In this document: positions 1 through 64,000 of the stretch, piece after piece | Layout of the letters: every line of letters starts with the position of its first letter | Numbering within the stretch: position 1 is the stretch's first letter | Assembly (NCBI GenBank): GCA_001816585.1 | Contig: MHCJ01000003.1 | Location: forward strand, 778,681 to 842,680 | Direction: 5' to 3' | DNA length: 64,000 nucleotides | DNA from: Candidatus Chisholmbacteria bacterium RIFCSPHIGHO2_01_FULL_52_32 | GTDB lineage: Bacteria > Patescibacteriota > Microgenomatia > UBA1400 > Chisholmbacteraceae | Made by a program: the position numbers and the translations under genes | The notes under the pieces: model-generated | The model's input: only the letters and a program-made list of their open reading frames with translations | The model's database searches: none | Told to the model about the DNA's origin: nothing

Positions 1-69
1 GACCTTTTGGTGTTTGGCAAGGTACGCATTTCTGATTCTTGTGGCAAAGTCTCCAATTGTGTCAATCAT
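1..69 (-). CDS. rpsH: 30S ribosomal protein S8, N-terminal fragment (gene continues beyond window start)
   Basis: Reverse complement of 1-69 translates to MIDTIGDFATRIRNAYLAKHQKV, matching the S8 N-terminus (..DPIADMLTRIRNA..). Position immediately downstream of rpsZ fits the spc operon order. Confidence 0.6.
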   Translation of the reverse strand, partial: MIDTIGDFATRIRNAYLAKHQKV

Positions 70-127
70 AAGATAAGAATAGGATATAGCCTGCCTGCCG
101 GCGAGGCAGGGGTATAGGGTTCTGTTA

Positions 128-313
128 TTACCATGATGCTTTGGTGACTCCCGGCAATTCTCCTTTATGGGCAAGTTCTCTGAAACAGAGGCGGCAAATT
201 CCGAACTGGCGGAGGTAGGATCTGGGTCTGCCGCAAAGCTGGCAGCGGTTGTGCTTCCTTGAGGAAAATTTCGGTTTTCTCTGATCTTTGAGGATTTTCG
301 ATTTTTTTGCCAT
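128..313 (-). CDS. rpsZ: 30S ribosomal protein S14, type Z (zinc-binding, 61 aa)
   Basis: 61-aa ORF with [20 protein letters not shown] CxxC..CxxC motif; sits between rplE and rpsH as in spc operons. Confidence 0.9.
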
Positions 314-395
314 CGTTTGACTCCTTCGATTCCTTCGACTCCGCTCCCTTCGGTTCCACTCAGGGCAAGCAGGACTAGTTATCCTTCGACTCTGC

Positions 396-1001
396 TCAGG
401 ACAAGTTATCCTTCCTTCGCGGAATTCTCCTTTCGTCAGACAGTTTACCCTTAGCCAATTCTGGCTTGGCGAAGGGCATGCCTAATAGCTCCAATAGCCG
501 CATTGCCAGTTTGTCTTCTTTCGCTGTGGTCGTGATTGTTATTTCAAGACCTCGGGTTTTGCTGATTTTATCATAACTTACCTCTGGAAAGATGAGCTGT
601 TCTGTTACCCCCAAAGAGTAGTTCCCATGTCCGTCAAAGGCCGTTTTTTTCGTTCCTTGGAAATCCCTTACCCTGGGGAGGACTATTGTTACCAATTTTT
701 CAAAAAAATCATACATCCGTTGTCCACGCAATGTGACCTTAAGGCCAATCGGATCGCCTTCTTTTATTTTGAAGTCCGCGATAGCTTGTTTTGCCCTGGT
801 GATAACCGGCCGTTGACCGGTTATGACTGCGAGTTGTTCAGACATTTCTTTGAGGGCTTCCTTTTGGCCCTGCGGTTCATTTATTCCAGTATTCAGGAAA
901 ATGGCTTTAAGCCTCGGAGCTGCAAGCTCATTCTTCACTCCAAGCTCTTTTTTTAGGACCGGAATAATTTCTTTCTGGTATTTTTGTCTTAATCTATTCA
1001 T
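396..1001 (-). CDS. rplE: 50S ribosomal protein L5
   Basis: 201 aa; typical L5 sequence (..[19 protein letters not shown]..), conserved operon position. Confidence 0.95.
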
Positions 1002-1008
1002 CGTTTTT

Positions 1009-1317
1009 TCAAATATTGGCCTTACACTTCCGGCAAATTCTGGTCTTTCCTCCTGAAGTTTCCATTTTGTACCCTACTCTTGTGATTTGCTTGCAGGTTG
1101 GACAAATAAGGGCGACGTTTCCCATGGGAAGGGCTCTTTCACGGTCAACAATGCCTCCCGGTTTTCCCTGGCCCCTGGCTTTGACGTGTTTTTTATATTT
1201 ATTTACCCCCTCAACCAGTACTCGCATCAGGCGCGGATCAACTTTTTGCACTTTTCCCGTCTTTCCGCGATCTTTTCCGGCGGTGATTTTGACTATATCT
1301 GCAATCTTTAGCTTCAT
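1009..1317 (-). CDS. rplX: 50S ribosomal protein L24 (KOW domain) with C-terminal CxxC...CxxC motif
   Basis: N-terminal KOW motif MKLKIADIVKITAGKDRGKTGKV; C-terminal CPTCKQITRVGYKMETSGGKTRICRKCK. Confidence 0.9.
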   Translation of the reverse strand: MKLKIADIVKITAGKDRGKTGKVQKVDPRLMRVLVEGVNKYKKHVKARGQGKPGGIVDRERALPMGNVALICPTCKQITRVGYKMETSGGKTRICRKCKANI

Positions 1318-1348
1318 AGCTTTCTTTTTCCCGTCTGACTATCCCTCT

Positions 1349-1723
1349 TTAGATAACTTCCGGCGCAAGTGATGCAATCCGGGTAAATCCAGCATCTTTT
1401 ACTTCTCTTGCAATCGGACCGAAGATCCGTGAACCTCTTGGATTTTTGGTCTCCAGCGCGTCGATCAGTACACAAGCGTTGTTGTCGAACCGAATGTAGC
1501 TCCCATCCTGGCGTCGGTATTCTTTCTTGGTCCTGACGATCACCGCCTTGACCACTTCTCCTTTTTTGACTTGCCCCTGAGGGTCGGCGACGATAACGGC
1601 GGCTGTTATCATGTCACCAACGTGCGCAAATTTTCGCTTAAACCCTCCATGAATGTGGATGAGCCGAAGCAGCTTGGCTCCCGTATTATCCGCTGGTTTT
1701 AGGACTGTACGCAATTGAACCAT
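1349..1723 (-). CDS. rplN: 50S ribosomal protein L14
   Basis: 124 aa, [17 protein letters not shown]... is canonical L14. Confidence 0.95.
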
Positions 1724-1729
1724 CGTTTA

Positions 1730-1972
1730 TTACTCCCTTCCTTTTTGCTCCAGTTTCCCGACAATTTGCCATCGTTTCCGCTTACTTCGGGGCCTGGCTT
1801 GGGCAATTTTGACCTGGTCACCGACTTTGACCCCAATCTCATCATGAGCTAGGTATGTTTTCGTTTTCGTGACGATCTTTTTATACACCGGGTGACGCCA
1901 AGAACGATCGACCTCTACTTTAGCCGTCTTGGCCATTTTTGTCCCCGTGACTTTGCCGATTGTTACCCTCAT
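1730..1972 (-). CDS. rpsQ: 30S ribosomal protein S17
   Basis: 80 aa, GKVTGTKMAKTAKVEV..HPVYKK pattern of S17. Confidence 0.9.
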   Translation of the reverse strand: MRVTIGKVTGTKMAKTAKVEVDRSWRHPVYKKIVTKTKTYLAHDEIGVKVGDQVKIAQARPRSKRKRWQIVGKLEQKGRE

Positions 1973-2181
1973 ACTTTCCTTTTTGCGAGCTGCTTTTCTC
2001 GAATAAACGTCTCCAGTATTGCGATTTCTTTCCGTTTCTTTGCGTAGGTATGAAGGTCTTTGAGTTTGCCACTTTCTTTTTGCATACGGAGATTGATGAG
2101 TTCTTTCTTAGATTCCTCAGCCTTTTTTTTCAGCTCTTCTAGGGTTTGCTCGTAGAGTTTTTGTTTTTCGTTCTTCTTCAT
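1969..2181 (-). CDS. rpmC: 50S ribosomal protein L29
   Basis: 70-aa Lys/Glu-rich helical protein between rplP and rpsQ; 4-nt overlap with rpsQ. Confidence 0.85.
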   Translation of the reverse strand: MKKNEKQKLYEQTLEELKKKAEESKKELINLRMQKESGKLKDLHTYAKKRKEIAILETFIREKQLAKRKV

Positions 2182-2189
2182 TTTTTTCC

Positions 2190-2597
2190 TTATTCCCGCT
2201 TTACAAATCTTGTCCGCACCGGCAATTTGTGTGCAGCTCTGCGGAAGGACTCTTTGGCTACCGCCTCCGTTACTCCTCCAAGTTCGAATATCACGCGTCC
2301 TGGTTTCACTGTTACCACGTACTGATCAATATCTCCCTTTCCTGAACCCATCTTCGATCCCGGAGCTTTGCGCGTAACCGGTTTGTCCGGGAAAATGCGA
2401 ACCCACATCTTTCCTGTCCGCTTTGTCTGATGGGCAATGGTACGCCTGGCGGCTTCTATTTGACGCGAGGTTACCCATCCGCGAGTCAGGCTCTTTAGAC
2501 CATACTCACCAAAATCCACATTGGCTCCTCTTCCGGCAACCCCTTTCATTGTGCCCCGGAATTCTTTCCGGTATTTTCTTTTTTTCGGCTGTAACAT
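2190..2597 (-). CDS. rplP: 50S ribosomal protein L16
   Basis: 135 aa, MLQPKKRKYRK..GTMKG.. canonical L16. Confidence 0.95.
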   Translation of the reverse strand: MLQPKKRKYRKEFRGTMKGVAGRGANVDFGEYGLKSLTRGWVTSRQIEAARRTIAHQTKRTGKMWVRIFPDKPVTRKAPGSKMGSGKGDIDQYVVTVKPGRVIFELGGVTEAVAKESFRRAAHKLPVRTRFVKRE

Positions 2598-2600
2598 AGG

Positions 2601-3260
2601 CTATGTCGTCTGTTTTTCTCCTTTATAAATCCATACTTTCAACCCCACATATCCAGATTTCGTAAAGGCGGTCACTTGGCTATAATCAATGTCGGCGCGG
2701 AGTGTTTGAGACGGAATTGATCCTTGGCTGTATTTCTCTCTTCGGGAGATTTCTGCACCTGCGATTCTGCCTGAAAGGACAATCTTTACTCCCCTAGCCC
2801 CGGCGCTCATGACGCGTTCTATCGCCTGGGATACCGCGCGCCTGTGAGGATACCTTTTCTCAAGTTGTTCGGCGATCCTGGTGGCCACCAGCCTGGCTTG
2901 GAGGTCCGGATCTTTGACTTCTACGATATCGTCAATGACCACCTTCTGGCTCTTTGGATCGTTAGGGTTAATACCCAACACGTTCATCACCTCACCCTTG
3001 AGCTGCTCAAGCGCAGTTCCTCCCCTGCCTATCACCACACCCGGTCTTGAGACATTGAGAATAATCCGTATCGCATTGATTGACCGCTCGATCTCCACTT
3101 TCGTAATTCCGGCAAGCTCCAACTTTTTCATGAGAAAGCGTCGGAGCTTGACGTCCTGAAGTACCTGTTTGGCGTAATCGCGTTTGTTGGCAAACCAGCG
3201 CGATCGCCAAGTGTATAAGTTTCCGAGTCGAAACCCGAATGGGTTAACTTTTTGCCCCAT
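2601..3260 (-). CDS. rpsC: 30S ribosomal protein S3
   Basis: 219 aa, MGQKVNPFGFRLG.. plus KH domain, canonical S3. Confidence 0.95.
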   Translation of the reverse strand: MGQKVNPFGFRLGNLYTWRSRWFANKRDYAKQVLQDVKLRRFLMKKLELAGITKVEIERSINAIRIILNVSRPGVVIGRGGTALEQLKGEVMNVLGINPNDPKSQKVVIDDIVEVKDPDLQARLVATRIAEQLEKRYPHRRAVSQAIERVMSAGARGVKIVLSGRIAGAEISRREKYSQGSIPSQTLRADIDYSQVTAFTKSGYVGLKVWIYKGEKQTT

Positions 3261-3627
3261 CTTTTAATCCTTTCTTTTGGTCCGTCTTACTTTCTTCTGA
3301 TTTCAGAATGATCGTAATATGCGAAGTCCTCTTCTTTATTGCATGTGCTCTCCCCCGACTCACCGCATTCCAACGCTTGAGCGTTGGTCCCGCACCAACA
3401 GAAATTCTTTCGAATCGGAGGCTCTCCTCACTGAGGTTTGCATTCTTTACGGCGTTGGCGACAGCTTGTTTTATCGTCTTTGCTAAAGGGATGGAGGCAG
3501 TTTTTCGAATAAACTGTAATTTCTCTATTGCTTGGTTTGGCTTCAAGTTCCTAATGGCATCGGCCACCAAACGAATTTTTCGAGGGGATATGCGAATATA
3601 TTTTTGCTGGGCCTTTACTCGTATCAT
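3244..3627 (-). CDS. rplV: 50S ribosomal protein L22
   Basis: 127 aa, ..IRISPRKIRLVADAIRN.. canonical L22; 17-nt overlap with rpsC. Confidence 0.9.
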   Translation of the reverse strand: MIRVKAQQKYIRISPRKIRLVADAIRNLKPNQAIEKLQFIRKTASIPLAKTIKQAVANAVKNANLSEESLRFERISVGAGPTLKRWNAVSRGRAHAIKKRTSHITIILKSEESKTDQKKGLKDGAKS

Positions 3628-3646
3628 GCTTTCCTTTGACTACTTT

Positions 3647-3931
3647 TTATGTCTTTGTCAGAAGCCTCTTGACCATCCTTCCGTGCCCATGGAATGTCCG
3701 GGTCGGAGAAAATTCTCCCAATCGATGCCCCACCATTGCTTCCGTAATATAGACTTCTTTAAATAACTTTCCGTTATGGACAAGAAAAGTATGCCCGACA
3801 AATTCCGGAGGAATTTGGCTGTCCCGTGACCAGGTTTTGATCGGCTCCTTGTTTCCTGTCTCTTTCTGTCTCTGCACTTTGATCAGGAGTTTTTCATCAA
3901 TAAATGGTCCTTTTTTACTCGAACGGCTCAT
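3647..3931 (-). CDS. rpsS: 30S ribosomal protein S19
   Basis: 94 aa, [22 protein letters not shown].. canonical S19. Confidence 0.95.
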
Positions 3932-3956
3932 AGAGGCTGGCTCCTTTATTCTCTTC

Positions 3957-4796
3957 TCACTTTTGTCTTCTATCTTTGATGATGAATCGGTCCGAATACT
4001 TCCTGTTCTTTCGGGTTCTCTTACCTAAGGTTGGTTTTCCCCACGGGCTTTTCGGTGATGGCATGCCAATTCCGGAGCGGCCTTCTCCGCCTCCATGGGG
4101 ATGTGCTGCCGGATGCATTGCCACACCTCGTACAGAAGGACGAATTCCCCTATGGCGAGTTCTTCCGGCTTTGCCGAACTTCACCGTCTTCCACTGTTCA
4201 TTTCCCACCTGACCGACGGTTGCATACGCGCGAAGGCTTATGAGCCGTTCTTCCCGACTCGGCAGTTGAACTGTCGCAAAGCCTTGTTCCTTTGACTGGA
4301 TAAGGGCTGCCACTCCCGCTCCCCGTACCAGCTGTCCTCCTTTTCCAGGATGGACCTCGATGTTGTGGATGGGCATCCCGACCGGAATCTTAGCCAGTGG
4401 GAGAGCGTTTCCCACTTTGATCTCGGCGTCTTCTCCGGAAGACACCCAATCGTTCACCTTCAAACCTGCGGGAGCGAGGATGTAGCGTTTTTCCCCATCC
4501 CGATAGTAAATTCTGGCGATATTGGCGCGGCGCAATGGATCGTACTCAATGGCAACGACCCTTCCCGGTATACCACTTTTGTCCCTTTTAAAATCAATAC
4601 GGCGTATCAGTTTCTTCTGCCCTCCGCCCTGATGGCGAACCGTGATTTTTCCTGTTTGGTTTCTTCCGGACCGCTGTTTTATCGCTCCCATAATAAGCGA
4701 TTTCTCCGGATCTGAATTCGTGATCGTTGTTTCTCCCCGCAGGTCGCTGCGGTGCCTTGTTCCCGGACTGGTTGGTTTTCTTTTGATGACAGGCAT
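3957..4796 (-). CDS. rplB: 50S ribosomal protein L2
   Basis: L2 signature (..HPHGGGEGR..). Start set at the ATG giving MPVIKRK, preceded by GAGGAGGG SD; the ORF-track start 4826 is an upstream in-frame extension. Confidence 0.95.
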
Positions 4797-4809
4797 CGGT
4801 TCCCTCCTC

Positions 4810-5103
4810 TTAAGACTTTGTCTCAAATACCTCTATTTTCTGACCTTCCTTAAGCTTAATGACTGCCTTCTTCCGGTCATGCGTTCTCACCGTATGACGG
4901 AATTTTCCTACCCGGTGTGTTTTTCCGGAAGCCTTTGCAGTATTGACTGCTATGACCGTGACGCCAAAGGCAGCTTCTACCGCTCGTTTGATCTGTCCTT
5001 TGCTCGTATGATGTTCCACTTCAAAAGTGTAGCTTCCGCTTGAGGTTTTGATCATCGATTTTTCCGTAATGGTGGGACGTCTTAACACGTTTAATCGTCT
5101 CAT
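4810..5103 (-). CDS. rplW: 50S ribosomal protein L23
   Basis: 97 aa, conserved operon position between rplD and rplB. Confidence 0.9.
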
Positions 5104-5897
5104 GATCGTGTTTTCCTTCCCTGCCTTTTTTGTCCGGTTTCCCTTTTCTTTGTGTTTCTGGTGTTTTTTCCCTGCTTTGTTCTTCGTACTGCTTTCTCAA
5201 TTCTTTCCGGTTTGAAGGCTTGAATTTCCTGCTTTTTCCGCGATTGTTTACCACCGGACTTTTCTGTCGTTCCTGTGTATATCTCTTCCATCGAGGGCAG
5301 GGCACTTTTCGGGACTACCATCATTCCTCCAGTTAAGATGTCGTAGGCATTCAGCGACTTTACCGATAGGAGATGCATCCCTTTTACGTTTCTTGCACCC
5401 CGTATGATCGAGTGGTTTCCCTCCGGTACGATGATCGATATCCGATTGACATCGCCTGCCACCTTTTTGAGGATTTTTTTTATCTTACTCGTTTTGGGTT
5501 CCACTTCCTCGAGTCCGTCCACCACCACCAGTTCTTTCTTCTCAAGCTTTTGGCTTAATGCAAAAAGGAGCGCCTTTCTCCGCAGGCTTTTTGGGAACTC
5601 CATTTTGTAGTTTTCTTTTCCGGTTGGGCCATGGGCAACACCACCGCCGACAAAAATGGGGGCTTGGGCATCACCATGACGGGCCCTGCCAGTTCCTTTT
5701 TGCCGCCAAATTTTCCTTCCGGACCCTCGGACCTCACCGCGCGTCTTTGCTCTGGCTTGAGCACGGCGCTTGTTGGACAAATATATCCGTATTGCAAGGC
5801 TAAGAAGCTTGAGATTTCCGGTTGCCACAAACATTTCCTCGGGAAGATTTATTTTCCCGACCGGTTCTCCTTTGGTATTAACGACTTTGACTTGCAT
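5100..5897 (-). CDS. rplD: 50S ribosomal protein L4, with about 60-aa Lys/Arg-rich C-terminal extension
   Basis: 265 aa; L4 core (..GSGRKIWRQKGTGRARHG..) followed by a basic low-complexity tail. Confidence 0.9.
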   Translation of the reverse strand: MQVKVVNTKGEPVGKINLPEEMFVATGNLKLLSLAIRIYLSNKRRAQARAKTRGEVRGSGRKIWRQKGTGRARHGDAQAPIFVGGGVAHGPTGKENYKMEFPKSLRRKALLFALSQKLEKKELVVVDGLEEVEPKTSKIKKILKKVAGDVNRISIIVPEGNHSIIRGARNVKGMHLLSVKSLNAYDILTGGMMVVPKSALPSMEEIYTGTTEKSGGKQSRKKQEIQAFKPERIEKAVRRTKQGKNTRNTKKRETGQKRQGRKTRS

Positions 5898-6627
5898 CGG
5901 CTGGTGTCTCTCCTTCTATCACCTGGTTGGTTTTCATATCTTCTGCCTCTTTCTTCTCAAGGTGTTCAGACTCTGCCTCTATCCCTGGAAATTTTTTGCT
6001 TTCTCCGACTTTCTTGATGATCAAGAGTCCTTTTCTTCTCCCCGGAACTTGCCCAGTGAGCCAAATCTCTCCGCTCGGGTCCACTTTGACAATCATGAGA
6101 TTTCTTATCGTCACGGTTGCATTCCCGGATCTTCCCGCCATCTTCTTGCCTTTGTAGACGCGTCCGGGGGTGGTGGTTTGTCCAATTGATCCAGGCGCAC
6201 GCTCCCTGTCTGACTGCCCATGGGTCCGTGGCCCTCCCTTAAATCCCCAACGCTTTACCACTCCCGTAAAGCCTTTTCCGAGGCTTTGGCCGGTGACGTT
6301 TGCTAAGTCTCCGGGCTTGAAGAGCTTATCGACGGTGATCAGGTCTCCGACGTTTACCTTGTCCTCCTCTCTAATCCTCAGTTCCCTCAGGAACCGTGGG
6401 ATACTCTTGATGCCTTTTTTCTGCAACTGGCCCAAAACAGCATTGCTTGGGGCGCGTTTTCTTTCACCCAGGCCTACCTGAATGGCCAGATACCCATCCT
6501 GACTTACCGTTTTTACCTTCGTTACCAGACAGGGTCCGGCTTTGACGATAGTGACCGGAATGCGTCTCCCGTCCTTTAGGAACGTTTGCGCCATTTGTTC
6601 CTTTGTCCCAAGGATTGCGTTGAGCAT
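5878..6627 (-). CDS. rplC: 50S ribosomal protein L3, with acidic C-terminal extension
   Basis: 249 aa; L3 core; C-terminal about 35 aa (EAESEHLEKKEAEDMK...) overlaps rplD start in another frame. Confidence 0.9.
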   Translation of the reverse strand: MLNAILGTKEQMAQTFLKDGRRIPVTIVKAGPCLVTKVKTVSQDGYLAIQVGLGERKRAPSNAVLGQLQKKGIKSIPRFLRELRIREEDKVNVGDLITVDKLFKPGDLANVTGQSLGKGFTGVVKRWGFKGGPRTHGQSDRERAPGSIGQTTTPGRVYKGKKMAGRSGNATVTIRNLMIVKVDPSGEIWLTGQVPGRRKGLLIIKKVGESKKFPGIEAESEHLEKKEAEDMKTNQVIEGETPADASQSR

Positions 6628-6671
6628 ATTCTAATTCCTATCCTTCTTCTGTTTATCTCATTATGAGCAAT

Positions 6672-6694
6672 AAAAAACGATCCGGATGGATCGC
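6672..6694 (-). terminator. Intrinsic-terminator-like hairpin (6-bp stem CGATCC/GGATCG, 4-nt loop, U6 tract on the minus transcript) inside the 176-bp rpsJ-rplC spacer
   Basis: Plus strand reads AAAAAA-CGATCC-GGAT-GGATCG; on the coding (minus) strand the hairpin is followed by TTTTTT. Confidence 0.45.
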
Positions 6695-6803
6695 TTTTCG
6701 AGGCTTTCCGTCCTGTCTTTTCTCTTGTGTTCAGCCTGTTTTCTGGTCCCCCAAATCTCCCTCCTTTAAGGAAGATGAGGATGCGATTTGATCATCCTTT
6801 TCT

Positions 6804-7112
6804 TCACATCTTGATTTCGATTCCTACTCCGGCGGGCAGCTCCAGATGCATGAGCGAATCAATGGTTTTCGATGTCGGTTCTTTAATATCGATAAGGCGC
6901 TTGTGTGTAAGGATTTGAAAATGCTCCCTGGCGTCCTTGTCGGTATGCGGACTGGTTAATACCGCGAGCATCTTTCGGTCCGTAGGCAGAGGAACAGGAC
7001 CGACCACTTGCGCTCCTGTTGCTAGTGCAGTCTCAAGGATTTTGGCCGCTGCCTCATCGATAACTCGATGATCGTACCCTTTTAAACGTACGCGAATTCT
7101 GCCCTTCGGCAT
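6804..7112 (-). CDS. rpsJ: 30S ribosomal protein S10
   Basis: 102 aa, [19 protein letters not shown].. canonical S10. Confidence 0.95.
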
Positions 7113-7136
7113 ACTTCTTTTTTCAATTCAAACGAA

Positions 7137-7170
7137 ATGGGCAACGTCATTGCCGTTGCCCATCTTTTTT
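7137..7170. terminator. GC-rich palindromic hairpin (10-bp stem ATGGGCAACG/CGTTGCCCAT) between tuf and rpsJ; perfect T-tract on the plus side, imperfect U-tract (UUCGUUUG) on the coding minus side
   Basis: Read directly from sequence; lies 3 nt downstream of the tuf stop codon. Confidence 0.4.
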
Positions 7171-7173
7171 ATC

Positions 7174-8373
7174 TTAGGCGATGATTTTTGTAATGACTCC
7201 TGCGCCGATGGTGTGGCCGCCTTCTCTTATGGCAAACCGCAGGTTCTGCTCCATGGCGACTGTTTGAATCAACTTCACCATCATCTTGGCACTGTCGCCA
7301 GGCATAACCATCTCGACTCCTTCGGGGAGCTTGATTTCTCCCGTGACATCCGCAGTGCGGATGAAGAATTGCGGCTTGTAGCCTGAGAAGAACGGTTTCT
7401 TTCTTCCCCCTTCTTCCTTCGAGAGGATGTAGACCTCAGATTCGAATTCGGTATGGGGGGTGATTGACCCGGTTTTCGCGAGGACTTGTCCCCGCTCGAC
7501 TTGTTCTTTCTCGATCCCCCTAAGGAGGATTCCCACGTTGTCTCCTGCTTGGGCCTCATCAAGCGTCTTTCTAAACATCTCTACCCCTGTCACCACCGAT
7601 TTCTGGGTGTCGCGGAGTCCGACAATCTCAATCTCCTCATTGACGGTGACTTTGCCCCGCTCAACCCTTCCGGTGACAACCGTTCCCCGTCCTTTGATAG
7701 AGAACACATCTTCTATGGAGAGAAGGAAAGGTTTCTCGATATCCCTTTTGGGGGTGGGGATGTATTCATCCACCTTGTTCATCAGCTCAAGAATTGCTTT
7801 TTGAGCCTCTTTATCCCCTTCGTAGGCTTTGAGAGCAGAGCCTCGGATGACGGGGATCTCCTGACCGGGAAAGTCGTATTTCGTTAACAGTTCCCGGATT
7901 TCAAGCTCCACCAGATCAAGAAGTTCCGGGTCGTCGACCGCATCGACTTTGTTTAAAAATACCACGATCGCCGGCACATTCACCTGGCGAGCCAAGAGGA
8001 TGTGCTCTCTGGTCTGGGGCATCGGTCCATCGGTTGCGGCAACGACCAGGATTGCACCATCCATCTGGGCTGCACCCGTGATCATGTTTTTAATGTAGTC
8101 GGCGTGTCCCGGGGCATCGATGTGCGCGTAGTGTCGTTTTTCCGTTTCGTACTCGACATGCGTAATATTAATCGTCACCCCTCGCTCCTTTTCCTCCGGA
8201 GCGTTATCAATGTCATAGAAATCAAGAGACTTGGTTTTACTACCCGGAAGGCTGGCTAAGGTTTTGGTAATCGCCGCTGTGAGCGTCGTTTTTCCATGGT
8301 CAACATGACCAATGGTTCCGACATTGACATGCGGTTTGGTGCGTTCAAATTTTTGCTTGGCTGCTTCAGCCAT
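7174..8373 (-). CDS. tuf: Elongation factor Tu
   Basis: 399 aa, [22 protein letters not shown] motifs. Confidence 0.97.
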
Positions 8374-8427
8374 GGCCCCTCCGATAATACAATTAATAAT
8401 TAATGCTGGTCGATTTCCGAGTTTTTC

Positions 8428-10581
8428 TCATTTCTTCGCTTGGGTCTCTTTCCCTGTCTTCCCTTTGCTTAACAATGCTTCCTGGATATTTGCCGGGACT
8501 TCCTCATAATGACTCGGCTCCATGTAGTAACTGGCACGACCCTGGGTCATGCTTCGTAGTATTGTAGCATATCTCGAGAGCTCTGCCAATGGGGCTAAGG
8601 CGTGGATGATTCGTACCTTGCCCCGTTGAGTTGTTCCGACAATGTGGGCGCGTTTACTCGAGAGATCGCCGATGACGTCCCCCATGAACTCTTCAGGTAC
8701 GGTAACCTCAACTTTCATGATTGGTTCAAGGAGAACCGGACTGGCCTGTTTGACGGCCGTCTGAAGCGCCATGGAACCTGCAATTTTGAAGGCAATTTCT
8801 GAGGAATCTACTTCGTGATAGGTTCCGTCGTAGAGGGTAACCTTCATGTCCACTAAGGGGTAGCCTCCGATGACGCCGTTTTCCATGGCTTCCTTGACCC
8901 CTTTTTCCACCGCAGGAATGAATTCCCGGGGAATTTTCCCTCCGACGACCTTGTTTTCAAATTCATATCCTTCGCCGCGGTTTTTTGGTTCAACCCGTAA
9001 GAAACAGTGACCATACTGTCCACGACCCCCACTTTGCCTGATATACTTTCCTTCTGCTTCTGTGGTTTGTCGGATGGTTTCCTTATAGGCTACTTGTGGA
9101 TTTCCGGTGTTGGTCTCCACCTTGAACTCCCTTTTTAACCGATCGACAATGATTTCAAGGTGCAATTCTCCCATTCCCGATACAATGGTCTGCCCTGTTT
9201 CCGGATGCACCTTGATTTTGAAGGTCGGATCTTCCTCGGCAAGCTTAGCCAGGGCCGTTCCCATGCGCTCCTGGTCTTGTCTGGTTTTTGGCTCTATTGC
9301 CAAGGCAATGACCGGTTCGGTAAACTCAATTCCTTCAAACAGGATCGGGTGGGCGCTGTCTGAGAGTGTGTCTCCGGTTGTCGTCTTGCCAGCTCCGACA
9401 ACCGCCACGATTTCTCCAGCCTCGGCATCTTCGATTTCCTCCCTTTGATTGGCATGCATGAGGAGCAAGCGTCCAATACGTTCCTGTTCCCTCTTCGTGA
9501 TGTTGGTGGCATATGATCCCGCAGCTAAATGACCAGAATAAATACGGATATAGGTTAGCCGGCCTACATGCGGGTCGGTTTGTACCTTAAACGCAAGGGC
9601 TGAGAATGGCTCGTTCGGATCCGGTTTTCTTTCCTCCTCCGCTCCGGTTTTGGGATTCACTCCCTTTTCCGGTTCCAAATCCAAGGGGCTGGGGAGAAAA
9701 TCGACCACCGCATCCAGAAGGGGCTGAACCCCTTTGTTGCGGAGGGACGACCCACAAAAGACCGGAACCAGCTCGTTTTTGATGGTTGCTCTCCGGAGGG
9801 CTTGTTTGAGCTCCTGGACACTCGGCTCTTCATCGCTGATGTATTTTTCAGTGAGCTTTTCATCTGTTTCCGCTATTCTCTCTATTACCCTGTGGCGTGC
9901 CTCTTCGACTTTCGCTTTGAGCTCTGGCGGCACTTCTTGTATGGAATACTCAGCGCCGGTTTCATCACCTTCCCAAATGATGGCCTGCCGTTCCAAAAGC
10001 AACACAATTCCCTTGAAACTCTGCTCCACACCTATGGGAATAGCCAGGACCGCTGTTTTTACCCCCAACTTTTCTTCGATATCCCCGACCGTTCTGTCAA
10101 AATTTGCTCCCAACTTATCCATTTTGTTAATGAAGCAAATCCTGGGAACGCTGTATTTGTCGGCTTGGTGCCAGACTGTTTCTGATTGGGACTGGACTCC
10201 CTCTTCTGCGTCCAATACCGTGATCCCTCCGTCAAGGACGCGTAAGGAGCGTTCGACCTCGGCAGTGAAATCCACGTGTCCCGGGGTATCAATAATATTG
10301 ATGCGATGGGGTCCTGAAAAGAGCGCCTCGGGAAGCTTTGGCGTCCACATGGTCGTGGTTGCGGCAGAAACAATGGTAATCCCGCGTTCCTTTTCCTGTT
10401 CCATCCAGTCCATCTGGGTTGTTCCTTCATCGATGTCGCCGAGTTTATAGGTCTTGCCGGTGTAATAGAGGACGCGTTCTGTCGTCGTCGTCTTCCCAGC
10501 ATCGATATGAGCAATGATGCCGATGTTGCGGATCCTCTCAAGCGGGATTTGCCTCTCCGTTTTTGTTTTTTTTACCGTCAT
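8428..10581 (-). CDS. fusA: Elongation factor G
   Basis: [13 protein letters not shown].. EF-G motifs. ORF-track start 10593 is TTG; the ATG at 10581 (MTVKK..) is preceded by GAGGAAAAAA. Confidence 0.97.
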
Positions 10582-10658
10582 TTTTTTCCTCAATATGACA
10601 ACCTGGCAATCTTGCTTTTTTTTACAAGCAGATTTGCCCTCTTCTGTTTTCCTTTTTT

Positions 10659-11138
10659 CTACCAGCGGAAATGGGCAAACGCCTTGTTGGCCTCTGCCAT
10701 TTTATGAGAAGTGATCTTTCGCTGAAAGGCCATTCCTTCACCCTTGGCTGCATCCATGATCTCGGAAGCGAGCTTTTCGGAAAACGTCCGAAATTCTTTG
10801 TTTGGACGTTTCCTGGCCTCAGCAACAAGCCAGTGGAGAGCCAAAGAAAGGCTGCGTGGGCCCCGGATGGGGGTCGGTACTTGATAGGCTGCTCCTCCGA
10901 CGCGCCGGGACCTAACCTCCATAAGGGGAGATATATTTTGAATGGCAGTCTCGAATACTTCGATTGCATCTTGCTTCGATTTCTCTTTAATAAGGCCTAA
11001 GGCCCCGTAGACATGGTGTTGGGCGATGGTCTTTTTCCCTTGGCGCATCACCATGCTAATCAGTTTCTCAACCGTTCGGTTTTCGTATATTGGATCCGGT
11101 GAAATTTTCCTCTGTGGCGTTTTTCCGCTTCTCGACAT
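10659..11138 (-). CDS. rpsG: 30S ribosomal protein S7
   Basis: 159 aa canonical S7. Confidence 0.95.
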
Positions 11139-11147
11139 AATTTCTCC

Positions 11148-11618
11148 CTAGGCTGCTTCGGTGTCTGTCTTTGCCTCCGTTTCCTCTGGTGTTCCCGGGA
11201 TCATCACCTTTCCTCCACTTCGAGTTCCGTATTTGGATCTTCCCTGCTTTCTTCCCTCAACACCGCTTGAATCGAAGACTCCTCGAACAATATGGTATTT
11301 CACGCCCGGTAGATCCTTTACTCTTCCGCCCCGCACTAAGACGATGGCGTGTTCAGCGAGTTGGTGGCCTTCTCCGCCGATATAGGCCGTCACTTCCTGC
11401 TTGTTTGATAGTCTCACCCTGGCTACTTTGCGGAGCGCCGAGTTCGGTTTCTTGGGTGTCATCGTTTTTACGATTATGCACACCCCCCGCTTTTGAGGGT
11501 TTGCGGTCTCTCTCATCAACCTTTTCGGCGCATTGAACGATCGCCTGAGGGCGGCGGCTTTAATTTTCTTTCGTATTTTTTTGCGTCCTTTACGGACAAG
11601 CTGGTTCATGGTTGGCAT
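11148..11618 (-). CDS. rpsL: 30S ribosomal protein S12, with about 19-aa C-terminal extension
   Basis: [12 protein letters not shown].. canonical S12; tail [19 protein letters not shown] beyond the usual C-terminus. Confidence 0.95.
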
Positions 11619-11639
11619 AGGTTTTTCTTTTTTATTCTG

Positions 11640-11672
11640 TTAAACGAAAAACAGCGGGCGACGCCGCTGTTT
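11640..11672 (-). terminator. Hairpin (9-bp stem AAACAGCGG/CCGCTGTTT) plus U-tract on the minus transcript, 20 nt upstream of rpsL and 160 nt downstream of rpoC; terminator or attenuator
   Basis: Read from sequence: plus TTAAACGAAAAACAGCGGGCGACGCCGCTGTTT; minus transcript gives the hairpin followed by UUUUCGUUUAA. Confidence 0.4.
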
Positions 11673-11834
11673 GGAAGGGACTTTCTCCTCTTAATGCCTT
11701 ATCCTCCCTTCTGCGCAACGCTTCGTCTTACCCAAAGCATTCTTCCCCCTTTCGATGAACTTGTTGACCACAAGTTCCGATCGCATCGGTTGGTATTGTA
11801 CCATACAAGGCGGGTTTGACTCAATGATCGATCG

Positions 11835-14800
11835 TTATTTCTTCTCCTCATCCTGAAGGAAGCGCTCTTTTTCGACGGGTATGAGCCTGCCAATGATGAC
11901 ATTCTCTTTGAGCCCGAGCAGCCGATCTTCTTTCCCTTGGATAGCGGCTTCTGTGAGGATGCTGGTGGTTTCCTGGAACGAGGCTGCAGAGAGCCAGGAT
12001 TCGGTGTAGAGAGATGCCCTGGTTATCCCGAGGATGACGATTTGGGCCGTTGCCGGCTCTCCTCCTTCCGCAAGAATTGCTTCGTTCTCCTCCTCAAAGC
12101 GTTCTTTGTTGATGAGCTCTCCTGGAAGAAGGTCCGTATCTCCGGTCGACTCTATTTTTACCTTGTCGCTCATCTTGCGGATGATGATTTCAAAATGACG
12201 ATCATTAATGGGAATCCCTTGACTCTCATACACCTGTTGGATTTCACTCAAGAGATATTCTTGGGCCGCTCGGAGTCCCCGAATCTTTAGAACTTCCTTG
12301 ATGTCAAGACTTCCAGACGATATTTGGTCTCCGACCCCGACGAGATCTCCCTCTTTTACGCGTAGGGTTGAGGTGAGTTGCACGAGATATTGTTTCTCTT
12401 CAATCGGTTTGCCCGATGATTTTATTGTCACTTTGTACCCTTCAGGTGTTTCCTCAATCGAGATTTTCCCGGCAATCTCGCTCATCGGAGACACCATCTT
12501 GGCGGTACGGGCCTCAAACAACTCCTCCACCCTTGGTAAACCTTGGGTCACATCGAGTCCAACGATTCCCCCAGTGTGCTTGACACGCATGGTCAATTGG
12601 GTTCCCGGCTCGCCGATCGACTGGGCTGCGATGACCCCAACAGGCGTTCCGATCTCGACAAGTTTTCGACTCGAGAAATCCCATCCATAGCAGGTTTGGC
12701 ATACTCCATATCTTGCCTGGCAGGTGAGGGGCGAGCGAGCATCCACCTCGCTTATCTTGGTTTTCTTCAACTCTTCAAGTTTCTCTTCATCGATCAACTC
12801 ATCTTTCTTGATGAGAATCTTTTTTGTTTTGGGACTCATGATTTTCTTGGCAGAAATTCTTCCCAGAATACGCATGTAGAACGATTTTCCCCTTGTTCCA
12901 TCAGCTTTTATGGTAATGCATTCCGTTGTTTTACAATCAATCTCCCTCACCAGGCTATCGTGGGCGACATCCACCAGTCGGCGCGTTAAGTATCCCGCAT
13001 CTGCCGTCTTTAAGGCTGAATCCGTCAATCCTTTCCGGGAACCCCGGGCTGAAGTCACATATTCAAATACCGAAAGACCTTCACGGAAGTTTGACTTGGT
13101 CGGAAGTTCTACAATTTTTCCCAACGGATCAACCACCAGGCCTCGCATTGCCGCAAGTTGTTTCACCTGATCTTTGCTAGCTCGAGTTCCCCCAGAGTCG
13201 ATGCTCATTTTCACCGCGTTACTCTTCTCAAAATTTTCCCAAGTCCGCTCGGCGATAAGGTCCGTGGTCTCCATCCAAATTTCATTGGAGAGCCTTCTTT
13301 TCTCTTCCTGGGTAATGAGTCCCTCTTTGTAGTTTTCTTGGACTTCTTCGACCTTCCGGTTTGCTTCCTTGATCAATTCATCTTTATCCCGAATGATCTT
13401 ACAATCGGAAACGGCAATTGACAGCCCAGAACGGGTTGCCGCATAGAACCCGATGTCTTTGAGATTATCAATAAGGTCAGTCGTCTCTTCTTCGGTAAGG
13501 GTTGAAATCGCCCGACGAATGAGTTCTTTAATTTCTCCAAGGGTTATTGCCCTGTTTAAGAACCGGAATGCTTGGGGGAGAAGATTGTTGAAGATAAGCC
13601 TGCCAACGGTCGTTTCTATGATCTGCGGTTTGCCGTTTTTGGCAAGGTTCACTTTGATCATCTGGCGCAATTTTACCTTCCCGATCTCGTAGGCAAGGAT
13701 TATTTCCTCTGGTGTCGAAGCGATTATTTCATTTGGTTTAATGGCTTCATCAACGGAAGTTAAGTAATAGCAACCGAGGGCCATTTCTTTGTTCGGAATC
13801 GTGATTGGTGATCCGTCCGCTGGTTTTAGGAGATTTTTCTTGGGCATCATAAGACTCTCGGCCTCTTCTTTCGCCACTTTCCCGAGAGGAATATGAACGG
13901 CCATTTGATCTCCATCGAAGTCGGCGTTGAATCCTGCACAGATACAGGGATGGATACGAATGGCATTACCATCGACGAGTATGGGAAAGAACGCCTGGAT
14001 GCCGAGCTTGTGTAGGGTTGGGGCACGGTTTAAAAGCACGGGGTGGTTGTGGGTGATATTTTCCAAGATGTCGTAGACTTCCGGCGCCCTCCGTTCCATG
14101 ATGTGTTTCGCTGATTTGACGTTCGGTGCGATGCCTTTGAGGATGAGTTCGCGGAGGACATATGGTTTGAACATTTCAAGCGCCATTTCTTTGGGAAGTC
14201 CACACTGACTGAGCTTGAGATCCGGGCCAACGATGATGACTGAGCGCCCAGAATAATCTACCCTTTTCCCCAACAGGTTTTGCCGAAAACGGCCCTGTTT
14301 CCCCCGTAACATGTCTGAAAGGGATCGGAGTTGCTTCCCGATTCGACGCCTTCTCGTCGTTCTTGATTGAGAAGCATCAATCAACGAATCTACCGCCTCT
14401 TGGAGCATGCGCTTTTCGTTTCGCAGGATGATTTCCGGAGCTCCTAAATCGATCAGGTGCTTCAGGCGATTATTTCGATTTATCACCCTTCTGTAGAGGT
14501 CATTGAGGTCGGAAGTTGCAAACCTTCCTCCGGATAACTGGACCATTGGACGCAAGTCAGGAGGTATGACTGACAGAACCTTGAGGACCATCCAGGACGG
14601 ATCAATCCCCGCTTTCTTCAGTCCAGTAATCACACGCAACCGTTTGGTTGCCTTGACTTGGCGCTGTCCCGTGTATTTTCGGCTCTGTTCCCGAAGCTTG
14701 GCCGTTAATTTCTCATAATCGATGGTATTTACGAGTTTTAGAAGCGCTTCGGCACCCATCCCTACCTCGAGATGACTGGTTGCTTGGTAATCAAAAAGTT

Positions 14801-15548
14801 TCAGGTATTCATCTTCCGTCAATAGGGAACCTCTTTTGATTTTCCGGACGATGTCTTTGACCGCGCGAAAGACGTCCTCTGCATTTTGCTGTTCTTGGAG
14901 CAGTGCTTCTTTCAGGTTGGCGATTTCCTGCTTGTTCTTAAGTTTTCGCTCTTCAATAGTCAGATCCCGCTGCTCTGAGGATTTGACTTTGGATTTGATA
15001 CTGGCTAAATCTTCCTTTACCTTTTCTTCAGCCTTCTTGATCTCCGCTTCGGTTGCACGTTCGAGTTCTTCCTTCTTTCCCTTCAATTTTTCGTCAAGGC
15101 GTTTAAGAATTTCCTCACGCTCGTTTTCATCAACCTTCAAAACCAGGTACTGGGCAAAGTAAATTACGGAGGCGAGGTTTCTGGGAGAAATATCAAGAAG
15201 CAAGGAAAGCTTTGAGGGCGTTCCCTTAAAGAACCAGACATGTGCGACGGGGGCGGCGAGATTGATATGGCCCATCCGTTCACGGCGGACACGACTCTGC
15301 GTTACTTCGACGCCGCACTTGTCACAGATAATTCCCCTGTAGCGAATCCGTTTGTATTTCCCGCAGTAGCATTCCCAATCTTTTGTCGGGCCGAATATCC
15401 GCTCGCAAAACAATCCATCTTTTTCCGGTTTGAGCGTTCGGTAGTTGATGGTTTCCGGCTTTGTCACTTCGCCATGAGACCAAGCAAGCATGATCTCAGG
15501 TGAGGCAAGTTTGATTTGCAGGCCCTGAAAATCGATAATATTTTTCAT
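11835..15548 (-). CDS. rpoC: DNA-directed RNA polymerase subunit beta'
   Basis: 1237 aa; Zn-binding CxxC...CxxC N-terminus, NADFDGDQM catalytic motif. Confidence 0.97.
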   Translation of the reverse strand: MKNIIDFQGLQIKLASPEIMLAWSHGEVTKPETINYRTLKPEKDGLFCERIFGPTKDWECYCGKYKRIRYRGIICDKCGVEVTQSRVRRERMGHINLAAPVAHVWFFKGTPSKLSLLLDISPRNLASVIYFAQYLVLKVDENEREEILKRLDEKLKGKKEELERATEAEIKKAEEKVKEDLASIKSKVKSSEQRDLTIEERKLKNKQEIANLKEALLQEQQNAEDVFRAVKDIVRKIKRGSLLTEDEYLKLFDYQATSHLEVGMGAEALLKLVNTIDYEKLTAKLREQSRKYTGQRQVKATKRLRVITGLKKAGIDPSWMVLKVLSVIPPDLRPMVQLSGGRFATSDLNDLYRRVINRNNRLKHLIDLGAPEIILRNEKRMLQEAVDSLIDASQSRTTRRRRIGKQLRSLSDMLRGKQGRFRQNLLGKRVDYSGRSVIIVGPDLKLSQCGLPKEMALEMFKPYVLRELILKGIAPNVKSAKHIMERRAPEVYDILENITHNHPVLLNRAPTLHKLGIQAFFPILVDGNAIRIHPCICAGFNADFDGDQMAVHIPLGKVAKEEAESLMMPKKNLLKPADGSPITIPNKEMALGCYYLTSVDEAIKPNEIIASTPEEIILAYEIGKVKLRQMIKVNLAKNGKPQIIETTVGRLIFNNLLPQAFRFLNRAITLGEIKELIRRAISTLTEEETTDLIDNLKDIGFYAATRSGLSIAVSDCKIIRDKDELIKEANRKVEEVQENYKEGLITQEEKRRLSNEIWMETTDLIAERTWENFEKSNAVKMSIDSGGTRASKDQVKQLAAMRGLVVDPLGKIVELPTKSNFREGLSVFEYVTSARGSRKGLTDSALKTADAGYLTRRLVDVAHDSLVREIDCKTTECITIKADGTRGKSFYMRILGRISAKKIMSPKTKKILIKKDELIDEEKLEELKKTKISEVDARSPLTCQARYGVCQTCYGWDFSSRKLVEIGTPVGVIAAQSIGEPGTQLTMRVKHTGGIVGLDVTQGLPRVEELFEARTAKMVSPMSEIAGKISIEETPEGYKVTIKSSGKPIEEKQYLVQLTSTLRVKEGDLVGVGDQISSGSLDIKEVLKIRGLRAAQEYLLSEIQQVYESQGIPINDRHFEIIIRKMSDKVKIESTGDTDLLPGELINKERFEEENEAILAEGGEPATAQIVILGITRASLYTESWLSAASFQETTSILTEAAIQGKEDRLLGLKENVIIGRLIPVEKERFLQDEEKK

Positions 15549-15561
15549 CTCTCTCCTTTGG

Positions 15562-18500
15562 CTACTCTCCCTGGATAGTTTTACTCACTTCTTTTTGGTC
15601 TTTTTCCCTGTTTTCTTCCTGTTTTTCTTCTTTTCCATCGCTTCGGTCTTTAGACTCGGATGCCTGCTTATCATTTTGAGGCTGTGGTTCTCCTATTGCC
15701 GGCTGGCTTGATGCGGCTTGGATTTCCTCCTGCGCCACTTCAAGCACATCCTCTTCAATTGCGCCTGTTGGAATAACCTCAAGGCTCAGGCTTTCCAATT
15801 CTTTAACGAGCACCTTGAATGACTCTGGCACTGTGGCTTCGGGAATATCCGTTCCTTTGACGATTGCTTCAAACGCTTTGGCCCTGCCAACCACATCGTC
15901 TGACTTAATCGTTAACATCTCCTGAAGCGTGTGAGAGGCTCGGTGTGCCTCAAGTGCCCAAACTTCCATTTCTCCCAGACGTTGTCCTCCCATTTGGGCT
16001 TTCCCACCGAGGGGCTGCTGGGTTACCAATGAATAAGGCCCCGTGGAACGGGCATGGGTCTTATCTTCGATCATGTGGATGAGCTTCAGGATATAACCGA
16101 TGCCAACCACCGTCTCTTCTTCCAACCGTTGCCCACTCCGACCGTCATACAGCTGCACTTTTCCACTAACAGGTAATTTTGCCTTCTCCATTTCTTTGTT
16201 GATGATTTCTTCTGGGATTTTTTCGAAGACGGGTATTGCCACCTTGAAACCGAGGCGTTTGGCTGCCCATCCTAAGTGTGCTTCGAGCAGCTGTCCGAGA
16301 TTCATGCGCGCAAGTACAGAAAGCGGAGAGATAATGATGTCGACCGGTGTTCCGTCTTCCAGATAAGGCATATCCTCGATAGGAATGATCTTTGAGATTA
16401 CCCCCTTGTTTCCGTGACGACCGGCAAGCTTGTCTCCGACCGTTACTTTTCTCATCTGAGCAATGCGGATAACGACCTTCTTATTGACCCCAGGATCAAG
16501 CTCATCTCCCTGGTCGCGGTCAAGAATTTTGACGTCGATCACCGTTCCTCCCTCACCATGGGGCATGCGAAGGGACGTGTCCCGAACCTCACGGGCTTTT
16601 TCTCCAAAGATTGCTCGCAGCAACCGTTCTTCCGCCGTGAGTTCCGTCTCTCCTTTCGGAGCGATTTTCCCAACGAGAATATCATTCGGCCCGACTTCTG
16701 ATCCAATGACGACAATCCCATCCTCCCCCAAGTTCCTCAAATCCGCTTCTCCGACATTCGGGATATCACGGGTCAATTCCTCCGGACCCAATTTTGTGTC
16801 CATGACTTGCGCTTCGTACTCGTTGATGTGGATGGAGCTTAAGACGTCTTCTCTGACCATGCGTTCGGAAATGATGATGGCATCTTCATAGCCCAAACCG
16901 TCAAAGGACATATAGGCGATCACGAGGTTTTGTCCGAGCGCCAACTCTCCATCCGCTGAGCAAGGGCCATCAATGATGAGGTCTCCTTTTTTCACCCGTT
17001 GTCCAACTTTCACAACCGGTGTTTGGGAATAGCAGGTTGATTGGGCAGAACGGCTGAATTTTTGCACGATGTAGTCTTCCTTGTTCCCATTCACAGAAAG
17101 GTATTCTCTTGGGTCCTCAAGCGCTTCCTTTTTCATCTGTTCAGCCTCTTTTTGGTTTACTTGGATTTCGACCTTTGTTGCATCAACATAGGTCACTTTC
17201 CCATCATGTCTTGCACGTATGGACCGTTCCATGGACTCAATGACGGACTGCTCCATCCCCGTTCCGACGATAGGCGAATCTGGTCGAAGCAAGGGAACCG
17301 CCTGACACTGCATATGAGTTCCCATCAGCGCCCGGTTTGCTTCATCGTGTGCAATGAAAGGAATGAGGGAAGCCGAGGTTCCAACAACTTGTCGTGATAC
17401 AAGGTCAATGTATTGCGCCTGTTCCGCGGGTGCTTCCAAAAATTCTCCCTGATACCTTACCGGAAGCCATTCTTCGATAATGTATCCGTCTTTATCGATG
17501 TTCACCTCTGCATGGGTGATGTAATATTGCTCCTCTTCGTCTGCTGACAGATAGACGATTTCGTCGCTTATCCTCATTTGTGTCTTTCCGCTTCGCTCGA
17601 CTTTGATCACTTTTTTGTAGGGTGCTTCCAAAAATCCGAACTCGTTTACCCTGGCATAGAGAGCCATATAATTGACAAGTCCAATGTTTGGTCCTTCTGG
17701 AGAGCGAATGGGGCAAATTCTTGCATACTGACTTGAGTTAATATCTCGCATGGAGAACGAAGCCCGTTCACGTGTGACTCCTCCCGGCCCCATGACAGAA
17801 AGACGCCTCAGGTTATCAATTTCACTCAGGGGATTGGTTTGGTCCAGGATCGTAGAGAGTCTGTTTCGGCGGAAAAATTCGGAAATGGTCGCGATGACTG
17901 GACGGGCATTTACCAATGTGGCCGGGGTGATTTTTTCATCGGCTTTGGTCAAGCTCATTTTCTCTCGAATGGATCGTTCTAAACGGAGTAGTCCAATCCT
18001 AAATGCGGTTATCACAACGAGTTCACCAACACAGCGCACCCGACGATTGGAAAGATGATCGATATCATCCACTTTTCCTTGACCGTTCTGCAATCCAATA
18101 AGGTAGCGGACCGTGGCGATGATATCTTCGGAATGAAGCACGTGATTCGCTTTGGCGTTGGGGATATCGATACCCAGTCTTCGGTTTAACTTGTAGCGCC
18201 CGACCATTGCGAGATCATAACGACGAGAATCAAAGAAGAGTTGGTAGAGGTACTGATTGGCATTTTCCAGCACTGCCGGTTCTCCGGGACGCATTTTTTC
18301 GTAGATTTCAACCACCGCTTCTTCTCTAGTTTTTGTCTGGTCTTTTGCAATAGTCGTCGTGATGTACTGGTGATCCGCATCAGCATCGAGTCCGGAGAAC
18401 GTTTCGAGGATCTTGTCGTCCTCAACCAGTCCGACCGCACGTAACAGCACCGTTACGGGAAATTTCCGGTGTCGGTCAATTTTGACAGTGATTAAATCAT

Positions 18501-19020
18501 TGCGGGTCACTTGAAATTCAAGCCATGAGCCACGCATGGGGCGGAGTTCCGCTTTATGGAGCATCCTTCCTGTTGCAGGATCAACTTCTCCTGAGAAAAA
18601 GACGCCGGGGGAACGGACTAACTGATTCACCACTGCCCGTTCGATTCCATTGATGATGAAGGTTCCCGTTTGTGTCATCTTTGGGATATCTCCAAGAAAA
18701 ACTTCCTGCTCCGTCACTTCACCGGTTTGTTTGTTGGTAAGACGGGCTTCAACCTTCAGTGGCATCTCATACGTCACGCCTTTGGTTTTTGCCTGATCAG
18801 GTGTATTCTTCGGAGGGCCGAACCGGTGTTTGCCAAGCGCGATTTGCCAGTTCTTTCCGGTGAAATCTTCAATTGGCGAGATCGCTTCCAAGGCTTCAGC
18901 GATTCCTATCGTGAGAAACCATTGGTACGAATCACGCTGTACCGCAACGAGATCAAGAGGTGGGATATGTTCTCGAGCTCTTCCCCAGTTCAGACGAAAG
19001 TTTGTTTTATTTCTGGTCAT
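15562..19020 (-). CDS. rpoB: DNA-directed RNA polymerase subunit beta
   Basis: About 1150 aa with conserved rpoB blocks. ORF-track start 19080 is TTG; first ATG at 19020 (MTRNKTNF..). Confidence 0.97.
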   Translation of the reverse strand: MTRNKTNFRLNWGRAREHIPPLDLVAVQRDSYQWFLTIGIAEALEAISPIEDFTGKNWQIALGKHRFGPPKNTPDQAKTKGVTYEMPLKVEARLTNKQTGEVTEQEVFLGDIPKMTQTGTFIINGIERAVVNQLVRSPGVFFSGEVDPATGRMLHKAELRPMRGSWLEFQVTRNDLITVKIDRHRKFPVTVLLRAVGLVEDDKILETFSGLDADADHQYITTTIAKDQTKTREEAVVEIYEKMRPGEPAVLENANQYLYQLFFDSRRYDLAMVGRYKLNRRLGIDIPNAKANHVLHSEDIIATVRYLIGLQNGQGKVDDIDHLSNRRVRCVGELVVITAFRIGLLRLERSIREKMSLTKADEKITPATLVNARPVIATISEFFRRNRLSTILDQTNPLSEIDNLRRLSVMGPGGVTRERASFSMRDINSSQYARICPIRSPEGPNIGLVNYMALYARVNEFGFLEAPYKKVIKVERSGKTQMRISDEIVYLSADEEEQYYITHAEVNIDKDGYIIEEWLPVRYQGEFLEAPAEQAQYIDLVSRQVVGTSASLIPFIAHDEANRALMGTHMQCQAVPLLRPDSPIVGTGMEQSVIESMERSIRARHDGKVTYVDATKVEIQVNQKEAEQMKKEALEDPREYLSVNGNKEDYIVQKFSRSAQSTCYSQTPVVKVGQRVKKGDLIIDGPCSADGELALGQNLVIAYMSFDGLGYEDAIIISERMVREDVLSSIHINEYEAQVMDTKLGPEELTRDIPNVGEADLRNLGEDGIVVIGSEVGPNDILVGKIAPKGETELTAEERLLRAIFGEKAREVRDTSLRMPHGEGGTVIDVKILDRDQGDELDPGVNKKVVIRIAQMRKVTVGDKLAGRHGNKGVISKIIPIEDMPYLEDGTPVDIIISPLSVLARMNLGQLLEAHLGWAAKRLGFKVAIPVFEKIPEEIINKEMEKAKLPVSGKVQLYDGRSGQRLEEETVVGIGYILKLIHMIEDKTHARSTGPYSLVTQQPLGGKAQMGGQRLGEMEVWALEAHRASHTLQEMLTIKSDDVVGRAKAFEAIVKGTDIPEATVPESFKVLVKELESLSLEVIPTGAIEEDVLEVAQEEIQAASSQPAIGEPQPQNDKQASESKDRSDGKEEKQEENREKDQKEVSKTIQGE

Positions 19021-19200
19021 TTTTTTCTTGCCAATCCTTCTTTTTCCAACTTCACCCGTTTTGCTCTTCAAAATACGCAAAAACCCGGGTTTCCCCAGGT
19101 TTTCTTCTTTTGTTTATTCCTTTTTTATGAGAAAGCGGATCGTTGTGTCAGATGGAATGTGCACGGTGGGTATTTTCAGCTTGATTGCTAACTGTTTTTT

Positions 19201-19240
19201 CAAAAAACAAAAAATAGACGTACAAAAAGTACGCCTTTTT
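19201..19240 (-). terminator. Weak hairpin (CGTAC/GTACG) followed by a 14-nt U-rich tract on the minus transcript, in the rpoB leader downstream of mltG; bidirectional-looking
   Basis: Plus: CAAAAAACAAAAAATAGACGTACAAAAAGTACGCCTTTTTT. Confidence 0.3.
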
Positions 19241-19257
19241 TGGAAAGGCTCGTTTTG

Positions 19258-19286
19258 TTTATAACAAATTCTGACTCGCTTGTCAA
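19258..19286 (-). promoter_or_regulatory. Near-consensus sigma70-type promoter for rpoBC (TTGACA-N17-TATAAA on the minus strand)
   Basis: Reverse complement reads cTTGACAagcgagtcagaatttgtTATAAAc; starts 14 nt after the mltG stop. Confidence 0.4.
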
Positions 19287-19299
19287 GCCTTCATGGGTT

Positions 19300-20307
19300 T
19301 TATTTGTTGAGGTATGTTACGATATTCCGATTGTGTTCTTCAATGGTTTGGGCGTAATGTAATTGTCCTTCGTTATCTGAGAGGTAAAACCAAAAGGCGG
19401 ATTCTTGTGGATTGGCGACAGCGTTGAGAGAGGCGAGGGAAGGATTACAAATGGGGCTCGGCGGGAGACCTGTTCTTTTATAGGTGTTTAAGGGAGAGTT
19501 GATCTCAATATCCGCTTTTGTGAGTGATTTTTTCCACCAACTATCTTCTTTCTGCTGATATCCTAGAGCATATTGAATAGTCGCATCTACCTGAAGTGGC
19601 CATTGGTTCTTCCACCGTTTGATCAGGATGCCTGCCACGAGGGGGCGGTCTGTGGCGAAGCGTGCTTCGCGTTCGACTAGAGAGGCTAAAATGATTGCCT
19701 GTTCCATCGAGAGTCCCTGATTTCCGATTGCCGTGCGGGTATCTTGGCCTATTTTCCTCGTAAATGTCTCTGAGAGGAGATCTGCAATTTCTCTTGCTTC
19801 CATGCCTGTGGGAATGAAATAGGTATCGGGAAATAAATAGCCTTCTTTCCCTTCTGTCGCGGCAAGGAATTCTTCCCGGTTAAAGCTTAAGCCTCGCTTT
19901 GTGAATTGATCACTGAGCTCCATTGCCATTTCCTCCCTTCTCCATCCCTCAATAAGAGTTACCCTTATATCCGAGGTGCCGTGGGTCAGGGTCTTGGATA
20001 TTTCATCCAAGCTCATCGCTTTCGAGAGTTCATAGTCTCCGGCTTGTATGCTCTTTTGGAGTCCTTTTCCCACTACCAATATTTTAAATGCTCCTTTTGA
20101 ACGAATGAGATCCTCGTTGGTTAATTTTTTACCAATGGCGTCTATCGAATCGCCGCGGGTGACCGTTATCATTATCTTTTCTTCTGCCTTGGGATCGACT
20201 GGAGAGGTCAACAAGCGGAAGCCTGCACTTATCCCTACAATGGCAAGTAAGAGACCGCCTATGAGAGAGGCAGATAACGCATTTCTGGTTCGTTGTCCCT
20301 TGTTCAT
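19300..20307 (-). CDS. mltG: Endolytic murein transglycosylase MltG/YceG family
   Basis: 335 aa; N-terminal TM, YceG-like domain (..YLFPDTYF.., ..GLPPSPI..NP..). Confidence 0.85.
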   Translation of the reverse strand: MNKGQRTRNALSASLIGGLLLAIVGISAGFRLLTSPVDPKAEEKIMITVTRGDSIDAIGKKLTNEDLIRSKGAFKILVVGKGLQKSIQAGDYELSKAMSLDEISKTLTHGTSDIRVTLIEGWRREEMAMELSDQFTKRGLSFNREEFLAATEGKEGYLFPDTYFIPTGMEAREIADLLSETFTRKIGQDTRTAIGNQGLSMEQAIILASLVEREARFATDRPLVAGILIKRWKNQWPLQVDATIQYALGYQQKEDSWWKKSLTKADIEINSPLNTYKRTGLPPSPICNPSLASLNAVANPQESAFWFYLSDNEGQLHYAQTIEEHNRNIVTYLNK

Positions 20308-20333
20308 ACGGGGGTATCTGCTTTTGGAGAACC

Positions 20334-20534
20334 TTACACTTCTTCAAAGAAGGCACGTCGGTATTTACCGGTCTGCGGATCGTGGATGAAGATCCGACCG
20401 CACTTACAGGTGACCTTCTCCGTTCCGTCTTTGCGCTTCACTTTCTTTCCGCGGAAAAGCGGTGTACCGCACCCGGCGCATTGTCCACGGGAGAGCAACC
20501 AAGCCTGAACTGGAGCGATAATGTTTTTCAACAT
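20334..20534 (-). CDS. Small Cys4 zinc-ribbon protein (66 aa), function unknown
   Basis: CAGCG...CKCG spacing of a zinc ribbon; own ATG; sits between ruvX and mltG. Confidence 0.45.
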   Translation of the reverse strand: MLKNIIAPVQAWLLSRGQCAGCGTPLFRGKKVKRKDGTEKVTCKCGRIFIHDPQTGKYRRAFFEEV

Positions 20535-20579
20535 ACTTCCCGTCCATTATAACATCATTCCTCAACGCCGCTTTCTCTT

Positions 20580-20954
20580 TTATCCATCTATAAATTCCTG
20601 GAGGATGAGGGTTGCGGCATAGGCATGTTTTGGCCTTTTTCGTTTGTCCCTCCCACTGCCGCCCTCAATCAATTTCCGCGTTACCTGTTCTGTCGTGAGG
20701 GTTTCGTCTTGGAAGACAATTGGTATCTTTACGACTTGTTCAAGCTGTTGGGCAAATTGATGGGTTTTTTGGGCCATTTTTCCTTCAGAGAGGCCGACAA
20801 CTATCTTTTCGATCCCTTGTGTGTGGCATATTTGCCTGATCTCTTCGTACACTTTCGGAGCGGTCTTTAGGTTTGCCAAAGGCTCCGCAAGTGGACCGGT
20901 CGCTAAGGCCAGTCCGATATGTTTGAGACCGAAATCGATTCCGAGTATTACCAT
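20580..20954 (-). CDS. ruvX: Putative pre-16S rRNA nuclease / Holliday-junction-resolvase-like YqgF
   Basis: 124 aa, MVILGIDFGLKHIGLALA.. RNase H-like YqgF signature. Confidence 0.85.
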   Translation of the reverse strand: MVILGIDFGLKHIGLALATGPLAEPLANLKTAPKVYEEIRQICHTQGIEKIVVGLSEGKMAQKTHQFAQQLEQVVKIPIVFQDETLTTEQVTRKLIEGGSGRDKRKRPKHAYAATLILQEFIDG

Positions 20955-21019
20955 CCTGTACGAGTAAAAAGTGTAAATTGAAAAATACAGATTGGCGAAC
21001 TTTTCCCCTGTCTATGGCT

Positions 21020-21745
21020 CTAGACCTTGATGAGGGCAGCAGTAATCACAGCGCGACGAAGGTATGTTCCTGGCGGCGTACAGGTAATGAGGCGGAGATA
21101 TTCGTTGTCATACGATTGCTCAAGAACCGTGAGGTTATCGGGTTTTACCTCTGTTTTGTCAATTACCCGATAGGTATAGGAAATTCCATCGAATTTTATG
21201 AGCACTTCGTCTCCAATTTCCATCGTTGGGACAAGGGAAAAGATCGCCTTGTAATTCTTCGGATTGAAGAATTGGGGGAGAATTGAATGACCGAAGATAA
21301 TGGTTGCGCCCAGCTCTCCGGGAAGCGCTGAGCCTTTATATTGGACAAGATTTTTAGAAAGGTCTTCTCCGCCAATGGCTACCGTCGCGTCAATGATATT
21401 GAATTTCGGTATCGATAGCGTGTAGTGGGTAATTTTGGATTCCCTTGCCGTGTTCGGTTTCGCATTGGGAAACCAGTCTGTGGGATTCAGCAATTCCTGG
21501 CTCGCTGAGCCAAACTGATCGGGCTCGCTACCCTTTACAGGTATGGGGGTAACAAACTGTTGGGGCTTGAGACTTGGAGCGGTAAATACCTCATATGAAA
21601 CAATTGGCCAAATGACACTTCCTATGATCATCGTCCCGGCAACCATGAGCCCTTTTGCTGCTATCTTGGGTCGACTCTGTCTCCTATCGCTTGATCCTTG
21701 TGCTTCTGGCTCGATCCTTCGTTTGACGTACCGATAGGGTTTCAT
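21020..21745 (-). CDS. Sortase family transpeptidase
   Basis: N-terminal membrane anchor; catalytic His (IIFGHSI), Cys in LRLITCTPPGT (TLXTC) and Arg (YLRRAV). Confidence 0.8.
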   Translation of the reverse strand: MKPYRYVKRRIEPEAQGSSDRRQSRPKIAAKGLMVAGTMIIGSVIWPIVSYEVFTAPSLKPQQFVTPIPVKGSEPDQFGSASQELLNPTDWFPNAKPNTARESKITHYTLSIPKFNIIDATVAIGGEDLSKNLVQYKGSALPGELGATIIFGHSILPQFFNPKNYKAIFSLVPTMEIGDEVLIKFDGISYTYRVIDKTEVKPDNLTVLEQSYDNEYLRLITCTPPGTYLRRAVITAALIKV

Positions 21746-24024
21746 TCACGCTCTTCGACTTTCATTTCTATCGATATATTTTTGGTAAATCTCGGTATAT
21801 GTTTGAGACGGTCAGGAATTCCGCTAGGAGTAATCTGAATGTCTACCTTCACCACGTTCGGGAGTTTTTCTAAAAATTCTAGGGCAATATCCGGATATTT
21901 TCCTTTGAGGTCTTGTTTTAGCTGTTCCTCATCGATCTGCGGCACGAGAACCGCTTTGTACAATAGTGTTACTTGTCCTACGGCATCTTTCATATCAGCT
22001 GATCGAATTTCCGTTTGACTTTCCTCTTCCTGAAGCTCAAAGTCCTGGGGAGTTGCCTCGCTTATTGCCTGTCGTAGGATTTCCTTTAGGTCATCTTCTC
22101 TATAGGCAAGCGACTTTACTTTCAGCCTGATTGTCGCTTGTATCTTCTGTGCCTCATCTCCAACTTTTCCGCTCAATTCTTGGGATATTACTTCCGTTTC
22201 GGCTCCCTCGTTCAACACTCTGTTTCCTTCGTCCTCCTTTTCCTCTAGTTTTACTGCCCCTTCTGTCTTGAGTTCTGTCGTTAATTCGGCAAGCAGGGTC
22301 TCGATATCTTCGTCTGAAATTGCTGGAACTTCACGGCTCGTTCCTCCGGAAAATGGCGTTTCGTTTTTCGCATCGTATGAAGCCGTTGAGAAAGACTTTA
22401 GAGAAAAATCAGTATTGGTAGAGAGATTGTACTCGGATCCAATTTGCGAGGCAGTCGCTTTCCCTTTGGCTTTTCCGAACATCGTGGTGAGAGCCTCGTC
22501 ACTCTCCTTGGCACTTGCGGATGCGACCGTGACTGGACCGTCAAGGGTGAAAGCTAGGTTGTTCGGGCCCAACACTACTGTTCCTTCCGGAAATGTCTTG
22601 GTTGCCGTGGTCTTGTTATAGATCGTCACCTCACCCGCGGCTTTCTCTCCGACTACTTTGATTCCCGTCACTTCTTTTTCTTTGGAATTTTCCACTTCGA
22701 TCTCGACAATTTTCCCGGGAATGAGATTTTTGGCGCTTTCTATCTGCGTGCTTTCGGGGGAAATGGTAACGGTCAGCTCTTTCTCGAGCGTCCTTGGCTT
22801 AACATAGAGGATCAATCTGGCTTTGGGTATTGTCCAATAGCCATAGACGCTAAGACCCGTTAAAAGGCCGAAGAATCCGAGTGCAACGATCAGGGCGACT
22901 TTTATCCTTGTTGCGACCAACACATCCGGAAGAGATAGTTTGGGCATGCGGATTGGAAAAGGACGCGGGAGGAAGGCAAGGATGTGTTTCAGTCCGGTTC
23001 TTACATCTTGTCTCGCCTCCGGCTCTCCTCTCTGTTCTTCTTTCTGGGAGGTTTTCTTCGGAAAAAGAGGCTTTTCCTCATGTTCTTCCCTGTCTCGGGC
23101 GGTTGGTTGATACACATCGCTTTCAAGTTTAAACCCAATTTCATCTGCCTGAGCGATGATCTCGGGTTCCCCCTCCTTCTCTTTTTCCTCCGTTTCTTCT
23201 GCCTCCGTCTCCCGGGGTTCTTCTTGGACCTCTTCCCTGGTCTCGTCCTCTTCTTCGGTCATCTCAAACCCAAGTGCTTTGGCTGCTTCTGTCCCTCCAG
23301 CGATGGCGACCGCCTTGATCGTCACCTGGATGTCCAATATCTCTACCTTTGGAAAATGCAAGAACGGAAGTTTCTCAAGCCAATTATATGAGAGGAGATC
23401 CTGTCTTACGTCTTCCAAATTGAGCGAAGCGTTATAGAGAAGCATTCTTGAAGGGAAGTTCTCGGTCGTCTCGAACCGCGCCAGTCCTTCTTCCACATCC
23501 GCGCCGACATCTTCGCTCCGTGCGACTACCTCAGAGCCCACTACTTTTCCAAGATTGACAAGCGTCACCTGTATTTCTGACTGGTTAACGCGAACAAGGA
23601 TTGCTGTCGGCGGAGTTCCCTCTTCGCGTTTGAGGAGTTGAACGATCGCTTCCGTTGTGACCACAAATCCGATTGGTTTAAATCCGAATTTCTGGCTAAT
23701 TTGTCGAAGGGTCTTGGCGTGTTCCTTGACAATTTCTTCTCCCTCAACCCAACCTTCCTGAAGTCCAAAAATGACCTTGTTCGGCTCAGGTTTGATTTCT
23801 TCAAGTTTCTGAAGCGAATTATCGATCGCAACCAAAAGGCCCTCGTTTGAGCCCTTCTCGACCTCCCATTCCTCCGTTGTACCCACCTTTATAATTTTGG
23901 TTTGTCCGTCAATCACCTGCCAAACCGCGGTGGTTACCGTTTCACTCCCAATTTCAACTGCCAGGAATTGCTCTTGGGCTTTTTCTTTTGTGGTCAATTT
24001 TGAGAAAATGTCTTCCAATGCCAT
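21742..24024 (-). CDS. 760-aa bitopic membrane protein: compact FtsA/PilM-like actin-fold N-terminal domain, poly-acidic linker, TM helix, about 370-aa extracytoplasmic domain
   Basis: N-terminus FLAVEIGSETVTTAVWQV.. and later ..ILVRVNQSEIQVTLVNLGK.., ..IKAVAIAGGTEAAKALGF.. align with FtsA phosphate-1, phosphate-2 and adenosine motifs; E/D-rich stretch; TM IKVALIVALGFFGLLTGLSVYGYW; stop overlaps the sortase start (ATGA). Confidence 0.55.
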   Translation of the reverse strand: MALEDIFSKLTTKEKAQEQFLAVEIGSETVTTAVWQVIDGQTKIIKVGTTEEWEVEKGSNEGLLVAIDNSLQKLEEIKPEPNKVIFGLQEGWVEGEEIVKEHAKTLRQISQKFGFKPIGFVVTTEAIVQLLKREEGTPPTAILVRVNQSEIQVTLVNLGKVVGSEVVARSEDVGADVEEGLARFETTENFPSRMLLYNASLNLEDVRQDLLSYNWLEKLPFLHFPKVEILDIQVTIKAVAIAGGTEAAKALGFEMTEEEDETREEVQEEPRETEAEETEEKEKEGEPEIIAQADEIGFKLESDVYQPTARDREEHEEKPLFPKKTSQKEEQRGEPEARQDVRTGLKHILAFLPRPFPIRMPKLSLPDVLVATRIKVALIVALGFFGLLTGLSVYGYWTIPKARLILYVKPRTLEKELTVTISPESTQIESAKNLIPGKIVEIEVENSKEKEVTGIKVVGEKAAGEVTIYNKTTATKTFPEGTVVLGPNNLAFTLDGPVTVASASAKESDEALTTMFGKAKGKATASQIGSEYNLSTNTDFSLKSFSTASYDAKNETPFSGGTSREVPAISDEDIETLLAELTTELKTEGAVKLEEKEDEGNRVLNEGAETEVISQELSGKVGDEAQKIQATIRLKVKSLAYREDDLKEILRQAISEATPQDFELQEEESQTEIRSADMKDAVGQVTLLYKAVLVPQIDEEQLKQDLKGKYPDIALEFLEKLPNVVKVDIQITPSGIPDRLKHIPRFTKNISIEMKVEERE

Positions 24025-24066
24025 AGACTCTCCGCTTCGCCGATCGTGGAGAGGGAGTTTAGTTTC

Positions 24067-24104
24067 ATTCTAGCATCAAGGGGTGATTATTTCGAGCACA
24101 AGAA
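24067..24104 (-). promoter_or_regulatory. Candidate extended -10 promoter (TGcTAGAAT) for the FtsA-like/sortase operon
   Basis: Minus strand reads ...tcgaaaTAATCACCCCTTGATGCTAGAATgaaac; about 40-nt leader with GGAGAG SD before the ATG. Confidence 0.25.
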
Positions 24105-24120
24105 CCACTCTGTTTCTGTC

Positions 24121-25959
24121 TTATGAATGGAGTTCTGCGTAGATTCTGCGGATGCCGCTTTGGACCGGTTGTTCCTTTATGATGCGTATTCCGCCGATTC
24201 CGCCGGTCGATTTGACGTGGGGTCCGCCACAAAATTCTTTACTGAACCATTCCTTTGCAGGATCTTTGCCGATTGTGTATACGGAAACCATCGCTGGGTA
24301 ATTTTCTTTAAAGAATGCCAAGGCTCCTGATTTGAGAGCTTTGTCTTTTTCCTCCACCGTTCTGTGCACGGGAAGGTCTTCTTTAATTTTTTGATTGACC
24401 ACGGTCTCGACCTTGGCGATTTCCTCTCCAGAGAGCTTTCTTGGGTGTGAGAAGTCGAACCGAAGGCGCTCGGCGGTGATGTTACTGCCTTCTTGGCGAA
24501 CATGATTCCCCAGTATTTCCCGTAAAGCCTTGTGGAGGAGGTGGGTAGCGGTGTGGAGTTTCACGGTTTCGTCCGATTTATCGGCAAGGCCGCCTTTGAA
24601 TAATCCTTTTGTGGCGGTACGGGAGGTTTCCTGATGTTGACGTTTCGCTTCCTCAAAGCCTTTACCGTCAACCATGACTCTTTTTTGTGCAGCAAGTTCC
24701 TTTACCAATTCTGGTGGATAGCCGTAGGTCTGGTATAGGTCGAATAATTCGGTTCCTGTGATTGTTCCTCCCCCGACTTTCGAAAGCACCTTTTTCATTC
24801 CTTGAGAAAGCGTTTTCTCGAATTTGGTGATTTCGATACGAATGGTTTCCAGGATGCGTCCTTGGTTTTCTCCGAGATTCGGGTCAACTGTTATATAGGA
24901 GCCGCAGAGCTTATCGATGACGAGGTTGATGCTATTGTCAAGATCGATATCGGCAATTTTGCTATGGAGTGCTGCTCTTCTGATGAGTCTTCTGAGGACA
25001 TATCCTTGGAGTTTATTTGCAGGCTCAAAGCCATCGCTCACCATAAACATCGCTGCCCGCAGGTGGTCTAAGATTATCCTGACTGCTCTTATGCTCTCCG
25101 GCGAGCTGACCACAACGACTTTTTCCAATGTTTTCCTTGCTTCTGTAAAGATATCAATATTGAATATGTCAGGTTGATTTTGGCTGGCGGATGCGATGCG
25201 TTCGAGGCCGCCGCCGAAATCGACGTTTTTTTGGGGTAATGGCTTAAACGAATCATCTGCCTGTTTTTCATACTGCATGAACACCGAGTTGCCGATCTCT
25301 ACAAACCGACCGCAATTACAATTGAGGTGGCAGACTCTGCCAAACTTTGGGTCATGGGAAGTTTGAAAATCATAGAAAACTTCGGAGTCCGGGCCCCCAA
25401 TCTCTCCCGGTGGCATGTTTGCCGGTATTCCGGAGCGTGACCACCAGTTTTTATCGGCTCCGTATGTATAGATTTTGATGGTGGGTTCGAATCCATCAGC
25501 GCCTTTTCTGGCGGGAGCATTGGTCTTTAAGACTTTTTTCCAAACGGTGACTGATTCTTCATCTTTTGGAACAACCGCATCTCCCTCAAACACCGTTACA
25601 TACAGCCTTTCCGGTTTTAAGCCAATTTCTTCGGTGAGGAACTCAAAAAACCAGGGAAGTTGCTCTTTCTTAAAATAATCTCCAAGGCTCCAGTTGCCGA
25701 GCATTTCGAAGAACGTAATATGGCGGTTGTCGCCGACCTCGTCGATGTCTTCTGAACGAAAGCAAGGTTGACTATCCATCAACCGCCTGCCCATCGGGTG
25801 GGGCTCTCCCTTTAAGAAGGGAACCAGCTGTTGCATGCCTGAACTTGTAAACAAGGTCGTTGGATCATTGGGAGGCACGAGGGGTGCTTTGGGGATTTCT
25901 CTATGTCCCCTCATTCCGAAGAACTTGATGAACCTGGTGCGAATTTCGTTTGCCTGCAT
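24121..25959 (-). CDS. alaS: Alanine--tRNA ligase, short form (612 aa; catalytic, tRNA-recognition and editing domains, no C-Ala domain)
   Basis: FTSSGMQ, editing-site HxxxH (HTATHLLH) and CGGPHV motifs. Confidence 0.95.
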   Translation of the reverse strand: MQANEIRTRFIKFFGMRGHREIPKAPLVPPNDPTTLFTSSGMQQLVPFLKGEPHPMGRRLMDSQPCFRSEDIDEVGDNRHITFFEMLGNWSLGDYFKKEQLPWFFEFLTEEIGLKPERLYVTVFEGDAVVPKDEESVTVWKKVLKTNAPARKGADGFEPTIKIYTYGADKNWWSRSGIPANMPPGEIGGPDSEVFYDFQTSHDPKFGRVCHLNCNCGRFVEIGNSVFMQYEKQADDSFKPLPQKNVDFGGGLERIASASQNQPDIFNIDIFTEARKTLEKVVVVSSPESIRAVRIILDHLRAAMFMVSDGFEPANKLQGYVLRRLIRRAALHSKIADIDLDNSINLVIDKLCGSYITVDPNLGENQGRILETIRIEITKFEKTLSQGMKKVLSKVGGGTITGTELFDLYQTYGYPPELVKELAAQKRVMVDGKGFEEAKRQHQETSRTATKGLFKGGLADKSDETVKLHTATHLLHKALREILGNHVRQEGSNITAERLRFDFSHPRKLSGEEIAKVETVVNQKIKEDLPVHRTVEEKDKALKSGALAFFKENYPAMVSVYTIGKDPAKEWFSKEFCGGPHVKSTGGIGGIRIIKEQPVQSGIRRIYAELHS

Positions 25960-26066
25960 CTTTTTATTGATGCACCCGATTGTAGCAGATTCCTGTTTGG
26001 CTCCTTTTTCTCGCTTTGTCTCTATTCTACCTCGGGGATGGGGGTTCTGTTCAGACCGCTCTTCGG

Positions 26067-26435
26067 TTATCTCATGGGTCGTCCAGAGCGGGTGAAGTAG
26101 CGGACGACATTTCTCCCGTGTGCTTGGAGGCTTTCAATGTGGCTTACATCTTTTTCTTTTGTGCTTTCCTTCCTTTCGGACCGATCTTTTTTGGGTGACT
26201 GAATCAGCCTGTTGGTCTCTCCTTTTTCCTCAAGTTCCTCGTAGATTTCTTCAAGCTCGCTTAGCACACCATGTCCATGCTCCTGAAGGTAAGTCCTTAG
26301 CCTTCCTCCCTTTTTTGTGGCGAACATGAACATTCCCAAGGCTCCAAGGATCGCTCCCCAAAAGAGACCCGAGCTAAAACCGCCCCCATGTTGATGTCTT
26401 TCCTGTTCTTCTGTTTTTCCCATACTTCCCATCAT
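26067..26435 (-). CDS. YtxH-like small membrane protein
   Basis: Gly-rich N-terminal TM (GLFWGAILGALGMFMFA) then charged helical region; pairs with the DUF948-like neighbour. Confidence 0.5.
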   Translation of the reverse strand: MMGSMGKTEEQERHQHGGGFSSGLFWGAILGALGMFMFATKKGGRLRTYLQEHGHGVLSELEEIYEELEEKGETNRLIQSPKKDRSERKESTKEKDVSHIESLQAHGRNVVRYFTRSGRPMR

Positions 26436-26464
26436 CAAATTCCAAGCGGCATTTTATCTTTTTT

Positions 26465-26767
26465 TCAGTTCCCTTCCTTTGTCTCTTCGGACGTGTGGTT
26501 GGCTTTTTTCCTTCTTGAAAAGAAAAGCCCGATTGCATCAATTGTCTTACCGATGGATCGTAGACTCTCGATCGCTCCTCCCAGGCCCACTATCGGATGG
26601 GCGATAGACTTAGTAATCATCCCTACATCATCGAGCATCTTGTTCATCTTTTCCAACGAACGCCTTACTTCCCGAAGGATGTAGACAATTTGGACACCAA
26701 TCACCGTCAGCAGCGCTGTCAGGATCGTGATGACAATCACGAGTAGTACTTGACTTAGATCGACCAT
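26465..26767 (-). CDS. DUF948/YtxG-like membrane protein
   Basis: N-terminal TM followed by helical region (..LREVRRSLEKMNKMLDDV..). Confidence 0.5.
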   Translation of the reverse strand: MVDLSQVLLVIVITILTALLTVIGVQIVYILREVRRSLEKMNKMLDDVGMITKSIAHPIVGLGGAIESLRSIGKTIDAIGLFFSRRKKANHTSEETKEGN

Positions 26768-26822
26768 TCGTCGCCTTCGTTCCTTTCTCTATCCATAATC
26801 TGGAACTTTTCGGGACTTGTCA

Positions 26823-26852
26823 ATTGTAACTCTCTAGTTTCTACGTATTCAA
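26823..26852 (-). promoter_or_regulatory. Candidate sigma70-type promoter (TTGAAT-N18-TACAAT on the minus strand) for the DUF948/YtxH pair
   Basis: Reverse complement reads TTGAATacgtagaaactagagagtTACAAT. Confidence 0.3.
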
Positions 26853-26897
26853 AATGCGATTTATGATATACGAAGTGGTCTTTGTTCCACGGGGATA

Positions 26898-27533
26898 TTA
26901 GGGAACCACCGTTATCGTCCGTTGAATGGTTCGTACTTTTCCGGAGCGGCTGGTCGCTTTGATCGTAATTGTTCTTGTTCCTTGAGGAAGAATTAGGGAT
27001 TGGCTGAATGAACCGTCGGGATTTACCAACACTTCTTGATTATTGATTGTTAAGGTTGCCTGAGGGTCGGTTTTCCCTTCAACCGTGATGTCCGCACTCA
27101 CTCTGGCTTGCTCCTCTGGCTTTATCACCTCAAGTTCTGGTGCTCCAGCAAGCAGTTTGTACTGATAGAAAAAGTAGGTTGCCAAGAGTATTGCGAGAGA
27201 CAGAATGCCAACAATCGTTGTGGTCTTTGGGGTCCAAATGGCTCGCTTTTCGGTTGAGGGAGGAACCAGTTCTCTTGGGACTACCTGTCCCTTTATATTT
27301 TGGTCATAATCGCGGCGAAAGACGGCGAGGGCTTGATTGGGATCGAGTCCTACTGCATTGGCATAATTGCGAATAAATCCTTTGACGAAGGCTGCTTCTG
27401 GCAGGTTATCGTATTCGTTGTTTTCCAGCGCCTGGAGGTACTTGAGGTTTATTCTTGTTTTTTTCGCGAGTTCAATCCGTTTAAGCCCCTGTTTGAGGCG
27501 AGCGCTTTTTAGAATTTCTCCAACCGTTTTCAT
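26898..27533 (-). CDS. rodZ: RodZ-like cytoskeleton protein (HTH_XRE - TM - C-terminal domain)
   Basis: MKTVGEILKSARLKQGLKRIELAKKTRINLKYLQALEN HTH; single TM; beta-rich C-terminal domain. The long ORF-track start (27647, TTG) would overlap ftsK. Confidence 0.6.
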   Translation of the reverse strand: MKTVGEILKSARLKQGLKRIELAKKTRINLKYLQALENNEYDNLPEAAFVKGFIRNYANAVGLDPNQALAVFRRDYDQNIKGQVVPRELVPPSTEKRAIWTPKTTTIVGILSLAILLATYFFYQYKLLAGAPELEVIKPEEQARVSADITVEGKTDPQATLTINNQEVLVNPDGSFSQSLILPQGTRTITIKATSRSGKVRTIQRTITVVP

Positions 27534-27615
27534 GGATTCTTTTTCGATTCCTTGTTTTCTCTTTAAACCCCGTTTCTCTTCTGGGAGAATATATCGAGAA
27601 TTGTTATGATTTTTC

Positions 27616-29709
27616 TTATTCCTCGGAGGCAATGTGTTGGCGGGCAATGAAGGCGCTCGCGTTCTGAATTAGAACCTCTCGTGGCTTGGATCCGTCTTGC
27701 GGACCCACAACGCCGGCATGCTCGAGTTGATCGAGTACCCTTGCAGCGCGTGAATATCCAATTGAAAGCCGCCGTTGTAATAACGAGGCTGAGGCGCGAT
27801 CGTATTCGCAGACTACCCGAACTGCTTCTTCGAATAGAGAATCTTTTTCCTGATCTCCAATATCTGCCGTCTGGGGTCTTGCCTTATATTTTGTGGTTAC
27901 CTCTTCGGTGTATTGCGGCTTTTGTCCACTTCTCCTTAAGAACTCAATGAGTTTCTGGATTTCCGCTTCTGAAACATAGGTACCTTGGATTCTGGTTGGT
28001 TTTGCTTGTTCTGGAGGAATGTAGAGCATATCCCCTCTTCCGAGCAACTTCTCCGCTCCAGGCATGTCGATGATGACCCTTGAGTCGACCATGCTGGTTA
28101 CGTTAAAGGCGATTCGACAAGGAATATTGGCTTTAATAAGCCCGGTTATGACGTCAACTGACGGGCGCTGGGTGGCAACAATCAAATGGATACCGGTTGC
28201 CCTAGCCATTTGGGCTAACCTTGTAATGGCATCTTCAACATCAGAAGGTGCGAAGAGGATAATATCGGCAAGCTCATCAATGATGATGACGATGTAAGGC
28301 AACGCTTGGAATCCCGACATTTCATTGTACCCTTCGATGTTGCGGGCGCCGACTTCGGCAAACATCTTGTATCGTTTTTCCATTTGTGCGATGGCCCATT
28401 TCAGGGCCGAAACTACCTTTTCGGGCTCAACAATAACGGGAGTCAAGAGGTGTGGAATTCCGTTGTACAATGTCAGTTCTACTCGCTTGGGGTCGACCAA
28501 GATAAATTTCACCTCCGAGGGCGATGCGCGATACAGCATTGTTGCGATGAAGGAGTTTATCGAGACGGATTTTCCACTCCCGGTTGCTCCGGCAATCAAT
28601 ACATGGGGCATGCGTCCGATATCCGCGACGACCGCTGTTCCTGATACGTCCAATCCTAGCGCAACGGAGAGGACCGATTTTGCCTTTTTTATCTGATCAG
28701 AAACAAGCATCTTTTTGAGGGTCACAAACTCGGGGGTTCGGTTTGGAATTTCCACTCCAACGAGGGCTCTGCCCGGGATGGGAGCTTCTATACGAATTTG
28801 GCCGGTAGGGGCCGCAAGGGCAAGGGCCAAGTCATTTTGGAGGGCTGTAATTTTCGATAGCTTTGTGCCCAGGGATATCTCCAGCGCGTACTGCGTTACC
28901 GCAGGTCCGGTGTTGACTTCAACCACGCGAGCTTGAATCCCAAAGGAATCCAAGGTTTGTTCGATGATCGCTGCATTTCCCTTGACATCTCCACGGTCCG
29001 CTTTTGCACCTACGGAATCGCTTAAAAGATCAAGCGGGGGATACTCCCAAACTTCCTGCTGCGGTCCCGGTGCGTTAGTCACAATTTGGGTTCCCAATTC
29101 TTCCTCTTCCCTTTCCTTCTCCTCCCGCTTTGCCTCGCCCATTTTGGGCCTCCGTTCTTCTTCCATGCCGCGAATCTTTATTTCCGTCTGAGCAAGGTAG
29201 GCCGGCCTCCGTTTTTGGCTCGAGAGCTTCGGCAGCTTTCTTAAAAGCTTTGTTACCGTTAGTAAAATTTCATCAAAAGGGGTTTCTGTAAAGATAATAA
29301 AGCCGATCGCAACACTTCCCAAAAGAATGATCACGGCTCCCGGCTTTGAGATGAGAGCCGCGATGTTCAGCCAAAGCTCCTTACCAATGTTACCGGCGCC
29401 CGTCAAGGCCATTGCCGAAATAATGAATAAGAGATTTCCCAAAAACACGTTCGGTTTGGTCACTTTCCATTTCAATTGGGTAAGCATTAAGCCCGCCGCG
29501 ATAATGAGAAACGGGATGAGAAGTGAGGTCCAGCCAAATTGCATTGTGAGGAATGTATTTATGCGATCGAGAAGCACTCCTTGACGGGAAAAGGAAATAA
29601 TGAGAAGTACACCTAGGGAAATCAACAGCACGCTTGCGATTGAATAGAGCGTGTCTTTGCGGAGTTTGAGTTTGAATGGCGCGCGGCGCCGACCTCGTTT
29701 TCTTCCCAT
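27616..29709 (-). CDS. ftsK: DNA translocase FtsK/SpoIIIE
   Basis: N-terminal polytopic TM, Walker A GATGSGKSV, C-terminal gamma winged-helix (..LLQRRLSIGYSRAARVLDQLE..). Confidence 0.9.
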   Translation of the reverse strand: MGRKRGRRRAPFKLKLRKDTLYSIASVLLISLGVLLIISFSRQGVLLDRINTFLTMQFGWTSLLIPFLIIAAGLMLTQLKWKVTKPNVFLGNLLFIISAMALTGAGNIGKELWLNIAALISKPGAVIILLGSVAIGFIIFTETPFDEILLTVTKLLRKLPKLSSQKRRPAYLAQTEIKIRGMEEERRPKMGEAKREEKEREEEELGTQIVTNAPGPQQEVWEYPPLDLLSDSVGAKADRGDVKGNAAIIEQTLDSFGIQARVVEVNTGPAVTQYALEISLGTKLSKITALQNDLALALAAPTGQIRIEAPIPGRALVGVEIPNRTPEFVTLKKMLVSDQIKKAKSVLSVALGLDVSGTAVVADIGRMPHVLIAGATGSGKSVSINSFIATMLYRASPSEVKFILVDPKRVELTLYNGIPHLLTPVIVEPEKVVSALKWAIAQMEKRYKMFAEVGARNIEGYNEMSGFQALPYIVIIIDELADIILFAPSDVEDAITRLAQMARATGIHLIVATQRPSVDVITGLIKANIPCRIAFNVTSMVDSRVIIDMPGAEKLLGRGDMLYIPPEQAKPTRIQGTYVSEAEIQKLIEFLRRSGQKPQYTEEVTTKYKARPQTADIGDQEKDSLFEEAVRVVCEYDRASASLLQRRLSIGYSRAARVLDQLEHAGVVGPQDGSKPREVLIQNASAFIARQHIASEE

Positions 29710-29827
29710 GGTTAAACTTTTTTGAGCACGGCCTTATTTACCATCTTAAAACCATCTTAACCTGACGGAAATCATTATAGCAGCTTGGGGAGTTTTTGGT
29801 GTAATTGCTTCTTATGCTCTAGCACCG

Positions 29828-31480
29828 TTACATCCGGAAGATGATGGGAATGATCATGGGATAGCGTTCGAGTTCCTGAAGAAAGAGCTTTTCAAGCGCA
29901 GCCTTGATCCTGTCTTTGACTGTTCTCCACTCCTTGATTGGCGTTCGGAACTCCCGCAATGTGCTTGCGACTGTACCTTTGGCCTTTTCTAACAATGCTC
30001 CGGATTCTTTCATATAGACCAGCCCCCGGGAGATGATCTCCACACTGCCGGAGATTTGGCTAGTTTGCGCATCAACGGGTATGATGACCACGAGAATTCC
30101 TTCTTCCGACATCTGTTTCCGGTCCCTCAGAACCACTTTCCCAACATCTCCTATCCCCAGTCCATCAACCATGATATTTTTTAATGGGATGGTTTCTCCG
30201 ATTCGCGCTTCCCGTCGGCCTTTTACCTCAATCGTCTGTCCTTCCTCAAGGAGAAAGACTTTATCCTGGGCGTAGCCCATCCTTGAAGCGAGCTTTCTGT
30301 ATTGCACCATATGCCGATAGGTTCCTCCAATTGGGACCAGGTAATCCGGCCTCACGAGTTCCATGAGAAGCATCAATTCTCCTTGTGAACCATGCCCGGA
30401 AACGTGCAGCTCCCCGTTATCTTCAACATCGGCGTAGATTACCTCTGCCCCTTGGTGAGAAAAGGCGTCAATCGTCTCGTACACGGCTCGTTCATTCCCA
30501 GGAATGGCATCGGAGGAGAAGATGATTTTGTCCGTCGGGCGTACCTTGATGTTTTCGTGCTCTCCCTGTGCAGCGCGAACAAGTGCAGATCCTGGTTGGC
30601 CCTGACTTCCGGCAACGATGAGGCAAAGTTTGTCGTCTGGGACATGGCTTATTTTCTTTTTCCACACCAGCGCTTGACTTGGAAGTGTGAGGTAGCCAAG
30701 TTCCTCGGCAACGCGCACATTCTCCTCGATCGATCTGCCAAAGAGGGCAACACGACGCCCGAATTTTATCGCTGCATCAACCGCCTGCTGTATGCGATGG
30801 ACATTACTTGACATGATCGTGAAGATCACTTTGCCTTTGACGTCTCGGATTTCTGACTCTAGCCGTTGGCTCAAGGTTGATTCTGAGGGAGAAAATCCGA
30901 ACCGCTCACTTCTCAAACAGTCCGAGAGCATAAGGGTTACTCCGCGACGACCCATGGTGGCGATCTTTTGGAATTCTGGGCGGATGTTATCGACCGGCGT
31001 GAGATCGAATTTGAAATCGGACCCGTGATAGATGCTTGCTTCCGGTGTTGTGATAAAGAAATGCCGCGCATCGGGTACGGAGTGCGTTACCCGAATGGAC
31101 TCAATGATGAACTGTCCGAGCCTCACTCCTCGCTCGTCGTCGATGATCGTGAGCTTCCGATTCATCCCAAATTCCTTCATTCTCTGCGCGGCGAATGCCG
31201 CGGTAAGCCGGGAAGCATACATCGGAAACTCGGGAAGCTTGGGAAGGATGTACGGAAGACCGGCGATATGATCATCGTGTCCATGCGTCAGGAGCATTCC
31301 GACAATTCGCTTTTTGGAATTTTCTAGGTATGTTGTGTCTGGAATGAGGAGATCTACTCCCAGCATCGTCTCATCTGGGAAACCAATACCACAGTCAACC
31401 AATAAGATTTCCTCATCGGTCTCATACATGAACATGTTCTTGGTGACACTCATTCCACCAAGCGGGATGATCTTTACCAT
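29828..31480 (-). CDS. rnj: Ribonuclease J (metallo-beta-lactamase / beta-CASP)
   Basis: HGHDDH motif (LTHGHDDHIAGLPY), 550 aa. Confidence 0.9.
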   Translation of the reverse strand: MVKIIPLGGMSVTKNMFMYETDEEILLVDCGIGFPDETMLGVDLLIPDTTYLENSKKRIVGMLLTHGHDDHIAGLPYILPKLPEFPMYASRLTAAFAAQRMKEFGMNRKLTIIDDERGVRLGQFIIESIRVTHSVPDARHFFITTPEASIYHGSDFKFDLTPVDNIRPEFQKIATMGRRGVTLMLSDCLRSERFGFSPSESTLSQRLESEIRDVKGKVIFTIMSSNVHRIQQAVDAAIKFGRRVALFGRSIEENVRVAEELGYLTLPSQALVWKKKISHVPDDKLCLIVAGSQGQPGSALVRAAQGEHENIKVRPTDKIIFSSDAIPGNERAVYETIDAFSHQGAEVIYADVEDNGELHVSGHGSQGELMLLMELVRPDYLVPIGGTYRHMVQYRKLASRMGYAQDKVFLLEEGQTIEVKGRREARIGETIPLKNIMVDGLGIGDVGKVVLRDRKQMSEEGILVVIIPVDAQTSQISGSVEIISRGLVYMKESGALLEKAKGTVASTLREFRTPIKEWRTVKDRIKAALEKLFLQELERYPMIIPIIFRM

Positions 31481-31571
31481 ACAAGCATAGAATACAGGTT
31501 AATAGTTCAACGTTACAAGTAAAAAGTTATCTATTTTCCCTTCAATTTGTCTATTGTCTTCCTCCTGATCA

Positions 31572-32228
31572 TTAGAGGAGGGTTAATTGAAGGTTTGTTT
31601 GGTTCTCTTCAGATATTGCCGTTTTGTCATCCGTATTCCCGGGTTCACTTTGTTTTATTAAAGTCTGTAAAACGTTTGCTAATTTCACAAAATCAGCCTT
31701 ATATGCTTCCATTATCTTTTGGTTTCGCAGTGCAGCGGCTGGGTGGTACATCGGAAAGATGATAATCTTTCGCCCTTTCCATTCCACCCGATGGGCCTGG
31801 CCATGGATCCTGGTGATATAGACATCAGGAATGAATTTTCCCATACTGAATCTCCCTAGTGTTGCGATAATCTTTGGTTTAATTATTTGAATTTCCTCAT
31901 CAAGGTATGTCCTGTACGCTTCTATTTCTTCTGGAAGCGGATCTCTGTTCTGAGGAGGTCTTACCTTAAGGATATTTGATATCCAGACGTCCTCCCGCTT
32001 CAAGCCGTTCTCTTCGAGTGATCGGGTCAAGAGCTTTCCAGCCGGACCTACGAATGGTCTTCTTTCGACATGCTCATGATAGCCGGCTGCTTCACCGATG
32101 AACATAAGCTGCGCCTGCGGGTTACCTTCTGCGGGAACAATGTCCTTTACGCTCCTGGCAAGGGGAAGACTCTGGGCATCACTTTCCAGTCTTTCCATTA
32201 CCTTTTGTAATTCCTGTTTGTTGGTCAT
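31572..32228 (-). CDS. Uracil-DNA glycosylase, family 4
   Basis: FIGEAAG...RPFVGPAGKLL and HPAA motifs typical of family-4 UDG. Confidence 0.8.
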   Translation of the reverse strand: MTNKQELQKVMERLESDAQSLPLARSVKDIVPAEGNPQAQLMFIGEAAGYHEHVERRPFVGPAGKLLTRSLEENGLKREDVWISNILKVRPPQNRDPLPEEIEAYRTYLDEEIQIIKPKIIATLGRFSMGKFIPDVYITRIHGQAHRVEWKGRKIIIFPMYHPAAALRNQKIMEAYKADFVKLANVLQTLIKQSEPGNTDDKTAISEENQTNLQLTLL

Positions 32229-32269
32229 GCTTCGGATTATTCCTCTTTTCAGTTTCTTTTTTCTTTCCG

Positions 32270-33325
32270 TTACACCTTCGGGATGTATTCTGAAATGTTT
32301 GCCTCAGTAAGATGCAATGTTTTTGTTTCTCCTTCAACGATCTGCTTTGCCACCTTGCGGGTTATTCCCTGGATGTTACGCTGTAGAGTTCGGATTCCTG
32401 CATCGAATCCCAGGGGCCGCACAATTTTTGGCCAGAGTTCGTCATCGATTTGAAGGTTTTCTGCGGTAATCCCAGACTCCGCCATCGCTTCAGGTAAGAG
32501 GTATTGCCGTCCGATGTGAATCTTTTCGTCATCACTGTATGCCGGCATGCTAATCGGTTCAAGCCTATCCATGACGGCCGTTGCGATGTTGGTGGTGTTG
32601 TTCGCGGTGGTGACGAATAACGCTTCCGAGAGATCAAAGGGAAAGTCAATATAATGATCGACAAAGGCGTAATTCTGTTCCGGATCTAAAAGCTCCACGA
32701 GGACGCCCATGATGTCCGAGCGGGCTTCTTCGGAAACCCGATCAATTTCATCCAAGAGAATCACGGGGTTTTTCACCTTGGCTCGACGTAAGGCTTTGAT
32801 GACGTAACCCGGTTCCGCTTCCGGATACTGACGGGATTGCCCGCGCAGATCCCGCGCTGAACCCATTCCACCAAAGGGAATACGTGCAAATGGCCTTCCC
32901 GTTGCTTCCGCAATCGAATAGGCAAAGGTAGTCTTTCCGGTACCTACCAATCCCACCAGACAAAGAATCGGGGCATGGACCCGCTCTTCTTCTTTGTGTT
33001 TCTCGGATTTTAATTTTAATACCGCGAGGTATTCAATGATCCGTTCCTTCACCTCCTTTAATCCGAAGTGGTTCTTGTCAAAGATCTCGCGGGCTCTATT
33101 TAAATCCAGTACAGATTCGTTCTTTGCATTCCAGGGTAAATTGGCGACCCAGTCAATGTAATGGGTCACCCGATCATATTCGAGTGAATATCCTTCTGTC
33201 TGGGCAACCCTTTTCAGGCGATCCAGTTGTTTCTCTATTTCGAGGGAAAGCTCTTTGGGAAGCTCAGCTTTTTCGATTCTTATCCGAAGAGACTCAATTT
33301 CCTTTGCGAGCGGCTCCTCAACCAT
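32270..33325 (-). CDS. Lon-family AAA+ ATPase module without LAN N-domain and without S16 peptidase domain
   Basis: ..HYIDWVANLPWNAKNE..DHFGLKEVKERIIEYLAV.. then Walker A GLVGTGKTT and Walker B ILLDEIDR; ends (..LTEANISEYIPKV) exactly at the Lon AAA+/protease boundary; next gene is UDG. Confidence 0.7.
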   Translation of the reverse strand: MVEEPLAKEIESLRIRIEKAELPKELSLEIEKQLDRLKRVAQTEGYSLEYDRVTHYIDWVANLPWNAKNESVLDLNRAREIFDKNHFGLKEVKERIIEYLAVLKLKSEKHKEEERVHAPILCLVGLVGTGKTTFAYSIAEATGRPFARIPFGGMGSARDLRGQSRQYPEAEPGYVIKALRRAKVKNPVILLDEIDRVSEEARSDIMGVLVELLDPEQNYAFVDHYIDFPFDLSEALFVTTANNTTNIATAVMDRLEPISMPAYSDDEKIHIGRQYLLPEAMAESGITAENLQIDDELWPKIVRPLGFDAGIRTLQRNIQGITRKVAKQIVEGETKTLHLTEANISEYIPKV

Positions 33326-33392
33326 CAGGTCCTCCAATGGGAATGAATGAAGTCATTATATCAGAGCTTTCAGTGATTAACTGGGGGTAGAT

Positions 33393-35672
33393 TTAGCGCC
33401 GATGAGGGTGAAAGGGCTTTCCGTGTTGACGGCCCTGAGGATGCTGCCACTGTTCTTTGGGGGAATTAAATCCCGGTTTTCTTTCGATTCCGGGGATACT
33501 TAAGTTTAATCTTCCCAGCTCGTCTATCTCTGCCACCTTCACCCTGAGCTTATCGCCGACTGACACCAGTTGGTTTGGATCGGAGACATATTCCTGCGAC
33601 ATCTTTGAGACATGAACCAATCCTTCTTTTCCCGGAAGGATTTCGACAAAAACTCCAAACGGTTGGACCCTTTTTACCACTCCATCAAATTCCTCTCCAA
33701 CCTGCACTTTTCGGGTGAGGCTCTCTATCCACTCTACTGCTTTCTTTATACCTTCGGCATCTGTTCCCGAGATGGTCACCGATCCATCGTCTTCAACATC
33801 AACGGCGGCCCCGGTTTCTGCAATGATTTTTCGAATCATCTTTCCTCCCGGACCGATGACCTCGCCGATTTGCTCCGGCGAGATCTTTAAAATTTCGACT
33901 CTCGGGGCATACTTCGACAATTGAGCTCGAGGGGATGGAAGAATGGAAAGTATTTTCTCAAGGATGAAGAGTCTCCCTTGCCTGGCTTGCTCGATCGCCT
34001 CGGCCAGGAGCTTTTCTGTAATCCCTTTCATTTTGACGTCCATTTGAATTGCTGTGATACCATCCTTGGTCCCTGCTATTTTAAAATCCATATCTCCAAT
34101 CTGATCCTCAAGGCCCTGGATGTCTGAGAGAATCGCGTATCTCTGTTTCTCCCCCATTCTCCCTTCGTAGATCAGACCCATTGCAATTCCTGCCACCGGT
34201 TTCTTCAACGGCACGCCAGCATCCATGAGAGAGAGGGTTGAGCCACAGACCGAAGCCATACTGGTTGATCCGTTACTTGAAAGGATCTCGGAGACAACCC
34301 GGATGGTGTAGGGAAATTCGTCCTCAGGAGGTATCATCGGTTCCAAAGCCCGTTCTGCGAGGGCTCCGTGCCCGATTTCTCTCCTTGAAGGCCAGCCCAG
34401 TCTCCCTACCTCTCCCACGCTAAAGGGGGGCATGTAGTAGTGATGCATGTAGCGTTTCGTACCCTCGCCCTCCATGGTTTCAATCCATTGCTCCAAGGAT
34501 GGCGCCGCAAGAGTAGTTATGGTTAAAGCCTGGGTTGTTCCTCTTTTAAACATTGCGGATCCGTGCGTGCGGGGGAGAAGGCTGACGTCGCCCGTGATTG
34601 GCCTTATTTCGTTCGTCTTCCTTCCATCGGGACGTTTCCCACTTCCAAGAATCATTTCTCTGGTTTTGTGCTTGACAAGCTTTACCAGCACGTCTTTTAC
34701 TTGCGTTTTACTCAATTCGGGTTCCTTTTCTGTGATCTGAAGCGTTACGGCATCGAAATCTGGTTCTCCCTGCTGTCCTTCTGGTTCCGTCAGCGTCTTT
34801 ACCAATTCCTTTGCATGCTGAGTCACTTTTTTCACAACTTCTGGATCTTCTTTCTTTTTCGGAATGGCTTGCTTTTTCTTCCCTACTTCTTTTACGAGCT
34901 TGTTTATCTCTTGAATGATTTTATTGATTTCGAGTCTGGCCGCCTCGAAAGCGCTTAGCAGGGTTTTCTCCGGTATCTCGTTGGCCCCTGCCTCCACCAT
35001 CATGATAGAGTCTTCTGTGGCGGAAACGACCAGATCAAGATCAGAGTATTCCCGTTCAAGGTGGGTGGGGTTTATGACAAAGTCCCCCTGGTTTGGTTTC
35101 TCTCCTTTTATGGGGTTTACTGGGCTTTGCTCGTCCTTCATTTCCTGATGAACCGTCTCAGGGTGTTGGGGGTTGGTGTTTTTCCCTTTGGGAATAAAGC
35201 CAACACGGACCGCGGCAAGTGGTCCGTCCCAGGGAATGTCGGAGATTGCCAGGGCTGCTGAAGTGGTAATGATTCCTAGGATGTCCGGATCGTTTTCGGC
35301 GTCCACAGATAGCACGGTGAGGATAACCTGGGTTTCGGCTGCATAGTTTTCCGGGAACAACGGGCGGATGCCTCGATCGACGAGCCTTGCATTGAGAATT
35401 GCATCGTCACTCGGCCTGCCCTCTCTCTTTACCCAGCGAGAGCCTTTAATCCTGCCTCCAGCGTAGAGTTTCTCCTGATATTCAACCGAGAGCGGGAAAT
35501 AACCCAGATCTTCTCTGATTCCTCCCGAAACCACGGTTGCCAAGATCATGGTATCACCATACCTCCCAAGCACTGCAGCGTTTGCCTGCTCGGCAAACCT
35601 TCCTACTTCAAGTTCGAGGGTTTTTCCTCCGATCTCAATTGTTTGTCGTACCACTTTATCCTGGCGTTCCAT
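33393..35672 (-). CDS. pnp: Polyribonucleotide nucleotidyltransferase (PNPase), with C-terminal extension
   Basis: Two RNase PH domains, KH, S1; ORF-track start 35678 is TTG, ATG at 35672 (MERQDKVV..). Confidence 0.95.
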   Translation of the reverse strand: MERQDKVVRQTIEIGGKTLELEVGRFAEQANAAVLGRYGDTMILATVVSGGIREDLGYFPLSVEYQEKLYAGGRIKGSRWVKREGRPSDDAILNARLVDRGIRPLFPENYAAETQVILTVLSVDAENDPDILGIITTSAALAISDIPWDGPLAAVRVGFIPKGKNTNPQHPETVHQEMKDEQSPVNPIKGEKPNQGDFVINPTHLEREYSDLDLVVSATEDSIMMVEAGANEIPEKTLLSAFEAARLEINKIIQEINKLVKEVGKKKQAIPKKKEDPEVVKKVTQHAKELVKTLTEPEGQQGEPDFDAVTLQITEKEPELSKTQVKDVLVKLVKHKTREMILGSGKRPDGRKTNEIRPITGDVSLLPRTHGSAMFKRGTTQALTITTLAAPSLEQWIETMEGEGTKRYMHHYYMPPFSVGEVGRLGWPSRREIGHGALAERALEPMIPPEDEFPYTIRVVSEILSSNGSTSMASVCGSTLSLMDAGVPLKKPVAGIAMGLIYEGRMGEKQRYAILSDIQGLEDQIGDMDFKIAGTKDGITAIQMDVKMKGITEKLLAEAIEQARQGRLFILEKILSILPSPRAQLSKYAPRVEILKISPEQIGEVIGPGGKMIRKIIAETGAAVDVEDDGSVTISGTDAEGIKKAVEWIESLTRKVQVGEEFDGVVKRVQPFGVFVEILPGKEGLVHVSKMSQEYVSDPNQLVSVGDKLRVKVAEIDELGRLNLSIPGIERKPGFNSPKEQWQHPQGRQHGKPFHPHRR

Positions 35673-35742
35673 AATCAATCCTGGGGAAGCTTTCTCTAGA
35701 GGAGGAAAGCTTGTTATACAGTTCTTTCTTTTTTACGGAGCT

Positions 35743-36012
35743 TTACTTGGAAAGTCCGAGTTTGTTTACGATCTCTTTGTACCGAGCTTCGTCCTTTTTG
35801 AGTAAGTAATGTAACAACCGTCGTCTCTTGGAAACCATCTTTAAGAGTCCCCTTCTTGAATGGTTATCTTTGGGGTGATCCTTGAGATGTCCAGTGAGTT
35901 GGCCGATGCTCTCTGATAGAAGTGCTACCTGAACTTCTGGGGAGCCCGTATCTCCCTTTCCGGTAGCGAACTTCTGAATGATTTTCTTTTTCTGATCTGC
36001 GGTGAGTGCCAT
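35743..36012 (-). CDS. rpsO: 30S ribosomal protein S15
   Basis: 89 aa canonical S15 (..[13 protein letters not shown]..). Confidence 0.95.
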
Positions 36013-36060
36013 GGTTTGTATGGAGGTATTTTACCAAACTTTCTTTCTTCTCTAAAGAGG

Positions 36061-37194
36061 TCAGTCCACTTTCGATGAACCTTTATAGATTTTCGGCTTA
36101 TTAAGCCAGTCTGGCTGGGGTTTTACACTCTGCCAACTTCGACCATCCTTTATCCCCTGAATTCCCGGGGTTCCCGGCTGGGGATTTCGTGTTGCTCCTT
36201 CTCCATGGGTTGTCTGGGTTATCGGTTGTCTGAATTGTCTGGATTGATCTCCCGTATCCCTTGTCGGTTCCGGAAGAATACTCGAAGGGGTGGAGATGTC
36301 GCTCAAATTTAGTTCTGGTTCAGCTAAGCTTGTGGGAGCAATCCCTGGGGGGGCCTGTGGCACTGGTCCCTTTCCTTGAGGGACAAATCTTCCTTGGTCG
36401 CTTCGATCTTGAGAAAAAGCTGGAATTCCTCCTTGAACCCACGGTCTTGACGCGGGCATTGGTTGTGTGCGCCTGGCTCCGGAACGGAGAAGCTCTGCAA
36501 CTGTTTCAAAGGTCTCTGGTCCGGCAAATGGTGCCTGGAAATTCTGGGTTTGTGCTTCGATACCTTTGAGTAGGTTTCCCGCAATGTCCACATCCATCCG
36601 TAAGCCAAGCTGCTTTATCAGATTGAAGATCAGCTCGCAGATCGATCCTTGAGACGACTCCACGACGTTCACTTGGCCGAATTTGGTGTTTGCCTGCGAT
36701 TTGTCGATATTGATGACCGCGGCTTTGTTGAATGCTTCTCGTTCCTTCTCATAGAGCTCCCCCAAACCCTCCAGTCTCTGGGCACCAATCACGACTATCA
36801 CTTCTGCCTGAATGCCTTCGTAGGAAAATTCGACGCTTTTGGTATCCAGAGGAGGATATCCTGATTTCGGTTGGATGACGAGGTTAAATTTCCCGGCGTC
36901 GACGTTATAGCTTACCTTTTCAATGGAATCTTCCTTGTAGTCGAAGGCAATGGTGAGATTCCGGTTGCCGACTTTATCGGAGATCTGATCGATTCCTACC
37001 AGACGGTTGTACTCTACCCGCATCTTCGTCGGGCAGCCGATCACGACGCTTTTCCCCGTTTCCTTCAATGCCAGATACAGTCCCAGCCCGGCGGCCGTAG
37101 TATCGAGGCTTGGATTTCCAGGGATGAGAACAAAAATGCTCTTGGCACTGTCAAGAGCTTTCTTGATTTCCTCAAGATGTTCTTGGGCAATCAT
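36061..37194 (-). CDS. DHH-family (NrnA-like) homolog with degenerate catalytic motifs plus Pro/Gln/Gly-rich low-complexity C-terminal tail
   Basis: N-terminal about 230 aa align to NrnA, but motif I DxD reads SLDTT and DHH reads FDY; the last about 140 aa are low-complexity P/Q/G-rich; ATGA overlap with the infB stop. Confidence 0.45.
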   Translation of the reverse strand: MIAQEHLEEIKKALDSAKSIFVLIPGNPSLDTTAAGLGLYLALKETGKSVVIGCPTKMRVEYNRLVGIDQISDKVGNRNLTIAFDYKEDSIEKVSYNVDAGKFNLVIQPKSGYPPLDTKSVEFSYEGIQAEVIVVIGAQRLEGLGELYEKEREAFNKAAVINIDKSQANTKFGQVNVVESSQGSICELIFNLIKQLGLRMDVDIAGNLLKGIEAQTQNFQAPFAGPETFETVAELLRSGARRTQPMPASRPWVQGGIPAFSQDRSDQGRFVPQGKGPVPQAPPGIAPTSLAEPELNLSDISTPSSILPEPTRDTGDQSRQFRQPITQTTHGEGATRNPQPGTPGIQGIKDGRSWQSVKPQPDWLNKPKIYKGSSKVD

Positions 37195-38753
37195 GTTTCC
37201 TCAATTTTTCTATAGGATATTATCACATCTCCGAGTTTAAAGTCAACTTGGGGCTTGAGGATGATCCCGCACTCGGTCCCCTGTTTGGCACTCTCAATCT
37301 CTTCTTTGCCACGGTGAAGTGATTTGATCTTGGCATCCGATACCCGTTCTTCTCCTCGCTTCAGATGTATTGGTGAGATTTTTTTTATCTCACCGGTTTT
37401 TACCTTACATCCGGCAATGTGTTCCCCGTGAATTTCAAACTGGGCGATGATGACCGCCTCTCCGACGATCTCTTCATCGATGGTCGGTTCAAGCATTTTT
37501 AAGACTTGCTTTTCCAAATCCTCAAAGAGTTTGTAGATGATATTAAAGGTTTTGATCGTCACTTTCTCTGCCTCGGCGAGTTTCTTTGCCGAAGGTGTCA
37601 CTTCGGTATTGAAGGCATAGATTTTTGCTTCTGTGGCGGACGCTAAAAGCACGTCCGATTCGTTTACTTCTCCTATCCCAGACCCAACAATTTCCACTTC
37701 CTCGCTTAAGTTGGTCGTAATCGCCTCCAGTGTTCCTGCGATGTCTGTTTTCAAAATCACGTTCACCGTTTGTTTTTCCTTTTGTTCCTCCCCTTCGGCT
37801 GTCTCATCCTCCTTTGCTTCCTTGTTTGTCAGCGCTTGTTTTGGCTGCTCTTTTTCAGTCTTTACGATTTCCAGTTTTTTTTCTTCCCCTCTGATGGTCT
37901 GTCCAACGCCGGGAAGTTTCTTCCATCCCAACACTTCCACTGGAGTTGCGGGGCCGGCTGTCTCGACTGGCTTTCCATCCGCATCGGTAAGGGCTTTTAT
38001 CGTTATGGTTTGATCGCCGAGGGTCATTTTTGAACCAACCTTCAGTGTTCCATTTTTGACCAGCAAGGTAGCAAGGGGGCCTTTCCTTCTGTCTTGACGC
38101 GTTTCTATCACAACTACATCAAGCTCCCCTTGAGGATCGGCGCGGAGATCCTCAAGATCGGAAACAAGGAGGATCATTTCTAGAAGGTCACCTATCCGTT
38201 CCCCCGTTTTTGCGGATACCTCAACTAGAGGGATTTTCCCGCCGTAGCTTTCTACTACCACGTCTTCTTCCGCCAGTTGCCCTTTGACGCGTTCCACGTT
38301 GGCTTCTGGAAGATCGATCTTACTCACTGCAACCAAGAAGGGCACCTTGGCAGCGCGAATGTGCTGCAGGGCCTCCCGCGTCTGTGGTTTTACCCCATCG
38401 TTTGCGGCAATGACCAAAACGACGATATCGGTCACTTGAGCTCCGTGGGCTCGCATCTTGGAAAACGCGGCGTGCCCGGGAGTGTCAATGAAGGTTATCC
38501 TTCTCCCTTTGTATTGAATTTGATAGGCACCGATACTTTGGGTTATTCCTCCGTGTTCAGAGGCCACGACATTCGTCTTTCGGATCGCGTCCAACAGTGT
38601 CGTCTTCCCATGGTCAACATGGCCCATGAAGGTTACGATGGGTGGCCGCCTATTTTTCGGAGAAATGGAGGTCGATTCTGGCTTCCTTTTCGGGGGAGGG
38701 GACGATTGGCTTGATTGCGGTTTGGTTGTAGTGGTTTTCGATCTGGTTTTCAT
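37191..38753 (-). CDS. infB: Translation initiation factor IF-2 (short form, minimal N-terminal region)
   Basis: [12 protein letters not shown].. G-domain, 520 aa, K/E-rich insert before domain III. Confidence 0.95.
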
Positions 38754-38894
38754 CTTTTCTGAGCATCCATCCTTCTTTTACTCTTTCTTTTCTCTCCGGT
38801 ATTCTTCGTCTATCCTGGTTTCCCACAACGCGAATCGGCATGGCTATCTCTTTTTTCTTTCCCCTTTCTTGGGGTACTGGTGAAAGAAGTTTTG

Positions 38895-40064
38895 TTATTG
38901 GGCGAGTCTCTCCTTGATTTCGGCGATTGCCTTGGGGCCAAGACCTTTGATGTGTTTTAGTTCTTCTTCTTTCCTCTCTTTGAGTGATTCAAGGGAAGTA
39001 ATCCCAGCATCCACCAGGACTTTTCGAACCCTGGCTGTGAGTTTTAAGGAATCAATTTCATATTCCTCTTCGCCGGTCACCGAGATCGCTTTCTCCCCTG
39101 ATTCTCCTTGAATGTCGATTTTATATCCAGTGAGTTTAGCCGCTAAGCGCACGTTTTGGCCTCCCCTGCCGATAGCTAGTGAGAGTTGATCGTCTGGAAC
39201 CGTGACGGTTGCTTTTCTGCCATCCTTTTCTATCTCAACCTTGATTCCATCGGCCGGAGCGAGGGCTTGGGCAATAAAGGTCTGGGGATTGTCCGCATAT
39301 TGGATGATGTCAATCTTTTCTCCCGCCAGTTCGTTGATGACCGCTTGAACCCGAACCCCGCGTTGTCCCACACATGAACCAACCGGGTCGACACCTTCTT
39401 GAGTTGACGTAACCGCAATTTTTGTACGGTTTCCTGGTTCTCTGGCAATGGCCTTGATTTCTACTGCTCCGGAGGTGACTTCGGGAACCTCGCGCCGGAA
39501 GAGTTCTTCAATAAGCCCGGGGTGGGCTCGAGAGACAATGATAGCCTTTCCTTTCAGGGTCTCCCTAATATCGGCGATGTAGAACGCCAATCGCTGATTT
39601 AAACGATAGCGCTCGGTCCTGACTTGCTCTTGGGGCGGCATCACCCCTTGGCCTCGGCCAATGTCCACAATAATGTTCGGTCCGTCAAATCGGAGGACCA
39701 TGCCACTCAAGATTGTCTTCACCTTCTTGGAGTACTCGGCGATGATGGCATCTTTTTCCGCTTCGCGAACACGCTGTAGGATGACCTGTTTTGCGGTTTG
39801 AGCGGCGATGCGGCCAAATCCTGGGGGAGTAACGTCTTCCATTTTTCCCTTTTCGCCTTTTTTAAAGATGCTGGCCGCGCCGGTTAACGGATCTATCTCC
39901 ACCTCGTACTCGATCTCTTCCTCAAGACCATAGTCTTTCCGATAGGCGGCGAGGATTGCCACTTCGATGGTTTCAAGCACGACTTCCGGTTCGATTCCAC
40001 GTTCGGCGCAGATCTGGTTTAAGGCCGATGAGAACTCGGTTCTGGCTGCGGTTTGTGTTGCCAT
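38895..40064 (-). CDS. nusA: Transcription termination/antitermination factor NusA
   Basis: NTD, S1 and KH domains (..GSCVGQRGVRVQAV.., ..LAIGRGGQNVRLA..). Confidence 0.9.
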   Translation of the reverse strand: MATQTAARTEFSSALNQICAERGIEPEVVLETIEVAILAAYRKDYGLEEEIEYEVEIDPLTGAASIFKKGEKGKMEDVTPPGFGRIAAQTAKQVILQRVREAEKDAIIAEYSKKVKTILSGMVLRFDGPNIIVDIGRGQGVMPPQEQVRTERYRLNQRLAFYIADIRETLKGKAIIVSRAHPGLIEELFRREVPEVTSGAVEIKAIAREPGNRTKIAVTSTQEGVDPVGSCVGQRGVRVQAVINELAGEKIDIIQYADNPQTFIAQALAPADGIKVEIEKDGRKATVTVPDDQLSLAIGRGGQNVRLAAKLTGYKIDIQGESGEKAISVTGEEEYEIDSLKLTARVRKVLVDAGITSLESLKERKEEELKHIKGLGPKAIAEIKERLAQ

Positions 40065-40070
40065 AGGAAT

Positions 40071-40102
40071 TAGCGTTTAGCGTATAGCGTATAGCACATA
40101 GG
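40071..40102. repeat. Tandem heptamer repeat (TAGCGTA-like, about 4.5 copies) immediately upstream of the nusA start codon
   Basis: TAGCGTT TAGCGTA TAGCGTA TAGCACA TAGG read directly. Confidence 0.5.
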
Positions 40103-40107
40103 TTTTA

Positions 40108-40132
40108 ATAAAAAAGGTGGGTTTTCCCACCT
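40108..40132 (-). terminator. Rho-independent terminator/attenuator (stem AGGTGGG/CCCACCT, loop AAAA, U8 tract on the minus transcript) between dnaJ and nusA
   Basis: Plus: ATAAAAAAGGTGGGTTTTCCCACCTCC. Confidence 0.55.
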
Positions 40133-40157
40133 CCATAAGCGTTCTTACCAAGTAAGG

Positions 40158-40186
40158 AGTTTACCATGAATCCTTCCATTGGTCAA
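40158..40186 (-). promoter_or_regulatory. Candidate sigma70-type promoter (TTGACC-N17-TAAACT on the minus strand) within the dnaJ 3' region, about 20 nt upstream of the terminator hairpin; possible nusA leader promoter
   Basis: Reverse complement reads TTGACCaatggaaggattcatggTAAACT. Confidence 0.35.
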
Positions 40187-40259
40187 CTTTTAGCTTGCAC
40201 GCCGCATCGGGTTCGGATTGGCGCAGCGATGGTCTTTATGATGAATGTTTGGGAAGAAC

Positions 40260-41138
40260 TTACTCAAGCGTTTCTTGGAACTTTCTGAGGAGATCTTTTT
40301 GCTCATGCGTGAGGCTTTCTGGAACGTTCACAAGCAGTCGGACATATTCGTCTCCCCGTCCTCCATGATGTAGGGCGGGAGCTCCTTTTCCTCGGAGTCG
40401 GATCATCGTCCCAGGTTTGGTTCCAGGGCGGATCTTGATTGTAATTTCCCCATCAACCGTGGGGGCTTTGGTATCTCCACCAAGAGCTGCGATTGGAAAG
40501 GGTATCGCGTGATTGACGAAGATATCCGCGCCATCGCGACGAAAGGTCGGATGTGGTCGAACGTCAAACGTCACATCGAAATCTTTAAAGCGGATGCGGG
40601 TACCATCATCTGCCCCAGGAGGAATTTTAATTCTGTGCTCTTTCCCATCAATCCGAACGATTTTTTCGGCTCCCTTGATGGCATCCATGAAATCAATGGT
40701 TAAACTATAGCGGGGTTTCTGAGGTTCTTGTCTGAACGGTGAAGCGCCGCCGAAGAAGGATTCGAAGATTTCGAAGGGATCGGAAAAACCGCCGAAATCA
40801 ACACCTTCAAAAGGGCTTCCACCAGTTGAATAATAGGTGTAGGTGAAGGGACCGGACCGCTGGGTTTGACCTCCGAATCCAGCAAACGGCCCTCCTGCGA
40901 AGCCTGCACCCTGCTCAAACGCTTGGTGCCCGAAGCGGTCGTAGGCCTCCTTCTTCTTCGGATTGGATAACACCTCGTAGGCCTCGTTGACTTCCTTGAA
41001 TCTTTCCTCGGCATCCTTGGCTTTGTTGCGATCGGGGTGGTACTCGAGAGCTTTTCGGCGATAGGCCTTTTTGATCTCTTCTGCGTGTGCATTGCTAGAA
41101 ACACCGAGAACGTCGTAGTAATCGCGTTTGGTTGGCAT
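40260..41138 (-). CDS. dnaJ: DnaJ-family co-chaperone without the Cys-rich zinc-finger domain (type II / CbpA-like)
   Basis: J-domain with HPD, G/F-rich region, C-terminal substrate-binding domains; no CxxCxGxG repeats. Confidence 0.85.
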
Positions 41139-41193
41139 GGGGATAATTGGGTCGAAGGTTCAGGGTTTAGGGAAAGGAAGAGAGACGATCACT

Positions 41194-43098
41194 TTATTCC
41201 TCTACCACCTCGCCCTCTTCGGCTTTGTCTTTTCCTTGTTCTTCTGGCTTCTGTTTCGAGCCTTCTTGCGGTTTGGCTGTCCCTTCTTCCTTCTTGGCTT
41301 GTTCGTACATGGCGGAGCCGATCTTCTGCAAGGCTTCGGAGAGCTCTTTGGCTGCAGAATCTACTTCATCTCCAGATGCATCCTCTTTGGCCAGAAGGTC
41401 TTTGACTTTCTTTATTTTTTCTTCAACGGCCGTTTTATCCTCTGCCTTTACCTTGTCACCGGCATCTTTAAGGGATTTTTCAGCGGTGAAGACGAGAGTA
41501 TCCGCTTGGTTGCGGGCTTCGGCCAGCCCTTTCTTCTTTTTGTCCTCTTCCGTGAACTTTTCCGCCTCCGCTTTCATCCGCTCGACTTCCTCATCCGTAA
41601 GCTGGGTGGCATTCTGAATGGTAATTTTCTGCTCCTTCCCCGTTGCCTTGTCTTTGGCCGAGACGTTGAGGATCCCGTTGGCATCAATATCGAACGTTAC
41701 TTCAATTTGAGGGACGCCACGAGGAGCAGGAGGAATGCCATCAAGAATGAAGCTCGCCAAGGATTTATTGTCCGCAGCCATGGGGCGTTCGCCTTGGACC
41801 ACATGCACCTCGACTTGGGTTTGATTATCTGCGGCCGTCGAGAAAATTTGAGATTTTTTGGTCGGAATAGTGGTGTTGCGCTCAATCAGGGGAGTTGCCA
41901 CACCTCCGAGGGTTTCGATTCCCAGGGTAAGTGGAGTCACATCCAAAAGTAAGACATCTTTGACGTCTCCAGCGAGTACCCCTCCTTGGATTGCAGCACC
42001 GACTGCCACGACTTCGTCTGGGTTCACTCCTCGGTGCGGTTCTTTTCCGAAGAAGTTCTTAACGAGCTCTTGGATTTTCGGCATCCGGGTCTGTCCGCCC
42101 ACCAAGATGACTTCATCGATGTCTTTGGGATCGAGTTTGGCATCCTTGAGGCAATTTTTGACCGGATTCATTGTTTTTTGAATGAGATCGTCCAAAAGCT
42201 GCTCAAGTTTGGCGCGGGTGAGTTTCATAGTCAGGTGAAGGGGGTTTCCATCCTTGGCCTGAGTGATGAATGGTTGGTTGATCTCGGTTTCTTGGCTTGA
42301 GGAGAGCTCGATTTTTGCCTTTTCCGCAGCGTCACGTAGCCGTTGTAATGCCTGTTTATCTTTCCTGAGATCAATCCCCTGCGCTTCCTTAAACTGGTCG
42401 GCAATCCAATCGACAATCCGTTTATCGAAATCATCTCCCCCCAAGAAGGTATCGCCGTTGGTGGCTTTGACCTCAAATACCCCGTCACCGATTTCAAGGA
42501 CAGAAATGTCGAATGTCCCTCCGCCCAAATCGTAGACAGCAATCGTTTCACCCTTCTTTTTTTCCAACCCGTAGGCGAGGGAGGCAGCGGTTGGCTCGTT
42601 GATAATCCGTTCAACCGTCAAACCTGCAATTTCCCCTGCCTGTTTGGTCGCTTGACGCTGAGCGTCGTCGAAGTAGGCAGGAACGGTGATGACCGCTCGA
42701 TCCACCGTACCCCCAAGATACGCTTCAGCATCGACCTTGGCTTTTTGGAGGATTTTGGCGGAGATTTCTTGGGGGGTGAAGGTTTTCTCTTCAACTTCCA
42801 CCACCGCCATGCTGTCCTTGCCCGATTTTACCTGGTAGGGAACCATATCTATCGTCTTTTTGACCATTTCGTCGGAGAAGCGGCGTCCCATGAGGCGTTT
42901 GATGCTATAAATTGTGTTTTCGGGATTTAAAATCATCTGTCGTTTGGCAACATCGCCGACGAGATTCTTGGTCGGTTCCACAACCGAAGGAATGAGGTTT
43001 CTTCCTTCTGCAGTTGGAATTACTTTTGGCTTCCCTGCCTCCATCACCGCCACCACGGAATTTGTGGTTCCGAGATCAATACCGATTATTTTTGCCAT
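41194..43098 (-). CDS. dnaK: Chaperone DnaK (Hsp70)
   Basis: [22 protein letters not shown]-like acidic C-terminus. Confidence 0.97.
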
Positions 43099-43122
43099 AT
43101 CGTTTTCCTCCTCCTTTTTTCT

Positions 43123-43584
43123 CTAATTGCTAGGTGCCTGGTCTCCTTTTCCGACGTTGACCTTCGCTGGTCTCAGAACGTGGTCGTTTATGATATAGCC
43201 TTTGGTCACTACCTTCACTACTTTGTTCTTTGGGCCCTCTTCCATTTCGAGACACTCCATCGTTTTTGGATCAAATTCCTTGCCTTCGACAGACATCTCC
43301 TTCGCCCCTTCCGATTCGATCACCTGGCGAAAGCGGGTAAGTACCAGCGCCAGTCCCTGATCGTTCAGGTGAAGGCTTGCCCTTTCTAAATCGTCCAACA
43401 CACTAAGAAATTTGTCAATGATTGTTACTCTCGCGAGATCAACGAAGGCTGCTCTTTCATCTTTTACCCGTTTTTCAAGGTTATGATAATCTGCGAGCGC
43501 TCGTTTCCAATTTTCTTCCAACTCTTTTATCTTCTTTGTCAATTCGTGGACATCCCTTCCGTTTGGTTGAATTTTTTTTCCCAT
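43123..43584 (-). CDS. grpE: Nucleotide exchange factor GrpE
   Basis: 153 aa, coiled-coil N-terminus then GrpE fold; operon position. Confidence 0.9.
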   Translation of the reverse strand: MGKKIQPNGRDVHELTKKIKELEENWKRALADYHNLEKRVKDERAAFVDLARVTIIDKFLSVLDDLERASLHLNDQGLALVLTRFRQVIESEGAKEMSVEGKEFDPKTMECLEMEEGPKNKVVKVVTKGYIINDHVLRPAKVNVGKGDQAPSN

Positions 43585-43650
43585 GCCTTTTTCCTCCGGT
43601 TTTCCTCTTTAATAGAAAACCTTGCTTCCTGATTCGTTTGACGTTACTCT

Positions 43651-44379
43651 CTACTGCCAGTCTTGGGCGATTTCGTTTAAGAGGTTACCGAAGTACCTCA
43701 CCATGGGAACAATATAGGGGTAATTCAGTCTGGCAGGTCCAATTACCCCGAGTGAACCATTCCGCGGACCCATTTTCAAATCGGTAAATACCAAACCGAC
43801 TGGCTCAAAGTATCGGCTCCCTAGCTCCTCGCCAACCAAGATATGCACCGCTTCCTCGCCGGTTGCCTTTTTAAATACCTCAAGCAATGCCTGGCTTTCT
43901 TCCAGGAGCGATAACACTGAGCGGGTAACATCGATGTCGAAAAATTCAGGCATCTCAAGGATATGTGTATATCCGGCATGATAGACCCGGTTATCATCGG
44001 TTACCGCGATTGAAAGGGCACTGGTCCGCTCCGCAAGACATCGTGTCGCTTCTCGCAGGAGCTTCTCTACCTCGAAACGATGGTCCCATACCCTTTCCTT
44101 AACCGCCACTTCTTCGGAAACTGAGAGCTCTTTTTCCTTCATCAGCTCTCGAATGTACATCTTGATCGCTTGGGGCGTTGGGATGCGACCGGCTGAGGTA
44201 TGCGGCTGTTTCAAGAGCCCGATCTTGGTGAGTTGCACCATCTCGTTTCGGATTGTTGCTGGAGATACGCCGAGGTTGTACTTCTTGTCCAGAGTTTCTG
44301 AACCCACCGGCTCTGCCGTTTCGGTGAACTCCTCTACGACACACTTTAAGATTTGGATCTGACGTTCTGAAAGATCCAT
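43651..44379 (-). CDS. hrcA: Heat-inducible transcription repressor HrcA (short form)
   Basis: N-terminal winged HTH (LSERQIQILKCVVEEF..EPVGS); ORF-track start 44400 is TTG, ATG at 44379. Confidence 0.85.
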   Translation of the reverse strand: MDLSERQIQILKCVVEEFTETAEPVGSETLDKKYNLGVSPATIRNEMVQLTKIGLLKQPHTSAGRIPTPQAIKMYIRELMKEKELSVSEEVAVKERVWDHRFEVEKLLREATRCLAERTSALSIAVTDDNRVYHAGYTHILEMPEFFDIDVTRSVLSLLEESQALLEVFKKATGEEAVHILVGEELGSRYFEPVGLVFTDLKMGPRNGSLGVIGPARLNYPYIVPMVRYFGNLLNEIAQDWQ

Positions 44380-44413
44380 ATGTTTTCTCTTTCTGGGCAA
44401 TGATTTTCTCTTA

Positions 44414-44440
44414 TTGGCACTACCATATCATGACTGCTAA
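44414..44440. promoter_or_regulatory. CIRCE-like inverted repeat (TTGGCACTA-N9-GACTGCTAA), candidate HrcA operator upstream of hrcA-grpE-dnaK-dnaJ
   Basis: Matches CIRCE consensus TTAGCACTC-N9-GAGTGCTAA at 15 of 18 half-site positions, 9-nt spacer, 35 nt upstream of the hrcA ATG. Confidence 0.55.
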
Positions 44441-44495
44441 TCATTGTCAACTCTTTCCTCATATTAAAAGCGTTGGCTATCGTTTGATGAGCCTG

Positions 44496-46301
44496 TTACC
44501 CTTTCATCATTTTTACGAATACTTCTTCAGGGATCGTCACTCTGCCAATTCTGGCAAGCTCCTTTTTTCCCTTTTTCTGCTTTTTCAGTAATTTATCCTT
44601 CCTGGTTTGATCGCCCCCGTAAAGCTTGGCGGTGACGTCCTTGCGGGCGGCTGGTTTGGTTTCTCTGGCGATAACCTGCCCTCCTATGCTGGCTTGGATG
44701 GGAACGGCGAACTGCTGTCTTGGGAGGAGTTCCTTGAGTTTTTCAACAAGGTCCCGGGCGACCGCAAGAGCTTTTTCTCGCACCACGAGGCGACTTAAGG
44801 CATCCACTTCTTTGTAATTCACCAATACCGCGAGGTACACCGCATCAACCGGTTCATATCCAACATGTTGATAATCCAGCGATGCATATCCTTGGCTTCT
44901 GGATTTTGTTTCATCGACGAATCCATCAACAAGTTCGATAAAGGGAAGTCTATAGATGATTTTGACCTGCTCTGAAAAATACTGGGTGGTTTGGTATGTG
45001 CCTCTCTTTTCTTCACAGAGTTGCATAAGGGGGCCAACGTATTGGCGGGGGGTGAATATGTTTACCTCCACCATGGGTTCTTTGATCTCTCGTATCTCGG
45101 AAGGATCCGGCAGCTCTGAAGGATGGTGGACCTTTATTCTTTCTCCATTTCTCTTTTCCACCACGTATTCCACGGTCGGTTTGGTAGGAATCGTCGTTAT
45201 CCCTTGTTCCCTTTTTAGTCGTTCTCTCGTGATTTCGCCATGGAAGATTCCCAAGAACCCACACCTTAAGCCGCTGCCTAACGTCGGTTGGTAGATTGTC
45301 GTCAACGTCAGCGAAGCATCTGAGAGCTTGAGTTTTTGCGCGGCTACTTTCAATTCTTCAAAGGTCGTCTTTCCTTCTGGAAAAAGGTCCACAAAAACCA
45401 CTGGATTGGGAGTCCTGAATCCCGGGAGAGCCGGGGGGATTGACCCTTTGTCTCTCAACCTTTGGGTGATTGTATCGCCAATTTTCAACGCCTGGATATC
45501 TTTCAAACCTGTTGCGATGTATCCGACTTCTCCTGCGTATAGCGTGACCACCGGTGTCCGTTGCGGAGAAAAGACTCCGACTTCCTTCACTTCAATCTCT
45601 TCCCCGCTGGCGCTCAAATGTACCTTGTGACTTACTCCAATCGTCCCATCGACAACCCTGACAAATGCAACAACTCCAAGATGCTCATCATAGTTTGAGT
45701 TGAATACCAGGGCGCGCAAAGGCCCTCTTGCCACTCCTTGAGGGGGTGGGATTTCTTTCACCAGGCGGTGAAGGAGTCCATCGATTCCATCGCCCGTCTT
45801 TGCGGAAATGTGAGATACTTCTTCCTCTCTAATCCCAAAGACTTCTTTGAGTTCTCTCAATATCTCGTCTATTCGTGCGGACCCAAGGTCAATTTTATTG
45901 AGCGTCGGGATCAAGGTTAAACCGAGGTCCATCGCTTCCCTGGCATGTGCGAGTGTTTGTGCCTGTATCCCTTGTGTGGCGTCAACTAAGAGGATTGTTC
46001 CTTCGCAGGCTGCGAGCGATCGAGATACCTCGTAGGAAAAATCTACGTGGCCGGGGGTATCGATCAAGTTTAAAGTGCAGAGTTCAAAGTTAAAAATTTC
46101 TTTAAGATTGTCAGGCAACTTGTATGACATGCGGACGGGAGCGAGTTTGATGGTGATTCCGCGCTCCTTTTCAATGGGGTTGCTGTCGAGGAGGCGCTCC
46201 TTTTGTTCTTTTGGGGCGACTGTTTTTGTGTATTCAAGGAGGCGGTCGGTTAAGGTGGTTTTTCCATGATCGATGTGGGCAATAATGGCGAAGTTCCGCA
46301 T
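44496..46301 (-). CDS. lepA: Elongation factor 4 (LepA)
   Basis: MRNFAIIAHIDHGKTTL.. start at the ATG preceded by AAGGGAG; ORF-track start 46346 is TTG. Confidence 0.95.
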   Translation of the reverse strand: MRNFAIIAHIDHGKTTLTDRLLEYTKTVAPKEQKERLLDSNPIEKERGITIKLAPVRMSYKLPDNLKEIFNFELCTLNLIDTPGHVDFSYEVSRSLAACEGTILLVDATQGIQAQTLAHAREAMDLGLTLIPTLNKIDLGSARIDEILRELKEVFGIREEEVSHISAKTGDGIDGLLHRLVKEIPPPQGVARGPLRALVFNSNYDEHLGVVAFVRVVDGTIGVSHKVHLSASGEEIEVKEVGVFSPQRTPVVTLYAGEVGYIATGLKDIQALKIGDTITQRLRDKGSIPPALPGFRTPNPVVFVDLFPEGKTTFEELKVAAQKLKLSDASLTLTTIYQPTLGSGLRCGFLGIFHGEITRERLKREQGITTIPTKPTVEYVVEKRNGERIKVHHPSELPDPSEIREIKEPMVEVNIFTPRQYVGPLMQLCEEKRGTYQTTQYFSEQVKIIYRLPFIELVDGFVDETKSRSQGYASLDYQHVGYEPVDAVYLAVLVNYKEVDALSRLVVREKALAVARDLVEKLKELLPRQQFAVPIQASIGGQVIARETKPAARKDVTAKLYGGDQTRKDKLLKKQKKGKKELARIGRVTIPEEVFVKMMKG

Positions 46302-46394
46302 GCTCCCTTGTTCGTGGTCTTGGTGAACTGCCATTATATTCATCAATGGTTTTTTACCTGTCTTTATTCTTTCCTTGTGGGTGGCTTCGGAGAG

Positions 46395-48062
46395 TTAGCT
46401 TGTCGATTCTTCAATCCCAGGCGTTTCCAAGACTTCTTCCGATTTTTTCAGAATCTCTTTCCAATTTCCGATTCGACGCCCTAAGGCAATCACCTCCGTC
46501 AATTGCTCTAGATGAAGTACTGCCGAGAGGTTCAAGTACACCAGCACCCCTATCGCTACAACGCTTGTGGTTAAGATGATGAGGTTTATGGTTTTTGTGG
46601 TATCTAAGATGAAGCTATCAATGAGGCGCATTGGAAGCCAAAGGAAAACGCCGGTGACCATGGTTGCTACGATCATTTTTCCCATCGGAAAAAGGAATGA
46701 AGGAGTCATCACTTTCACCTTTCGATTCAGAAGGATCAGCAGAGAAATTGCTTGGAGAAGACTCGCTAGGCTCAGTGCAAGGGCTAAACCGACGACGCCA
46801 AAACCCATGACTCTTGTTAATACAATGCTTAGGATAGCGGTCGTTATGGCGCTTATCGTTCCCGTTGCGAGAGGCGTTTTGGTGTCGTGGGTTGCATAAA
46901 AAGCACGGGTGAGGACACCCACAATACTTTGGGTTGGGATAGAAATAGAAAGCAGTGCCACAGTTTTCCCGGTTAGGAGCGTGGCTTCCCATGGGAAATT
47001 GCGGGCACCAAATGCAATACGTACGACCGGAACTCGAAGGATGAGCAGGATCACTGCGGCAGGGAGCGAGAGGTAAAGCACCTGGAGTAGCGATGATTGA
47101 ACGGTCTTCTGGAACTCCTCTCTCTTCTCGGAAGCAATCTCGGCACTCAAGGTTGGGAACGATGCTTGGCCGATTGCGGTTCCGAATAGGGTGACAGGCA
47201 AAAGGTAGAGCTGCCTGGCAAAATTAAAAATCGTTAAGGATCCCGCATGGAGAGCCGTGGCAATAAAGACGGCGATAAAGCGCTCCGCTTGCCCGATGAC
47301 GAGGGTAAGGGATCTGGGCGGCATGAGTTTTCTGATCTCTTGGACTCCTGGATGACGAAAATCAAGACTGAACCGGTAGCGGAATCCTAATTTTCTTGCT
47401 AGAGGAATCTGGATTACCAAGTGCAAGAATGAGCCAATCACCACTCCGATGGCCGCCCCAAAGATTCCCATTGAAGGCGTTAATACTATAATACCGGTGA
47501 TTATTCCGAAGTTATAGGCGATTGGCGCGAGGGCAGGAATCAAAAATCGTTGATGCGATTGGATGACCGCTGTCAAAAAACCTGAGAGAGTAAAAAAGAT
47601 CTGGGCAATAAGCATTATGCGTAACAGCTGTGAGAGAAGTACGGTTTTATCTGGTTCAAGGGATGGTGCAATGAGAAAAGCGAAGTGTTTACTTGCCAAA
47701 AAAATGATTGTTATGAAGACAAGAAAGGCGATGGTTATGACCGTGATTGCTGCGGAGGCAAGACGAGAGGCTGCTTCCTCCCCCTTCTTCAATTCATGCG
47801 AGAACACTGGAATAAAGGCAGCGGAGAGAGCGCCGATAACCAACAACTGAAATAGCGTATCGGGAATGACAAATGCGGCGAAGTAGACATCCAGTTCTGC
47901 CTCGCGTCCACTAAAGAAGGTGGCTGCTAGCAAGCGGTTGCGCACCAATCCCAGAAGACCAGAAGCGGCATAAGCCACCATAATGACAAATGCGGCTGAA
48001 AGAATATTTGTCTGTCGTCGCAACAACAACAAGCGACCGTTTCTGAAAAAATTCGTTACCAT
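46395..48062 (-). CDS. murJ: Lipid II flippase MurJ/MviN
   Basis: 555 aa, 14-TM MOP-superfamily pattern with conserved MurJ N-terminus. Confidence 0.85.
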   Translation of the reverse strand: MVTNFFRNGRLLLLRRQTNILSAAFVIMVAYAASGLLGLVRNRLLAATFFSGREAELDVYFAAFVIPDTLFQLLVIGALSAAFIPVFSHELKKGEEAASRLASAAITVITIAFLVFITIIFLASKHFAFLIAPSLEPDKTVLLSQLLRIMLIAQIFFTLSGFLTAVIQSHQRFLIPALAPIAYNFGIITGIIVLTPSMGIFGAAIGVVIGSFLHLVIQIPLARKLGFRYRFSLDFRHPGVQEIRKLMPPRSLTLVIGQAERFIAVFIATALHAGSLTIFNFARQLYLLPVTLFGTAIGQASFPTLSAEIASEKREEFQKTVQSSLLQVLYLSLPAAVILLILRVPVVRIAFGARNFPWEATLLTGKTVALLSISIPTQSIVGVLTRAFYATHDTKTPLATGTISAITTAILSIVLTRVMGFGVVGLALALSLASLLQAISLLILLNRKVKVMTPSFLFPMGKMIVATMVTGVFLWLPMRLIDSFILDTTKTINLIILTTSVVAIGVLVYLNLSAVLHLEQLTEVIALGRRIGNWKEILKKSEEVLETPGIEESTS

Positions 48063-48090
48063 CGATTGTGTGCAGTATACCGCTTTGCTC

Positions 48091-48118
48091 TTGAGATTTG
48101 AAGGATGCGTGATACAAT
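48091..48118 (+). promoter_or_regulatory. Candidate sigma70-type promoter (TTGAGA-N16-TACAAT) for rpsT, giving an about 80-nt leader
   Basis: Read from sequence in the divergent murJ/rpsT spacer. Confidence 0.25.
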
Positions 48119-48205
48119 AGGGAAATTACAAATTTCAATTACAGCCACTTGCACGCTGGTTTAAGCGGGCAGGTAAATTACACATCGTTAGAATATTGAG
48201 GTTTT

Positions 48206-48448
48206 ATGCCAGTTCTCCCATCCGCAAAAAGAGCCCTTCGACGAGACCGTCGGCGAGCGGCAGTCAATCGTCCGATTCACTCAAAAATGAAGCGGCTTCG
48301 GCTCCAAGCCATGGAAGACCGAACACCAGAGCTTTTGGCTGCGGCATTTTCGGCAATTGATCGAGCTGCCAAAAAGCACGTCATCCATAAACACGCCGGG
48401 GCTCGTCTTAAATCGCGCCTTTCCTTGTCTCTCCATCGTAAAGGCTAA
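48206..48448 (+). CDS. rpsT: 30S ribosomal protein S20
   Basis: 80 aa, MPVLPSAKRALRRDRRRAAVN.. basic helical S20 pattern. Confidence 0.85.
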   Translation: MPVLPSAKRALRRDRRRAAVNRPIHSKMKRLRLQAMEDRTPELLAAAFSAIDRAAKKHVIHKHAGARLKSRLSLSLHRKG

Positions 48449-48505
48449 TCCGTTTCTTTCTCCTTTGACAAGGCTCAAAGTACTCCATATACTTAAGGAA
48501 CTATC

Positions 48506-49102
48506 ATGGCTGCCCGAAAGCCAACCATTGATCTTCTTTCCCGCGAAGATTTATCTCAACGGCCGGTTGGTCGTTTGCTTCTGTGGATTTTAACTGTCGG
48601 GCGTTACATCGTTATTTTCTCAGAACTCGTAGTCATTTCTGGATTTATCATCCGTGTTATTCTTGATCGAAATCTCAATTCCATCAATGAAGATCTCCTT
48701 CGACAAAAAGCCATCCTCGCTTCTTATCTTCCAACCGAGCAACGCGTTCGCCGCGCAGCTCAGCAATTTGCGACCATCTCACGGATTGAACAGGAGCAGC
48801 AAGATCTCGGGAAGCTCCTCGAAAAGATCGGCCAAGTTTCCCCAAAGGATCTCAGGTTCTCCAATCTCTCCCTTGACCCTCGTACCATGGAGATCTCTGC
48901 TGTCGCACTATCTCCTTCGGGGTTTTCGACGTTTTTGGGGAACCTCCAGGCTGACCCAGGTATCGGCGATCTGATTCTTCAATCTGTCGAATCCGGCACA
49001 GCTCAAGATCCCGGTATCCATTTTCGTTTGACCGTTGAATTTGTGGGAGCACCATCATTACTTCAAACCCAACCGCCTCCCACTGAAGAGGAGCAGCTTT
49101 AG
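48506..49102 (+). CDS. pilN: Type IV pilus assembly protein PilN-like (bitopic)
   Basis: N-terminal IDLLS (compare PilN INLLP) cytoplasmic peptide, TM, coiled coil, C-terminal domain resembling PilN; AAGGAA SD. Confidence 0.55.
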   Translation: MAARKPTIDLLSREDLSQRPVGRLLLWILTVGRYIVIFSELVVISGFIIRVILDRNLNSINEDLLRQKAILASYLPTEQRVRRAAQQFATISRIEQEQQDLGKLLEKIGQVSPKDLRFSNLSLDPRTMEISAVALSPSGFSTFLGNLQADPGIGDLILQSVESGTAQDPGIHFRLTVEFVGAPSLLQTQPPPTEEEQL

Positions 49103-49114
49103 CAAAAACCCTTT

Positions 49115-49765
49115 ATGTCTTTTCCGTACGAAGAAAATTTTCGCCGCTATGGTCGCTACTATCGGACCGCACGAAAGTATGCCCAACGCCCAGAAGTTCT
49201 GATTTCCACAAGTTTTATCCTTGCTCTTTTCACCATCTCGTTTTTTGCTATCGTGGCGATCAGACCGACGGCCATTACCATCGCTAAACTCTGGAGAGAG
49301 ATTCAAGAGAAGAAAACCATCCAAGCCACGCTGGCGCAGAAGATCGCGAAACTTGAGGAGGCACAATCCACCTATTCTGCTCTTGAGGAAGACCTGGCGC
49401 TTCTCGATCGTGCACTTCCCGAAACTCCGGAGTTTTCCCGGCTGGTACGGGAAATGGAATATCTGTCTTTGACCCAAGGGCTCCAAATCGATGCAGGCCG
49501 CTATGAAACCCTTGAGCTTTGGGTCAGAGAAGCCAGTGCTTCTACGGAAATTGGAACGCATCCGTTCACGTTAGTCCTCCGCGGAACCTATCCTAAACTT
49601 CGCTCTTTTGTTTCGGATTTGGAACGACTAGACCGGCTGCTTTCTATTGGTATGGTGACAATGCAACCATCCCAAAAGCAAGACCAGCCTGGAATCTACG
49701 ACTTAACGCTGACTGCAAATATTCGTGCTTTTTCATTTCCTAGCGGCCTCGATCTTGAACGCTAA
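49115..49765 (+). CDS. pilO: PilO-like type IV pilus assembly protein
   Basis: Short cytoplasmic N-terminus, TM, coiled coil (..LAQKIAKLEEAQSTYSALEEDLALL..), alpha/beta core; follows the PilN-like gene. Confidence 0.45.
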   Translation: MSFPYEENFRRYGRYYRTARKYAQRPEVLISTSFILALFTISFFAIVAIRPTAITIAKLWREIQEKKTIQATLAQKIAKLEEAQSTYSALEEDLALLDRALPETPEFSRLVREMEYLSLTQGLQIDAGRYETLELWVREASASTEIGTHPFTLVLRGTYPKLRSFVSDLERLDRLLSIGMVTMQPSQKQDQPGIYDLTLTANIRAFSFPSGLDLER

Positions 49766-49770
49766 CGATT

Positions 49771-50091
49771 ATGCCATCATCAGAACGATTGAAACGACAA
49801 CTCCTTGAATTTGGAATCCTGACTTTAATCACGGTCATCGCGTGGATTGGGTATGGCGTGTACTCCGTCCTCACACAACCTGTTCGCACCAATGTGAGTA
49901 ATGAGGAACTTCGTCCGTTGCCTCCACTTCTCACAACGGATCAAGTGGGCATTCTTCGGAACCGACTTAGCGTTGGCGATGATGTTCTTGAACAGTTTTC
50001 CCTTTCCCCTTCGGAAATTCCCAGCCCGGTCACTCTCCCCATTCCTCCCCCAACTTCTGCTTCACCTTCTGGTTTGCCATCGACACCTTAG
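49771..50091 (+). CDS. Small bitopic membrane protein with Pro-rich C-terminus (possible PilP-like pilus accessory protein)
   Basis: TM LEFGILTLITVIAWIGYGVY; Pro-rich tail PIPPPTSASPSGLPSTP; operon position after pilO. Confidence 0.35.
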   Translation: MPSSERLKRQLLEFGILTLITVIAWIGYGVYSVLTQPVRTNVSNEELRPLPPLLTTDQVGILRNRLSVGDDVLEQFSLSPSEIPSPVTLPIPPPTSASPSGLPSTP

Positions 50092-50155
50092 TCTCTCTCT
50101 TTAAGTAAGTTAGGGTTGAGAAGCACTGGGATTTAGTGCTAGGATGGAATAACCC

Positions 50156-51571
50156 ATGCTTAAGAAACGTATTCCTACTATTCTCGGCATCCTCTTATTA
50201 CTGGTCGGGATCACCGCAGGGGTTTATCTGGTTGAACTTGGTCCTCAATCGCTTACGACCCGAGCCGGCCCAGAATATACCCCTTCTCATGTGGCGATTA
50301 CCAATATCACCGATCATTCCTTTACCGTTTCTTGGCTCACGGAAACTCTATCTTTGGGTTTCGTTCGGTATGGGACATCCGGTACTGCCCTAGACCTTTC
50401 GGCGCTTGATGATCGCACCGAGAGCGAGGAGAGCGATCAAACCTTTATAACCCATCATGCCACGGTTGAGAATCTGTCTCCGAACACGACCTACTATTTT
50501 GAAATTATTTCCGGAACAGGAACCACAAGTTTTACCAACAACGGGGAACCTTATACCGCAACCACGGCTTCAACCTTTTCGCCTTCTGTCTCCGCCGACA
50601 CCGCGTACGGCGCTGTTTACTTTCCCGACTTAAGCCCGGCTGAGGGTGCATTGGTTTATGTCACCCTTGAGGGAGGTTCTCCGCTGTCATCGCTTGTCGC
50701 ATCCACCGGAACGTGGGGCGTTCCGTTATCTTCAATGCGAACCGCAGACCTTGCCTCTACTATCCAGTATGATCCTTCCGAGACGACGCTTACGATTCGC
50801 GTTGTTGGGTCTGATGGGACTGAGGTTGCGGTTACGACGACCACCGGAAGTGATACTCCAGTCGATGACATCGTCCTTTCGAAGATGTCCGAGGAGGTAG
50901 CCGAGATCCAGGAGGATGCAACCAGTTCGGCGACGACCAGTCAGTTCTCTCTCACTCCCCTTGCGGATCTTCCAGAGACAGAAGGCAACAGCGTCACGGT
51001 TGTCGATCCTTCTGAGGGAGAGGCGATCAATACCCAACTGCCAGAATTCCACGGGAGCGGCCCTGCAGGCAGTTCGATTACCGTGATTGTGGAATCAGAG
51101 CAGCCTCTCCAGGCAACGGTGCAGGTGGATGCTCTGGGCCAATGGTCATGGTCTCCGTCTGTTCCCCTCGATCCCGGTGAACACCAGCTGACGATCCGTT
51201 GGCTGGATCAGAGTGGTATCGTGCGCTCAATATCCAGGAGTTTCGTCGTCTATGCTCAAGGAGAGAGTTCCCTTCCGGCGTTTGAGTCGACTCCGTCTGC
51301 AACAGCGACACCGACTCCAGTTGAGCTGGCCGCCATTACCCCTACCCCAATTCCGACAGCCAGACCCACAACGTCACCACAACCTACCGTTCCCCCGACG
51401 ATCACTGTCACGCCGACTCCGTCCCCGCGTCCGAGTCCTACTCCTGAAGCAACTACTCCCGCTCTTCCAGTACCAGGATCGGGAGCGTTTTCTGTCATTC
51501 TTATTCTCTCAGGGCTTTCTCTCACGGTTTCTGGAGCGCTCCTTTTGTCACGAAAATCCTTCCTTCTGTAA
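50156..51571 (+). CDS. Secreted cell-surface protein: N-terminal signal/anchor, FN3-like (purple-acid-phosphatase-N-type) domain, beta-sandwich/Ig-like domains, Pro/Thr-rich stalk, C-terminal LPxxG-type sorting signal (LPVPGSG + hydrophobic segment + RKSFLL)
   Basis: HSFTVSWLTE...RYGTS...TTYYFEI FN3 pattern; TPSATATPTPVELAAITPTPIPTARPTTSPQPTVPPTITVTPTPSPRPSPTP linker; tail motif, TM and basic end read directly. Confidence 0.6.
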   Translation: MLKKRIPTILGILLLLVGITAGVYLVELGPQSLTTRAGPEYTPSHVAITNITDHSFTVSWLTETLSLGFVRYGTSGTALDLSALDDRTESEESDQTFITHHATVENLSPNTTYYFEIISGTGTTSFTNNGEPYTATTASTFSPSVSADTAYGAVYFPDLSPAEGALVYVTLEGGSPLSSLVASTGTWGVPLSSMRTADLASTIQYDPSETTLTIRVVGSDGTEVAVTTTTGSDTPVDDIVLSKMSEEVAEIQEDATSSATTSQFSLTPLADLPETEGNSVTVVDPSEGEAINTQLPEFHGSGPAGSSITVIVESEQPLQATVQVDALGQWSWSPSVPLDPGEHQLTIRWLDQSGIVRSISRSFVVYAQGESSLPAFESTPSATATPTPVELAAITPTPIPTARPTTSPQPTVPPTITVTPTPSPRPSPTPEATTPALPVPGSGAFSVILILSGLSLTVSGALLLSRKSFLL

Positions 51572-51742
51572 ACGTTCCTTTTGTTTCGAACCTTCTCCTT
51601 TTTTCCCTGTTACAATACTGCTATCCACCTCATTGCTGGCGGCTCGGGCTCGCTTTGGTACTCACCCCGCGAGCTGTAAGCTTTAGGTTGGATGTTGTCT
51701 CTATGAGTAGGCGAACACGCGTAATATTTTAGGGAAAGCTCC

Positions 51743-53014
51743 ATGCGCGTTGCGATCGTTGGTGCGGGATTCACGGGATTAACTTCAGCGCTTCGGTTGT
51801 CGCAAGCGGGCGAATCAGTCTCGTTGTTTGAGGCGTCTGATGCTCCCGGCGGGCTTGCTTCCGGATTGAGTCGCCCTGGCTGGGAATGGCCCGTTGAGCG
51901 TTTCTATCATCATATCTTCACCAATGATGCGGCTATCATCCGACTGGCACATGAGGTTTCCTGGCCTCCATTATTTTTCCATCCTGAAACCTCTGTGTAT
52001 TTTGAAGACAGGATATATCCCTTTGATTCTGTGCTTGACCTTCTCCGCTTTCCGCATCTCTCTTTAGCCTCGAAAGTCAGAATGGGCGCCACTCTCGGGT
52101 TCCTGAAAGCCCTTCCTTTCTGGAAGCCTCTGGAACGGTTCACCGCCGATCGCTTCCTGCGTTTCACCATGGGAAGTGCCGGGTATACCACAATTTGGGA
52201 ACCGCTCCTGATCGGGAAATTTGGACCCTTCGCTCCATCTGTCAATGCGGCTTGGTTTTGGGCAAGGGTATTTAAACGGACGGCGAGGCTCGGATATTTT
52301 CGGCGCGGTTTCCAGGGTCTGGCTGATCAAATTGTCGACTCAATCACCAAGCGTGGGGGGCGGGTTTTGACCAACCATCCCGTCGAAAACGTATCTGTCT
52401 CAAAGAAAGGCTTTGTTGTCCGATCTGCTTCTCGGGAGCAGCTGTTTGACCGGGTCCTTTTTACCACCAGCACCTCTTTGTTTCTTCGTCTTTTTCCGGC
52501 GCTTCCGGATCGGTACCGGTCTGGTTTGCAACAGCTTGCCTCTGTCGATGCTTTAGTTTTGCTTTTGGTCCTTCGAAAGCCTTTTATGGAGGGCGTTTAT
52601 TGGCTCAATGTTCTTTCGCGGTCGCTCCCCTTTTTGGTTCTGATTGAGCATACCAATATGATCGATTCAAAGTACTACGGCGGGAACCACCTGCTTTACC
52701 TCGGGACCTATCTTCCGGCAACAGATCCGTTACTTCACCGTTCTCCCTCATTCCTTCGCCATCTGGCAATCCGGCAGCTTCTGGCAATTCGGAATGACTT
52801 TGATCCTTCCAATATCACCTCTTGTTTTGTCTTTCGGGGGCCGCAAGCACAACCGGTCGTTCCGGTTTCTTATTCATCCATTCTGCCTACCATTTCCACT
52901 CCCATTCCGAACCTCTATCTTGGAAATATGAATCTTGTCTATCCATGGGATCGGGGTACGAACTACGCCGTCGAACTCGGAGAAAAACTGGCTCGTGTTA
53001 TCCTTCACCCGTAG
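51743..53014 (+). CDS. FAD/NAD(P)-binding Rossmann oxidoreductase (amine-oxidase / CrtI / UDP-galactopyranose-mutase structural class)
   Basis: N-terminal VAIVGAGFTGL...LFEASDAPGG dinucleotide-binding motif; 423 aa. Confidence 0.7.
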   Translation: MRVAIVGAGFTGLTSALRLSQAGESVSLFEASDAPGGLASGLSRPGWEWPVERFYHHIFTNDAAIIRLAHEVSWPPLFFHPETSVYFEDRIYPFDSVLDLLRFPHLSLASKVRMGATLGFLKALPFWKPLERFTADRFLRFTMGSAGYTTIWEPLLIGKFGPFAPSVNAAWFWARVFKRTARLGYFRRGFQGLADQIVDSITKRGGRVLTNHPVENVSVSKKGFVVRSASREQLFDRVLFTTSTSLFLRLFPALPDRYRSGLQQLASVDALVLLLVLRKPFMEGVYWLNVLSRSLPFLVLIEHTNMIDSKYYGGNHLLYLGTYLPATDPLLHRSPSFLRHLAIRQLLAIRNDFDPSNITSCFVFRGPQAQPVVPVSYSSILPTISTPIPNLYLGNMNLVYPWDRGTNYAVELGEKLARVILHP

Positions 53015-53017
53015 TCC

Positions 53018-54934
53018 ATGAAACTTCAGCCGTCAATCTCTTCCACGAGTTTCGCGTTCAAGAACCTTACCCAACTGTCAGAAGGGGCGCGGAACAGATT
53101 CGTACAGGCTGCTATGGCCAGGCTAAAAGCATGGCGAGACTACCAAAGTGACAAGAAAAATCAAGACAAACCTTCTGCAGCCAAACGAATTTCTGTTATG
53201 CGGCCCGCTCGGGATAAACCGTTTGCGACCAAGAAATTTCCGTTCCGCGGATTCAATAATGACGCGAACGTCGAGTCTTCTTGGAAATTCTGGCTGACAC
53301 TTATCGTTCTGGTTGGCGGTTTTTTCCGTTTCGCAAAGCTCGATTGGGGGGACGGTTATTTCTTTCATCCTGATGAGTATCACATCAGCTCTGCCGTTGA
53401 TAAACTCTCTTTTCCCTTTCAGATGGATCCCCATTTCTATGCGTATGGTTCTTTCCCCATCTATCTTATCTATTTTGCACGGGCAATCATCTTCGCCCTA
53501 TTCCCAGATTATCTCTTTTCTCCCATACTGATAGGGAGATTCTTTTCCGCTTTCTTTTCAACCATTACAATTTTGTTTGTCTTTTTGAGCGCACGGATCA
53601 CGTTTCGAAACCATACAATCGCTCTGCTCCCTGCCCTTCTGGCGGCGTTAACCCCTGGACTTATCCAACAAGCGCATTTTGCCACCCCTGAGTCCAGTCT
53701 GACCTTTTTTATTTTTCTTTGCCTGTGGCTGTGGCTCTCTTATCTTCGCACCACTCGTCCGGTCTTTCTTTATGTTTCCGCCATCTCCCTTGGGTTGGCT
53801 GTAGCTTCGAAAATTTCCGCTGTTTCTCTGCTTCCCGTGTTTGTGTTCCTCCCTTTTTTCAAGCGCGTTTTATCCTCTTTTCGATCTGTTCTCGCGGGCA
53901 TAGCTCGCTTGGGTGTTTGTCTCCTTCTTGTCCTTGTTTCGTTCCTATCCGTCTTCCCCTTTGCTCTTTATTCCTTCAGCGCTTTTTCCTCTTCCCTTTC
54001 TTATGAGATCGGTGTCGGAAGAGGAGAGCCGATCGTCTTTTACACACGGCAGTTTATCGATACCGCTCCGCTCCTGTTTCATACTATGCATATCCTCCCC
54101 TATGCTCTTGGGCCGGCGATGCTTGGATTTGGAGGTGTCGGATTCCTGATTGTGGTTTCTGATATCTCTTTGCTGAGGTTTGGTACAAAGCGAGACAGGG
54201 TCCTCTGGGGTTTGCTTGTTATTGTTTTTCTGGCTTTGTTTCTCCCTCAGATATTCCTGTTTGCAAAATGGACACGGTTCATCGCGCCCTCGTTTGCCTT
54301 TTTTTCTTTGTTTTCGACCTATTTTTTCTATCGGATCAGTCCTTTCCTCAAGTCGCAAGCTTTGGGGGGGGTGATTCAATCGGTTGCCTGTCTCGTTCTC
54401 CTTCTGCCCACCATTTTTTGGGCGCTTGCGGTTTCTTCCGTCTATTTCCGGCGAGATGTCCGCGTCCTTGCGACAGCGTGGGTCGCCCAACAGCTTCCGC
54501 CACGTTCCTTCCTTCTTACCGAATCTGGCAACATCCTTGAAGTCCCTCTCTGGGGTGAGTTTCGCAAAGACGCATTTGACTTTTATGAGCTTGAACACCG
54601 AGCGGATCTTCAAAGACAGCTTCCGACTCTTCTTTCACAAGCGGATTATTTCATCGTCCAGAGCCGGCGCATCTTTTTCAACCATCAGCGGCTTCCCGCA
54701 CAATTTCCTTTTACATCTCGGTTTTATGATCTTCTCTTCTCCGGCTCCTTAGGATTCGAGTCAATGGCTACCTTTTCCTCCTATCCGAGGTTATCCTTCG
54801 GTCGGGCAACCATAGAAATACCTGATGAAGTAGCCGAAGAAACGTGGTCGGTTTTTGACCATCCGGTGGTACGGATTTTTCGGAAGAGCGTTTTATTCAC
54901 TGAGGCAGAATATGAAGAGCTTCTCACTGACTAA
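53018..54934 (+). CDS. Polytopic membrane protein, YYY/DUF2298-like putative GT-C glycosyltransferase (paralog 1) with loop-1 HPDE motif
   Basis: Basic N-terminal region then more than 10 TM helices; WGDGYFFHPDEY...FYAYGSFP motif; C-terminal soluble domain. Confidence 0.6.
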   Translation: MKLQPSISSTSFAFKNLTQLSEGARNRFVQAAMARLKAWRDYQSDKKNQDKPSAAKRISVMRPARDKPFATKKFPFRGFNNDANVESSWKFWLTLIVLVGGFFRFAKLDWGDGYFFHPDEYHISSAVDKLSFPFQMDPHFYAYGSFPIYLIYFARAIIFALFPDYLFSPILIGRFFSAFFSTITILFVFLSARITFRNHTIALLPALLAALTPGLIQQAHFATPESSLTFFIFLCLWLWLSYLRTTRPVFLYVSAISLGLAVASKISAVSLLPVFVFLPFFKRVLSSFRSVLAGIARLGVCLLLVLVSFLSVFPFALYSFSAFSSSLSYEIGVGRGEPIVFYTRQFIDTAPLLFHTMHILPYALGPAMLGFGGVGFLIVVSDISLLRFGTKRDRVLWGLLVIVFLALFLPQIFLFAKWTRFIAPSFAFFSLFSTYFFYRISPFLKSQALGGVIQSVACLVLLLPTIFWALAVSSVYFRRDVRVLATAWVAQQLPPRSFLLTESGNILEVPLWGEFRKDAFDFYELEHRADLQRQLPTLLSQADYFIVQSRRIFFNHQRLPAQFPFTSRFYDLLFSGSLGFESMATFSSYPRLSFGRATIEIPDEVAEETWSVFDHPVVRIFRKSVLFTEAEYEELLTD

Positions 54935-56624
54935 ATCCTTTCAAATCCCAATCATTCTCATTTTTCTCATTTCTATGATCTTCCGGCTCTATGGGCTTAA
55001 TTGGGACGGGGGACATCATCTCCATCCGGATGAACGGTTCTTAACGATGGTTACCCAAGACATTTATTGGCCTCGCTCTGTCTCTTCCTACCTTAACCCC
55101 GCACTATCTCCCTTGAATCCCTACAACGTTGGCTATCCGTTCTTTGTCTATGGCATGTTTCCGCTTATCCTGGTGAAATTCATTTCTGACCTGATCACCC
55201 TCGACCATTTCTCCTACAACAACATTACTTTGGTCGGTCGTGTGCTGGCTGCGACGTTTGATGTCGGAACACTCCTTGTCGTTTATCTCATCGCGCGACG
55301 CACTTTTTCTTCACGCATAGCCCTGTTTTCCGCCCTGTTCTACGGTCTATCTGTTTTGCCTATTCAACTCTCACATTTTTTTACCGTCGATCCGGTCATG
55401 GTCTTTTTCCTTGTTCTTTCCTTTTTTCTGTTGCTGATTTTCCTTGATGGCCGGCGGCAATGTTTTTCAAGTATTGGGCTTGGTATTTCATTCGGGCTTT
55501 CGGTCGCCAGCAAAATCTCCGCGGGTTATTTTCTTGCCATTATTGGACTTGGGTGGCTGGTCGTTTTTTTGAGAACGAGAAAGGTTCTTCCAACAGTTCT
55601 TGGCGCCGTTTTATTCGTCTTTTTTTCTTACAGCACCCTTCGTCTTGCGGATCCACGGATGTTCACCTCCCCCTCGTTTTTTGATCCACGACCTAATCCC
55701 CAATTCCTTGCCAACCTTCGCGAGCTTCAAGCGCTAAACAATCGTTTTGCGTTCTTTCCTCCTTCCATTCAATGGATTCCGACCAACCCTATCTGGTTTC
55801 CTTTTATGAATATTGTGCTTTGGGGATTTGGCCTGCCTTTAGGCATTTTCGTGGTCTTGGGTCTTGTTGCTTCCCTGCGGTTCTTTACTATGACTATCTT
55901 GTTGCCTCGCCGTATTCCCCGCATCCTGAAGCTTTGGCCAGAGCATCTAGGTCATTTGTTTCTGCTTACGTGGGTACTTTTTCTTTTCATTTCTCAAGGT
56001 ATCCAGTTTGTAAAAACTCTGCGGTATTTTTATCCCATTTATCCGTTTTTTGTGATCTTGGCTGCTTGGTTCTTTGACAACACGGTGGTTCGGCGATCTT
56101 CCCACATCGTTGTTATTGGGTTCTGCGTTATCTTTGTGATTTATCCAGTTTCTTTTCTTTCCATTTACTCCCGTCCCCACTCGCGCGTGATGGCTTCCGA
56201 ATGGATCTACGCCAATATTCCCACCGGGTCTGTTCTTTCATGCGAGCATTGGGATGACTGTTTGCCGCTCGGTGCTTCGGGGAGGTCCAATGCGCTTTAT
56301 CAGACTGAAGTGCTGCCCCTTTTTGATCCTGATACCCCCGAAAAGTGGCGGAAGATCAATCGTCAACTTGAGAATGTGGATTATCTGATTCTCTCCTCTA
56401 ATCGTGTCTGGGGTTCCATTCCGAAGGTACCGGAGAAATTCCCTCTTACCAGTCAGTTTTATCAGGATCTGTTTGCCGGGAAGTTATATTTCAAGAAGGT
56501 TTTTGATCTCACGTCTTACCCTACCATTCCCCTTCTCAATATTCCCATTCCCGATGATTCTTCAGAGGAAGCGTTCACCGTCTATGATCATCCCCGGGTG
56601 ATCATCTTTCAAAGAATGCAATAA
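54912..56624 (+). CDS. Polytopic membrane protein, YYY/DUF2298-like putative GT-C glycosyltransferase (paralog 2)
   Basis: WDGGHHLHPDERF...FFVYGMFP motif pair as in paralog 1; ORF-track start 54855 is TTG, ATG at 54912 overlaps the paralog 1 stop by 23 nt. Confidence 0.6.
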   Translation: MKSFSLTKSFQIPIILIFLISMIFRLYGLNWDGGHHLHPDERFLTMVTQDIYWPRSVSSYLNPALSPLNPYNVGYPFFVYGMFPLILVKFISDLITLDHFSYNNITLVGRVLAATFDVGTLLVVYLIARRTFSSRIALFSALFYGLSVLPIQLSHFFTVDPVMVFFLVLSFFLLLIFLDGRRQCFSSIGLGISFGLSVASKISAGYFLAIIGLGWLVVFLRTRKVLPTVLGAVLFVFFSYSTLRLADPRMFTSPSFFDPRPNPQFLANLRELQALNNRFAFFPPSIQWIPTNPIWFPFMNIVLWGFGLPLGIFVVLGLVASLRFFTMTILLPRRIPRILKLWPEHLGHLFLLTWVLFLFISQGIQFVKTLRYFYPIYPFFVILAAWFFDNTVVRRSSHIVVIGFCVIFVIYPVSFLSIYSRPHSRVMASEWIYANIPTGSVLSCEHWDDCLPLGASGRSNALYQTEVLPLFDPDTPEKWRKINRQLENVDYLILSSNRVWGSIPKVPEKFPLTSQFYQDLFAGKLYFKKVFDLTSYPTIPLLNIPIPDDSSEEAFTVYDHPRVIIFQRMQ

Positions 56625-56637
56625 CCTGTTATTCAGA

Positions 56638-57759
56638 TTATGTAGTCTCCATGAGTGATTCTAATGCGTCCATTGTTCGTTGGTAGTCGAACTTCTTTTG
56701 GATCTCTTTTTTTGGCCTGATGAATCTTTTTCTATTGGTGATAACCTCAGCGATGGCTTTTGCCAAGGCTTTGGTGTTTCTCGGTGGAACTAGCTTTCCC
56801 ATTCCCGTGAGAGATATCGGTATCCTCACTCCGGGAAGATCGGTTGCGACCACAGGACATCCGTGCATCATCGCCTCAACTTGGACCATCCCGAATGCCT
56901 CCAGACGTTCGGTAGACGGAAGTACCAGCACATCAATTGTCTTGTAGAAGCTCGCCATTTCCGCTTGGCTGAGCGGGCCAAGGAATGTCAGGTTCTGCTT
57001 CCATTTTTCCAAGTAGCCCCCGAGCAAACTTTTGTAGTCCACGCCGATCACCTCCTTAAACGGCCCCGCGAAAATCAGCTGTACGTCTCTCCCAAGACTT
57101 TTTCTGAGGGAGGGTAGGGTTTGGAGCAAATGATGGAGCCCTTTTTCCCTGGATACTCTTCCGGCAAATCCGATCTTCACCTTTGCATCCTGCCAGTTTC
57201 CGGATAGATTGGCCGGGGTTTCCAGTTTGACAGGGGGGAGAATGTAGACAACCTTCTTTTTGAATAGTGATAGGAATCGCGAATGTCTGCCGTAATCCTC
57301 GGTGTATGAAATGATGGCGTCTGCAAGGGCGCCGGCAATGAATTGAGTAATCCAAGTTGCAATTTCTGAAATATGATTGACAAGACCCGGCCAACCGGAG
57401 AGGTCGCAATGGTAGGTCAGAATCACATTCTTTTTTAAGAGTTTGGCAAGGATTACCGTTATGAACGATTCGAATTGAGGAAGATGGCAGTTTACAATCT
57501 GCGATTTTCTCAGTGCTTTGTAGACTGCGATAGGAAAAGTCGGCATGACGGGCCCTCTTCCAATACAGACGGGAGTCCAGATCCTTGTGATGAGAACTCC
57601 CCGTATGATCTCTCTGGCTGGCAATTTTTTTCTGTACTTTGCAGTCAGGACTTCGACGGAGTGACTGCGATTCACCATCTCCTCGGCGAAGCGTTTGGCA
57701 TAGATTGTCAGGCCACTGATGTTTGGGTGGTAGTAACTGATTCCGATGAGGATCTTCAT
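56638..57759 (-). CDS. Glycosyltransferase family 4 (GT-B fold)
   Basis: MKILIGISYY.. N-terminal GT4 domain; C-terminal ..EAFGMVQVEAMMHGCPVVATD.. (EX7E-like) motif. Confidence 0.8.
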   Translation of the reverse strand: MKILIGISYYHPNISGLTIYAKRFAEEMVNRSHSVEVLTAKYRKKLPAREIIRGVLITRIWTPVCIGRGPVMPTFPIAVYKALRKSQIVNCHLPQFESFITVILAKLLKKNVILTYHCDLSGWPGLVNHISEIATWITQFIAGALADAIISYTEDYGRHSRFLSLFKKKVVYILPPVKLETPANLSGNWQDAKVKIGFAGRVSREKGLHHLLQTLPSLRKSLGRDVQLIFAGPFKEVIGVDYKSLLGGYLEKWKQNLTFLGPLSQAEMASFYKTIDVLVLPSTERLEAFGMVQVEAMMHGCPVVATDLPGVRIPISLTGMGKLVPPRNTKALAKAIAEVITNRKRFIRPKKEIQKKFDYQRTMDALESLMETT

Positions 57760-58307
57760 GGTGCTTGGATCAGCGATCTTACTGAGCGGGTACCGTTCCA
57801 ATGGATGATTCGAAGTTTCGGCAGTCTCGTGCGCAGGTAGTCTATCTGCGCTTCATCGTCATCGATGAACATCTCAAGCTTCAGCTTGCGGATCATGCTC
57901 TCTTTGAATCGATGCGGTTGTCTATTATTCAAATTCACATACACCCCCTGGAAGAGCCCAGCACAGTCATAGGTTTGCAGCCAATCTTTCGTTCTTCCTC
58001 TTAAAAAGCTGTATCTCCCTGAAATCACGTAGAATTCGTATGTTCCGGCGATTGTCCGGATATCCCTCAGATTATTCCAAATCGGCTGGCGGAGCAGTGG
58101 GTGATGGCTCAACCATCGAATGGAGCGCTCAAGAGCAGAGCTCGGATATCGGTAGGCGAGTTCTGTTTTAGTGCGTTCGCGGACCAGCCGGGTCAGCGCC
58201 CAGTTGGGAAGCCCTGGTGGTTTATCGATGATCACGCCGTCGAGATCCAGTCCGATACGGACCGGTCTTCGCTTGGTCGGTCGTTTCGAAAGCTTTTTTC
58301 CTTCCAT
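57756..58307 (-). CDS. HAD-like hydrolase (putative phosphatase/nucleotidase)
   Basis: Motif I IGLDLDGVIID (DxDGV); stop overlaps the GT4 start (ATGA). Confidence 0.4.
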   Translation of the reverse strand: MEGKKLSKRPTKRRPVRIGLDLDGVIIDKPPGLPNWALTRLVRERTKTELAYRYPSSALERSIRWLSHHPLLRQPIWNNLRDIRTIAGTYEFYVISGRYSFLRGRTKDWLQTYDCAGLFQGVYVNLNNRQPHRFKESMIRKLKLEMFIDDDEAQIDYLRTRLPKLRIIHWNGTRSVRSLIQAP

Positions 58308-58464
58308 CGTTCCTGCCTATTATACGAAGAAAGAGTGTTTTTCCCTACTTCCCGGCTGTCTGTTTCTGGTGATTGTCTGAGGTAACTGAGGCGTCCTCTT
58401 GTATTCATCTCTCTTCTTGTCACTCTGTATCTGATAGGATTGATGCGTGTTCGGGAGTATCGCT

Positions 58465-60570
58465 ATGCCTGAATTATTGAGCGTCTTTTTCTGGTGGGGT
58501 TTGATCTCTTTCCTTGGTGCCTTGGCTTTTCCGTTTACTTTTTGGTTGTTCCGTCGCTTTTGGGATGGGGGATGGGCACTGGCAAAGATCCTCGGTTTGG
58601 TCCTTTTAACCTATTGGACGTGGATTGTTGGGAGCTTGCGGATCCTTCCTTTTGGGCCGCTTTCTTTGTGGCTTGGCGTTGGTCTGCTTGGTTGGTTTTC
58701 TTTCCAAGTCTTCATGAGATCGATTGAGCCGATACGGACGTTTGTTCGCGACCATTTGTCCCTGATCTTGTTTGAAGAACTCCTGTTTGGTGTCGGTTTG
58801 CTTGGCTGGGCATGGATTCGGGCACATCAGCCGGATATTGAGGGTCTTGAAAAATTCATGGATTTTGGATTTGTCAACTCGATCCTGCGCTCCCGTTGGT
58901 TTCCCCCCTTGGACATGTGGCTTTCGGGCAATACCATCAACTACTACTACTTCGGCCATTTGGTGACGGCCGTTCTGACGAAGCTTTCCGGCTTTCCCTC
59001 TTTTCGGACCTACAATTTGATGATTGCCGCTCTTTTTTCCTTGACGCTTGTTTCCTCCTTCTCCATCGGAGGAGCACTTACCCGCACGTTTCTTCGCATC
59101 CGCGATGCGAAATCTTCCAGAGTGCTTGTATTTTTAGGAGCCATTATTTCTGCGGTGACCCTGACCTTGGCCGGAAATCTCCATACCATCATCACCGTTG
59201 TCAACAAAGGGGCTTCTTCGTACTGGTACCCTGACGCTACCCGCTATATCCCTTTCACGATCCACGAATTCCCGCTCTACAGTTTTGTTGTAGCTGACCT
59301 GCATGGCCATGTTTCAAATATCCCATTTGTTCTCCTCATGGTAGGGCTCATCTTCAGTTTTGGGATTGAATTGTCTTTGAAACGGTTTTCCCTTCCTTTC
59401 TCCTCTTTCTTGCTCCGCTTACTGGCCATCGGGTTGACGACTGCCGTACTTTTCATGACGAACTCCCTGGATGCGCCGATTTACTTCTTGCTCTTTATTG
59501 TCGCTTTAGTGAGTTCGGGTCCGCGTCTTTCTTTTTTACGACGCTCTGCCTCAATCATCTTCGTTTCGTTTTACGTCGTGCTGATTTCTGCTTTTCTTTT
59601 TTCTCTCCCCTTTTCTCTCCGGTTTCATCCGTTTGCTCAAGGCATTGCGTTGGTGACTACTCGCTCATCTCCCCGTCAGCTTGGCGTCCTTTGGGGGTTT
59701 TTTCTCCTTGTTGCCTTTGTTTTTCTCTCTTCCTTTATCCGTCATCCCAACCGATATTTTCCAGATCGCCCTTCCGGTCCGGCGCGCCGGTTTCTCCTGA
59801 GTCTTCTCGGAGTTTCCTTGATTCTGGTTGTCCTTCCCGAGGTCATCTATATCAAGGATATCTACGTTGCTGAGTACTATCGAGCAAATACCATGTTTAA
59901 ACTGGCGTATCAGGCCTTCATCATGATGGCCCTTGTTACCGGGCCAGTTTTTTCCGGTTTGCTCTGGAATCTTTGGACAGCGAGGGGGCGAGGGCTTCGT
60001 TTCTCCCTGCTTGCGGTCGTTTTCGTGTTTCTCTTTGGCCTCGGCAGTGTCGTCTCCTATCCTTACTTTGCAATACGCTCTTACTACAGTTCCCTCAAGC
60101 ATTTCCGCGGACTTGACGGTCTTGCCTGGCTCTCCGCAAAGTACCCAAATGATGCCCAAGCCATAGACTGGTTACGGGAGAACGTCGAGGGGCAACCCGT
60201 TATTCTCGAAGCTGTGGGAGAAAGTTATACGAACTTCGCCCGGGTTTCGGCGAACACGGGCCTGCCGACAATCCTGGGCTGGCGGGTTCATGAGTGGTTA
60301 TGGCGAGGGAGTTTTGACGAAGCCGGTCTTCGAACAAACGTCGTTTCAACGATGTACACGTCAGTCGATTCGCTTGAAGTTTGTCGACTTATCGATCGCT
60401 ATGACGTGGACTATGTCTTTGTGGGAACCCTGGAAAGGAGTCAGTATCCCACGCTTTCCGAAGCGGTTTTTGAGCGACTTGGTACGTCCGTTTTTACTTC
60501 TGGAGATACCCGAGTATACCGGATCCGCAAGCCGTGTCGATCCCTGTCTTTTCATCTTCATCGGGCCTGA
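58465..60570 (+). CDS. YYY-motif (DUF2298 / chlor_Arch_YYY-type) polytopic membrane protein, putative GT-C glycosyltransferase (paralog 3)
   Basis: Hallmark NYYYFGH motif, about 14 TM helices, C-terminal soluble domain; ORF-track start 58447 is GTG, ATG at 58465 has a GGGAG SD. Confidence 0.65.
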   Translation: MPELLSVFFWWGLISFLGALAFPFTFWLFRRFWDGGWALAKILGLVLLTYWTWIVGSLRILPFGPLSLWLGVGLLGWFSFQVFMRSIEPIRTFVRDHLSLILFEELLFGVGLLGWAWIRAHQPDIEGLEKFMDFGFVNSILRSRWFPPLDMWLSGNTINYYYFGHLVTAVLTKLSGFPSFRTYNLMIAALFSLTLVSSFSIGGALTRTFLRIRDAKSSRVLVFLGAIISAVTLTLAGNLHTIITVVNKGASSYWYPDATRYIPFTIHEFPLYSFVVADLHGHVSNIPFVLLMVGLIFSFGIELSLKRFSLPFSSFLLRLLAIGLTTAVLFMTNSLDAPIYFLLFIVALVSSGPRLSFLRRSASIIFVSFYVVLISAFLFSLPFSLRFHPFAQGIALVTTRSSPRQLGVLWGFFLLVAFVFLSSFIRHPNRYFPDRPSGPARRFLLSLLGVSLILVVLPEVIYIKDIYVAEYYRANTMFKLAYQAFIMMALVTGPVFSGLLWNLWTARGRGLRFSLLAVVFVFLFGLGSVVSYPYFAIRSYYSSLKHFRGLDGLAWLSAKYPNDAQAIDWLRENVEGQPVILEAVGESYTNFARVSANTGLPTILGWRVHEWLWRGSFDEAGLRTNVVSTMYTSVDSLEVCRLIDRYDVDYVFVGTLERSQYPTLSEAVFERLGTSVFTSGDTRVYRIRKPCRSLSFHLHRA

Positions 60571-61631
60571 TAGAAGAACCTCTCAATATAGGTGTGTATC
60601 TCCTCCCAACCATTGCGGCCGATGAGCACCCATTGTCCATTGTAGTTTGCCAGTGGCGGATGAATGAGAAGTCCCGGCTTTCCCGCTTCTTTATCTTCTT
60701 CTTCGATTACCCCATGACGGATATGTTCAGCCTGTGTTTTGAGGGCGAGTTTGGCCAGACTGACGTATTCCGTTTCCGAAAGATCGGTCTTTACTGTCCC
60801 TGAGAATGTCTGCATGAGCTGCCTGACCTTCGTTGGAGAAAGGAGTGTATCCAGAGACAATATCTTGTTTTTAAAGGCAATGAGTACCTCTCGCTGGCGG
60901 CGGGAGCGGGCAAAATCCGTGCCTTCTTCTCCTTCGGCATTGCGCGACCTGACATATTTTAAGGCTCTCTCCCCGCTCAATTCTTGGAGTCCTTTGTCGA
61001 AGTGAAGGTGTTCGTAGCGTAAATCCTCTGGCTCAGCCTCCTCCATTCCGGGAATGGGATATTTGTAGTCGTCAAAGCTCCGGGGAACATCAATCTCAAT
61101 TCCCCCCACCAAATCGATCGCGGTTTTGAACCCGTCAAAGTCGATTGCCACCGCGTAATGAATGGGTTCTCCTATCACTTCCTCGGCAGCTGATTTTGCT
61201 AAGATGAGTCCACCTCCCTGCCTCTTTTGCTCTCCGAAGAAATAGGTGGCGTTGATCTTTGTTTTGAGTGAGTCGATCCAAATGTCTCTGGGGATCGAGA
61301 GCAAGGCGGTGTCAGCTGATTTGAGATCAATGGATAACACGATGATCGAGTCCGTTAACTCCGGTCCTTCGTGATTTGCCCCACCCATCCCGAGAAGTAA
61401 GATGTTGGTCCTGCCTTTGGTTGTTTGCAACACCGCTTGCGGGTCCCTGACGAGTGAGAAGGCTGCTTGGGGTCCTCGGAGAAGACTTCTTGCTACGGTA
61501 AGCAGGGGCCGTACTGCTTGGACGATTGAAATCACCGCGATCGCTCCGATTGTTACCAGCAGGACAGCTCGTACGACACTGCGATGTTTCGTTAAGCGAC
61601 GTTTGATTTTTGCGAGGAAGTGGTAATCCAT
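60558..61631 (-). CDS. LytR-CpsA-Psr (LCP) family cell-envelope glycopolymer ligase
   Basis: N-terminal TM, ..NILLLGMGG...SIIVLSID...LLSIPRD.. LCP core motifs. Confidence 0.8.
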   Translation of the reverse strand: MDYHFLAKIKRRLTKHRSVVRAVLLVTIGAIAVISIVQAVRPLLTVARSLLRGPQAAFSLVRDPQAVLQTTKGRTNILLLGMGGANHEGPELTDSIIVLSIDLKSADTALLSIPRDIWIDSLKTKINATYFFGEQKRQGGGLILAKSAAEEVIGEPIHYAVAIDFDGFKTAIDLVGGIEIDVPRSFDDYKYPIPGMEEAEPEDLRYEHLHFDKGLQELSGERALKYVRSRNAEGEEGTDFARSRRQREVLIAFKNKILSLDTLLSPTKVRQLMQTFSGTVKTDLSETEYVSLAKLALKTQAEHIRHGVIEEEDKEAGKPGLLIHPPLANYNGQWVLIGRNGWEEIHTYIERFFYQAR

Positions 61632-62363
61632 TTACGAAGAATTGTTTGATGCAATTCGGTTTGCCGCAATGACCATTCTGATCCACTCAGGCGCATTGAG
61701 GCTTGCCGATCCAGGGAGCACTCCGTCAATTCCTGGATCATCAAGGAATCTTCCAATGTTGGCTGCTTTGACACTTCCGCCGTAGATCACCGCTATGGCT
61801 TGGGTTTCATCTCTGATTGACGCAATCATCCGTTTTACTTCTTTAAGGGGGGCAGGTGTTCCTTTCCCGATTGGACCGAGTTGCTGGCTGATTGCTTCCG
61901 GGGGCTCGTACATAAAGATCGAATTCTTCCGGGCTTCTTCATCGAGAGCGATGACCTGTTGCCGCCAGTTATCTCGATCCACCGAAACGATCGGGGTTAA
62001 GCCATTGTCGAGTGCTTGGAGCACCTTTTGGGCGACCACCACTGCTGATTCGTGAAAGTAGCGTCTCCGTTCGGAATGTCCGACGATCACGTACTGTGTA
62101 AGTCCTCGCACCATTCGTGCGGTGATCTCGCCGGTGTAGGCTCCGTCTGCGTAGGGTGAAATGTCCTGGCAGCCCAGGAGAAGTCCAGGAAACTCTTGTC
62201 TCAGAAGGTTCAGGTGGATGAAAGGTGGACAGAGGATGACTTTTAACCCTTCCTCGATCCTGAGGTTTTCCCTCTTTACCTGTTTAATCCAGGTTTGCGC
62301 TTCTTCTTCAGTCTTGTTGGCTTTCCAGTTCCCGATGAGGTATTTCATAACGGCAAGTACCAT
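61632..62363 (-). CDS. tpiA: Triosephosphate isomerase
   Basis: YLIGNWKAN, VIVGHSERR, YEPP.AI motifs. Confidence 0.8.
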   Translation of the reverse strand: MVLAVMKYLIGNWKANKTEEEAQTWIKQVKRENLRIEEGLKVILCPPFIHLNLLRQEFPGLLLGCQDISPYADGAYTGEITARMVRGLTQYVIVGHSERRRYFHESAVVVAQKVLQALDNGLTPIVSVDRDNWRQQVIALDEEARKNSIFMYEPPEAISQQLGPIGKGTPAPLKEVKRMIASIRDETQAIAVIYGGSVKAANIGRFLDDPGIDGVLPGSASLNAPEWIRMVIAANRIASNNSS

Positions 62364-62423
62364 TGCGGAGATCTCATGCGAAATACCCGTTTCTTTCGCC
62401 TGTTTCCGTGATACGATTCTACC

Positions 62424-64000
62424 ATGGCCTCAGGGTTACTCAAAGCGCTCAACCGCGAACAGCGGGCGGCGGTGGCTTTTGAGGGTGGACCGCTGCTTAT
62501 TCTTGCGGGGGCGGGGAGCGGAAAGACCCGTGCGATTGTGTACCGGGTGGCCTATCTTATGAAAGAGCGAGGCGTTGATCCTTCCTCTATCCTTCTGACG
62601 ACGTTTACCAATAAAGCAGCTTCAGAAATGCGTGAACGGCTGGTGAAACTCGTCGGCACTGCTCCCCCCTTCACGGGAACGTTTCATTCGCTGTGCGCAA
62701 AGATCCTGCGCGAACACGGAACGTTGGTCGGGATTTCTCCGTCTTACGTGATTTACGATGAGAACGATCAGGAAGACGTTGTGAAGCAGGCGCTTACAAG
62801 CCTTGATCTTTCCGCGCGAGACTACAATCCCCGGTCGGTGCTGGGAGCGATCAGCTCAGCGAAAAATGAGCTCATCGGTCCAACCGCATATCCGCAATAT
62901 GCCCGCGGCCATTGGCAGGAAACTGTATCGCGAATTTACCTTGCGTACCAGAAACTTCTGCGACAGAGCGAGGCTTTGGATTTTGACGATCTTCTGATGG
63001 AAACCGTCCGACTGTTTCAGAAGCAACCGGCGCTTCTTTCTCAGATCCAACATCGATTCCGTCATATCCTCGTCGATGAATATCAAGATACCAATCATGC
63101 GCAATACGTTTTGACCAAGCTCCTGGCCGGAAAGTGGCGCAATCTCTGCTGCGTGGGTGATTTTTCACAGTCAATTTACATGTGGAGGGGTGCGGATTTT
63201 CGAAACCTCATGAAACTTCAGCAGGATTTTCCCGATCTTACCGTCGTCAATCTCGAACAGAACTACCGGTCAACCCAGATCATATTGGATGCAGCATCGG
63301 GAGTGATCTCCCATAACAAAACCCATCCGATCCTCCAGTTGTGGACAACGCGGAAGGGCGGAGAAAAGATCGTGGTGTATGAATCCCGCGACGAAAAAGA
63401 GGAGGCAGGCTTTGTTCTTGCAATAGTCTCTTCGCTTTCCCGCTCCAATCCTTCGTATTCCTTCAAAGATTTTGCGGTTCTCTATCGAACCAATGCCCAA
63501 TCGCGCGCTCTTGAAGAGGCGTTCATTCGGGCCGGCGTTCCGTATGTTCTGGTCGGAGGAACGCGGTTTTATGAACGGAGAGAGATCAAGGACTGCTTGG
63601 CTCTGCTGCGGGTTCTTTATAATCCGAAGGACCTCGTCAGTTATCGAAGGATAGAAAAGTTGGGGAAGGGAAGGTTGAATACATTCCTTACCTTTGCCAA
63701 AGTGTTTGAGGACAAGGAAAAGTATGCCTCTGCATCTACCCTTGATCTTTTGGATCAGGTCTTGGAGGCTACCGGCTATCTTGACCTGTATAATCCTAAG
63801 GATGAGGAGGGCCTTTCCCGGCTTGAGAACATCAAGGAGTTGCGTAGCGTTGCCGCGGAATTCCCATCAATCAGTGAGTTTTTAGAAAACGTCGCGCTTG
63901 TCGAGCAAGAACATCTTCCCGACCATCCGGCGAATTCTCAGAAGAAGCGGAATGCCGTCACCTTTATGACCCTTCATGCAGCAAAAGGCTTGGAATTTCC
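62424..64000 (+). CDS. uvrD: ATP-dependent DNA helicase UvrD/PcrA family (partial, continues past window end)
   Basis: LNREQRAAV...AGAGSGKTR Walker A; later ..VPYVLVGGTRFYERREIKD.. motif V region, in frame to 64000. Confidence 0.9.
   Translation, partial: MASGLLKALNREQRAAVAFEGGPLLILAGAGSGKTRAIVYRVAYLMKERGVDPSSILLTTFTNKAASEMRERLVKLVGTAPPFTGTFHSLCAKILREHGTLVGISPSYVIYDENDQEDVVKQALTSLDLSARDYNPRSVLGAISSAKNELIGPTAYPQYARGHWQETVSRIYLAYQKLLRQSEALDFDDLLMETVRLFQKQPALLSQIQHRFRHILVDEYQDTNHAQYVLTKLLAGKWRNLCCVGDFSQSIYMWRGADFRNLMKLQQDFPDLTVVNLEQNYRSTQIILDAASGVISHNKTHPILQLWTTRKGGEKIVVYESRDEKEEAGFVLAIVSSLSRSNPSYSFKDFAVLYRTNAQSRALEEAFIRAGVPYVLVGGTRFYERREIKDCLALLRVLYNPKDLVSYRRIEKLGKGRLNTFLTFAKVFEDKEKYASASTLDLLDQVLEATGYLDLYNPKDEEGLSRLENIKELRSVAAEFPSISEFLENVALVEQEHLPDHPANSQKKRNAVTFMTLHAAKGLEF

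Follow-up and report, generated by a model that had tools for sequence, protein, structure and literature searches.

A class-wide gene block of Microgenomatia encodes a conserved membrane partner of sortase and a 66-residue zinc-ribbon protein

The alaS region of this Candidatus Chisholmbacteria genome consists of a block of six genes in the order alaS, X760, sortase, ruvX, Zn and mltG. With a probability of roughly 70%, we regard it as a class-wide, vertically inherited block of the Microgenomatia that lies within a housekeeping array. New here are two conserved, uncharacterised proteins encoded in it, namely the membrane partner of the sortase (X760) and a 66-residue zinc ribbon (Zn); to our knowledge, neither has a characterised homologue. 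The block would thus combine three kinds of components: the housekeeping genes alaS, ruvX and mltG, an envelope module of X760 and sortase, and Zn. Because the genomes of the uncultured Microgenomatia (CPR/Patescibacteria) are very small, a gene that is kept in almost every member is likely to be important. The sortase is always paired with an unusual membrane protein, which is predicted to combine an intracellular actin fold with an extracellular domain like those of phage baseplates. Together they represent a concrete two-gene target for studying how Microgenomatia build their surface and possibly attach to hosts, while Zn, which has no known relative, may turn out to be a missing housekeeping factor specific to the lineage.

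Organization of the block

The positions that a first-pass annotation had given for the six genes agree with the open reading frames and family matches, and all six genes are on the minus strand (Table 1). The genes alaS, ruvX and mltG are co-directional and are all contained within 6.7 kb. The alaS product matches PF01411 (2.6e-106) and tRNA_SAD (7.8e-15) in Pfam and, over its full length, the NCBIfam model of short-form alanyl-tRNA synthetases (1.2e-185). The corresponding Pfam and NCBIfam values are 2.6e-26 and 6e-17 for the ruvX product and 5e-75 (YceG) and 6.8e-60 for that of mltG.

Table 1 Features of the alaS-mltG block. Positions refer to the window, i.e. the whole stretch of 64,000 nucleotides that was analysed.
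Feature	Position	Strand	Basis
alaS, short-form alanyl-tRNA synthetase, 612 aa	24121..25959	-	PF01411 (tRNA-synt_2c), tRNA_SAD, NF002436
X760, 760-aa bitopic membrane protein	21742..24024	-	AF2 model, Foldseek
Membrane-anchored sortase, 241 aa	21020..21745	-	PF04203
ruvX (yqgF), RNase H-fold nuclease, 124 aa	20580..20954	-	PF03652, TIGR00250
Zn, basic Cys4 zinc-ribbon protein, 66 aa, unnamed family	20334..20534	-	homologues, AF2
mltG (yceG), membrane-anchored endolytic transglycosylase, 335 aa	19300..20307	-	PF02618, TIGR00247
Promoter-like site, TCGAAA-17-TAGAAT with TG, in the 96-bp alaS-X760 gap	24067..24095	-	pattern match only
Terminator-like hairpins directly 3' of the mltG stop	19216..19289	-	pattern scan only

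Judging from the spacing of the genes and from pattern scans, the block probably forms a single, tightly packed transcription unit with its end after mltG. The start of the sortase gene overlaps the stop of X760 by 4 nt, and the median intergenic gaps inside the block are 5, 1, -1, 18 and 6 bp in related loci, in which the gap between mltG and rpoB (median 153 bp) is the sole wide one. A pattern scan of the minus strand that started upstream of X760 and ran through mltG gave intergenic terminator-like hairpins only after mltG. The number of promoter-like sites in the region was no higher than in shuffled sequence, and the site upstream of X760 is therefore weak evidence.

The block is a segment of a run of more than 45 kb of co-directional housekeeping genes, which includes murJ, dnaK, nusA, infB, pnp, rnj, ftsK and rodZ as well as rpoB, rpoC, fusA and tuf; rodZ and ftsK are located a few genes upstream of the block. 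A tight block of sortase, X760 and mltG with these two genes upstream would also be expected of a real envelope cluster.

Conservation of the gene order in Microgenomatia

We compared 80 species-level genome loci, selected via the Zn protein, with an independent set of 80 metagenome-contig loci, selected via X760. Homologues and loci originated from Chisholm-, Shapiro-, Woese- and Beckwithbacteria and from other Microgenomates MAGs. Each set represents the best 80 loci of a pattern-limited scan, in which rarer arrangements such as those of L092, where the Zn gene is absent, and of L091, where Zn is only 51% identical, are under-sampled. Among the assessable Zn-selected loci, alaS was present upstream of X760 in 61/62, X760 in 68/70, the sortase gene in 72/77, ruvX between the sortase gene and Zn in 66/78 and mltG downstream of Zn in 70/74. 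The X760-selected loci gave 67/67 for the sortase gene, 48/48 for alaS, 59/60 for ruvX, 54/55 for Zn and 39/43 for mltG. Nearly all assessable loci of the two independent sets keep the tightly packed order alaS-X760-sortase-ruvX-Zn-mltG, which is therefore an old, class-wide arrangement of the Microgenomatia and not a local interruption. The expected synteny of alaS, ruvX and mltG in this lineage was thereby confirmed in both sets. The initial description of the cluster as interrupted by the sortase genes, in the sense of a notable local event, is not supported: X760 and the sortase gene separate alaS from ruvX in virtually all of the sampled Microgenomatia genomes, and the G+C content is flat.

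Lineage-specific genes without family annotation inside a conserved housekeeping cluster might be taken for a recent foreign or mobile insertion, be it of X760-sortase or of the small ORF, or the latter for a non-coding artefact. This explanation is refuted by the data: about 150 related loci share this order, with proteins that have diverged to 26-40% identity, the G+C content stays at 0.47-0.49 across the region, and neither flanking repeats nor tRNA or mobility genes were found around the block in the window. Moreover, the small ORF has more than 1000 homologues, which are of fixed length and have invariant cysteines.

A comparable situation exists in Bacillus subtilis, where alaS-yrzL-yrrK(ruvX)-yrzB-yrrL(mltG) shows alaS, ruvX and mltG in the same order and on one strand; the order of yrrL, yrzB, yrrK and yrzL, to which the first-pass annotation had pointed, fits the consecutive numbering of the locus tags BSU27370-27400 (PMC3814617). 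In both clusters the slots between these genes are filled with lineage-specific genes. Between alaS and ruvX, B. subtilis has a DUF965 gene (YrzL/IreB) where the block has X760 plus sortase; between ruvX and mltG, it has a DUF1292 gene (YrzB) where the block has the Cys4 zinc ribbon. No Pfam match to DUF965 or DUF1292 was found in the two slots of the block, in line with the earlier remark that the zinc-ribbon ORF stands in place of a DUF1292-type gene, to which it has no sequence relation.

The first-pass annotation had also suggested that the envelope-anchoring genes are functionally linked to cell-wall remodelling by MltG. In this case, the sortase module would sit between alaS and ruvX because it works with MltG in a functional cell-wall operon, in which anchoring to lipid II or nascent peptidoglycan is coordinated with the termination of glycan strands by MltG. 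Sortases use substrates that are linked to lipid II, and nascent glycan strands are the target of MltG; the sortase, X760 and MltG all belong to the membrane or envelope and are encoded co-directionally with very short gaps, in an arrangement found in about 90-95% of assessable loci, and rodZ and ftsK lie just upstream. However, the genes alaS and ruvX have no role in the envelope and yet are equally tightly embedded, and the entire block is one segment of the housekeeping array. In addition, mltG is absent from the block in 4/74 Zn-selected and 4/43 X760-selected assessable loci, and it has departed while X760, sortase, ruvX and Zn remain together in L018, L023, L026, L027, L100, L108 and L128. 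Conversely, Zn and mltG occur without X760-sortase in L031, L073 and L076. We therefore consider a cell-wall operon unlikely. The link to MltG amounts to adjacency and is unsupported as a functional one because distant Zn genes are found elsewhere, mltG or ruvX is sometimes missing, and the block belongs to the long housekeeping run. Taken by itself, this order of genes is ordinary conserved synteny and does not tie sortase function to MltG. The co-localisation of mltG reflects the retention of gene order by a streamlined genome and not a demonstrated functional coupling.

The zinc-ribbon protein

The small Cys4 ORF is a real gene and not a chance ORF. A search with a cut-off of E<=0.01 gave 1095 homologues, and the top 120 have lengths of 65-69 aa and identities of 73-98%. 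In a set of 1.84 billion representatives, the family accounts for 99 clusters at 50% identity, none of which contains a domain fusion. The start codon is ATG in 72/79 loci, and many loci carry a AAGGAGGTG-type ribosome-binding site before it. Both the conservation and the Shine-Dalgarno signal suggested as checks on this ORF thus speak for its coding nature. In the X760-selected loci, the median identity of Zn was 74% compared to 69% for RpoB, i.e. Zn is about as conserved as RpoB.

Across 46 diverse members, C19, C22, L26, C43 and C45 are invariant. The cysteine pairs C19-x2-C22 and C43-x-C45 sit on beta-hairpin knuckles, as in a Cys4 zinc ribbon, and are predicted to bind a metal. The AF2 model (pLDDT 88.9) comprises an N-terminal helix and a four-stranded ribbon. 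Zn is restricted to Microgenomatia and near relatives and matches no known family: searches revealed no match in the PDB, by sequence or fold, and none in Pfam or NCBIfam at 0.01. The best recurrent weak match was to PF06750 (A24_N_bact) in 25/46 members, with a best E-value of 0.0039 over 20 residues and 16 bits against a cut-off of 23. Identification as a prepilin-peptidase A24_N domain was rejected, since all matches to PF06750 fall below the cut-off, and so was identification as Rpr2 (the JGI name) or DUF1292, to neither of which a Pfam match was found.

In most loci, Zn is flanked by ruvX and mltG at median distances of 18 and 6 bp, which raises the question of a dedicated partner. Zn might assist the RuvX nuclease as a cofactor in the processing of rRNA or DNA, or regulate MltG from the cytoplasm, and would then be a functional analogue of DUF1292 (YrzB) in the Firmicutes slot. 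Its net charge of about +9, calculated from the sequence, is as expected for a nucleic-acid binder, and distant members adjoin another nuclease gene, uvrC, in 3/8 contexts examined (L083, L085 and L086). Against such a partnership, six genomes (L014, L021, L029, L030, L038 and L043) retain Zn-mltG without ruvX between the sortase gene and Zn, at least 4 genomes retain ruvX-Zn without mltG, and in L092 the Zn gene is absent and ruvX overlaps mltG. Members of the Dojkabacteria type lie between gatC and lepB, the cytoplasmic tail of MltG comprises only about 12 residues as judged from its sequence, and a sequence relation to DUF1292 is lacking. Overall, a dedicated partnership with RuvX or MltG appears quite improbable.

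The adjacency of Zn and mltG is nevertheless one of the more persistent ones, as it is kept despite different upstream genes in L031, L052, L073 and L076. Distant members are located beside lepB-parA-parB in L081 and L087. Because distant family members have unrelated neighbourhoods, we infer that Zn is not an accessory of MltG. It would rather be a cytoplasmic housekeeping factor with a conserved nucleic acid or protein as its binding partner.

X760, a membrane protein with an actin-like domain

The second uncharacterised protein, X760, has 270 homologues and adjoins the sortase gene in 67/67 X760-selected loci, frequently with an overlap. Its AF2 model (mean pLDDT 82.7) consists of an actin-fold domain (residues ~15-255), a disordered acidic linker (259-371), a transmembrane helix (373-398) and an ectodomain (400-760). 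The predicted topology is that of a cytoplasmic actin-like (ASKHA) domain, one membrane pass and a beta-rich, baseplate-J-like ectodomain. X760 showed no significant match in Pfam or NCBIfam (E<=0.01); its score against PF04865 (Baseplate_J) is 16.3 bits, below the Pfam cut-off of 21.1, and some homologues have borderline Pfam matches to Baseplate_J (22.6 bits for P0176 and 20.3 bits for P0170) or GlxA.

The first-pass annotation had called the 760-aa protein FtsA-like, which holds for the actin-like fold only. In Foldseek searches against the PDB, the N-terminal domain matched PilM, YeaZ, Ppx/GppA and EutJ, and FtsA was not among the top 50 structural matches. The identification as FtsA was rejected, as no Pfam match to FtsA, SHS2_FTSA or PilM was obtained at E<=0.01; a genuine FtsA encoded in L081 does match the FtsA and SHS2_FTSA models. 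Of the nucleotide-binding motifs, only the adenosine motif 'AGG' is kept. The Asp of phosphate 1 is replaced by E24 (36/44) and followed by a variable Gly/Ser, and phosphate 2 is without DxG. Since the canonical phosphate-binding motifs are lost, the actin-fold domain may serve as a scaffold rather than as an ATPase, with the topology of GspL or of a PilM-PilN fusion.

GspL, a non-enzymatic scaffold, and PilM-PilN likewise combine a cytoplasmic actin-like domain with one transmembrane helix and an extracytoplasmic domain, as predicted for X760, and PilM is among the best structural matches of its N-terminal domain. X760 differs from them in that it has no Pfam match to GspL or PilM, in its baseplate-J-like instead of ferredoxin-like outer domain, and in its gene location beside alaS and sortase instead of among clustered secretion or pilus genes. 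The window also contains pilN and pilO as separate genes (48506-49765).

For the ectodomain, the matches in the PDB were the GlxA barrel and phage or diffocin baseplate proteins. In BFVD, it aligned with Baseplate J-like proteins (gpJ or gp6-like wedge) over 330-460 columns with a Foldseek probability of 1.0, although TM-scores were low (0.1-0.25), so that the likeness concerns individual domains and not the whole structure. In contrast to Baseplate J of phages and contractile injection systems, X760 appears to be a protein of the cell that is tethered to the membrane and fused to an actin-fold domain, and no tail, sheath or other baseplate genes were found beside it in the window or in related loci. 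The functions proposed for X760 and Zn follow from predicted fold, topology and conservation; on this basis, the ectodomain may be an extracellular platform acting together with the co-translated sortase.

The sortase and its candidate substrates

The sortase domain is clearly recognised by PF04203 (1.2e-19, 70.8 bits against a cut-off of 26.6) and by TIGR01076 (47.3 bits against 39.35). The enzyme is not assignable to a class, as the NCBIfam models of classes C, D, E and F reach 28-46 bits compared to cut-offs of 140-166; among solved structures, class C sortases come closest to it (E 8e-8). H153, C222 and R231 are invariant in 75/75 orthologues, and this invariant His-Cys-Arg triad shows, at the level of sequence, that the sortase is catalytically intact. 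It shares the fold, the triad and the N-terminal membrane anchor with class C and other Gram-positive sortases, and its 'LITCTP' motif resembles their TLxTC. It differs from them in its obligate partner gene X760 and in the candidate sorting motif, which is [VIL]Px[AST]G instead of LPXTG.

A candidate substrate, a surface protein, is encoded in the window at 50156-51571. The motif [VIL]-P-x-[AST]-G, which was defined after inspecting the sequences, is followed by a transmembrane segment and a tail in 25/29 members of this surface-protein family, including the one in the window; against TIGR01167, the candidate sorting signal scores 13.4 bits, below the cut-off of 15.9. The sortase would probably anchor surface proteins with a C-terminal [VIL]-P-x-[AST]-G motif, hydrophobic segment and basic tail.

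A more far-reaching interpretation, which we consider doubtful, is that X760 and the sortase constitute a previously undescribed trans-envelope machine universal in Microgenomatia and that, independently of it, Zn is a new class-specific core component of information processing. In such a machine, an extracellular baseplate-J-like platform tethered through the membrane to a non-catalytic actin-fold domain would position a dedicated sortase for the anchoring of [VIL]Px[AST]G surface proteins, and Zn could be, for example, a ribosome- or nuclease-associated factor. Sortases have been described as near-ubiquitous in Microgenomates (PMC6744442).

Conservation of the sortase-containing gene block

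All six genes that the first-pass annotation had placed in the alaS-mltG region were confirmed on the minus strand, including a gene for a 760-amino-acid protein, here X760, and a 66-amino-acid Cys4 zinc-ribbon ORF, here Zn. In the window, the X760 and sortase genes overlap by 4 nt, at the stop of the former and the start of the latter. The alaS-X760 gap holds a promoter-like site, and the only terminator-like hairpins of the coding strand lie 3' of mltG (both pattern matches only). The block is probably a single transcription unit ending after mltG.

Coordinates of features in the window
Feature	Position	Strand	Assignment
alaS	24121-25959	-	short-form AlaRS model NF002436, 1.2e-185
X760 (760 aa)	21742-24024	-	no significant family match
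sortase	21020-21745	-	PF04203, 1.2e-19
ruvX	20580-20954	-	PF03652, 2.6e-26
Zn (66 aa, Cys4)	20334-20534	-	no family match
mltG	19300-20307	-	YceG, 5e-75
terminator-like hairpins	19216-19289	-	pattern match only
putative rpoC	11835-15548	-	position and size, without family scan
RodZ-like gene	26898-27647	-	HTH_25, 4e-23; C-terminal Glucodextran_B-type beta-sandwich domain, 5.7e-14
pilN	48506-49102	+
pilO	49115-49765	+
106-aa ORF	49771-50091	+
candidate sortase substrate (471-aa surface protein)	50156-51571	+	domain make-up and C-terminus
envelope glycosylation cluster	53018-62363
PMT-family glycosyltransferase	53018-54934		glycosylation cluster
PMT-family glycosyltransferase	54855-56624		glycosylation cluster
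GT4 glycosyltransferase	56638-57801		glycosylation cluster
DUF2298	58447-60570		glycosylation cluster
LytR-CpsA-Psr ligase	60558-61631		glycosylation cluster

We compared the block with two samples of related loci. A one-genome-per-species scan with the Zn protein alignment found relatives in 243 genomes, of which the best 80 loci were kept; a metagenome-contig scan with the X760 alignment yielded loci that are thus independent of the choice of Zn. Searching the first sample with the window proteins (tblastn) showed that almost all 80 loci share the gene order and strand of the window, and the second sample agreed.

Genes found in the expected position in the two locus samples
Gene	Zn-selected loci	X760-selected loci
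alaS	61/62	48/48
X760	68/70	query
sortase	72/77	67/67
ruvX	66/78 (within 1 kb)	59/60
Zn	query	54/55
mltG	70/74	39/43
rpoB	56/64	24/26

Median gaps within the block in related loci are 5, 1, -1, 18 and 6 bp, compared to 153 bp before rpoB (219 bp in the window). Synteny of alaS, ruvX and mltG, whose lack in related genomes would have counted against the initial observation, was recovered in both samples. The same data change the reading of the sortase module as a notable interruption of this cluster: because the order is kept in both samples, the arrangement is old and fixed across the class. A recent horizontal insertion is ruled out by this synteny and by the flat G+C content over the block region (0.47-0.49).

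Departures from the common order are instructive. In six genomes (L014, L021, L029, L030, L038 and L043), ruvX is missing between the sortase and Zn-mltG; these form a sub-lineage in which the sortase lies 36-91 bp from Zn, followed by mltG. In L018, L023, L026, L027, L100, L108 and L128, mltG has moved off while the upstream genes are still together, and in L031, L073 and L076 the Zn-mltG pair is retained behind unrelated genes. One metagenome locus from a related lineage, L092 (JGI 3300031537 contig, 10930-12308), reads alaS-X760-sortase-ruvX-mltG; here the end of ruvX and the start of mltG overlap, and Zn is absent from the entire 13-kb contig. The sole pair never seen separated in the loci examined is X760 and the sortase, which is the robust functional unit of the block.

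It had also been suggested that the sortase module is functionally linked to cell-wall remodelling by MltG. Adjacency alone does not support such a link, since alaS and ruvX are tied in by it just as well, since mltG and the sortase module separate in some genomes, and since the block sits in a much longer housekeeping array. In the window, this array is an almost unbroken minus-strand run from ~48 kb down to position 1, with murJ, lepA, hrcA, grpE, dnaK, dnaJ, nusA, infB, pnp, a gene for a Lon-like AAA protein, udg, rnj, ftsK, the RodZ-like gene, DUF948 and YtxH upstream of the block and rpoB, rpoC, fusA and tuf after it. Conserved synteny of housekeeping genes is in itself ordinary, and the comparison with the Bacillus cluster is partly general knowledge. 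It otherwise rests on PMC3814617. In the literature on the alaS/ruvX/mltG neighbourhood, we found nothing on this sortase module.

X760, a probable partner of the sortase

Sequence searches of X760 against the PDB gave nothing significant. The AlphaFold2 model, for which 44 homologues were used (mean pLDDT 82.7), predicts a compact domain (residues 15-255), a disordered Glu-rich linker (259-371), a transmembrane helix (373-398) and a beta-rich ectodomain (400-760). Foldseek matched the N-terminal domain to actin-fold (ASKHA) proteins in the PDB, namely PilM, YeaZ, Ppx/GppA and EutJ. The earlier label "FtsA-like" thus holds at the level of the fold and not beyond it. The phosphate motifs of the actin fold are degenerate, with Glu for Asp in phosphate 1 and no DxG in phosphate 2, which would make X760 a scaffold rather than an ATPase. 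For the ectodomain, PDB matches were the GlxA barrel and the baseplate proteins of several phages and of diffocin. Among predicted viral structures, it aligned over 330-460 columns with proteins annotated as Baseplate J-like, and in Pfam some X760 homologues score at the borderline for Baseplate_J or the GlxA barrel.

In its modelled topology of an actin fold inside, one helix and an outer domain, X760 resembles GspL and PilM-PilN fusions; however, it lacks sequence membership in these families and its outer domain differs. Moreover, pilN and pilO exist as separate genes in the window. The X760 C-terminus was also searched for a sorting signal of the sortase type, and neither a signal nor a C-terminal hydrophobic segment was found. 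Judged from its sequence, X760 is therefore a partner of the sortase rather than its substrate. What is new here is that a sortase is obligately paired with a membrane protein in which an actin fold and a baseplate-J-like ectodomain are combined; we did not find this pairing described in the literature searched, including that on sortases, Patescibacteria and baseplates.

Sortase and candidate substrate

The sortase residues His153, Cys222 and Arg231 are invariant in all 75 sequences. Class C sortases are the nearest solved structures (E 8e-8), and the window sortase reaches the cut-off of no NCBIfam class model. Méheust et al. (PMC6744442) described a sortase family as near-ubiquitous in Microgenomates.

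The product of 50156-51571 combines a signal anchor, an fn3/purple-acid-phosphatase-N-like domain, a Big_13 domain and a Pro/Thr-rich stalk, and its C-terminal end consists of ALPVPGSG, a hydrophobic segment and RKSFLL. In 25 of the 29 members of its family, the hydrophobic segment and the basic tail follow a [VIL]-P-x-[AST]-G motif, which was defined post hoc after the data had been seen. This motif resembles an LPXTG-type signal in which Ala or Ser replaces Thr, and it scores below the TIGR01167 threshold. These features suggest that the protein is probably a Microgenomatia sortase substrate with a non-canonical sorting motif. A generic C-terminal anchor scan of 80 loci returned too few proteins for defining a motif.

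Directly upstream of this gene lie pilN, pilO and the 106-aa ORF, so that type IV pilus platform genes adjoin the gene of a putative wall-anchored protein (48506-51571). The window also holds an envelope glycosylation cluster.

A conserved family of small zinc-ribbon proteins

The 66-aa ORF is a real gene. It has 1095 homologues, nearly all of 66 aa among the matches listed, with ATG starts and frequent strong ribosome-binding sites, and C19, C22, L26, C43 and C45 are invariant in 46 diverse members. Both the conservation and the ribosome-binding signal that had been proposed as checks were thus found. Homologues of Zn and X760 occur in Chisholm-, Shapiro-, Woese- and Beckwithbacteria and other Microgenomates-group MAGs, which assigns the window to a Microgenomatia (CPR/Patescibacteria) genome.

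The Zn AlphaFold2 model (pLDDT 88.9) has an N-terminal helix packed on a four-stranded ribbon. When 1.84 billion cluster representatives were searched exhaustively with a profile, only 99 clusters were retrieved, all of small stand-alone proteins without fusions. Sequence searches of the PDB gave nothing significant, and Foldseek found no relative there (best E-value 0.34, WW-like hairpins). In Pfam, the family matched neither DUF1292 nor Rpr2, in line with the initial view that Zn takes the place of a DUF1292-type gene. The only recurrent match, below threshold, was to the zinc-binding N-terminal domain of prepilin peptidase (PF06750), covering 20 residues (helix end and first CxxC) in 25 of 46 members (best E-value 0.0039); this likeness may reflect motif convergence or a remote relationship.

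An apparently higher conservation of Zn than of RpoB was suspected of ascertainment bias in the Zn-chosen loci, and three X760-selected controls gave 51%, absence and 67%. The larger X760-selected set reversed the impression from these controls, with median identities to the window protein of 74% for Zn, 69% for RpoB, 44% for mltG and 42% for ruvX. Zn is thus about as conserved as RpoB, with exceptions. A zinc-ribbon family of this conservation for which no known relative was found is new, and we did not find it described in the literature searched.

Distant members (below about 40% identity, one from Dojkabacteria) occur in gatB-gatC-Zn-lepB-parA-parB or directly before or near uvrC. Their neighbours do not agree with one another (uvrC in three cases, lepB-parAB in two, unrelated genes in three) and were rejected as a guide to function. 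Because distant members lie in other contexts, the slot between ruvX and mltG is Microgenomatia-specific and no indicator of function. Zn is strongly basic (net charge ~ +9) and lacks both a signal peptide and a transmembrane segment; our best guess is that it acts in the cytoplasm and that its binding partner, a nucleic acid or a protein, is highly conserved. In one distant locus (L083, 12761-12946), the Zn-family member overlaps uvrC by 17 nt, and a LysW-type zinc-ribbon gene and an ECF sigma factor lie nearby.

Further observations in the window

Rfam and tRNA scans of the window returned no matches. The RodZ-like gene adjoins ftsK in related loci too. In the stretch 19020-19104 (minus strand), the listed rpoB ORF has a TTG start at 19080, overlapping a terminator-like hairpin (19104-19079). 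Since RpoB alignments to orthologues start near residue 16-29, translation probably begins 60 nt further downstream, at the ATG of residue 21 (MTRNK...). Across most of the window, the plus strand has a strongly negative AT skew (-0.15 to -0.39), and the minus strand carries nearly all genes; PMC7143001 reports a strand composition disparity for a complete Microgenomates genome.

What the first reader, a model, noticed from the sequence alone, without database searches (positions are those of the whole stretch)
32270..33325. Stand-alone Lon-type AAA+ module lacking both the LAN N-domain and the S16 peptidase domain
Sequence identity to Lon is clear: the helix preceding the AAA+ core (HYIDWVANLPW..DHFGLKEVKERIIEYLAV), Walker A and Walker B. 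The ORF begins inside the long helix and ends precisely at the AAA+/protease domain boundary (LTEANISEYIPKV, compare Lon ..ENLHDYLG..). The downstream gene 41 bp away is a complete UDG, so the protease domain is not hiding in a frameshift.

A Lon ATPase without its peptidase would be an unfoldase or chaperone-like protein, or the partner of a protease encoded elsewhere.
Basis: seen in the sequence. Interest (0 to 1): 0.55.

Follow-up and report, generated by a model that had tools for sequence, protein, structure and literature searches.

The report
Protease-less Lon ATPase paralogue in Microgenomates
This is a real, strongly conserved gene for a Lon-type ATPase motor that has no protease domain and an altered substrate channel, found throughout one large group of ultra-small bacteria, alongside a normal Lon protease in the three relatives where this could be checked; nobody has studied what it does.

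Summary
Window 32270-33325 (-) encodes a 351-aa protein that matches LonA only over the three-helix bundle, AAA+ core and Lon lid (E. coli Lon residues 250-579). It has no LAN N-domain and no S16 peptidase. Complete pnp and udg genes lie 67 and 41 nt away, so there is no room for lost domains.

It is not an artefact. The identical protein occurs on at least 24 independent contigs. More than 120 homologues (60-88% identity) are all 343-378 aa, and at least 80 Microgenomates species genomes carry it in the same nusA-infB-rpsO-pnp-[gene]-udg/rnj-ftsK context. It is as conserved as PNPase or FtsK.

All ATPase residues are invariant. The LonA pore-loop-1 motif TY[VI]GA[ML]PG is replaced by x[H/R/Y/F]x[E/D][A/S]EPG, and the bulky pore-loop-2 residue becomes Ala.

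No S16 domain lies within 10 kb in 82 loci. A canonical full-length LonA coexists with the family gene in three relatives. The gene is therefore a distinct paralogue and probably not half of a split Lon.

Best reading: a ring-forming ATPase that remodels a narrower, probably basic, set of clients without proteolysis. A separate peptidase partner or an interaction with LonA is not excluded. The rest of this genome could not be searched.

The parts
32270..33325 (-). Gene for the stand-alone Lon-type AAA+ ATPase (351 aa plus stop). An alternative TTG start lies at 33337.
   Evidence: (100% identical to P0001)
33330..33335 (-). GGAGGA ribosome-binding site, 4 nt before ATG 33325
   Evidence: sequence read
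32999..33325 (-). N-terminal helical region, residues 1-109: a three-helix bundle plus two helices, equivalent to the end of the LonA long helix and its 3H bundle (E. coli Lon ~242-345)
   Evidence: AF2 helices H3-20, H24-43, H48-61, H75-85, H90-109; alignment to E. coli Lon
32540..32980 (-). AAA+ alpha/beta subdomain, residues ~116-262
   Evidence: Pfam AAA; AF2 model and Foldseek matches to LonA/LONP1, TMq 0.79-0.89
32930..32953 (-). Walker A, GLVGTGKT (residues 125-132). The family signature is LV where LonA has PP.
32807..32845 (-). Remodelled pore-loop 1, RGQSRQYPEAEPG (residues 161-173). LonA has RGHRRTY[VI]GA[ML]PG.
32741..32761 (-). Walker B, ILLDEID (residues 189-195)
   Evidence: D192 and E193 invariant in 148 sequences
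32711..32740 (-). Pore-loop-2 region, RVSEEARSDI (residues 196-205). The bulky LonA residue (F/Y/M, Trp431 in MtaLonA) is Ala201 here.
   Evidence: PMC8503904
32564..32602 (-). Sensor-1 Asn242 to arginine finger Arg254
   Evidence: N242 and R254 invariant; the Arg finger corresponds to MtaLonA Arg484
32306..32539 (-). Lon-type lid (small alpha) subdomain, residues 263-340, including sensor-2 Arg312
   Evidence: Pfam Lon_lid; R312 invariant
32273..32299 (-). C-terminal tail, NISEYIPKV. The family consensus is N[IV]K[DE][YF]LPx[Y/W/F]-COOH, ending exactly at the LonA AAA+/protease linker.
   Evidence: low pLDDT for the last residues
33393..35678 (-). Upstream neighbour pnp (PNPase), same strand, 67-nt gap, no terminator-like site between the genes
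31572..32228 (-). Downstream neighbour, a family-4 uracil-DNA glycosylase, same strand, 41-nt gap

Best explanation
The gene encodes a functional member of a conserved, previously uncharacterised family of LonA-derived stand-alone AAA+ ATPases, made of a three-helix bundle, an AAA+ core and a Lon lid. The family is a separate paralogue of the canonical Lon protease and is vertically inherited in Microgenomates (CPR bacteria).

Shown: (1) the domain boundaries; (2) conservation of every residue needed for ATP binding, hydrolysis and inter-subunit (arginine-finger) catalysis; (3) replacement of both LonA pore-loop gripping motifs by a polar and acidic motif; (4) a fixed C-terminus; (5) housekeeping synteny; (6) coexistence with full-length LonA in three relatives.

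Inferred: the protein assembles into a Lon-like ring and hydrolyses ATP. It works without a covalently attached protease. It acts as an ATP-driven remodeller or segregase for a narrow client set, probably positively charged proteins or tails, rather than as a general degradative unfoldase.
For: Real and under selection:
- The identical protein is on at least 24 contigs.
- 120 homologues at 60-88% identity are all 343-378 aa.
- The best 80 GTDB species-genome hits are all Microgenomates lineages.
- Median identity to the window is 55%, against pnp 52%, ftsK 55%, alaS 51% and rnj 45%.

ATPase competent: K131, D192/E193, N242, R254, R312 and the LDPEQN hairpin base are invariant across the family and LonA. 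The fold is LonA AAA+ (pLDDT 88.7, TMq up to 0.89).

Changed channel:
- At the Tyr position the family has H 94, R 16, Y 9 and F 4 of 131.
- The LonA Gly is Asp/Glu in 128 of 131.
- The LonA Met/Leu is Glu in 129 of 131.
- The LonA pore-loop-2 Phe/Tyr/Met is Ala in 99 of 131.
- All 17 LonA sequences, and the CPR LonAs separately, keep RGHRRTY[VI]G.
- MtaLonA Tyr397 and Trp431 contact the substrate and are required for degradation (PMC8503904).

Paralogue rather than a split Lon:
- In an NJ tree all stand-alone forms make one clade outside LonA, including CPR LonA.
- Full-length LonA P0271 is on the same contig as the family gene in L051.
- P0273 is on the same contig in L089.
- P0366 is in the same MAG as L013.
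- No S16 domain lies within 10 kb in 82 loci covering 1.3 Mb.
Against: - There are no biochemical data, so oligomeric state, ATPase activity and clients are all inferred.
- The window protein itself keeps Tyr167, and H/R/Y/F are all planar side chains, so threading may be retained.
- The isolated E. coli Lon AAA+ fragment (6n2i) is deposited as a single chain. From prior knowledge rather than any result here, the protease ring helps LonA form hexamers. Ring assembly without a partner is therefore not assured.
- The conserved aromatic C-terminus could be a docking tail for a partner.
- The window's own genome beyond these 64 kb was not searched for S16 or LonA.
Confidence: 0.55

Rival explanations
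1. It is the ATPase subunit of a two-component protease. The ring docks through its conserved C-terminal tail onto a separately encoded peptidase (an orphan S16 domain or another self-compartmentalising peptidase) and feeds it substrates, as HslU does for HslV.
For: The protein ends exactly where LonA's linker to the protease begins, and 99 of 131 family members end in an aromatic residue two positions after a conserved Pro. The tail has low model confidence, which is compatible with a flexible docking peptide. The ATPase and arginine-finger residues are intact.
Against: No S16 domain lies within 10 kb of the gene in 82 loci or anywhere in the 64-kb window. No protease was found in the parts of the window that were scanned. 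The translocating pore-loop motifs are lost in most members. Canonical LonA already supplies a Lon ATPase-protease in three relatives. The window's own subclade lacks the terminal aromatic residue (it ends ...PKV or ...PK).
Confidence: 0.15
2. It modulates canonical LonA. It could co-assemble into or stack on LonA rings, or compete for LonA clients, acting as a protease-less regulatory subunit.
For: It coexists with full-length LonA in three genomes (55/31). It shares the Lon fold and the inter-subunit residues. Natural Lon proteases with two or three tandem Lon-type AAA+ modules exist, so extra Lon AAA+ tiers are structurally tolerated.
Against: The family is only about 40% identical to CPR LonA and forms a separate clade. 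There is no operon linkage to lonA: it lies 8 kb away on the opposite strand in L051 and L089. The tandem-AAA Lons do not carry the family signature. Presence of LonA in all family-bearing genomes was not tested.
Confidence: 0.12
3. It is a dedicated component of the RNA-decay or ribosome-associated machinery. It would use its acidic channel to strip or remodel basic RNA-binding proteins for PNPase and RNase J.
For: pnp lies directly upstream in 55 of 82 loci and rnj downstream in 60 of 82. A DHH-like gene and rpsO lie further upstream, and RNase Y is nearby in L051 and L089. No terminator-like site separates pnp from the gene. Two nearly invariant acidic residues sit in pore-loop 1.
Against: Synteny in a vertically inherited core cluster is weak evidence of function. 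Some loci lack pnp or rnj next to the gene. The adjacency to udg and ftsK is equally conserved. There is no direct evidence of any interaction.
Confidence: 0.1
4. It is a decaying lon pseudogene or an assembly or frameshift artefact.
For: None beyond the truncated architecture relative to LonA.
Against: The identical sequence is on at least 24 independent contigs. Length and both ends are conserved in more than 120 homologues down to 39% identity. Catalytic residues are invariant. Complete genes flank it tightly. No S16 or LAN remnants appear in any frame.
Confidence: 0.01

Closest known systems
LonA protease (endopeptidase La; E. coli, B. subtilis 3M6A, M. taiwanensis 4YPL/7FD4, human LONP1)
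   Same: About 39-42% identity over the three-helix bundle, AAA+ core and lid. Shares Walker A/B, sensor 1, the arginine finger, sensor 2 and the pre-sensor-1 hairpin base LDPEQN. The predicted fold is the same.
   Different: Has no LAN N-domain and no S16 Ser-Lys peptidase domain. Pore-loop-1 TY[VI]G and the pore-loop-2 bulky residue are replaced. Walker A is GLVGTGKT instead of GPPGVGKT. It scores below the TIGR00763 cut-off and forms a separate clade.
E. coli Lon AAA+ fragment 235-584 (PDB 6N2I), a laboratory construct
   Same: Almost the same boundaries as the natural protein (query 12-352 aligns to chain residues 9-339; TMt 0.88).
   Different: 6N2I is an artificial truncation of a protease. 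The window protein is a naturally stand-alone, conserved gene product with its own signature residues.
HslU (and ClpX): stand-alone HCLR-clade ATPases that serve separate peptidases
   Same: A single AAA+ module encoded without a protease domain. Like HslU, the C-terminus emerges from the lid, and here it is conserved. This comparison rests on established knowledge of HslUV, not on a test here.
   Different: HslU and ClpX keep the aromatic-hydrophobic-Gly pore loop and have a known partner (HslV or ClpP). Here the pore loop is polar and acidic, and no partner is known.
LonC (M. taiwanensis) and other degenerate Lons
   Same: They show that Lon-family members can lose one of the two activities (PMC3391209 and PMC13069640, listed).
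   Different: LonC keeps the protease and has a dead ATPase. This family is the opposite case: it keeps ATPase residues and has no protease.

Membership tests
LonA protease (MEROPS S16 / TIGR00763 endopeptidase La) | C-terminal S16 peptidase domain with a Ser-Lys dyad (Pfam Lon_C) | tested here: not met
   There is no Lon_C hit. The protein ends at the linker. tblastn with 17 P-domains finds nothing in the window.
LonA protease (MEROPS S16 / TIGR00763 endopeptidase La) | N-terminal LAN / LON substrate-binding domain (PF02190) | tested here: not met
   There is no PF02190 hit. The match starts at TIGR00763 position 252. No N-domain hit appears in the window.
LonA protease (MEROPS S16 / TIGR00763 endopeptidase La) | Whole-protein score above the curated cut-off | tested here: not met
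   346.3 bits against a cut-off of 608.05.
LonA protease (MEROPS S16 / TIGR00763 endopeptidase La) | Pore-loop-1 motif T-Y-[V/I]-G and a bulky pore-loop-2 residue | tested here: not met
   The window has Q-Y-P-E and Ala201. The family has mostly His, and 17 of 17 LonA sequences keep TY[VI]G or TYVN.
Lon-type AAA+ module (HCLR clade) | AAA core plus the Lon-specific lid, Walker A/B, sensor 1, arginine finger, sensor 2 and the pre-sensor-1 hairpin | tested here: met
   Pfam AAA plus Lon_lid. Invariant K131, D192, E193, N242, R254, R312 and L213-D214-P215. The fold matches LonA.
Lon-type AAA+ module (HCLR clade) | ATP hydrolysis and ring (hexamer) assembly | not testable with these tools
   This is inferred only from conserved catalytic and arginine-finger residues.
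LonB / LonBA / LonC | A protease domain, plus a membrane anchor or inserted domain in the AAA+ module | tested here: not met
   There is no Lon_C domain and no insertion. The best matches are all LonA.
Two-component HslUV-like ATPase | A separately encoded, co-distributed peptidase partner | tested here: inconclusive
   None was found within 10 kb in 82 loci or in the 64-kb window. Whole genomes could not be searched.

The most novel reading that the evidence does not exclude
Microgenomates carry a core, lineage-wide Lon-derived motor that has been repurposed. It has an acidic His/Glu-lined channel and no protease, and it is a dedicated part of the PNPase / RNase J (RNA-decay and ribosome) gene cluster. 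It would remodel basic RNA-binding proteins. This would be the first natural protease-free Lon, and a new class of AAA+ remodeller specific to CPR bacteria.
Probability: 0.12. Interest if true: 0.8.

Novelty: new variant of a known kind. Interest (0 to 1): 0.55.

Why it matters
Lon is defined in the literature as a single chain that always joins an ATPase to a protease (PMC9569914 abstract). A natural Lon motor with no protease contradicts that definition. This one is as conserved as PNPase across a whole class of CPR bacteria, and its substrate channel has been rewritten.

It would show how an AAA+ protease can be converted into a non-degradative machine. It would also add an uncharacterised core gene to the very small proteostasis toolkit of these reduced genomes.

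The family offers natural variation at the pore-loop Tyr (His, Arg, Tyr or Phe) for testing how pore chemistry sets client choice.

Tried and rejected
- Frameshift or hidden domains: six-frame tblastn with E. coli Lon and 16 other LonA N- and P-domains found nothing outside the AAA+ region.
- Split Lon with an adjacent S16 gene: rejected for the neighbourhood, with none in 82 loci.
- Finding LonA or S16 in the window's own genome: not possible, because only ±10 kb around known proteins can be fetched. The LonA search returned Microgenomates and other CPR LonAs, but none on a contig the length of this organism's longest contig (1,158,385 bp). This does not settle the question, because only the 120 best hits were listed.
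- Rosetta-stone idea: the top-scoring multi-stretch hits are Lon proteases with tandem AAA+ modules. Their modules lack the family signature, so they give no specific link.
- Promoter and terminator scan: counts were close to shuffled expectation and are uninformative, except that no terminator-like site lies between pnp, the gene and udg.
- Literature: six searches found no paper on a stand-alone Lon AAA+ or on Lon in CPR or Microgenomates.
- Defence-system libraries (PADLOC, PHROGs) were not scanned, because the context is housekeeping.
- The count of 587 genome hits was not used as the family size, because one search pattern also matches LonA.

Full report
**1. The observation**

The ORF list shows a minus-strand ORF at 32270..33337, 355 aa from TTG. 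The sequence has ATG at 33325 preceded by GGAGGA. The 351-aa product from that ATG is 100% identical to P0001, a hypothetical protein of a Candidatus Chisholmbacteria MAG.

- Pfam finds only AAA and Lon_lid.
- The NCBIfam 'lon' equivalog TIGR00763 matches profile positions 252-571 of 795 at 346 bits, far below its 608-bit cut-off.
- The best solved structures are LonA proteases and the E. coli Lon AAA+ fragment 6N2I, whose boundaries are almost the same as this natural protein.
- tblastn with E. coli Lon hits the window only at 33301-32282, covering Lon residues 250-579 at 39% identity.
- Neither E. coli Lon nor 16 further LonA N- and P-domains hit anything else in the 64 kb.
- The flanking genes are complete: PNPase (33393-35678) and a family-4 UDG (31572-32228), both on the same strand, with gaps of 67 and 41 nt.

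**2. It is not an artefact or a pseudogene**

The identical protein is encoded on at least 24 independently assembled contigs from JGI, ENA, NCBI and Logan. The 120 best homologues (60-88% identity) are all 343-378 aa with the same Pfam content.

A scan of one genome per GTDB species returned 80 best loci at 50-61% identity. All of these that carry an informative organism label are Microgenomates lineages: Woese-, Gottesman-, Shapiro-, Ames-, Curtiss-, Levy-, Roizman-, Davies- and Collierbacteria. They include the complete genome CP011214.

Across 82 related loci the gene sits in a conserved housekeeping array: nusA-infB-(DHH-like)-rpsO-pnp-[gene]-(udg)-rnj-ftsK-HTH25-alaS. pnp is directly upstream in 55 loci and rnj downstream in 60.

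| Gene | Median identity to the window protein |
|---|---|
| this gene | 55% |
| pnp | 52% |
| ftsK | 55% |
| alaS | 51% |
| rnj | 45% |
| infB | 44% |

The gene is therefore under purifying selection typical of core genes.

Very divergent representatives keep the context. P0144 (46% identity) overlaps a udg gene by 4 nt. P0180 (39% identity) lies between rpsO-pnp and ftsK.

At 50% clustering there are further variants with low-complexity N- or C-terminal extensions. None of them has Lon_C or LAN.

**3. Anatomy**

An AlphaFold2 model (pLDDT 88.7) gives a three-helix bundle, two further helices, the AAA+ alpha/beta subdomain and the lid. Foldseek places it on LonA/LONP1 AAA+ modules, with TMq 0.79-0.89 and TMt 0.88 to 6N2I.

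In a 148-sequence alignment of the family with LonA, several sets of residues are invariant:
- Walker A: G125, G128, G130, K131, T132
- Walker B: D192, E193
- Sensor 1: N242
- D253-R254, the arginine finger (Arg484 in MtaLonA; PMC8503904)
- Sensor 2: R312
- Pre-sensor-1 hairpin base: L213-D214-P215, then N218

The motor and its inter-subunit catalytic contact are therefore preserved.

**4. What differs**

LonA pore-loop 1 reads RGHRRTY[VI]GA[ML]PG in all 17 LonA sequences in the alignment and in the eight further CPR LonAs examined separately. Single substitutions occur only within the GA[ML]P stretch: Gly→Asn in P0176, Ala→Ser in E. coli Lon and Pro→Val in P0376.

In the family the same stretch is RGQSR-x-[H 94, R 16, Y 9, F 4 of 131]-x-[E/D 128]-[A/S]-E(129)-P-G. 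The bulky pore-loop-2 residue of LonA (F/Y/M; Trp431 in MtaLonA) is Ala in 99 of 131.

MtaLonA Tyr397 and Trp431 contact the translocating substrate and are required for degradation (PMC8503904).

The window protein is one of the minority that keeps Tyr (Y167). It still has Pro-Glu-Ala-Glu where LonA has Val/Ile-Gly-Ala-Met/Leu.

Other family signatures:
- GLVGTGKT, against GPPGVGKT in LonA
- RIPFGGMG
- RPLGxDAGIR, against YTREAGVR in LonA

The C-terminus is also fixed, as N[IV]K[DE][YF]LPx followed by a final aromatic residue in 99 of 131 members. The Chisholmbacteria subclade ends ...PK(V/F/E). This tail has low model confidence.

**5. Relation to the real Lon**

In 1.3 Mb of flanking sequence from 82 loci there is no S16 domain. 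The single N-domain hit, in L051, is a complete LonA. This is P0271, 820 aa, with LAN, AAA, Lon_lid and Lon_C. It lies 8.3 kb from the family gene on the same 46-kb contig.

The same pairing occurs on a 699-kb JGI contig: LonA P0273 with a 399-aa family member after pnp. It also occurs in one Gottesmanbacteria MAG, with LonA P0366 on JACQJU010000040.1 and the family gene on JACQJU010000133.1.

A rough neighbour-joining tree of the shared region puts all stand-alone forms in one clade, outside every LonA including the CPR LonAs.

The family is therefore an old paralogue that coexists with a normal Lon, not the ATPase half of a split Lon. Whether the window's own genome has lonA or an orphan S16 domain could not be tested with these tools.

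**6. Mechanism**

Shown:
- a Lon AAA+ fold
- an intact ATPase and arginine finger
- a rewritten polar and acidic pore
- a fixed terminus
- no linked protease
- core-gene conservation

Inferred as most likely (confidence about 0.55): a ring-forming ATPase that remodels or extracts a restricted set of clients, probably positively charged, without degrading them.

Rivals:
- A two-component protease that uses the conserved C-terminal tail to dock on an unlinked peptidase (0.15).
- A modulator of LonA (0.12). Weak support comes from natural Lon proteases with two or three tandem Lon AAA+ modules, although these lack the family signature.
- A dedicated RNA-decay or ribosome-linked remodeller, suggested only by the pnp/rnj/DHH/RNase Y neighbourhood (0.10).
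- A pseudogene or artefact (0.01 or less).

**7. Known or new**

Sequence databases name these proteins 'AAA family ATPase', 'hypothetical protein' or, wrongly, 'ATP-dependent Lon protease'. NCBIfam has no model that reaches its cut-off.

Six full-text searches found nothing on a stand-alone Lon AAA+ or on Lon in CPR bacteria. A recent classification states that all Lons contain both ATPase and protease domains (PMC9569914).

I rate it a new variant of a known kind, with interest 0.55. It is real, conserved, unstudied and mechanistically suggestive, but it has no functional evidence.

Noticed in passing
not in the window; proteins P0121-P0139 (for example P0126 889 aa, P0123 1075 aa, P0122 1113 aa): These are Lon proteases with two or three tandem Lon-type AAA+ modules (each AAA plus Lon_lid) in front of a single S16 domain. 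The first module often has a degenerate pore loop. This is a 'type-II Lon' architecture that I have not seen described.
   Followed up: partly
L011, L016, L018-L020, L023 and many other loci: Some GTDB representative MAGs are titled 'uncultured Gammaproteobacteria', 'Pseudomonadales' or 'Bathyarchaeia archaeon'. They nevertheless carry the Microgenomates nusA-infB-rpsO-pnp-LonAAA-rnj-ftsK synteny. The titles are probably wrong.
   Followed up: no
window 36061-37194 (-): A 377-aa protein between infB and rpsO gives only a sub-threshold DHH match (23.9 bits against a cut-off of 28.1) and has a Pro/Gln-rich tail. It is conserved at this position in 39 loci at about 35% identity. It may be a degenerate NrnA-like protein sitting where rbfA/truB lie in other bacteria.
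   Followed up: partly
window 21742-24024 (-): A 760-aa ORF downstream of alaS has no Pfam hit. Homologues at the same position in 11 loci have 24-37% identity, and a faint or weak Baseplate_J match is recorded for the relatives' products.
   Followed up: no
window ~20000-46400 (-): There is a long co-directional housekeeping array: lepA, hrcA-grpE-dnaK-dnaJ, nusA-infB, rpsO-pnp, the Lon-AAA gene, udg, rnj, ftsK, an HTH_25/RodZ-like gene and alaS. Three or four RNA-decay genes are clustered here (DHH-like, pnp and rnj, plus RNase Y in relatives L051 and L089).
   Followed up: partly
window 53018-56624 (+) and 58447-60570 (+): Two adjacent PMT_2-type glycosyltransferases (638 and 589 aa, overlapping by about 80 nt) lie next to a DUF2298 membrane protein and a GT4 glycosyltransferase. 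This looks like a cell-envelope glycosylation cluster. PilN/PilO genes are at 48506-49765.
   Followed up: no
window 1-64000: ARAGORN finds no tRNA or tmRNA gene in the whole 64 kb, although the window contains the rpoBC, S12-S7-EF-G-EF-Tu and ribosomal-protein region.
   Followed up: no
L093 1009-1591 and L096 5329-6002: In some relatives small toxin-antitoxin-like genes (PIN, BrnT, HTH_17/PIN_3) are inserted immediately upstream of the Lon-AAA gene, replacing or interrupting the link to pnp.
   Followed up: no

Follow-up and report, generated by a model that had tools for sequence, protein, structure and literature searches.

In the nusA-infB operon of Escherichia coli, rbfA lies downstream of infB. 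It occupies the same slot in the mycobacterial infB operon (PMC4081065). Microgenomatia have been reported to lack rbfA as well as der and era, and CPR bacteria carry about half of the usual set of ribosome-biogenesis factors (PMC12641178). Which protein, then, takes the place behind infB in one of the tiny genomes of this class, and what could it do there? We examined this question for a Candidatus Chisholmbacteria locus within a 64-kb stretch of DNA (the window), in which the slot is filled by a gene referred to here as X.

X Directly Follows infB Throughout the Family

The genes of the locus were as follows.

38895..40064, minus strand, nusA (Pfam NusA_N and KH_5)
37191..38753, minus strand, infB, encoding a minimal IF2 of 520 aa (Pfam GTP_EFTU, EF-G_D2 and IF-2)
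36061..37194, minus strand, gene X, encoding a 377-aa DHH-only pseudo-nanoRNase (ORF and translation; stop codon 36061-36063 included)
35743..36012, minus strand, rpsO (S15), 48 nt downstream of X (Pfam Ribosomal_S15, E 3.9e-34)
33393..35678, minus strand, pnp (PNPase; ORF and sequence, with syntenic counterparts in related loci matching Pfam RNase_PH, KH and S1)

The gene order nusA-infB-X-rpsO-pnp given in a preliminary description of this DNA was confirmed by the Pfam matches of NusA, IF2 and S15, and for PNPase by its sequence and the related loci. The ORF list and translation likewise reproduced the reading frame of X (36061-37194, minus strand, 377 aa), whose ATG overlaps the stop codon of infB as ATGA at 37191-37194.

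The gene infB was found directly upstream of X, in the order nusA-infB-X, at 84 of 84 genome-collection and homologue loci and at 54 of 54 metagenome loci with enough upstream sequence. The spacing between the two genes had a median of 14 nt, and they overlapped at 18 of 83 loci. The link from X to rpsO was looser, since the gap exceeded 600 nt at 20 of 79 loci and often held whole unrelated genes. A conserved cluster of X-rpsO-pnp-(Lon-like AAA)-(udg)-rnj was present in most loci.

The gene order of the locus agreed with the earlier statement that rbfA and truB are missing from this slot. Pfam searches of the small and medium ORFs detected neither gene elsewhere in the window, and nor did tblastn with E. 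coli queries, a test of little power. X itself bears no RbfA signature; Pfam and NCBIfam gave DHH-related matches only, and its fold is that of a DHH protein. A motif-based genome scan confirmed X in 98 species with patterns that recover only about 35% of the family representatives in an unbiased set, and the coverage of Microgenomatia by X may be partial. Among the 80 genome loci kept, no record was labelled WWE3 or Dojkabacteria. These two groups have also been reported to lack rbfA (PMC12641178), which indicates that X is no general substitute for RbfA.

The Core of X Is Predicted to Adopt an NrnA-Type DHH Fold

36460..37194, minus strand, DHH-like folded core, aa 1-245 (AlphaFold2, Foldseek and family profile against the PDB)

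The N-terminal 230 residues or so had been compared to NrnA-type DHH phosphoesterases, and both profile and structure searches supported this similarity. The profile of the X family matched TM1595 in the PDB at E 2e-19, and a phmmer search with the single sequence found the same protein at E 3e-7. Foldseek with the X model gave TM1595 (E 1.5e-16) and Rv2837c (E 1.7e-13), the top 50 matches all being DHH proteins. The confident part of the AlphaFold2 model spans residues 1-245 (pLDDT >90), and as modeled this core is an NrnA-type DHH-domain alpha/beta fold. The Pfam DHH family (PF01368) matched X at E 5.4e-5 with 23.9 bits, below the gathering cut-off of 28.1 bits, and matched 71 of the 120 family members at E <= 0.01.

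Since X resembles TM1595 and the mycobacterial NrnA' proteins most closely in structure, and the NrnA' clade is the one tied to infB, rbfA and nusA (PMC4081065), X probably descends from an NrnA' of the infB operon. The core is acidic, with a median pI of 5.3, and direct binding of rRNA by it is therefore unlikely. A structural or RNA-binding role had been suggested in the preliminary description; the structural half of this suggestion is plausible, while RNA binding found no support for the folded core.

The Two-Metal Site Has Decayed and DHHA1 Is Gone

37102..37122, minus strand, degenerate motif I, P25-G-N-P-S29-L-D31 (aligned to H-I-M-P-D-G-D of TM1595)
36784..36786, minus strand, motif II position, with G137 for the metal-binding Asp (alignment to TM1595)
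36697..36705, minus strand, true motif III position, with D164-K165-S166 for D-H-H (INIDKSQANTKFG aligned with VVIDHHSTNTNFG of TM1595)
36538..36564, minus strand, degenerate motif IV, with G211-I-E-A-Q215-T-Q-N-F for G-I-A-T-D-T-G-F-F (alignments)

The ligand positions of the two-metal site (H, DxD, D, DHH and D) are taken in X by P25, S29, D31, G137, D164-K-S and Q215. Motif I is degenerate as had been noticed before, with S29-L-D31 replacing DxD in the alignments to TM1595. Its His has become Pro and its first Asp has become Ser, while the second Asp is retained as D31, which is invariant in the family. The earlier reading of FDY as the remnant of DHH has to be corrected. The alignments place F84-D-Y inside an insert of about 55 aa and show that the residues homologous to DHH are D164-K165-S166, and FDY was therefore rejected as a degenerate DHH motif.

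The motif II position is Gly in 250 and Asp in 63 of 333 family members, and position 215 is mostly Ala, Gly or Gln. The full set of eight catalytic residues was found in none of the 333 members, and 259 of them keep three or fewer. The intact DHH motifs in orthologues that would have meant a sequencing error in X were rare, with the tripeptide intact in only 4 of 333. These counts bear out the description of X as a catalytically degenerate NrnA-like DHH protein. The decay is graded and not uniform. A few members keep six or seven of the eight residues. Genomes labelled Gottesmanbacteria typify a subclade in which five to seven remain, H25, D31, D137, D164 and H166 among them. Three members of the family have an intact DHH tripeptide together with the motif II Asp. 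Judging from the members with six or seven residues, some lineages could conceivably retain residual metal binding.

Furthermore, DHHA1 (PF02272), which carries the GGGH substrate-binding motif, gave no match in X or in any of the 120 members tested, and on TM1595 the family profile aligned no further than residue ~194, where the DHH domain closes. The metal site of DHH and the substrate recognition of DHHA1 define activity in the DHH-DHHA1 family (PMC9779919), and because the catalytic residues and DHHA1 have gone, X is predicted to be non-catalytic. Its sequence thus speaks against hydrolysis of nanoRNA, pAp or linear dinucleotides. On the sequence evidence, the family cannot be what the JGI label of its members states, "nanoRNase/pAp phosphatase (c-di-AMP/oligoRNAs hydrolase)". 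Reconstructions of RNA turnover and metabolism that rely on this label may credit the organisms with an activity that is missing.

A Beta Insert Is the Most Conserved Segment

36811..36978, minus strand, family-specific insert of about 55 aa, aa 73-128, containing FDY (profile against TM1595)

The insert lies between motifs I and II, where 56 profile positions correspond to five residues of TM1595, and canonical DHH domains do not have it. AlphaFold2 predicted four beta strands in it (79-83, 91-99, 102-109 and 122-127). Conservation within X is highest here, and I91, K93, V94, S95, Y96, F103 and G127 are invariant across 120 members. No homologue of the insert was found in Pfam or among PDB sequences. 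Both the insert and the C-terminal peptide, the features that carry the conservation of the family, had been missed in the earlier reading.

A Disordered Linker Ends in a Conserved Peptide

36115..36459, minus strand, P/Q/G/S-rich disordered linker, aa 246-360 (pLDDT 44-63; composition)
36064..36114, minus strand, conserved C-terminal peptide, aa 361-377, PDWLNKPKIYKGSSKVD-COOH (family alignment)

The pLDDT of the AlphaFold2 model predicted that the C-terminal 132 residues (aa 246-377) are disordered. Their composition is biased towards P, G, S and Q, and so the low-complexity P/Q/G tail of the preliminary description was found again, except that its last ~17 residues form a conserved motif. 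The linker varies between 10 and 188 aa across the family (median 54), with 19% P, 13% Q and no conserved sequence. The peptide has the consensus [DE]W[LF]xPK[IV][YF]KGxTxV-COOH and is present in ~95% of family members. With an invariant W, P and K, 13-14 residues from the C-terminus, it was found in 286 of 333 members, and most of the others have near-variants. The copy in X contains one residue more (N365 or K366) than the consensus DWLKPKIYKG.

The synonymous codons of the peptide vary freely, which indicates that it is under selection at the protein level. Moreover, the peptide is kept where 1-3 kb of other genes part X from rpsO, and there were no Rfam matches in the window. An RNA element of the rpsO leader or promoter overlapping the tail was rejected on these three grounds. 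No other parts of X are as conserved as the insert and the peptide, and neither changes between clades in which the catalytic residues have been lost to differing degrees; the conserved function therefore resides outside the catalytic site.

Docking of the peptide on its own core was not seen in two AlphaFold2 models, one of full-length X and one of a member whose linker has only 10 residues, in both of which the peptide had a pLDDT of ~50; these models are monomers and do not support docking in cis, and docking in trans within a homo-oligomer lies outside their reach. All 120 metagenomic occurrences of the peptide fall in ORFs of the X family. No further copies were found in the 84 loci, in the window or in viral contigs, and a role as a common hub ligand shared among proteins found no backing there or in the metagenomes. 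The peptide has no homologues among PDB sequences or in Pfam. Because the models show it undocked and it is confined to the X family, its partner is probably external.

X Is a Retained Gene

A Pfam DHH score under the gathering threshold and a tail of low-complexity look would fit a wrongly called ORF, a pseudogene in decay or a mistake in sequencing or assembly. Such an origin is, however, hardly conceivable for X. Its product has 100% identity to a hypothetical protein of Candidatus Chisholmbacteria, and the identical copy occurs on 21 contigs. The family comprises >1,200 clusters at 50% identity (E <= 1e-30), and the invariant residues hold in the 120 members aligned to the query, at identities to it down to ~37%. 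Together with the synonymous variation of the tail-motif codons, these observations ruled out a sequencing error or a pseudogene; the strict synteny of the loci and the confidently predicted fold speak against an artefact as well. The orthologues are degenerate in the same way, with all eight catalytic residues in 0 of 333 and DHHA1 in 0 of 120, in agreement with the earlier proposal that X is a retained gene.

Possible Roles of X

We tentatively suggest, as a possibility to be taken seriously, that X is a non-catalytic tethered adaptor which arose from a nanoRNase of the infB operon (NrnA'), is coupled to IF2 and has 30S maturation or initiation as its likely site. The ancestor would have been of the NrnA' type, as Rv2837c and MSMEG_2630 are, with TM1595 as the closest solved structure. 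Its core, DHH-like and acidic, would have seen the binuclear metal site dismantled and the substrate-binding DHHA1 domain deleted, and the near-invariant four-stranded beta insert would be the likely binding surface. The Pro/Gln-rich disordered linker, free to drift in length and sequence, would serve as a flexible tether from which the basic C-terminal peptide docks onto an external partner. X would be co-produced with IF2 via translational coupling and would work through binding and not hydrolysis, probably on the 30S-maturation and translation-initiation machinery of a class reported without RbfA, Der and Era.

The evidence that operon position gives on the function of X is circumstantial. 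The partner is placed within the 30S/IF2 system because infB is always adjacent at short spacing, the link to rpsO is looser, rbfA is lost and X sits in its slot. The probable field of action of X is 30S maturation or initiation, and RNA decay is a less probable one. In the latter case, X would be a scaffold left over from a nanoRNase that formerly acted downstream of PNPase and RNase J, and it would now recruit one or both of them via its peptide. The cluster that runs from X through rpsO and pnp to rnj in most loci fits such a scaffold, as does an ancestry among nanoRNases, which carry out the last step of RNA degradation. The disordered linker leading to a short terminal motif with an invariant Trp would suit it too, in a layout that resembles, by analogy, the RNase E-PNPase microdomains. 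On the other hand, the >600 nt that separate X from rpsO-pnp at 20 of 79 loci, where infB is always adjacent, argue against a partner in this cluster, and we consider the decay scaffold rather unlikely.

The residues left in the pocket suggest another role, in which X would bind a ligand or be weakly catalytic. The remodelled pocket would hold a metal, a nucleotide or a short RNA for sensing or sequestration, and some lineages would still be hydrolytic. The polar residues D31 and N162 are indeed invariant, and D164, N169 and T216 are nearly so; the subclade that keeps H25, D31, D137, D164 and H166, and the three members that have both DHH and the motif II Asp, point in the same direction. Most members, however, lack five to seven of the eight two-metal-site residues, the domain that would hold the substrate is absent from all 120 members tested, and the strongest conservation falls in the insert and tail and not in the pocket. 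This role is accordingly doubtful to a high degree. A further proposal goes beyond the tethered adaptor: X would be a Microgenomatia-specific ribosome-biogenesis or initiation factor, exapted from NrnA' after the loss of RbfA, Der, Era, RimM and RimP, which discarded the catalytic site and DHHA1 and evolved the insert and tethered peptide to engage 30S/IF2. We regard it as unlikely; if it were true, the near-universal assembly factor RbfA would have been replaced non-orthologously by a pseudoenzyme.

X forms a large, strictly conserved and uncharacterised family whose gene takes the rbfA slot and is coupled to that of IF2, and it is a concrete and testable candidate for compensating the lost ribosome-biogenesis factors in Microgenomatia.

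Comparison With Known Systems

The C-terminal half of RNase E is disordered and carries short partner-binding microdomains, with the PNPase site at the extreme C-terminus. X shares with this scaffold a disordered region of biased composition, a short, conserved terminal motif that may serve for docking and a context of RNA metabolism. There is no sequence relationship between the two, and X does not have the catalytic domain of RNase E. RbfA, which binds pre-30S and 30S subunits and acts in the maturation of the 16S rRNA 5' end, is encoded in the slot after infB that X takes up in a class reported without rbfA. The folds are unrelated, KH-like in RbfA and DHH alpha/beta in X, and a functional replacement would be hypothetical.

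Inactive DHH proteins that serve as scaffolds are known from Cdc45 and the inactivated archaeal RecJ homologues (PMC3307487, PMC4873980). Like X, the Cdc45 and inactivated RecJ/GAN subunits of the CMG helicase have lost catalytic residues, and they persist as subunits that bind other proteins; in Cdc45 an inserted domain serves for contacts (PMC3307487, PMC4873980 and general background). Unlike X, they keep a DHHA1-like domain and serve archaeal and eukaryotic DNA replication, and they show no similarity to the insert or tail of X. The likeness is thus one of analogy and not of lineage, as Foldseek did not place them above the NrnA-type proteins.

The closest relatives are the NrnA'/DHH-DHHA1 phosphodiesterases (M. 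tuberculosis Rv2837c/CnpB, M. smegmatis MSMEG_2630 and T. maritima TM1595), which share the DHH fold with X and give its best sequence and structure matches. The location in the infB operon is common to X and the NrnA' clade (PMC4081065), with the difference that rbfA is absent from the X loci and X comes directly after infB. Compared with NrnA', X has lost DHHA1 and the metal-binding and catalytic residues, and has gained the ~55-aa beta insert, the long disordered linker and the conserved C-terminal peptide. With its catalytic residues lost and the gene retained under purifying selection, as judged from conservation and synonymous variation, X can be called a pseudoenzyme. The family displays the origin of such a protein: DHHA1 has gone from every member, the catalytic decay depends on the clade, and the insert and the peptide are invariant.

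A DHH-Fold Protein Encoded Directly Downstream of infB

The gene directly after infB, here called X, lies in a co-directional run of nusA, infB, X, rpsO, pnp, and the genes of a Lon-like AAA+ protein, a UDG-family protein, RNase J, and ftsK. Its immediate neighbors are as follows:

38895-40064, minus strand: nusA (Pfam/ORF scan)
37191-38753, minus strand: infB (Pfam/ORF scan)
36061-37194, minus strand: X, 377 aa (ORF)
35743-36012, minus strand: rpsO (Pfam/ORF scan)
33393-35678, minus strand: pnp (ORF)

The infB stop overlaps the start codon of X in an ATGA at 37191-37194. As the preliminary description had stated, neither rbfA nor truB lies in the infB-rpsO interval. Neither was found elsewhere in the 64-kb window by tblastn, which is a weak test, or by Pfam on small and medium ORFs. 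No Rfam family reached its gathering score on either strand of the window, and the region ahead of rpsO gave no S15/rpsO leader element. A Candidatus Chisholmbacteria MAG encodes a hypothetical protein with 100% identity to X; this protein was seen on 21 contigs. Candidatus Chisholmbacteria belongs to the Microgenomates, within the CPR/Patescibacteria.

The relationship of X to DHH proteins is real. Residues 20-212 matched Pfam DHH with an E-value of 5.4e-5 (23.9 bits, below the gathering score of 28.1). The best phmmer match among PDB sequences was Thermotoga maritima TM1595, a DHH-DHHA1 protein (E 3e-7), with further NrnA-type proteins ranking behind it, and a profile built from 120 family members raised this match to E 2e-19, which bore out the DHH similarity noticed in the preliminary description. 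The AlphaFold2 model had a pLDDT above 90 across residues 1-245, and the 50 significant Foldseek matches listed from the PDB were all DHH-family proteins (TM1595, E 1.5e-16; Rv2837c and the Mycobacterium smegmatis NrnA homologue, about 1e-13). Its predicted fold places X in the DHH superfamily. The mycobacterial matches fall into the NrnA' clade, in which the genes lie near infB, rbfA, and nusA (PMC4081065). Taken together, the fold of X, its closest relatives, and its place in the operon point to an infB-operon NrnA' as its ancestor.

Loss of the Catalytic Machinery

The motif positions of X were mapped by alignment to TM1595.

Catalytic motifs of TM1595 and the corresponding residues of X
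Motif I: TM1595 H-x3-D-G-D; X P25-x3-S29-L-D31
Motif II: TM1595 Asp; X G137
Motif III: TM1595 D-H-H; X D164-K165-S166
Motif IV: TM1595 G-I-A-T-D-T-G-F-F; X G211-I-E-A-Q215-T-Q-N-F

The preliminary description was thus largely right about the DHH relation and the motif loss, and wrong about one motif: the "FDY" that it read as DHH (aa 84-86) sits inside an insert and not at motif III. Furthermore, X contains no DHHA1 domain. The profile match stopped at about TM1595 residue 194, none of 120 family members matched Pfam DHHA1, and the last 132 aa were predicted to be disordered. A review of this enzyme family assigns the binding of two catalytic metals to the DHH motif and nearby acidic residues, and substrate recognition to DHHA1 (PMC9779919). 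Judged by alignment, X is without both, and so fails both defining features of NrnA-type enzymes.

To extend this to the family, eight canonical residues were counted in an alignment of 333 non-redundant members, with motif IV scored leniently. No member kept all eight, two kept seven, eight kept six, and 259 kept three or fewer; the DHH tripeptide was intact in 4/333 and DxD in 18/333. These counts indicate that the degeneration is family-wide, as had been asked of the orthologues, but graded rather than uniform. The least decayed members form a subclade whose typical genomes carry a Gottesmanbacteria label (signature H-T-D / D / D-R-H), and the window's own clade ranks among the most decayed. 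A minority of members, among them L050 (7983-8897; generic record title "uncultured Gammaproteobacteria"), L042 ("Patescibacteria group"), and P0216, keep the DHH tripeptide together with the Asp of motif II and the His of motif I. DHHA1 is missing from these as well, and both the insert and the C-terminal motif are present. As the least-decayed sequences, they are the best candidates for putative residual metal binding.

Insert, Linker, and C-Terminal Peptide

Three features that are constant throughout the family are the insert, a linker, and a C-terminal peptide; the first and last of these were missed in the preliminary description. The insert, of about 55 aa (aa 73-128), lies between motifs I and II and is predicted by AlphaFold2 to form four beta strands; its 56 profile positions stand opposite five TM1595 residues. 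It is the best-conserved segment of X: I91, K93, V94, S95, Y96, F103, and G127 do not vary among 120 members, and conservation exceeds 90% at many further positions. No homologue of it was detectable in Pfam or PDB sequences. The linker is disordered, 10-188 aa long (median 54), rich in P (19%) and Q (13%), and unconserved in sequence.

The peptide, the last 17 or so residues, has the consensus P-x-P-[DE]-W-[LF]-x-P-K-[IV]-[YF]-K-[GS]-x-[TS]-x-[VLI]-COOH, with Trp 13-14 residues before the C-terminus. It was matched strictly by 286/333 members, with near-variants in most others, and the window copy has one additional residue (DWLNKPKIY). Conservation as an RNA element was ruled out by synonymous codon variation at the conserved residues (six codons for Leu, four for Pro, three for Ile), which indicates selection on the peptide itself. 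The motif was kept in loci with unrelated genes between X and rpsO, and was found outside X neither in 84 related loci nor in the window. In metagenomes, all 120 matches of DW[LF]KPKI[YF]KG fell in X-family ORFs (108 clear, 12 cut by contig ends); viral contigs and PDB sequences gave none. With a median pI of 5.3 the core is acidic, and the RNA binding proposed in the preliminary description finds no support there; the peptide, with a pI of 9.5, is basic. In neither of two AlphaFold2 models did the peptide dock on its own core, even with a 10-residue linker, which weakly favours a partner outside X.

Linkage to infB and Extent of the Family

The order nusA-infB-X was present in 84/84 loci from the genome collection and homologue look-ups, and in most of them rpsO-pnp, the Lon-like AAA gene, (udg), and rnj come next. 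A separate, independent sample of metagenomes, restricted to loci with enough upstream sequence, had infB directly upstream in 54/54. Between infB stop and X start the median spacing was 14 nt, with at most 50 nt in 64/83 loci and an overlap in 18, whereas the X-rpsO gap exceeded 600 nt in 20/79, several with whole inserted genes. This difference in spacing indicates that X is linked most tightly to infB.

Small gene pairs were inserted between X and rpsO at L045 (8878-10245), L050 (9415-9877), L078 (8938-9400), and L056 (8929-9422); by eye, they look like toxin-antitoxin modules (HicA/HicB-like, PIN/AbrB-like, nucleotidyltransferase). S15 of L024, L047, L049-L051, L056, L072, L078, and L084, several from Gottesmanbacteria-labelled genomes, has a 25-55-aa Lys/Ala/Thr/Val-rich N-terminal extension, which the window S15 (89 aa) lacks.

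Other genes of the window were also unusual. IF2 (37191-38753, minus strand) is minimal at 520 aa, with a short S/P/K-rich N-terminus and a G domain from about residue 38, and lacks the N-terminal domains of Escherichia coli IF2. The 355-aa Lon-like protein (32270-33337, minus strand) consists of the AAA+ module only (Pfam AAA and Lon_lid), without the Lon N-terminal and protease domains; most of the related loci keep its gene directly after pnp. A 760-aa ORF without a Pfam match at E ≤ 0.001 (21742-24024, minus strand) adjoins a sortase-domain gene (21020-21745). Canonical alanyl-tRNA synthetase carries a DHHA1-type domain in its C-terminal region; the window enzyme (24121-25959, minus strand), with 612 aa short for a bacterial AlaRS, may by its length lack this region.

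A word-indexed search gave 293 relatives of X, and an exhaustive profile search gave 1,242 clusters at 50% identity (E ≤ 1e-30). Named hosts were Chisholm-, Gottesman-, Beckwith-, Shapiro-, and Woesebacteria and the "Microgenomates group". Many MAG records with the locus are titled "uncultured Gammaproteobacteria", "Pseudomonadales", or "Candidatus Bathyarchaeia" (L008, L010, L012-L016, and others); the nusA-infB-X-rpsO-pnp synteny suggests that these titles are placeholders or mistaken. No curated family covers X, and NCBIfam matches were partial and negligible. NCBI annotates X as hypothetical and JGI annotates members as nanoRNase/pAp phosphatase, a label that, given the residues lost, is likely wrong as to function. 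Full-text searches returned no paper joining NrnA with Patescibacteria and no account of this family. X represents a widespread but uncharacterised family of pseudo-nanoRNases that combines a novel insert with a tethered motif at the C-terminus and is strictly coupled to IF2.

Possible Function of the Family

The absence of DHHA1 in all members, the uneven decay of the catalytic residues, and the fixed insert and peptide indicate a selected function independent of catalysis, in agreement with the retained pseudoenzyme proposed from the window alone. X very probably has no catalytic activity and works through binding. This function would most likely reside in the surface of the insert and in the tethered peptide, which together have the architecture of an adaptor. 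As putative partner sphere we favour IF2/30S, because the infB junction is strict and often overlapping, X occupies the rbfA slot, and rbfA, der, and era are reported as lost at class level in Microgenomatia (PMC12641178, a study that finds rbfA in 98% of non-CPR genomes and in 47% of CPR genomes). The full proposal, non-catalytic binding in a putative 30S maturation or initiation role, is tentative. The nanoRNase ancestry and the pnp/rnj neighborhood would suit a scaffold in RNA decay, which we consider unlikely, and a residual ligand-binding or enzymatic role is more improbable still. If a role in ribosome biogenesis of RbfA-less CPR bacteria were shown, the family would be of greater interest.

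Inactive DHH scaffolds have precedents in Cdc45 and the inactivated archaeal RecJ (PMC3307487, PMC4873980). X resembles these as an inactive DHH protein but stands outside their lineage, and its fold differs from that of RbfA, so that X is not RbfA.

Follow-up and report, generated by a model that had tools for sequence, protein, structure and literature searches.

In Actinomyces oris the surface protein GspA is reportedly glycosylated by LcpA and anchored by a sortase, SrtA. The ultra-small, uncultured CPR bacteria (Patescibacteria) form a sizeable part of the diversity of bacteria; their envelopes are almost devoid of experimental data. Sortase has been described as 'near ubiquitous in Microgenomates', and CPR bacteria lack PilQ (PMC6744442). 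Natural LPXAG and LPXSG surface proteins exist in staphylococci (PMC7137321). A CPR 'Pam' pilus has been reported whose operon combines the pilins PamA/B/E/T and the chaperones PamC/D with an ATP-synthase neighbourhood; its PamR component was proposed to tether the surface filament to the cell, and Pam homologues were reported in Microgenomatia (bioRxiv 10.64898/2026.03.03.709456).

Here we analyse a gene at 50156-51571 on the plus strand of the window, by which we mean the whole 64-kb stretch of Candidatus Chisholmbacteria DNA studied. It encodes a conserved Microgenomates envelope protein of 471 aa, found in the ORF list and by exact-sequence match to OGY18886.1 / UniRef A0A1G1VU05, entries labelled only as hypothetical or FN3-domain protein. 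The reading frame opens with ATG, and AGGA stands 12 nt upstream. The reading we favour, with a probability of about 0.5, is that this protein, specific to the Microgenomates lineage of the CPR, is glycosylated, is anchored by sortase and acts in the envelope as a partner of the PilN/PilO platform.

From N to C terminus the protein comprises a hydrophobic helix, an FN3 domain, a second β-sandwich, a Big_13 Ig domain, a Pro/Thr linker and the LPVPG tail. The sequence-only reading had proposed a structure prediction, and the AlphaFold2 model (pLDDT 82.8) returned three β-sandwiches (residues 44-136, 149-229 and 281-365) together with two terminal helices (6-27 and 443-470), both of high confidence. 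Residues 245-275 and 382-423 are disordered in the model, the latter with pLDDT below 50. The first sandwich (50285-50563, +) is of FN3 type and, as had been noticed from the sequence, resembles the N-domain of purple acid phosphatases: Pfam Pur_ac_phosph_N (PF16656) matched residues 45-125 with E=1.4e-12 (48.5 bits at a cut-off of 30), PDB profile matches to these N-domains reached about 3e-5 over query residues 42-123 only, and the Pfam fn3 match was sub-threshold. The second sandwich (50600-50842, +) is taken from the model, and many homologues carry a CarboxypepD_reg-like label (PF13620) in this region in precomputed Pfam annotation. The third (50996-51250, +) matched Big_13 (PF19077; residues 290-360, E=1.2e-8) and, in the PDB profile search, a SiiE Ig-domain (2.6e-9). 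As modelled, the protein is a display of three β-sandwich domains on a disordered Pro/Thr stalk.

This composition had been taken to suggest an adhesin or a hydrolase-presenting stalk protein. The second suggestion is baseless, because the protein has no hydrolase or other catalytic domain and its structural matches are only generic FN3/Ig tandems; PF16656 covers the N-domain alone, and what remains is two β-sandwiches and a linker without a metallophosphatase domain. The closest Foldseek matches were SiiE, an ice-binding adhesin, Bap, SlaB (8qox_B) and SbsB (E 1e-7 to 1e-9), all generic, with TM-scores of 0.12-0.18 over the query and rmsd above 15 Å among the matches listed. The adhesin suggestion overlooks the strongest contextual fact, namely that the gene is the fourth in an invariant cassette of pilN, pilO, a small ORF and the family gene itself.

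The cassette opens with a PilN-like bitopic membrane protein (48506-49102, +; Pfam PilN 6.2e-9, above cut-off), followed by a PilO-like protein (49115-49765, +; Pfam PilO 1.3e-13) and a small bitopic membrane protein of 106 aa (49771-50091, +). The last belongs to no known family and gave zero Pfam or NCBIfam matches; it carries a conserved PL(N/D)PxLD motif, and its tail is rich in Pro. On the opposite strand lies the gene for the lipid II flippase MurJ (46395-48062, −; TIGR01695 4.9e-86). Synteny around the family gene is strict: of 68 loci, 65 have PilN and 66 have PilO upstream, and MurJ adjoins in 61. Order and strand are identical in every complete locus, and each of the 61 listed loci has a small TM ORF separating pilO from the FN3 gene. 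Loci L005 and L006 keep the cassette intact although their flanks differ, and the four-gene order is retained at 30-50% identity. Cassette genes are tightly spaced or overlap (for example 9673-10008 and 10001-11356 in locus L002), which suggests co-translation as one operon.

Related loci were gathered with a 25-sequence alignment. All 188 homologues come from Patescibacteria/Microgenomates, are 430-490 aa long and share an identical layout. The record titles of the 62 genome loci name Chisholm-, Woese-, Collier-, Shapiro-, Pace-, Davies- or Blackburnbacteria, or generically Patescibacteria or 'bacterium'; the exceptions are cassette-bearing records under Gammaproteobacteria/Pseudomonadales or TM6 titles, which seem to be mislabelled. 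A profile search of 1.84 billion representatives recovered many full-length members of 435-500 aa; it was swamped by giant Big_13-repeat proteins and gives no usable family size. In the literature covered, an incomplete selection, we found neither the cassette nor a sortase motif of CPR bacteria described.

The window and the fetched loci with listed gene families contain no pilM, pilB, pilC or pilin gene, and the link to type IV pili is for this reason made through PilN/PilO homology alone. Foldseek, Pfam and NCBIfam returned no likeness of the FN3 protein to PilP or PilQ. The PilN of the window starts with TIDLLS, a diverged version of the INLLP that its orthologues keep and that is established in PilM-PilN complexes as the PilM-binding peptide.

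The C terminus of the protein runs from EATTPA through LPVPG (residues 437-441; 51464-51478, +) and SG into the hydrophobic segment AFSVILILSGLSLTVSGALLLS (444-465) and ends with the basic tail RKSFLL (466-471); segment and tail (51485-51568, +) largely coincide with the modelled helix 443-470. The hydrophobic segment claimed by the sequence-only reading is present, although it is 22 rather than 23 aa long. The tripartite arrangement that had been reported there is real and under selection. In the 16 residues that mark the start of the C-terminal helix, [LIVM]Px[TSAP]G occurs in 120 of 167 family members, compared with a mean of 3.2 and a maximum of 10 in 1000 composition-preserving shuffles. 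In an alignment of 103 sequences the motif Gly (G441) is invariant within an otherwise variable low-complexity region, and G453 in the middle of the C-terminal helix is conserved; P438 is conserved in at least 90% of members in the family alignments. As judged from sequence, the tail is an LPXTG-like tripartite signal with the family consensus [LIV]-P-x-[S/T/A/P]-G.

Counted over 176 unique family tails, xPx[TSAP]G is present in 140, with Ser (51), Thr (35), Ala (33) or Pro (21) at position 4. Valine is more frequent than Ile or Leu at position 1. Some members have canonical LPVTG or LPQTG, and 146 of 170 tails carry Lys or Arg among their last 10 residues. The Pro at position 2 is absent from 30 of the 176 tails (17%; QYNSG, LLDAG, ILDSG, EIVSG), which is looser than classical sortase signals and speaks against sortase recognition. 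LPVPG is the clade-specific form of the motif: in the window's clade LPxPG is fixed and [LMV]PxPG is kept throughout. Compared with LPXTG, the window has the hydrophobic segment and basic C-terminal tail, and its position 4 is not Thr in LPVPG or in VPGSG, an overlapping second register that also fits the family consensus. We know of no precedent for Pro at the scissile Thr (P1) position in any sortase. As the conserved register, VPG[TS]G was set aside because three members break it (P0009, VPGGE; P0065, VPGIG; P0069, VPGMG) whereas [LMV]PxPG persists; it is possibly a second usable site in this clade.

When scanned with the NCBIfam sorting-signal HMMs, the window tail gave no match even at E≤10. 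The cut-off of the LPXTG_anchor model TIGR01167 (15.9 bits) was reached by the homologues P0057 (19.4) and P0112 (15.9). Among 100 family tails the recurrent matches at E≤0.1 were LPXTG_anchor (22), EF0750_LPXTG (10), LPxTATN (5) and LAVTG (3), making sortase-type models the only sorting-signal class that matched repeatedly.

The signal is also found beyond the family. In related Microgenomates loci a similar ending, LPx[AST]G-xxxPT-helix, is shared by DUF11 proteins (L019:5919-6836, L023:12486-13463), a PKD+cohesin protein (L045:1139-2302) and proteins without an above-threshold Pfam domain (LPEAG, LPDAG, LPETG, LPRTG). The motif would have lost its meaning as a sorting signal, on the terms of the sequence-only reading, had no other protein shared it. 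The 64-kb window indeed contains no second ORF with a tripartite C terminus, but at the level of the lineage this objection fails because the signal occurs on these unrelated proteins. Most of the other small signal-bearing proteins stop directly after the helix and have no basic tail, which weighs against the sortase reading. In S. aureus the basic tail is needed for anchoring.

A candidate processing enzyme is the membrane-anchored housekeeping sortase at 21020-21745 (−; Pfam Sortase 1.2e-19), which is, as had been stated, the sole annotated sortase among the roughly 40 main ORFs scanned in the window. It scores below every class-specific (A-F) NCBIfam cut-off and is unclassified by class. 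H153, C222 and R231 are invariant in 120/120 homologues, and identity ranges from 46 to 70%, both over the best-scoring 120 of 1353. Its distance of 29 kb from the family gene, to which the sequence-only reading had drawn attention, is uninformative because every relative examined keeps the sortase in one constant housekeeping neighbourhood, where it never adjoins the family gene. In a second genome a sortase and a family member (P0132 and P0013) share a single contig of 772,908 bp.

Translationally coupled to the sortase is a 760-aa membrane protein (21742-24024) with a cytoplasmic actin-like domain. PilM is among the top structural matches of this domain, with PPX/GppA, YeaZ and EutJ scoring similarly, and sequence searches came up empty. 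Since its actin-like domain resembles PilM among ASKHA proteins, one may speculate that the sortase is recruited to the PilN/PilO platform via the INLLP-type N terminus of PilN.

Between the Ig domain and the sorting motif lies the Pro/Thr-rich stalk (51287-51463, +; residues 378-436), defined by composition and low pLDDT and putatively a region of O-glycosylation. The earlier description of about 50 aa, more than half of them Pro or Thr, holds for this linker of 52-59 aa, the combined share being 62% over residues 385-436 and 59% over 378-436. The stalk starts with a conserved PAFxxTPSAT motif in which P374, T379, P380 and S381 are near-invariant across the 103-sequence alignment. Two overlapping GT-C / PMT_2 glycosyltransferase genes (53018-54934 and 54855-56624, +; Pfam PMT_2/PMT), which had been called adjacent, are real; direct adjacency does not hold, as a gene for a FAD-dependent amine-oxidase-family oxidoreductase of PRK07233 type (51743-53014, +; NF005560 6.2e-115) intervenes. 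This oxidoreductase gene is downstream in 10 loci. PMT-like GT-C ORFs follow the family gene in 37 of 68 loci, and O-glycosylation of the linker by these neighbouring enzymes is plausible. Further along, a LytR-CpsA-Psr (LCP) phosphotransferase gene (60558-61631, −; Pfam 1.7e-30) has counterparts within 10 kb in 22 of the 50 loci with enough downstream sequence. The LCP enzyme, which belongs to the same envelope island, may transfer glycan to protein or to the wall.

At the other end of the protein, residues 6-27 form the N-terminal hydrophobic helix IPTILGILLLLVGITAGVYLVE (50171-50236, +), supported by the AlphaFold2 model and by conservation. A KKR n-region precedes 21 apolar residues that resemble an anchor and include G18xxxG22; a TAG/V cleavage site is conceivable. 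Ranked by conservation, RIPTILG is the top stretch of the whole protein family, and I6, P7, T8, G11 and G22 are invariant or near-invariant in the family alignments, so that the helix is better conserved than the ectodomains. Export or membrane insertion of the protein through this helix is a firm prediction, and the helix is probably an uncleaved signal anchor.

In the reading we favour, the lineage's single, vertically inherited housekeeping sortase would recognize the C-terminal signal, cut before the invariant Gly (LPVP/G) and transfer the protein to lipid II and hence to peptidoglycan. The GT-C and LCP enzymes encoded nearby would O-glycosylate the Pro/Thr stalk. The protein would cooperate with PilN and PilO as the platform of the type IV pilus machinery, the family gene filling what would be the operon slot of PilP/PilQ in diderm bacteria. 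Should its N-terminal helix stay uncleaved, the mature protein would reach from the membrane to the wall. In an organism without an outer-membrane secretin, the protein might tie the membrane platform to the wall or guide it through. A bolder version, which we think unlikely, has a relaxed housekeeping sortase that accepts [LIV]Px[S/T/A/P]G and cuts after Pro; one of its substrates would be a dedicated fourth subunit of the PilN/PilO platform, a glycosylated three-domain strut that staples the type IV pilus machine covalently to peptidoglycan.

With its 21 residues and conserved Gly spacing, the N terminus looks more like an anchor that is kept than like a cleavable signal peptide; this is atypical of sortase substrates and would suit a hairpin of two helices. 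We consider it possible, if somewhat unlikely, that neither end is processed and both helices stay in the membrane, packed together or against PilN, PilO or the small protein, with the conserved [small]-G...PT element as a juxtamembrane hinge or contact site in place of a sorting signal. Such a double anchor agrees with the top conservation of the N-terminal helix and its G18xxxG22, with the conserved G453 in the C-terminal helix and with the confident modelling of both helices. The motif statistics can be read the same way, in that the Gly alone is invariant, the Pro is missing from 17% of members and the window tail matches no sorting-signal model. However, a hinge specific to this family leaves unexplained why LPx[AST]G-xxxPT-helix recurs on unrelated DUF11 and PKD/cohesin proteins, why the recurrent HMM matches are to sortase signals and why canonical LPVTG and LPQTG appear among family members. 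We find it distinctly doubtful that the protein is instead a free-standing surface glycoprotein of adhesin or S-layer/stalk type, anchored C-terminally to wall or membrane, whose position beside pilN and pilO merely reflects the gene order of a compact genome. Its nearest structures, adhesin-like Ig/FN3 tandems and S-layer components, point that way, as do the resemblance of the stalk and the glycosyltransferase/LCP island to surface-glycoprotein loci and the clustering of further signal-bearing surface proteins just downstream in many loci. Yet the order of the four genes survives changes of the flanks at identities of 30-50%, and the gene spacing suggests a single operon. Length and number of domains usually differ among adhesins, whereas members of this family all measure 430-490 aa, and their N-terminal helix outranks the ectodomains in conservation.

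Non-sortase C-terminal sorting, by an exosortase or archaeosortase (PEP-CTERM, PGF-CTERM, VPDSG-CTERM) or a rhombosortase (GlyGly-CTERM) encoded elsewhere, is very improbable. An exosortase-type signal is named after VPDSG, and some family members read VPDSG or IPDSG at the motif; a Thr/Pro-rich linker ahead of the signal is moreover typical of PGF-CTERM proteins. Against this, a scan of 20 tails at E≤10 gave zero matches to the PEP-CTERM, PGF-CTERM, VPDSG-CTERM and GlyGly-CTERM models, and exosortase/archaeosortase-type models matched at most one tail each among 100; exosortase, archaeosortase and rhombosortase signals were dismissed on these scans. The 64-kb window has no exosortase, archaeosortase or rhombosortase gene; it does have a sortase gene, as does nearly the entire lineage.

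If the reading of a glycosylated, sortase-anchored PilN/PilO partner is true, it would provide the sortase motif of a whole CPR class, looser than LPXTG and with Pro tolerated at the scissile position. CPR surface proteomes would become predictable from genomes, and the sortase might serve in protein ligation as an enzyme of orthogonal specificity. PilN/PilO would gain two unannotated partners that are universally encoded with them, which bears on how type IV pili cross walls without a secretin, and sortase anchoring, PMT/LCP-type glycosylation and lipid II flipping (murJ) would be joined in one conserved locus. Were it wrong, there would still be a well-defined, widespread and uncharacterized family of CPR proteins whose place in an operon is clear.

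Compared with known systems, the tail shares with LPXTG substrates (TIGR01167, PF00746) a pentapeptide whose second residue is Pro and whose fifth is Gly, a hydrophobic helix with a mid-helix Gly and a short basic tail. A Pro/Thr-rich segment that spans the wall precedes the signal in both, and the genome encodes a membrane-anchored sortase with a His-Cys-Arg triad. Family members with Thr, Ala or Ser at position 4 parallel the staphylococcal LPXTG, LPXAG and LPXSG signals (PMC7137321). In contrast to LPXTG substrates, the window's clade has Pro at position 4, positions 1 and 2 are relaxed across the family, the window tail is below the HMM cut-off, the N terminus is anchor-like and the sortase falls below the class A-F cut-offs; the host is a CPR bacterium rather than a Firmicute or an Actinobacterium. 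The GspA-LcpA-SrtA system of Actinomyces oris likewise combines a sortase-type signal and a glycosylated stalk, here predicted, with an LCP-containing envelope-glycan neighbourhood and a housekeeping sortase encoded elsewhere. The two proteins are unrelated in sequence, however, and here the nearest transferases are of GT-C/PMT type and the gene lies in a pilN/pilO operon.

Archaeal SlaB and the Ig/FN3 adhesins (SiiE, Bap, the ice-binding adhesin) are similarly strings of β-sandwiches on a C-terminal anchor, although these matches are generic and the family is fixed at three domains in contrast to variable repeats. By its description PamR is also CPR-specific, with tandem FN3-type domains and a C-terminal transmembrane helix, but the gene studied here has a pilN/pilO/murJ context and not a pam/ATP-synthase one. 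PilP, PilQ and GspC show no sequence or fold-specific similarity to the protein, pilM is not adjacent, a secretin is missing and the pilus role is deduced from the operon only. The locus nonetheless resembles the PilMNOPQ alignment subcomplex of type IVa pili in its order, pilN and pilO being followed by a small membrane-anchored protein and then a larger envelope-spanning one, and the protein, like PilP and the GspC of type II secretion, places β-sandwich domains behind an N-terminal membrane anchor.

The FN3 gene (50156–51571, forward strand) encodes 471 residues from an ATG start with AGGA 12 nt 5' of it. Pfam matched residues 45–125 to the FN3-type N-domain of purple acid phosphatases (E=1.4e-12), the domain proposed in the sequence-only reading, and residues 290–360 to a Big_13 Ig domain (E=1.2e-8). 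An AlphaFold2 model built with 103 homologues as input (mean pLDDT 82.8) displayed an N-terminal helix (residues 6–27), three beta-sandwiches (44–136, 149–229 and 281–365), a C-terminal helix (443–470) and disordered stretches at 245–275 and in the Pro/Thr-rich (PT) linker (382–423). The composition of this linker is as described earlier, with Pro and Thr accounting for 62% of residues 385–436. The tripartite tail with its LPVPG motif was likewise present (…EATTPA-LPVPG-SG-AFSVILILSGLSLTVSGALLLS-RKSFLL), its hydrophobic segment comprising 22 residues rather than the 23 counted before. Because there is no catalytic domain and structure and sequence searches returned only generic FN3/Ig tandems, the suggestion that the protein presents a hydrolase is without support. 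The public record of the identical sequence (OGY18886.1/UniRef A0A1G1VU05, Candidatus Chisholmbacteria) is annotated only as a hypothetical or FN3-domain protein.

A protein search returned 188 homologues, all from Patescibacteria of Microgenomates type and almost all of 430–490 residues with the same Pfam pair. Scanning species-representative genomes yielded 62 loci with the family; informative titles among these were Chisholm-, Woese-, Collier-, Shapiro-, Pace-, Davies- and Blackburnbacteria, the rest being generic Patescibacteria or 'bacterium'. The FN3 protein is a uniform, lineage-wide ectoprotein of three beta-sandwiches on a PT stalk. Conservation peaks outside the ectodomains, at 'RIPTILG' where the N-terminal helix meets the cytoplasm; G11, G18 and G22 of this helix are kept as well. 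A divergent, longer subfamily (530–660 residues; related loci L032, L034, L041, L042, L044, L052, L054, L059 and L067), with murJ co-directional, carries [QT]Y[NSK][AS]G instead of xPxxG ahead of the C-terminal helix. Many public MAG records are titled Gammaproteobacteria or Pseudomonadales (L008, L009, L020, L021, L024 and others) and one complete genome 'candidate division TM6' (L067, CP011212.1); since they hold the same CPR-type cassette, these titles are probably taxonomic mislabels.

The motif glycine, G441, occupies one of only eight invariant columns in the 103-sequence alignment, within a region of low complexity. Among 176 unique tails, 140 possess xPx[TSAP]G directly ahead of the helix and a further 30 lack Pro at position 2 but retain [TSA]G (QYNSG, LLDAG and ILDSG, for example); in five the helix is absent (fragments, one longer protein and one tail of low hydrophobicity). 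Position 4 of the motif is S (51), T (35), A (33) or P (21), and position 1 is most often V (70), I (23) or L (22). Lys or Arg occurs within the last 10 residues of 146 of 170 family tails. When a 28-residue stretch spanning the start of the helix was shuffled with composition preserved, the motif appeared in a mean of 3.2 and a maximum of 10 of 167 members, compared with 120 observed. The LPXTG-like tail is under selection. In the clade of the window protein [LMV]PxPG is fixed and followed by [TS]G, and the overlapping register VPG[TS]G is canonical-like but broken in three close relatives; the window motif therefore matches the family consensus in both registers. Pro at position 4 is a peculiarity of this clade, and other family members possess canonical forms such as LPVTG and LPQTG. 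We know of no precedent for an LPXPG sorting motif.

The sequence-only reading had proposed scanning the genome for other proteins with this ending, whose absence would have counted against it. Such carriers answer the point only at the level of the lineage, and no second ORF with a tripartite tail was found in the 64-kb window. In related loci LPx[AST]G, about five residues (often ending PT) and a helix terminate unrelated ORFs, namely DUF11 proteins (L019:5919–6836 and L023:12486–13463), a PKD+cohesin protein (L045:1139–2302) and several proteins in which no Pfam domain scored above threshold (LPEAG, LPDAG, LPETG or LPRTG). In many Microgenomates, small signal-bearing surface proteins (150–390 residues; for instance L009:12431–12919 and L016:12942–13499) lie 1–4 kb downstream of the FN3 gene. 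They contain DUF11, PKD+cohesin or no known domain and share a conserved N-terminal anchor (…VILAGVAIFTA.RLYQLRQ…), and their helix extends to the extreme C-terminus.

Scans with NCBIfam models point to a sortase-type signal in the family. Recurrent matches over 100 family tails were LPXTG_anchor (22), EF0750_LPXTG (10), LPxTATN (5) and LAVTG (3). At most one of these tails matched any given model of the PEP-CTERM-like, Loki-CTERM or similar kind, and the 64-kb window holds no exosortase- or archaeosortase-like gene. Two FN3 homologues reached the TIGR01167 (LPXTG_anchor) cut-off, and among ten tails of other families seven matched below threshold and one further tail at the cut-off. Staphylococcal surface proteins with LPXAG and LPXSG are known (PMC7137321). 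Our literature searches returned no description of a CPR sortase motif. Several observations speak against a strict sortase reading: the tail of the window protein matched no NCBIfam model even at E≤10, Pro is missing in 17% of family members, most of the small proteins lack a basic tail and end in '…LLAL', and the N-terminus of the FN3 protein is itself anchor-like. On balance we lean slightly towards sortase processing of the FN3 protein.

Pfam confirmed the sortase at 21020–21745. It has 1353 homologues, and the 120 best-scoring of these are 46–70% identical to it and invariant at H153, C222 and R231; its own score falls below every class A–F cut-off. Sortase is reported to be near-ubiquitous in Microgenomates (Méheust et al., PMC6744442), and the neighbourhood of this one is fixed (RNase J, FtsK, RodZ-like, YtxH, AlaS, a 750–770-residue protein, sortase, RuvX, YceG and rpoB). 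In every context seen the gene directly upstream encodes a CPR-specific membrane protein with no Pfam family above threshold; the copy in the window has 760 residues (21742–24024, reverse strand) and overlaps the sortase start codon. Its AlphaFold2 model (pLDDT 86.6) has four parts: an actin-like (ASKHA) domain on the cytoplasmic side, a disordered linker rich in acidic residues, a transmembrane helix (371–397) and an ectodomain, portions of which resemble baseplate-J/GlxA beta-barrels. P. aeruginosa PilM was among the best Foldseek matches (TM-score 0.40–0.48 on target), but PPX/GppA, YeaZ and EutJ scored similarly, and the possible PilM likeness of the model is therefore only a lead. If correct, it would physically connect the sortase to the PilN/PilO cassette.

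The FN3 gene belongs to a pilN/pilO operon in an envelope-biogenesis neighbourhood. Four co-directional, tightly spaced genes (PilN-like, PilO-like, a small bitopic protein and FN3) occurred in every context compared, that is, the window and five contigs reached via homologues. Across 68 loci we detected PilN in 65, PilO in 66 and the FN3 protein in 65, misses falling mostly at truncated contig ends, and MurJ adjoins the cassette in 61, in either orientation. The small protein (49771–50091, forward strand, 106 residues) belongs to no known family; in each of the 61 loci listed, the gap separating pilO from the FN3 gene contains an ORF with an N-terminal helix and a conserved …PL(N/D)PxLD… motif. 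At L005 and L006 the cassette is intact despite differing flanks. Most PilN orthologues start with the canonical INLLP peptide, which binds PilM in characterised systems, whereas the PilN-like protein of the window and its clade has a diverged start (…KPTIDLLS, 48506–48550 region). The FN3 N-terminus (KRIPTILG) vaguely resembles a PilN start, possibly by coincidence. No pilM, pilB, pilC or pilin genes lie near the cassette. The paper on one complete Microgenomates genome assigns PilA, B, C, D, M and T to a single locus and leaves PilN and PilO unmentioned (PMC7143001), which is compatible with the pair being encoded separately here. The Pam pilus, described from CPR bacteria not long ago, is encoded at another locus, and literature searches found no description of the cassette.

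To the right of the FN3 gene lies an envelope-glycan island (51743–61631), parts of which recur in related loci. It includes an FAD oxidoreductase (PRK07233 type, 384 bits), the two GT-C/PMT_2 genes noted previously and recovered by Pfam (53018–56624), a GT4 (56638–57801), a DUF2298 protein (58447–60570) and a LytR-CpsA-Psr (LCP) enzyme (60558–61631). Of 68 loci, 37 have GT-C/PMT-like ORFs downstream of the cassette; an LCP enzyme is encoded there in 22 of the 50 loci whose sequence extends far enough. L002 and L004 are flanked by FemAB genes. Strand asymmetry is strong in the window (AT skew −0.15 to −0.39 over most of 1–64000), approaching zero at 46–50 kb, where gene orientation switches from minus to plus; the paper on the complete Microgenomates genome reports an unusual strand composition disparity for this group (PMC7143001).

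We regard the architecture of the FN3 protein and the make-up of its operon as nearly certain; the family and the operon are both solid and so far unannotated. We favour, at a probability of about 0.5, a sortase-anchored, glycosylated protein acting structurally with PilN/PilO. The main rival, an unprocessed two-helix hairpin protein, is favoured by the strong conservation of both helices, but unrelated proteins bear the same ending, and we consider it rather unlikely. A free-standing adhesin, as suggested before, or S-layer-type glycoprotein is more improbable still, because the operon is invariant and the family uniform in size.

In the favoured sortase-anchored reading, sortase would cut ahead of the invariant Gly and attach the protein to peptidoglycan; if the N-terminal helix were retained, the protein could form a strut from membrane to wall. 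A functional link to PilN/PilO is somewhat more likely than not. What is new here would be a relaxed LPXTG-type signal and an accessory component of a PilN/PilO operon; the key mechanistic steps are inferred. The FN3 protein may act structurally with PilN/PilO in the operon slot held by PilP/PilQ in diderms, and neighbouring GT-C/LCP enzymes may O-glycosylate its PT stalk, resembling the GspA/LcpA/SrtA pathway of Actinomyces oris (PMC6381275).
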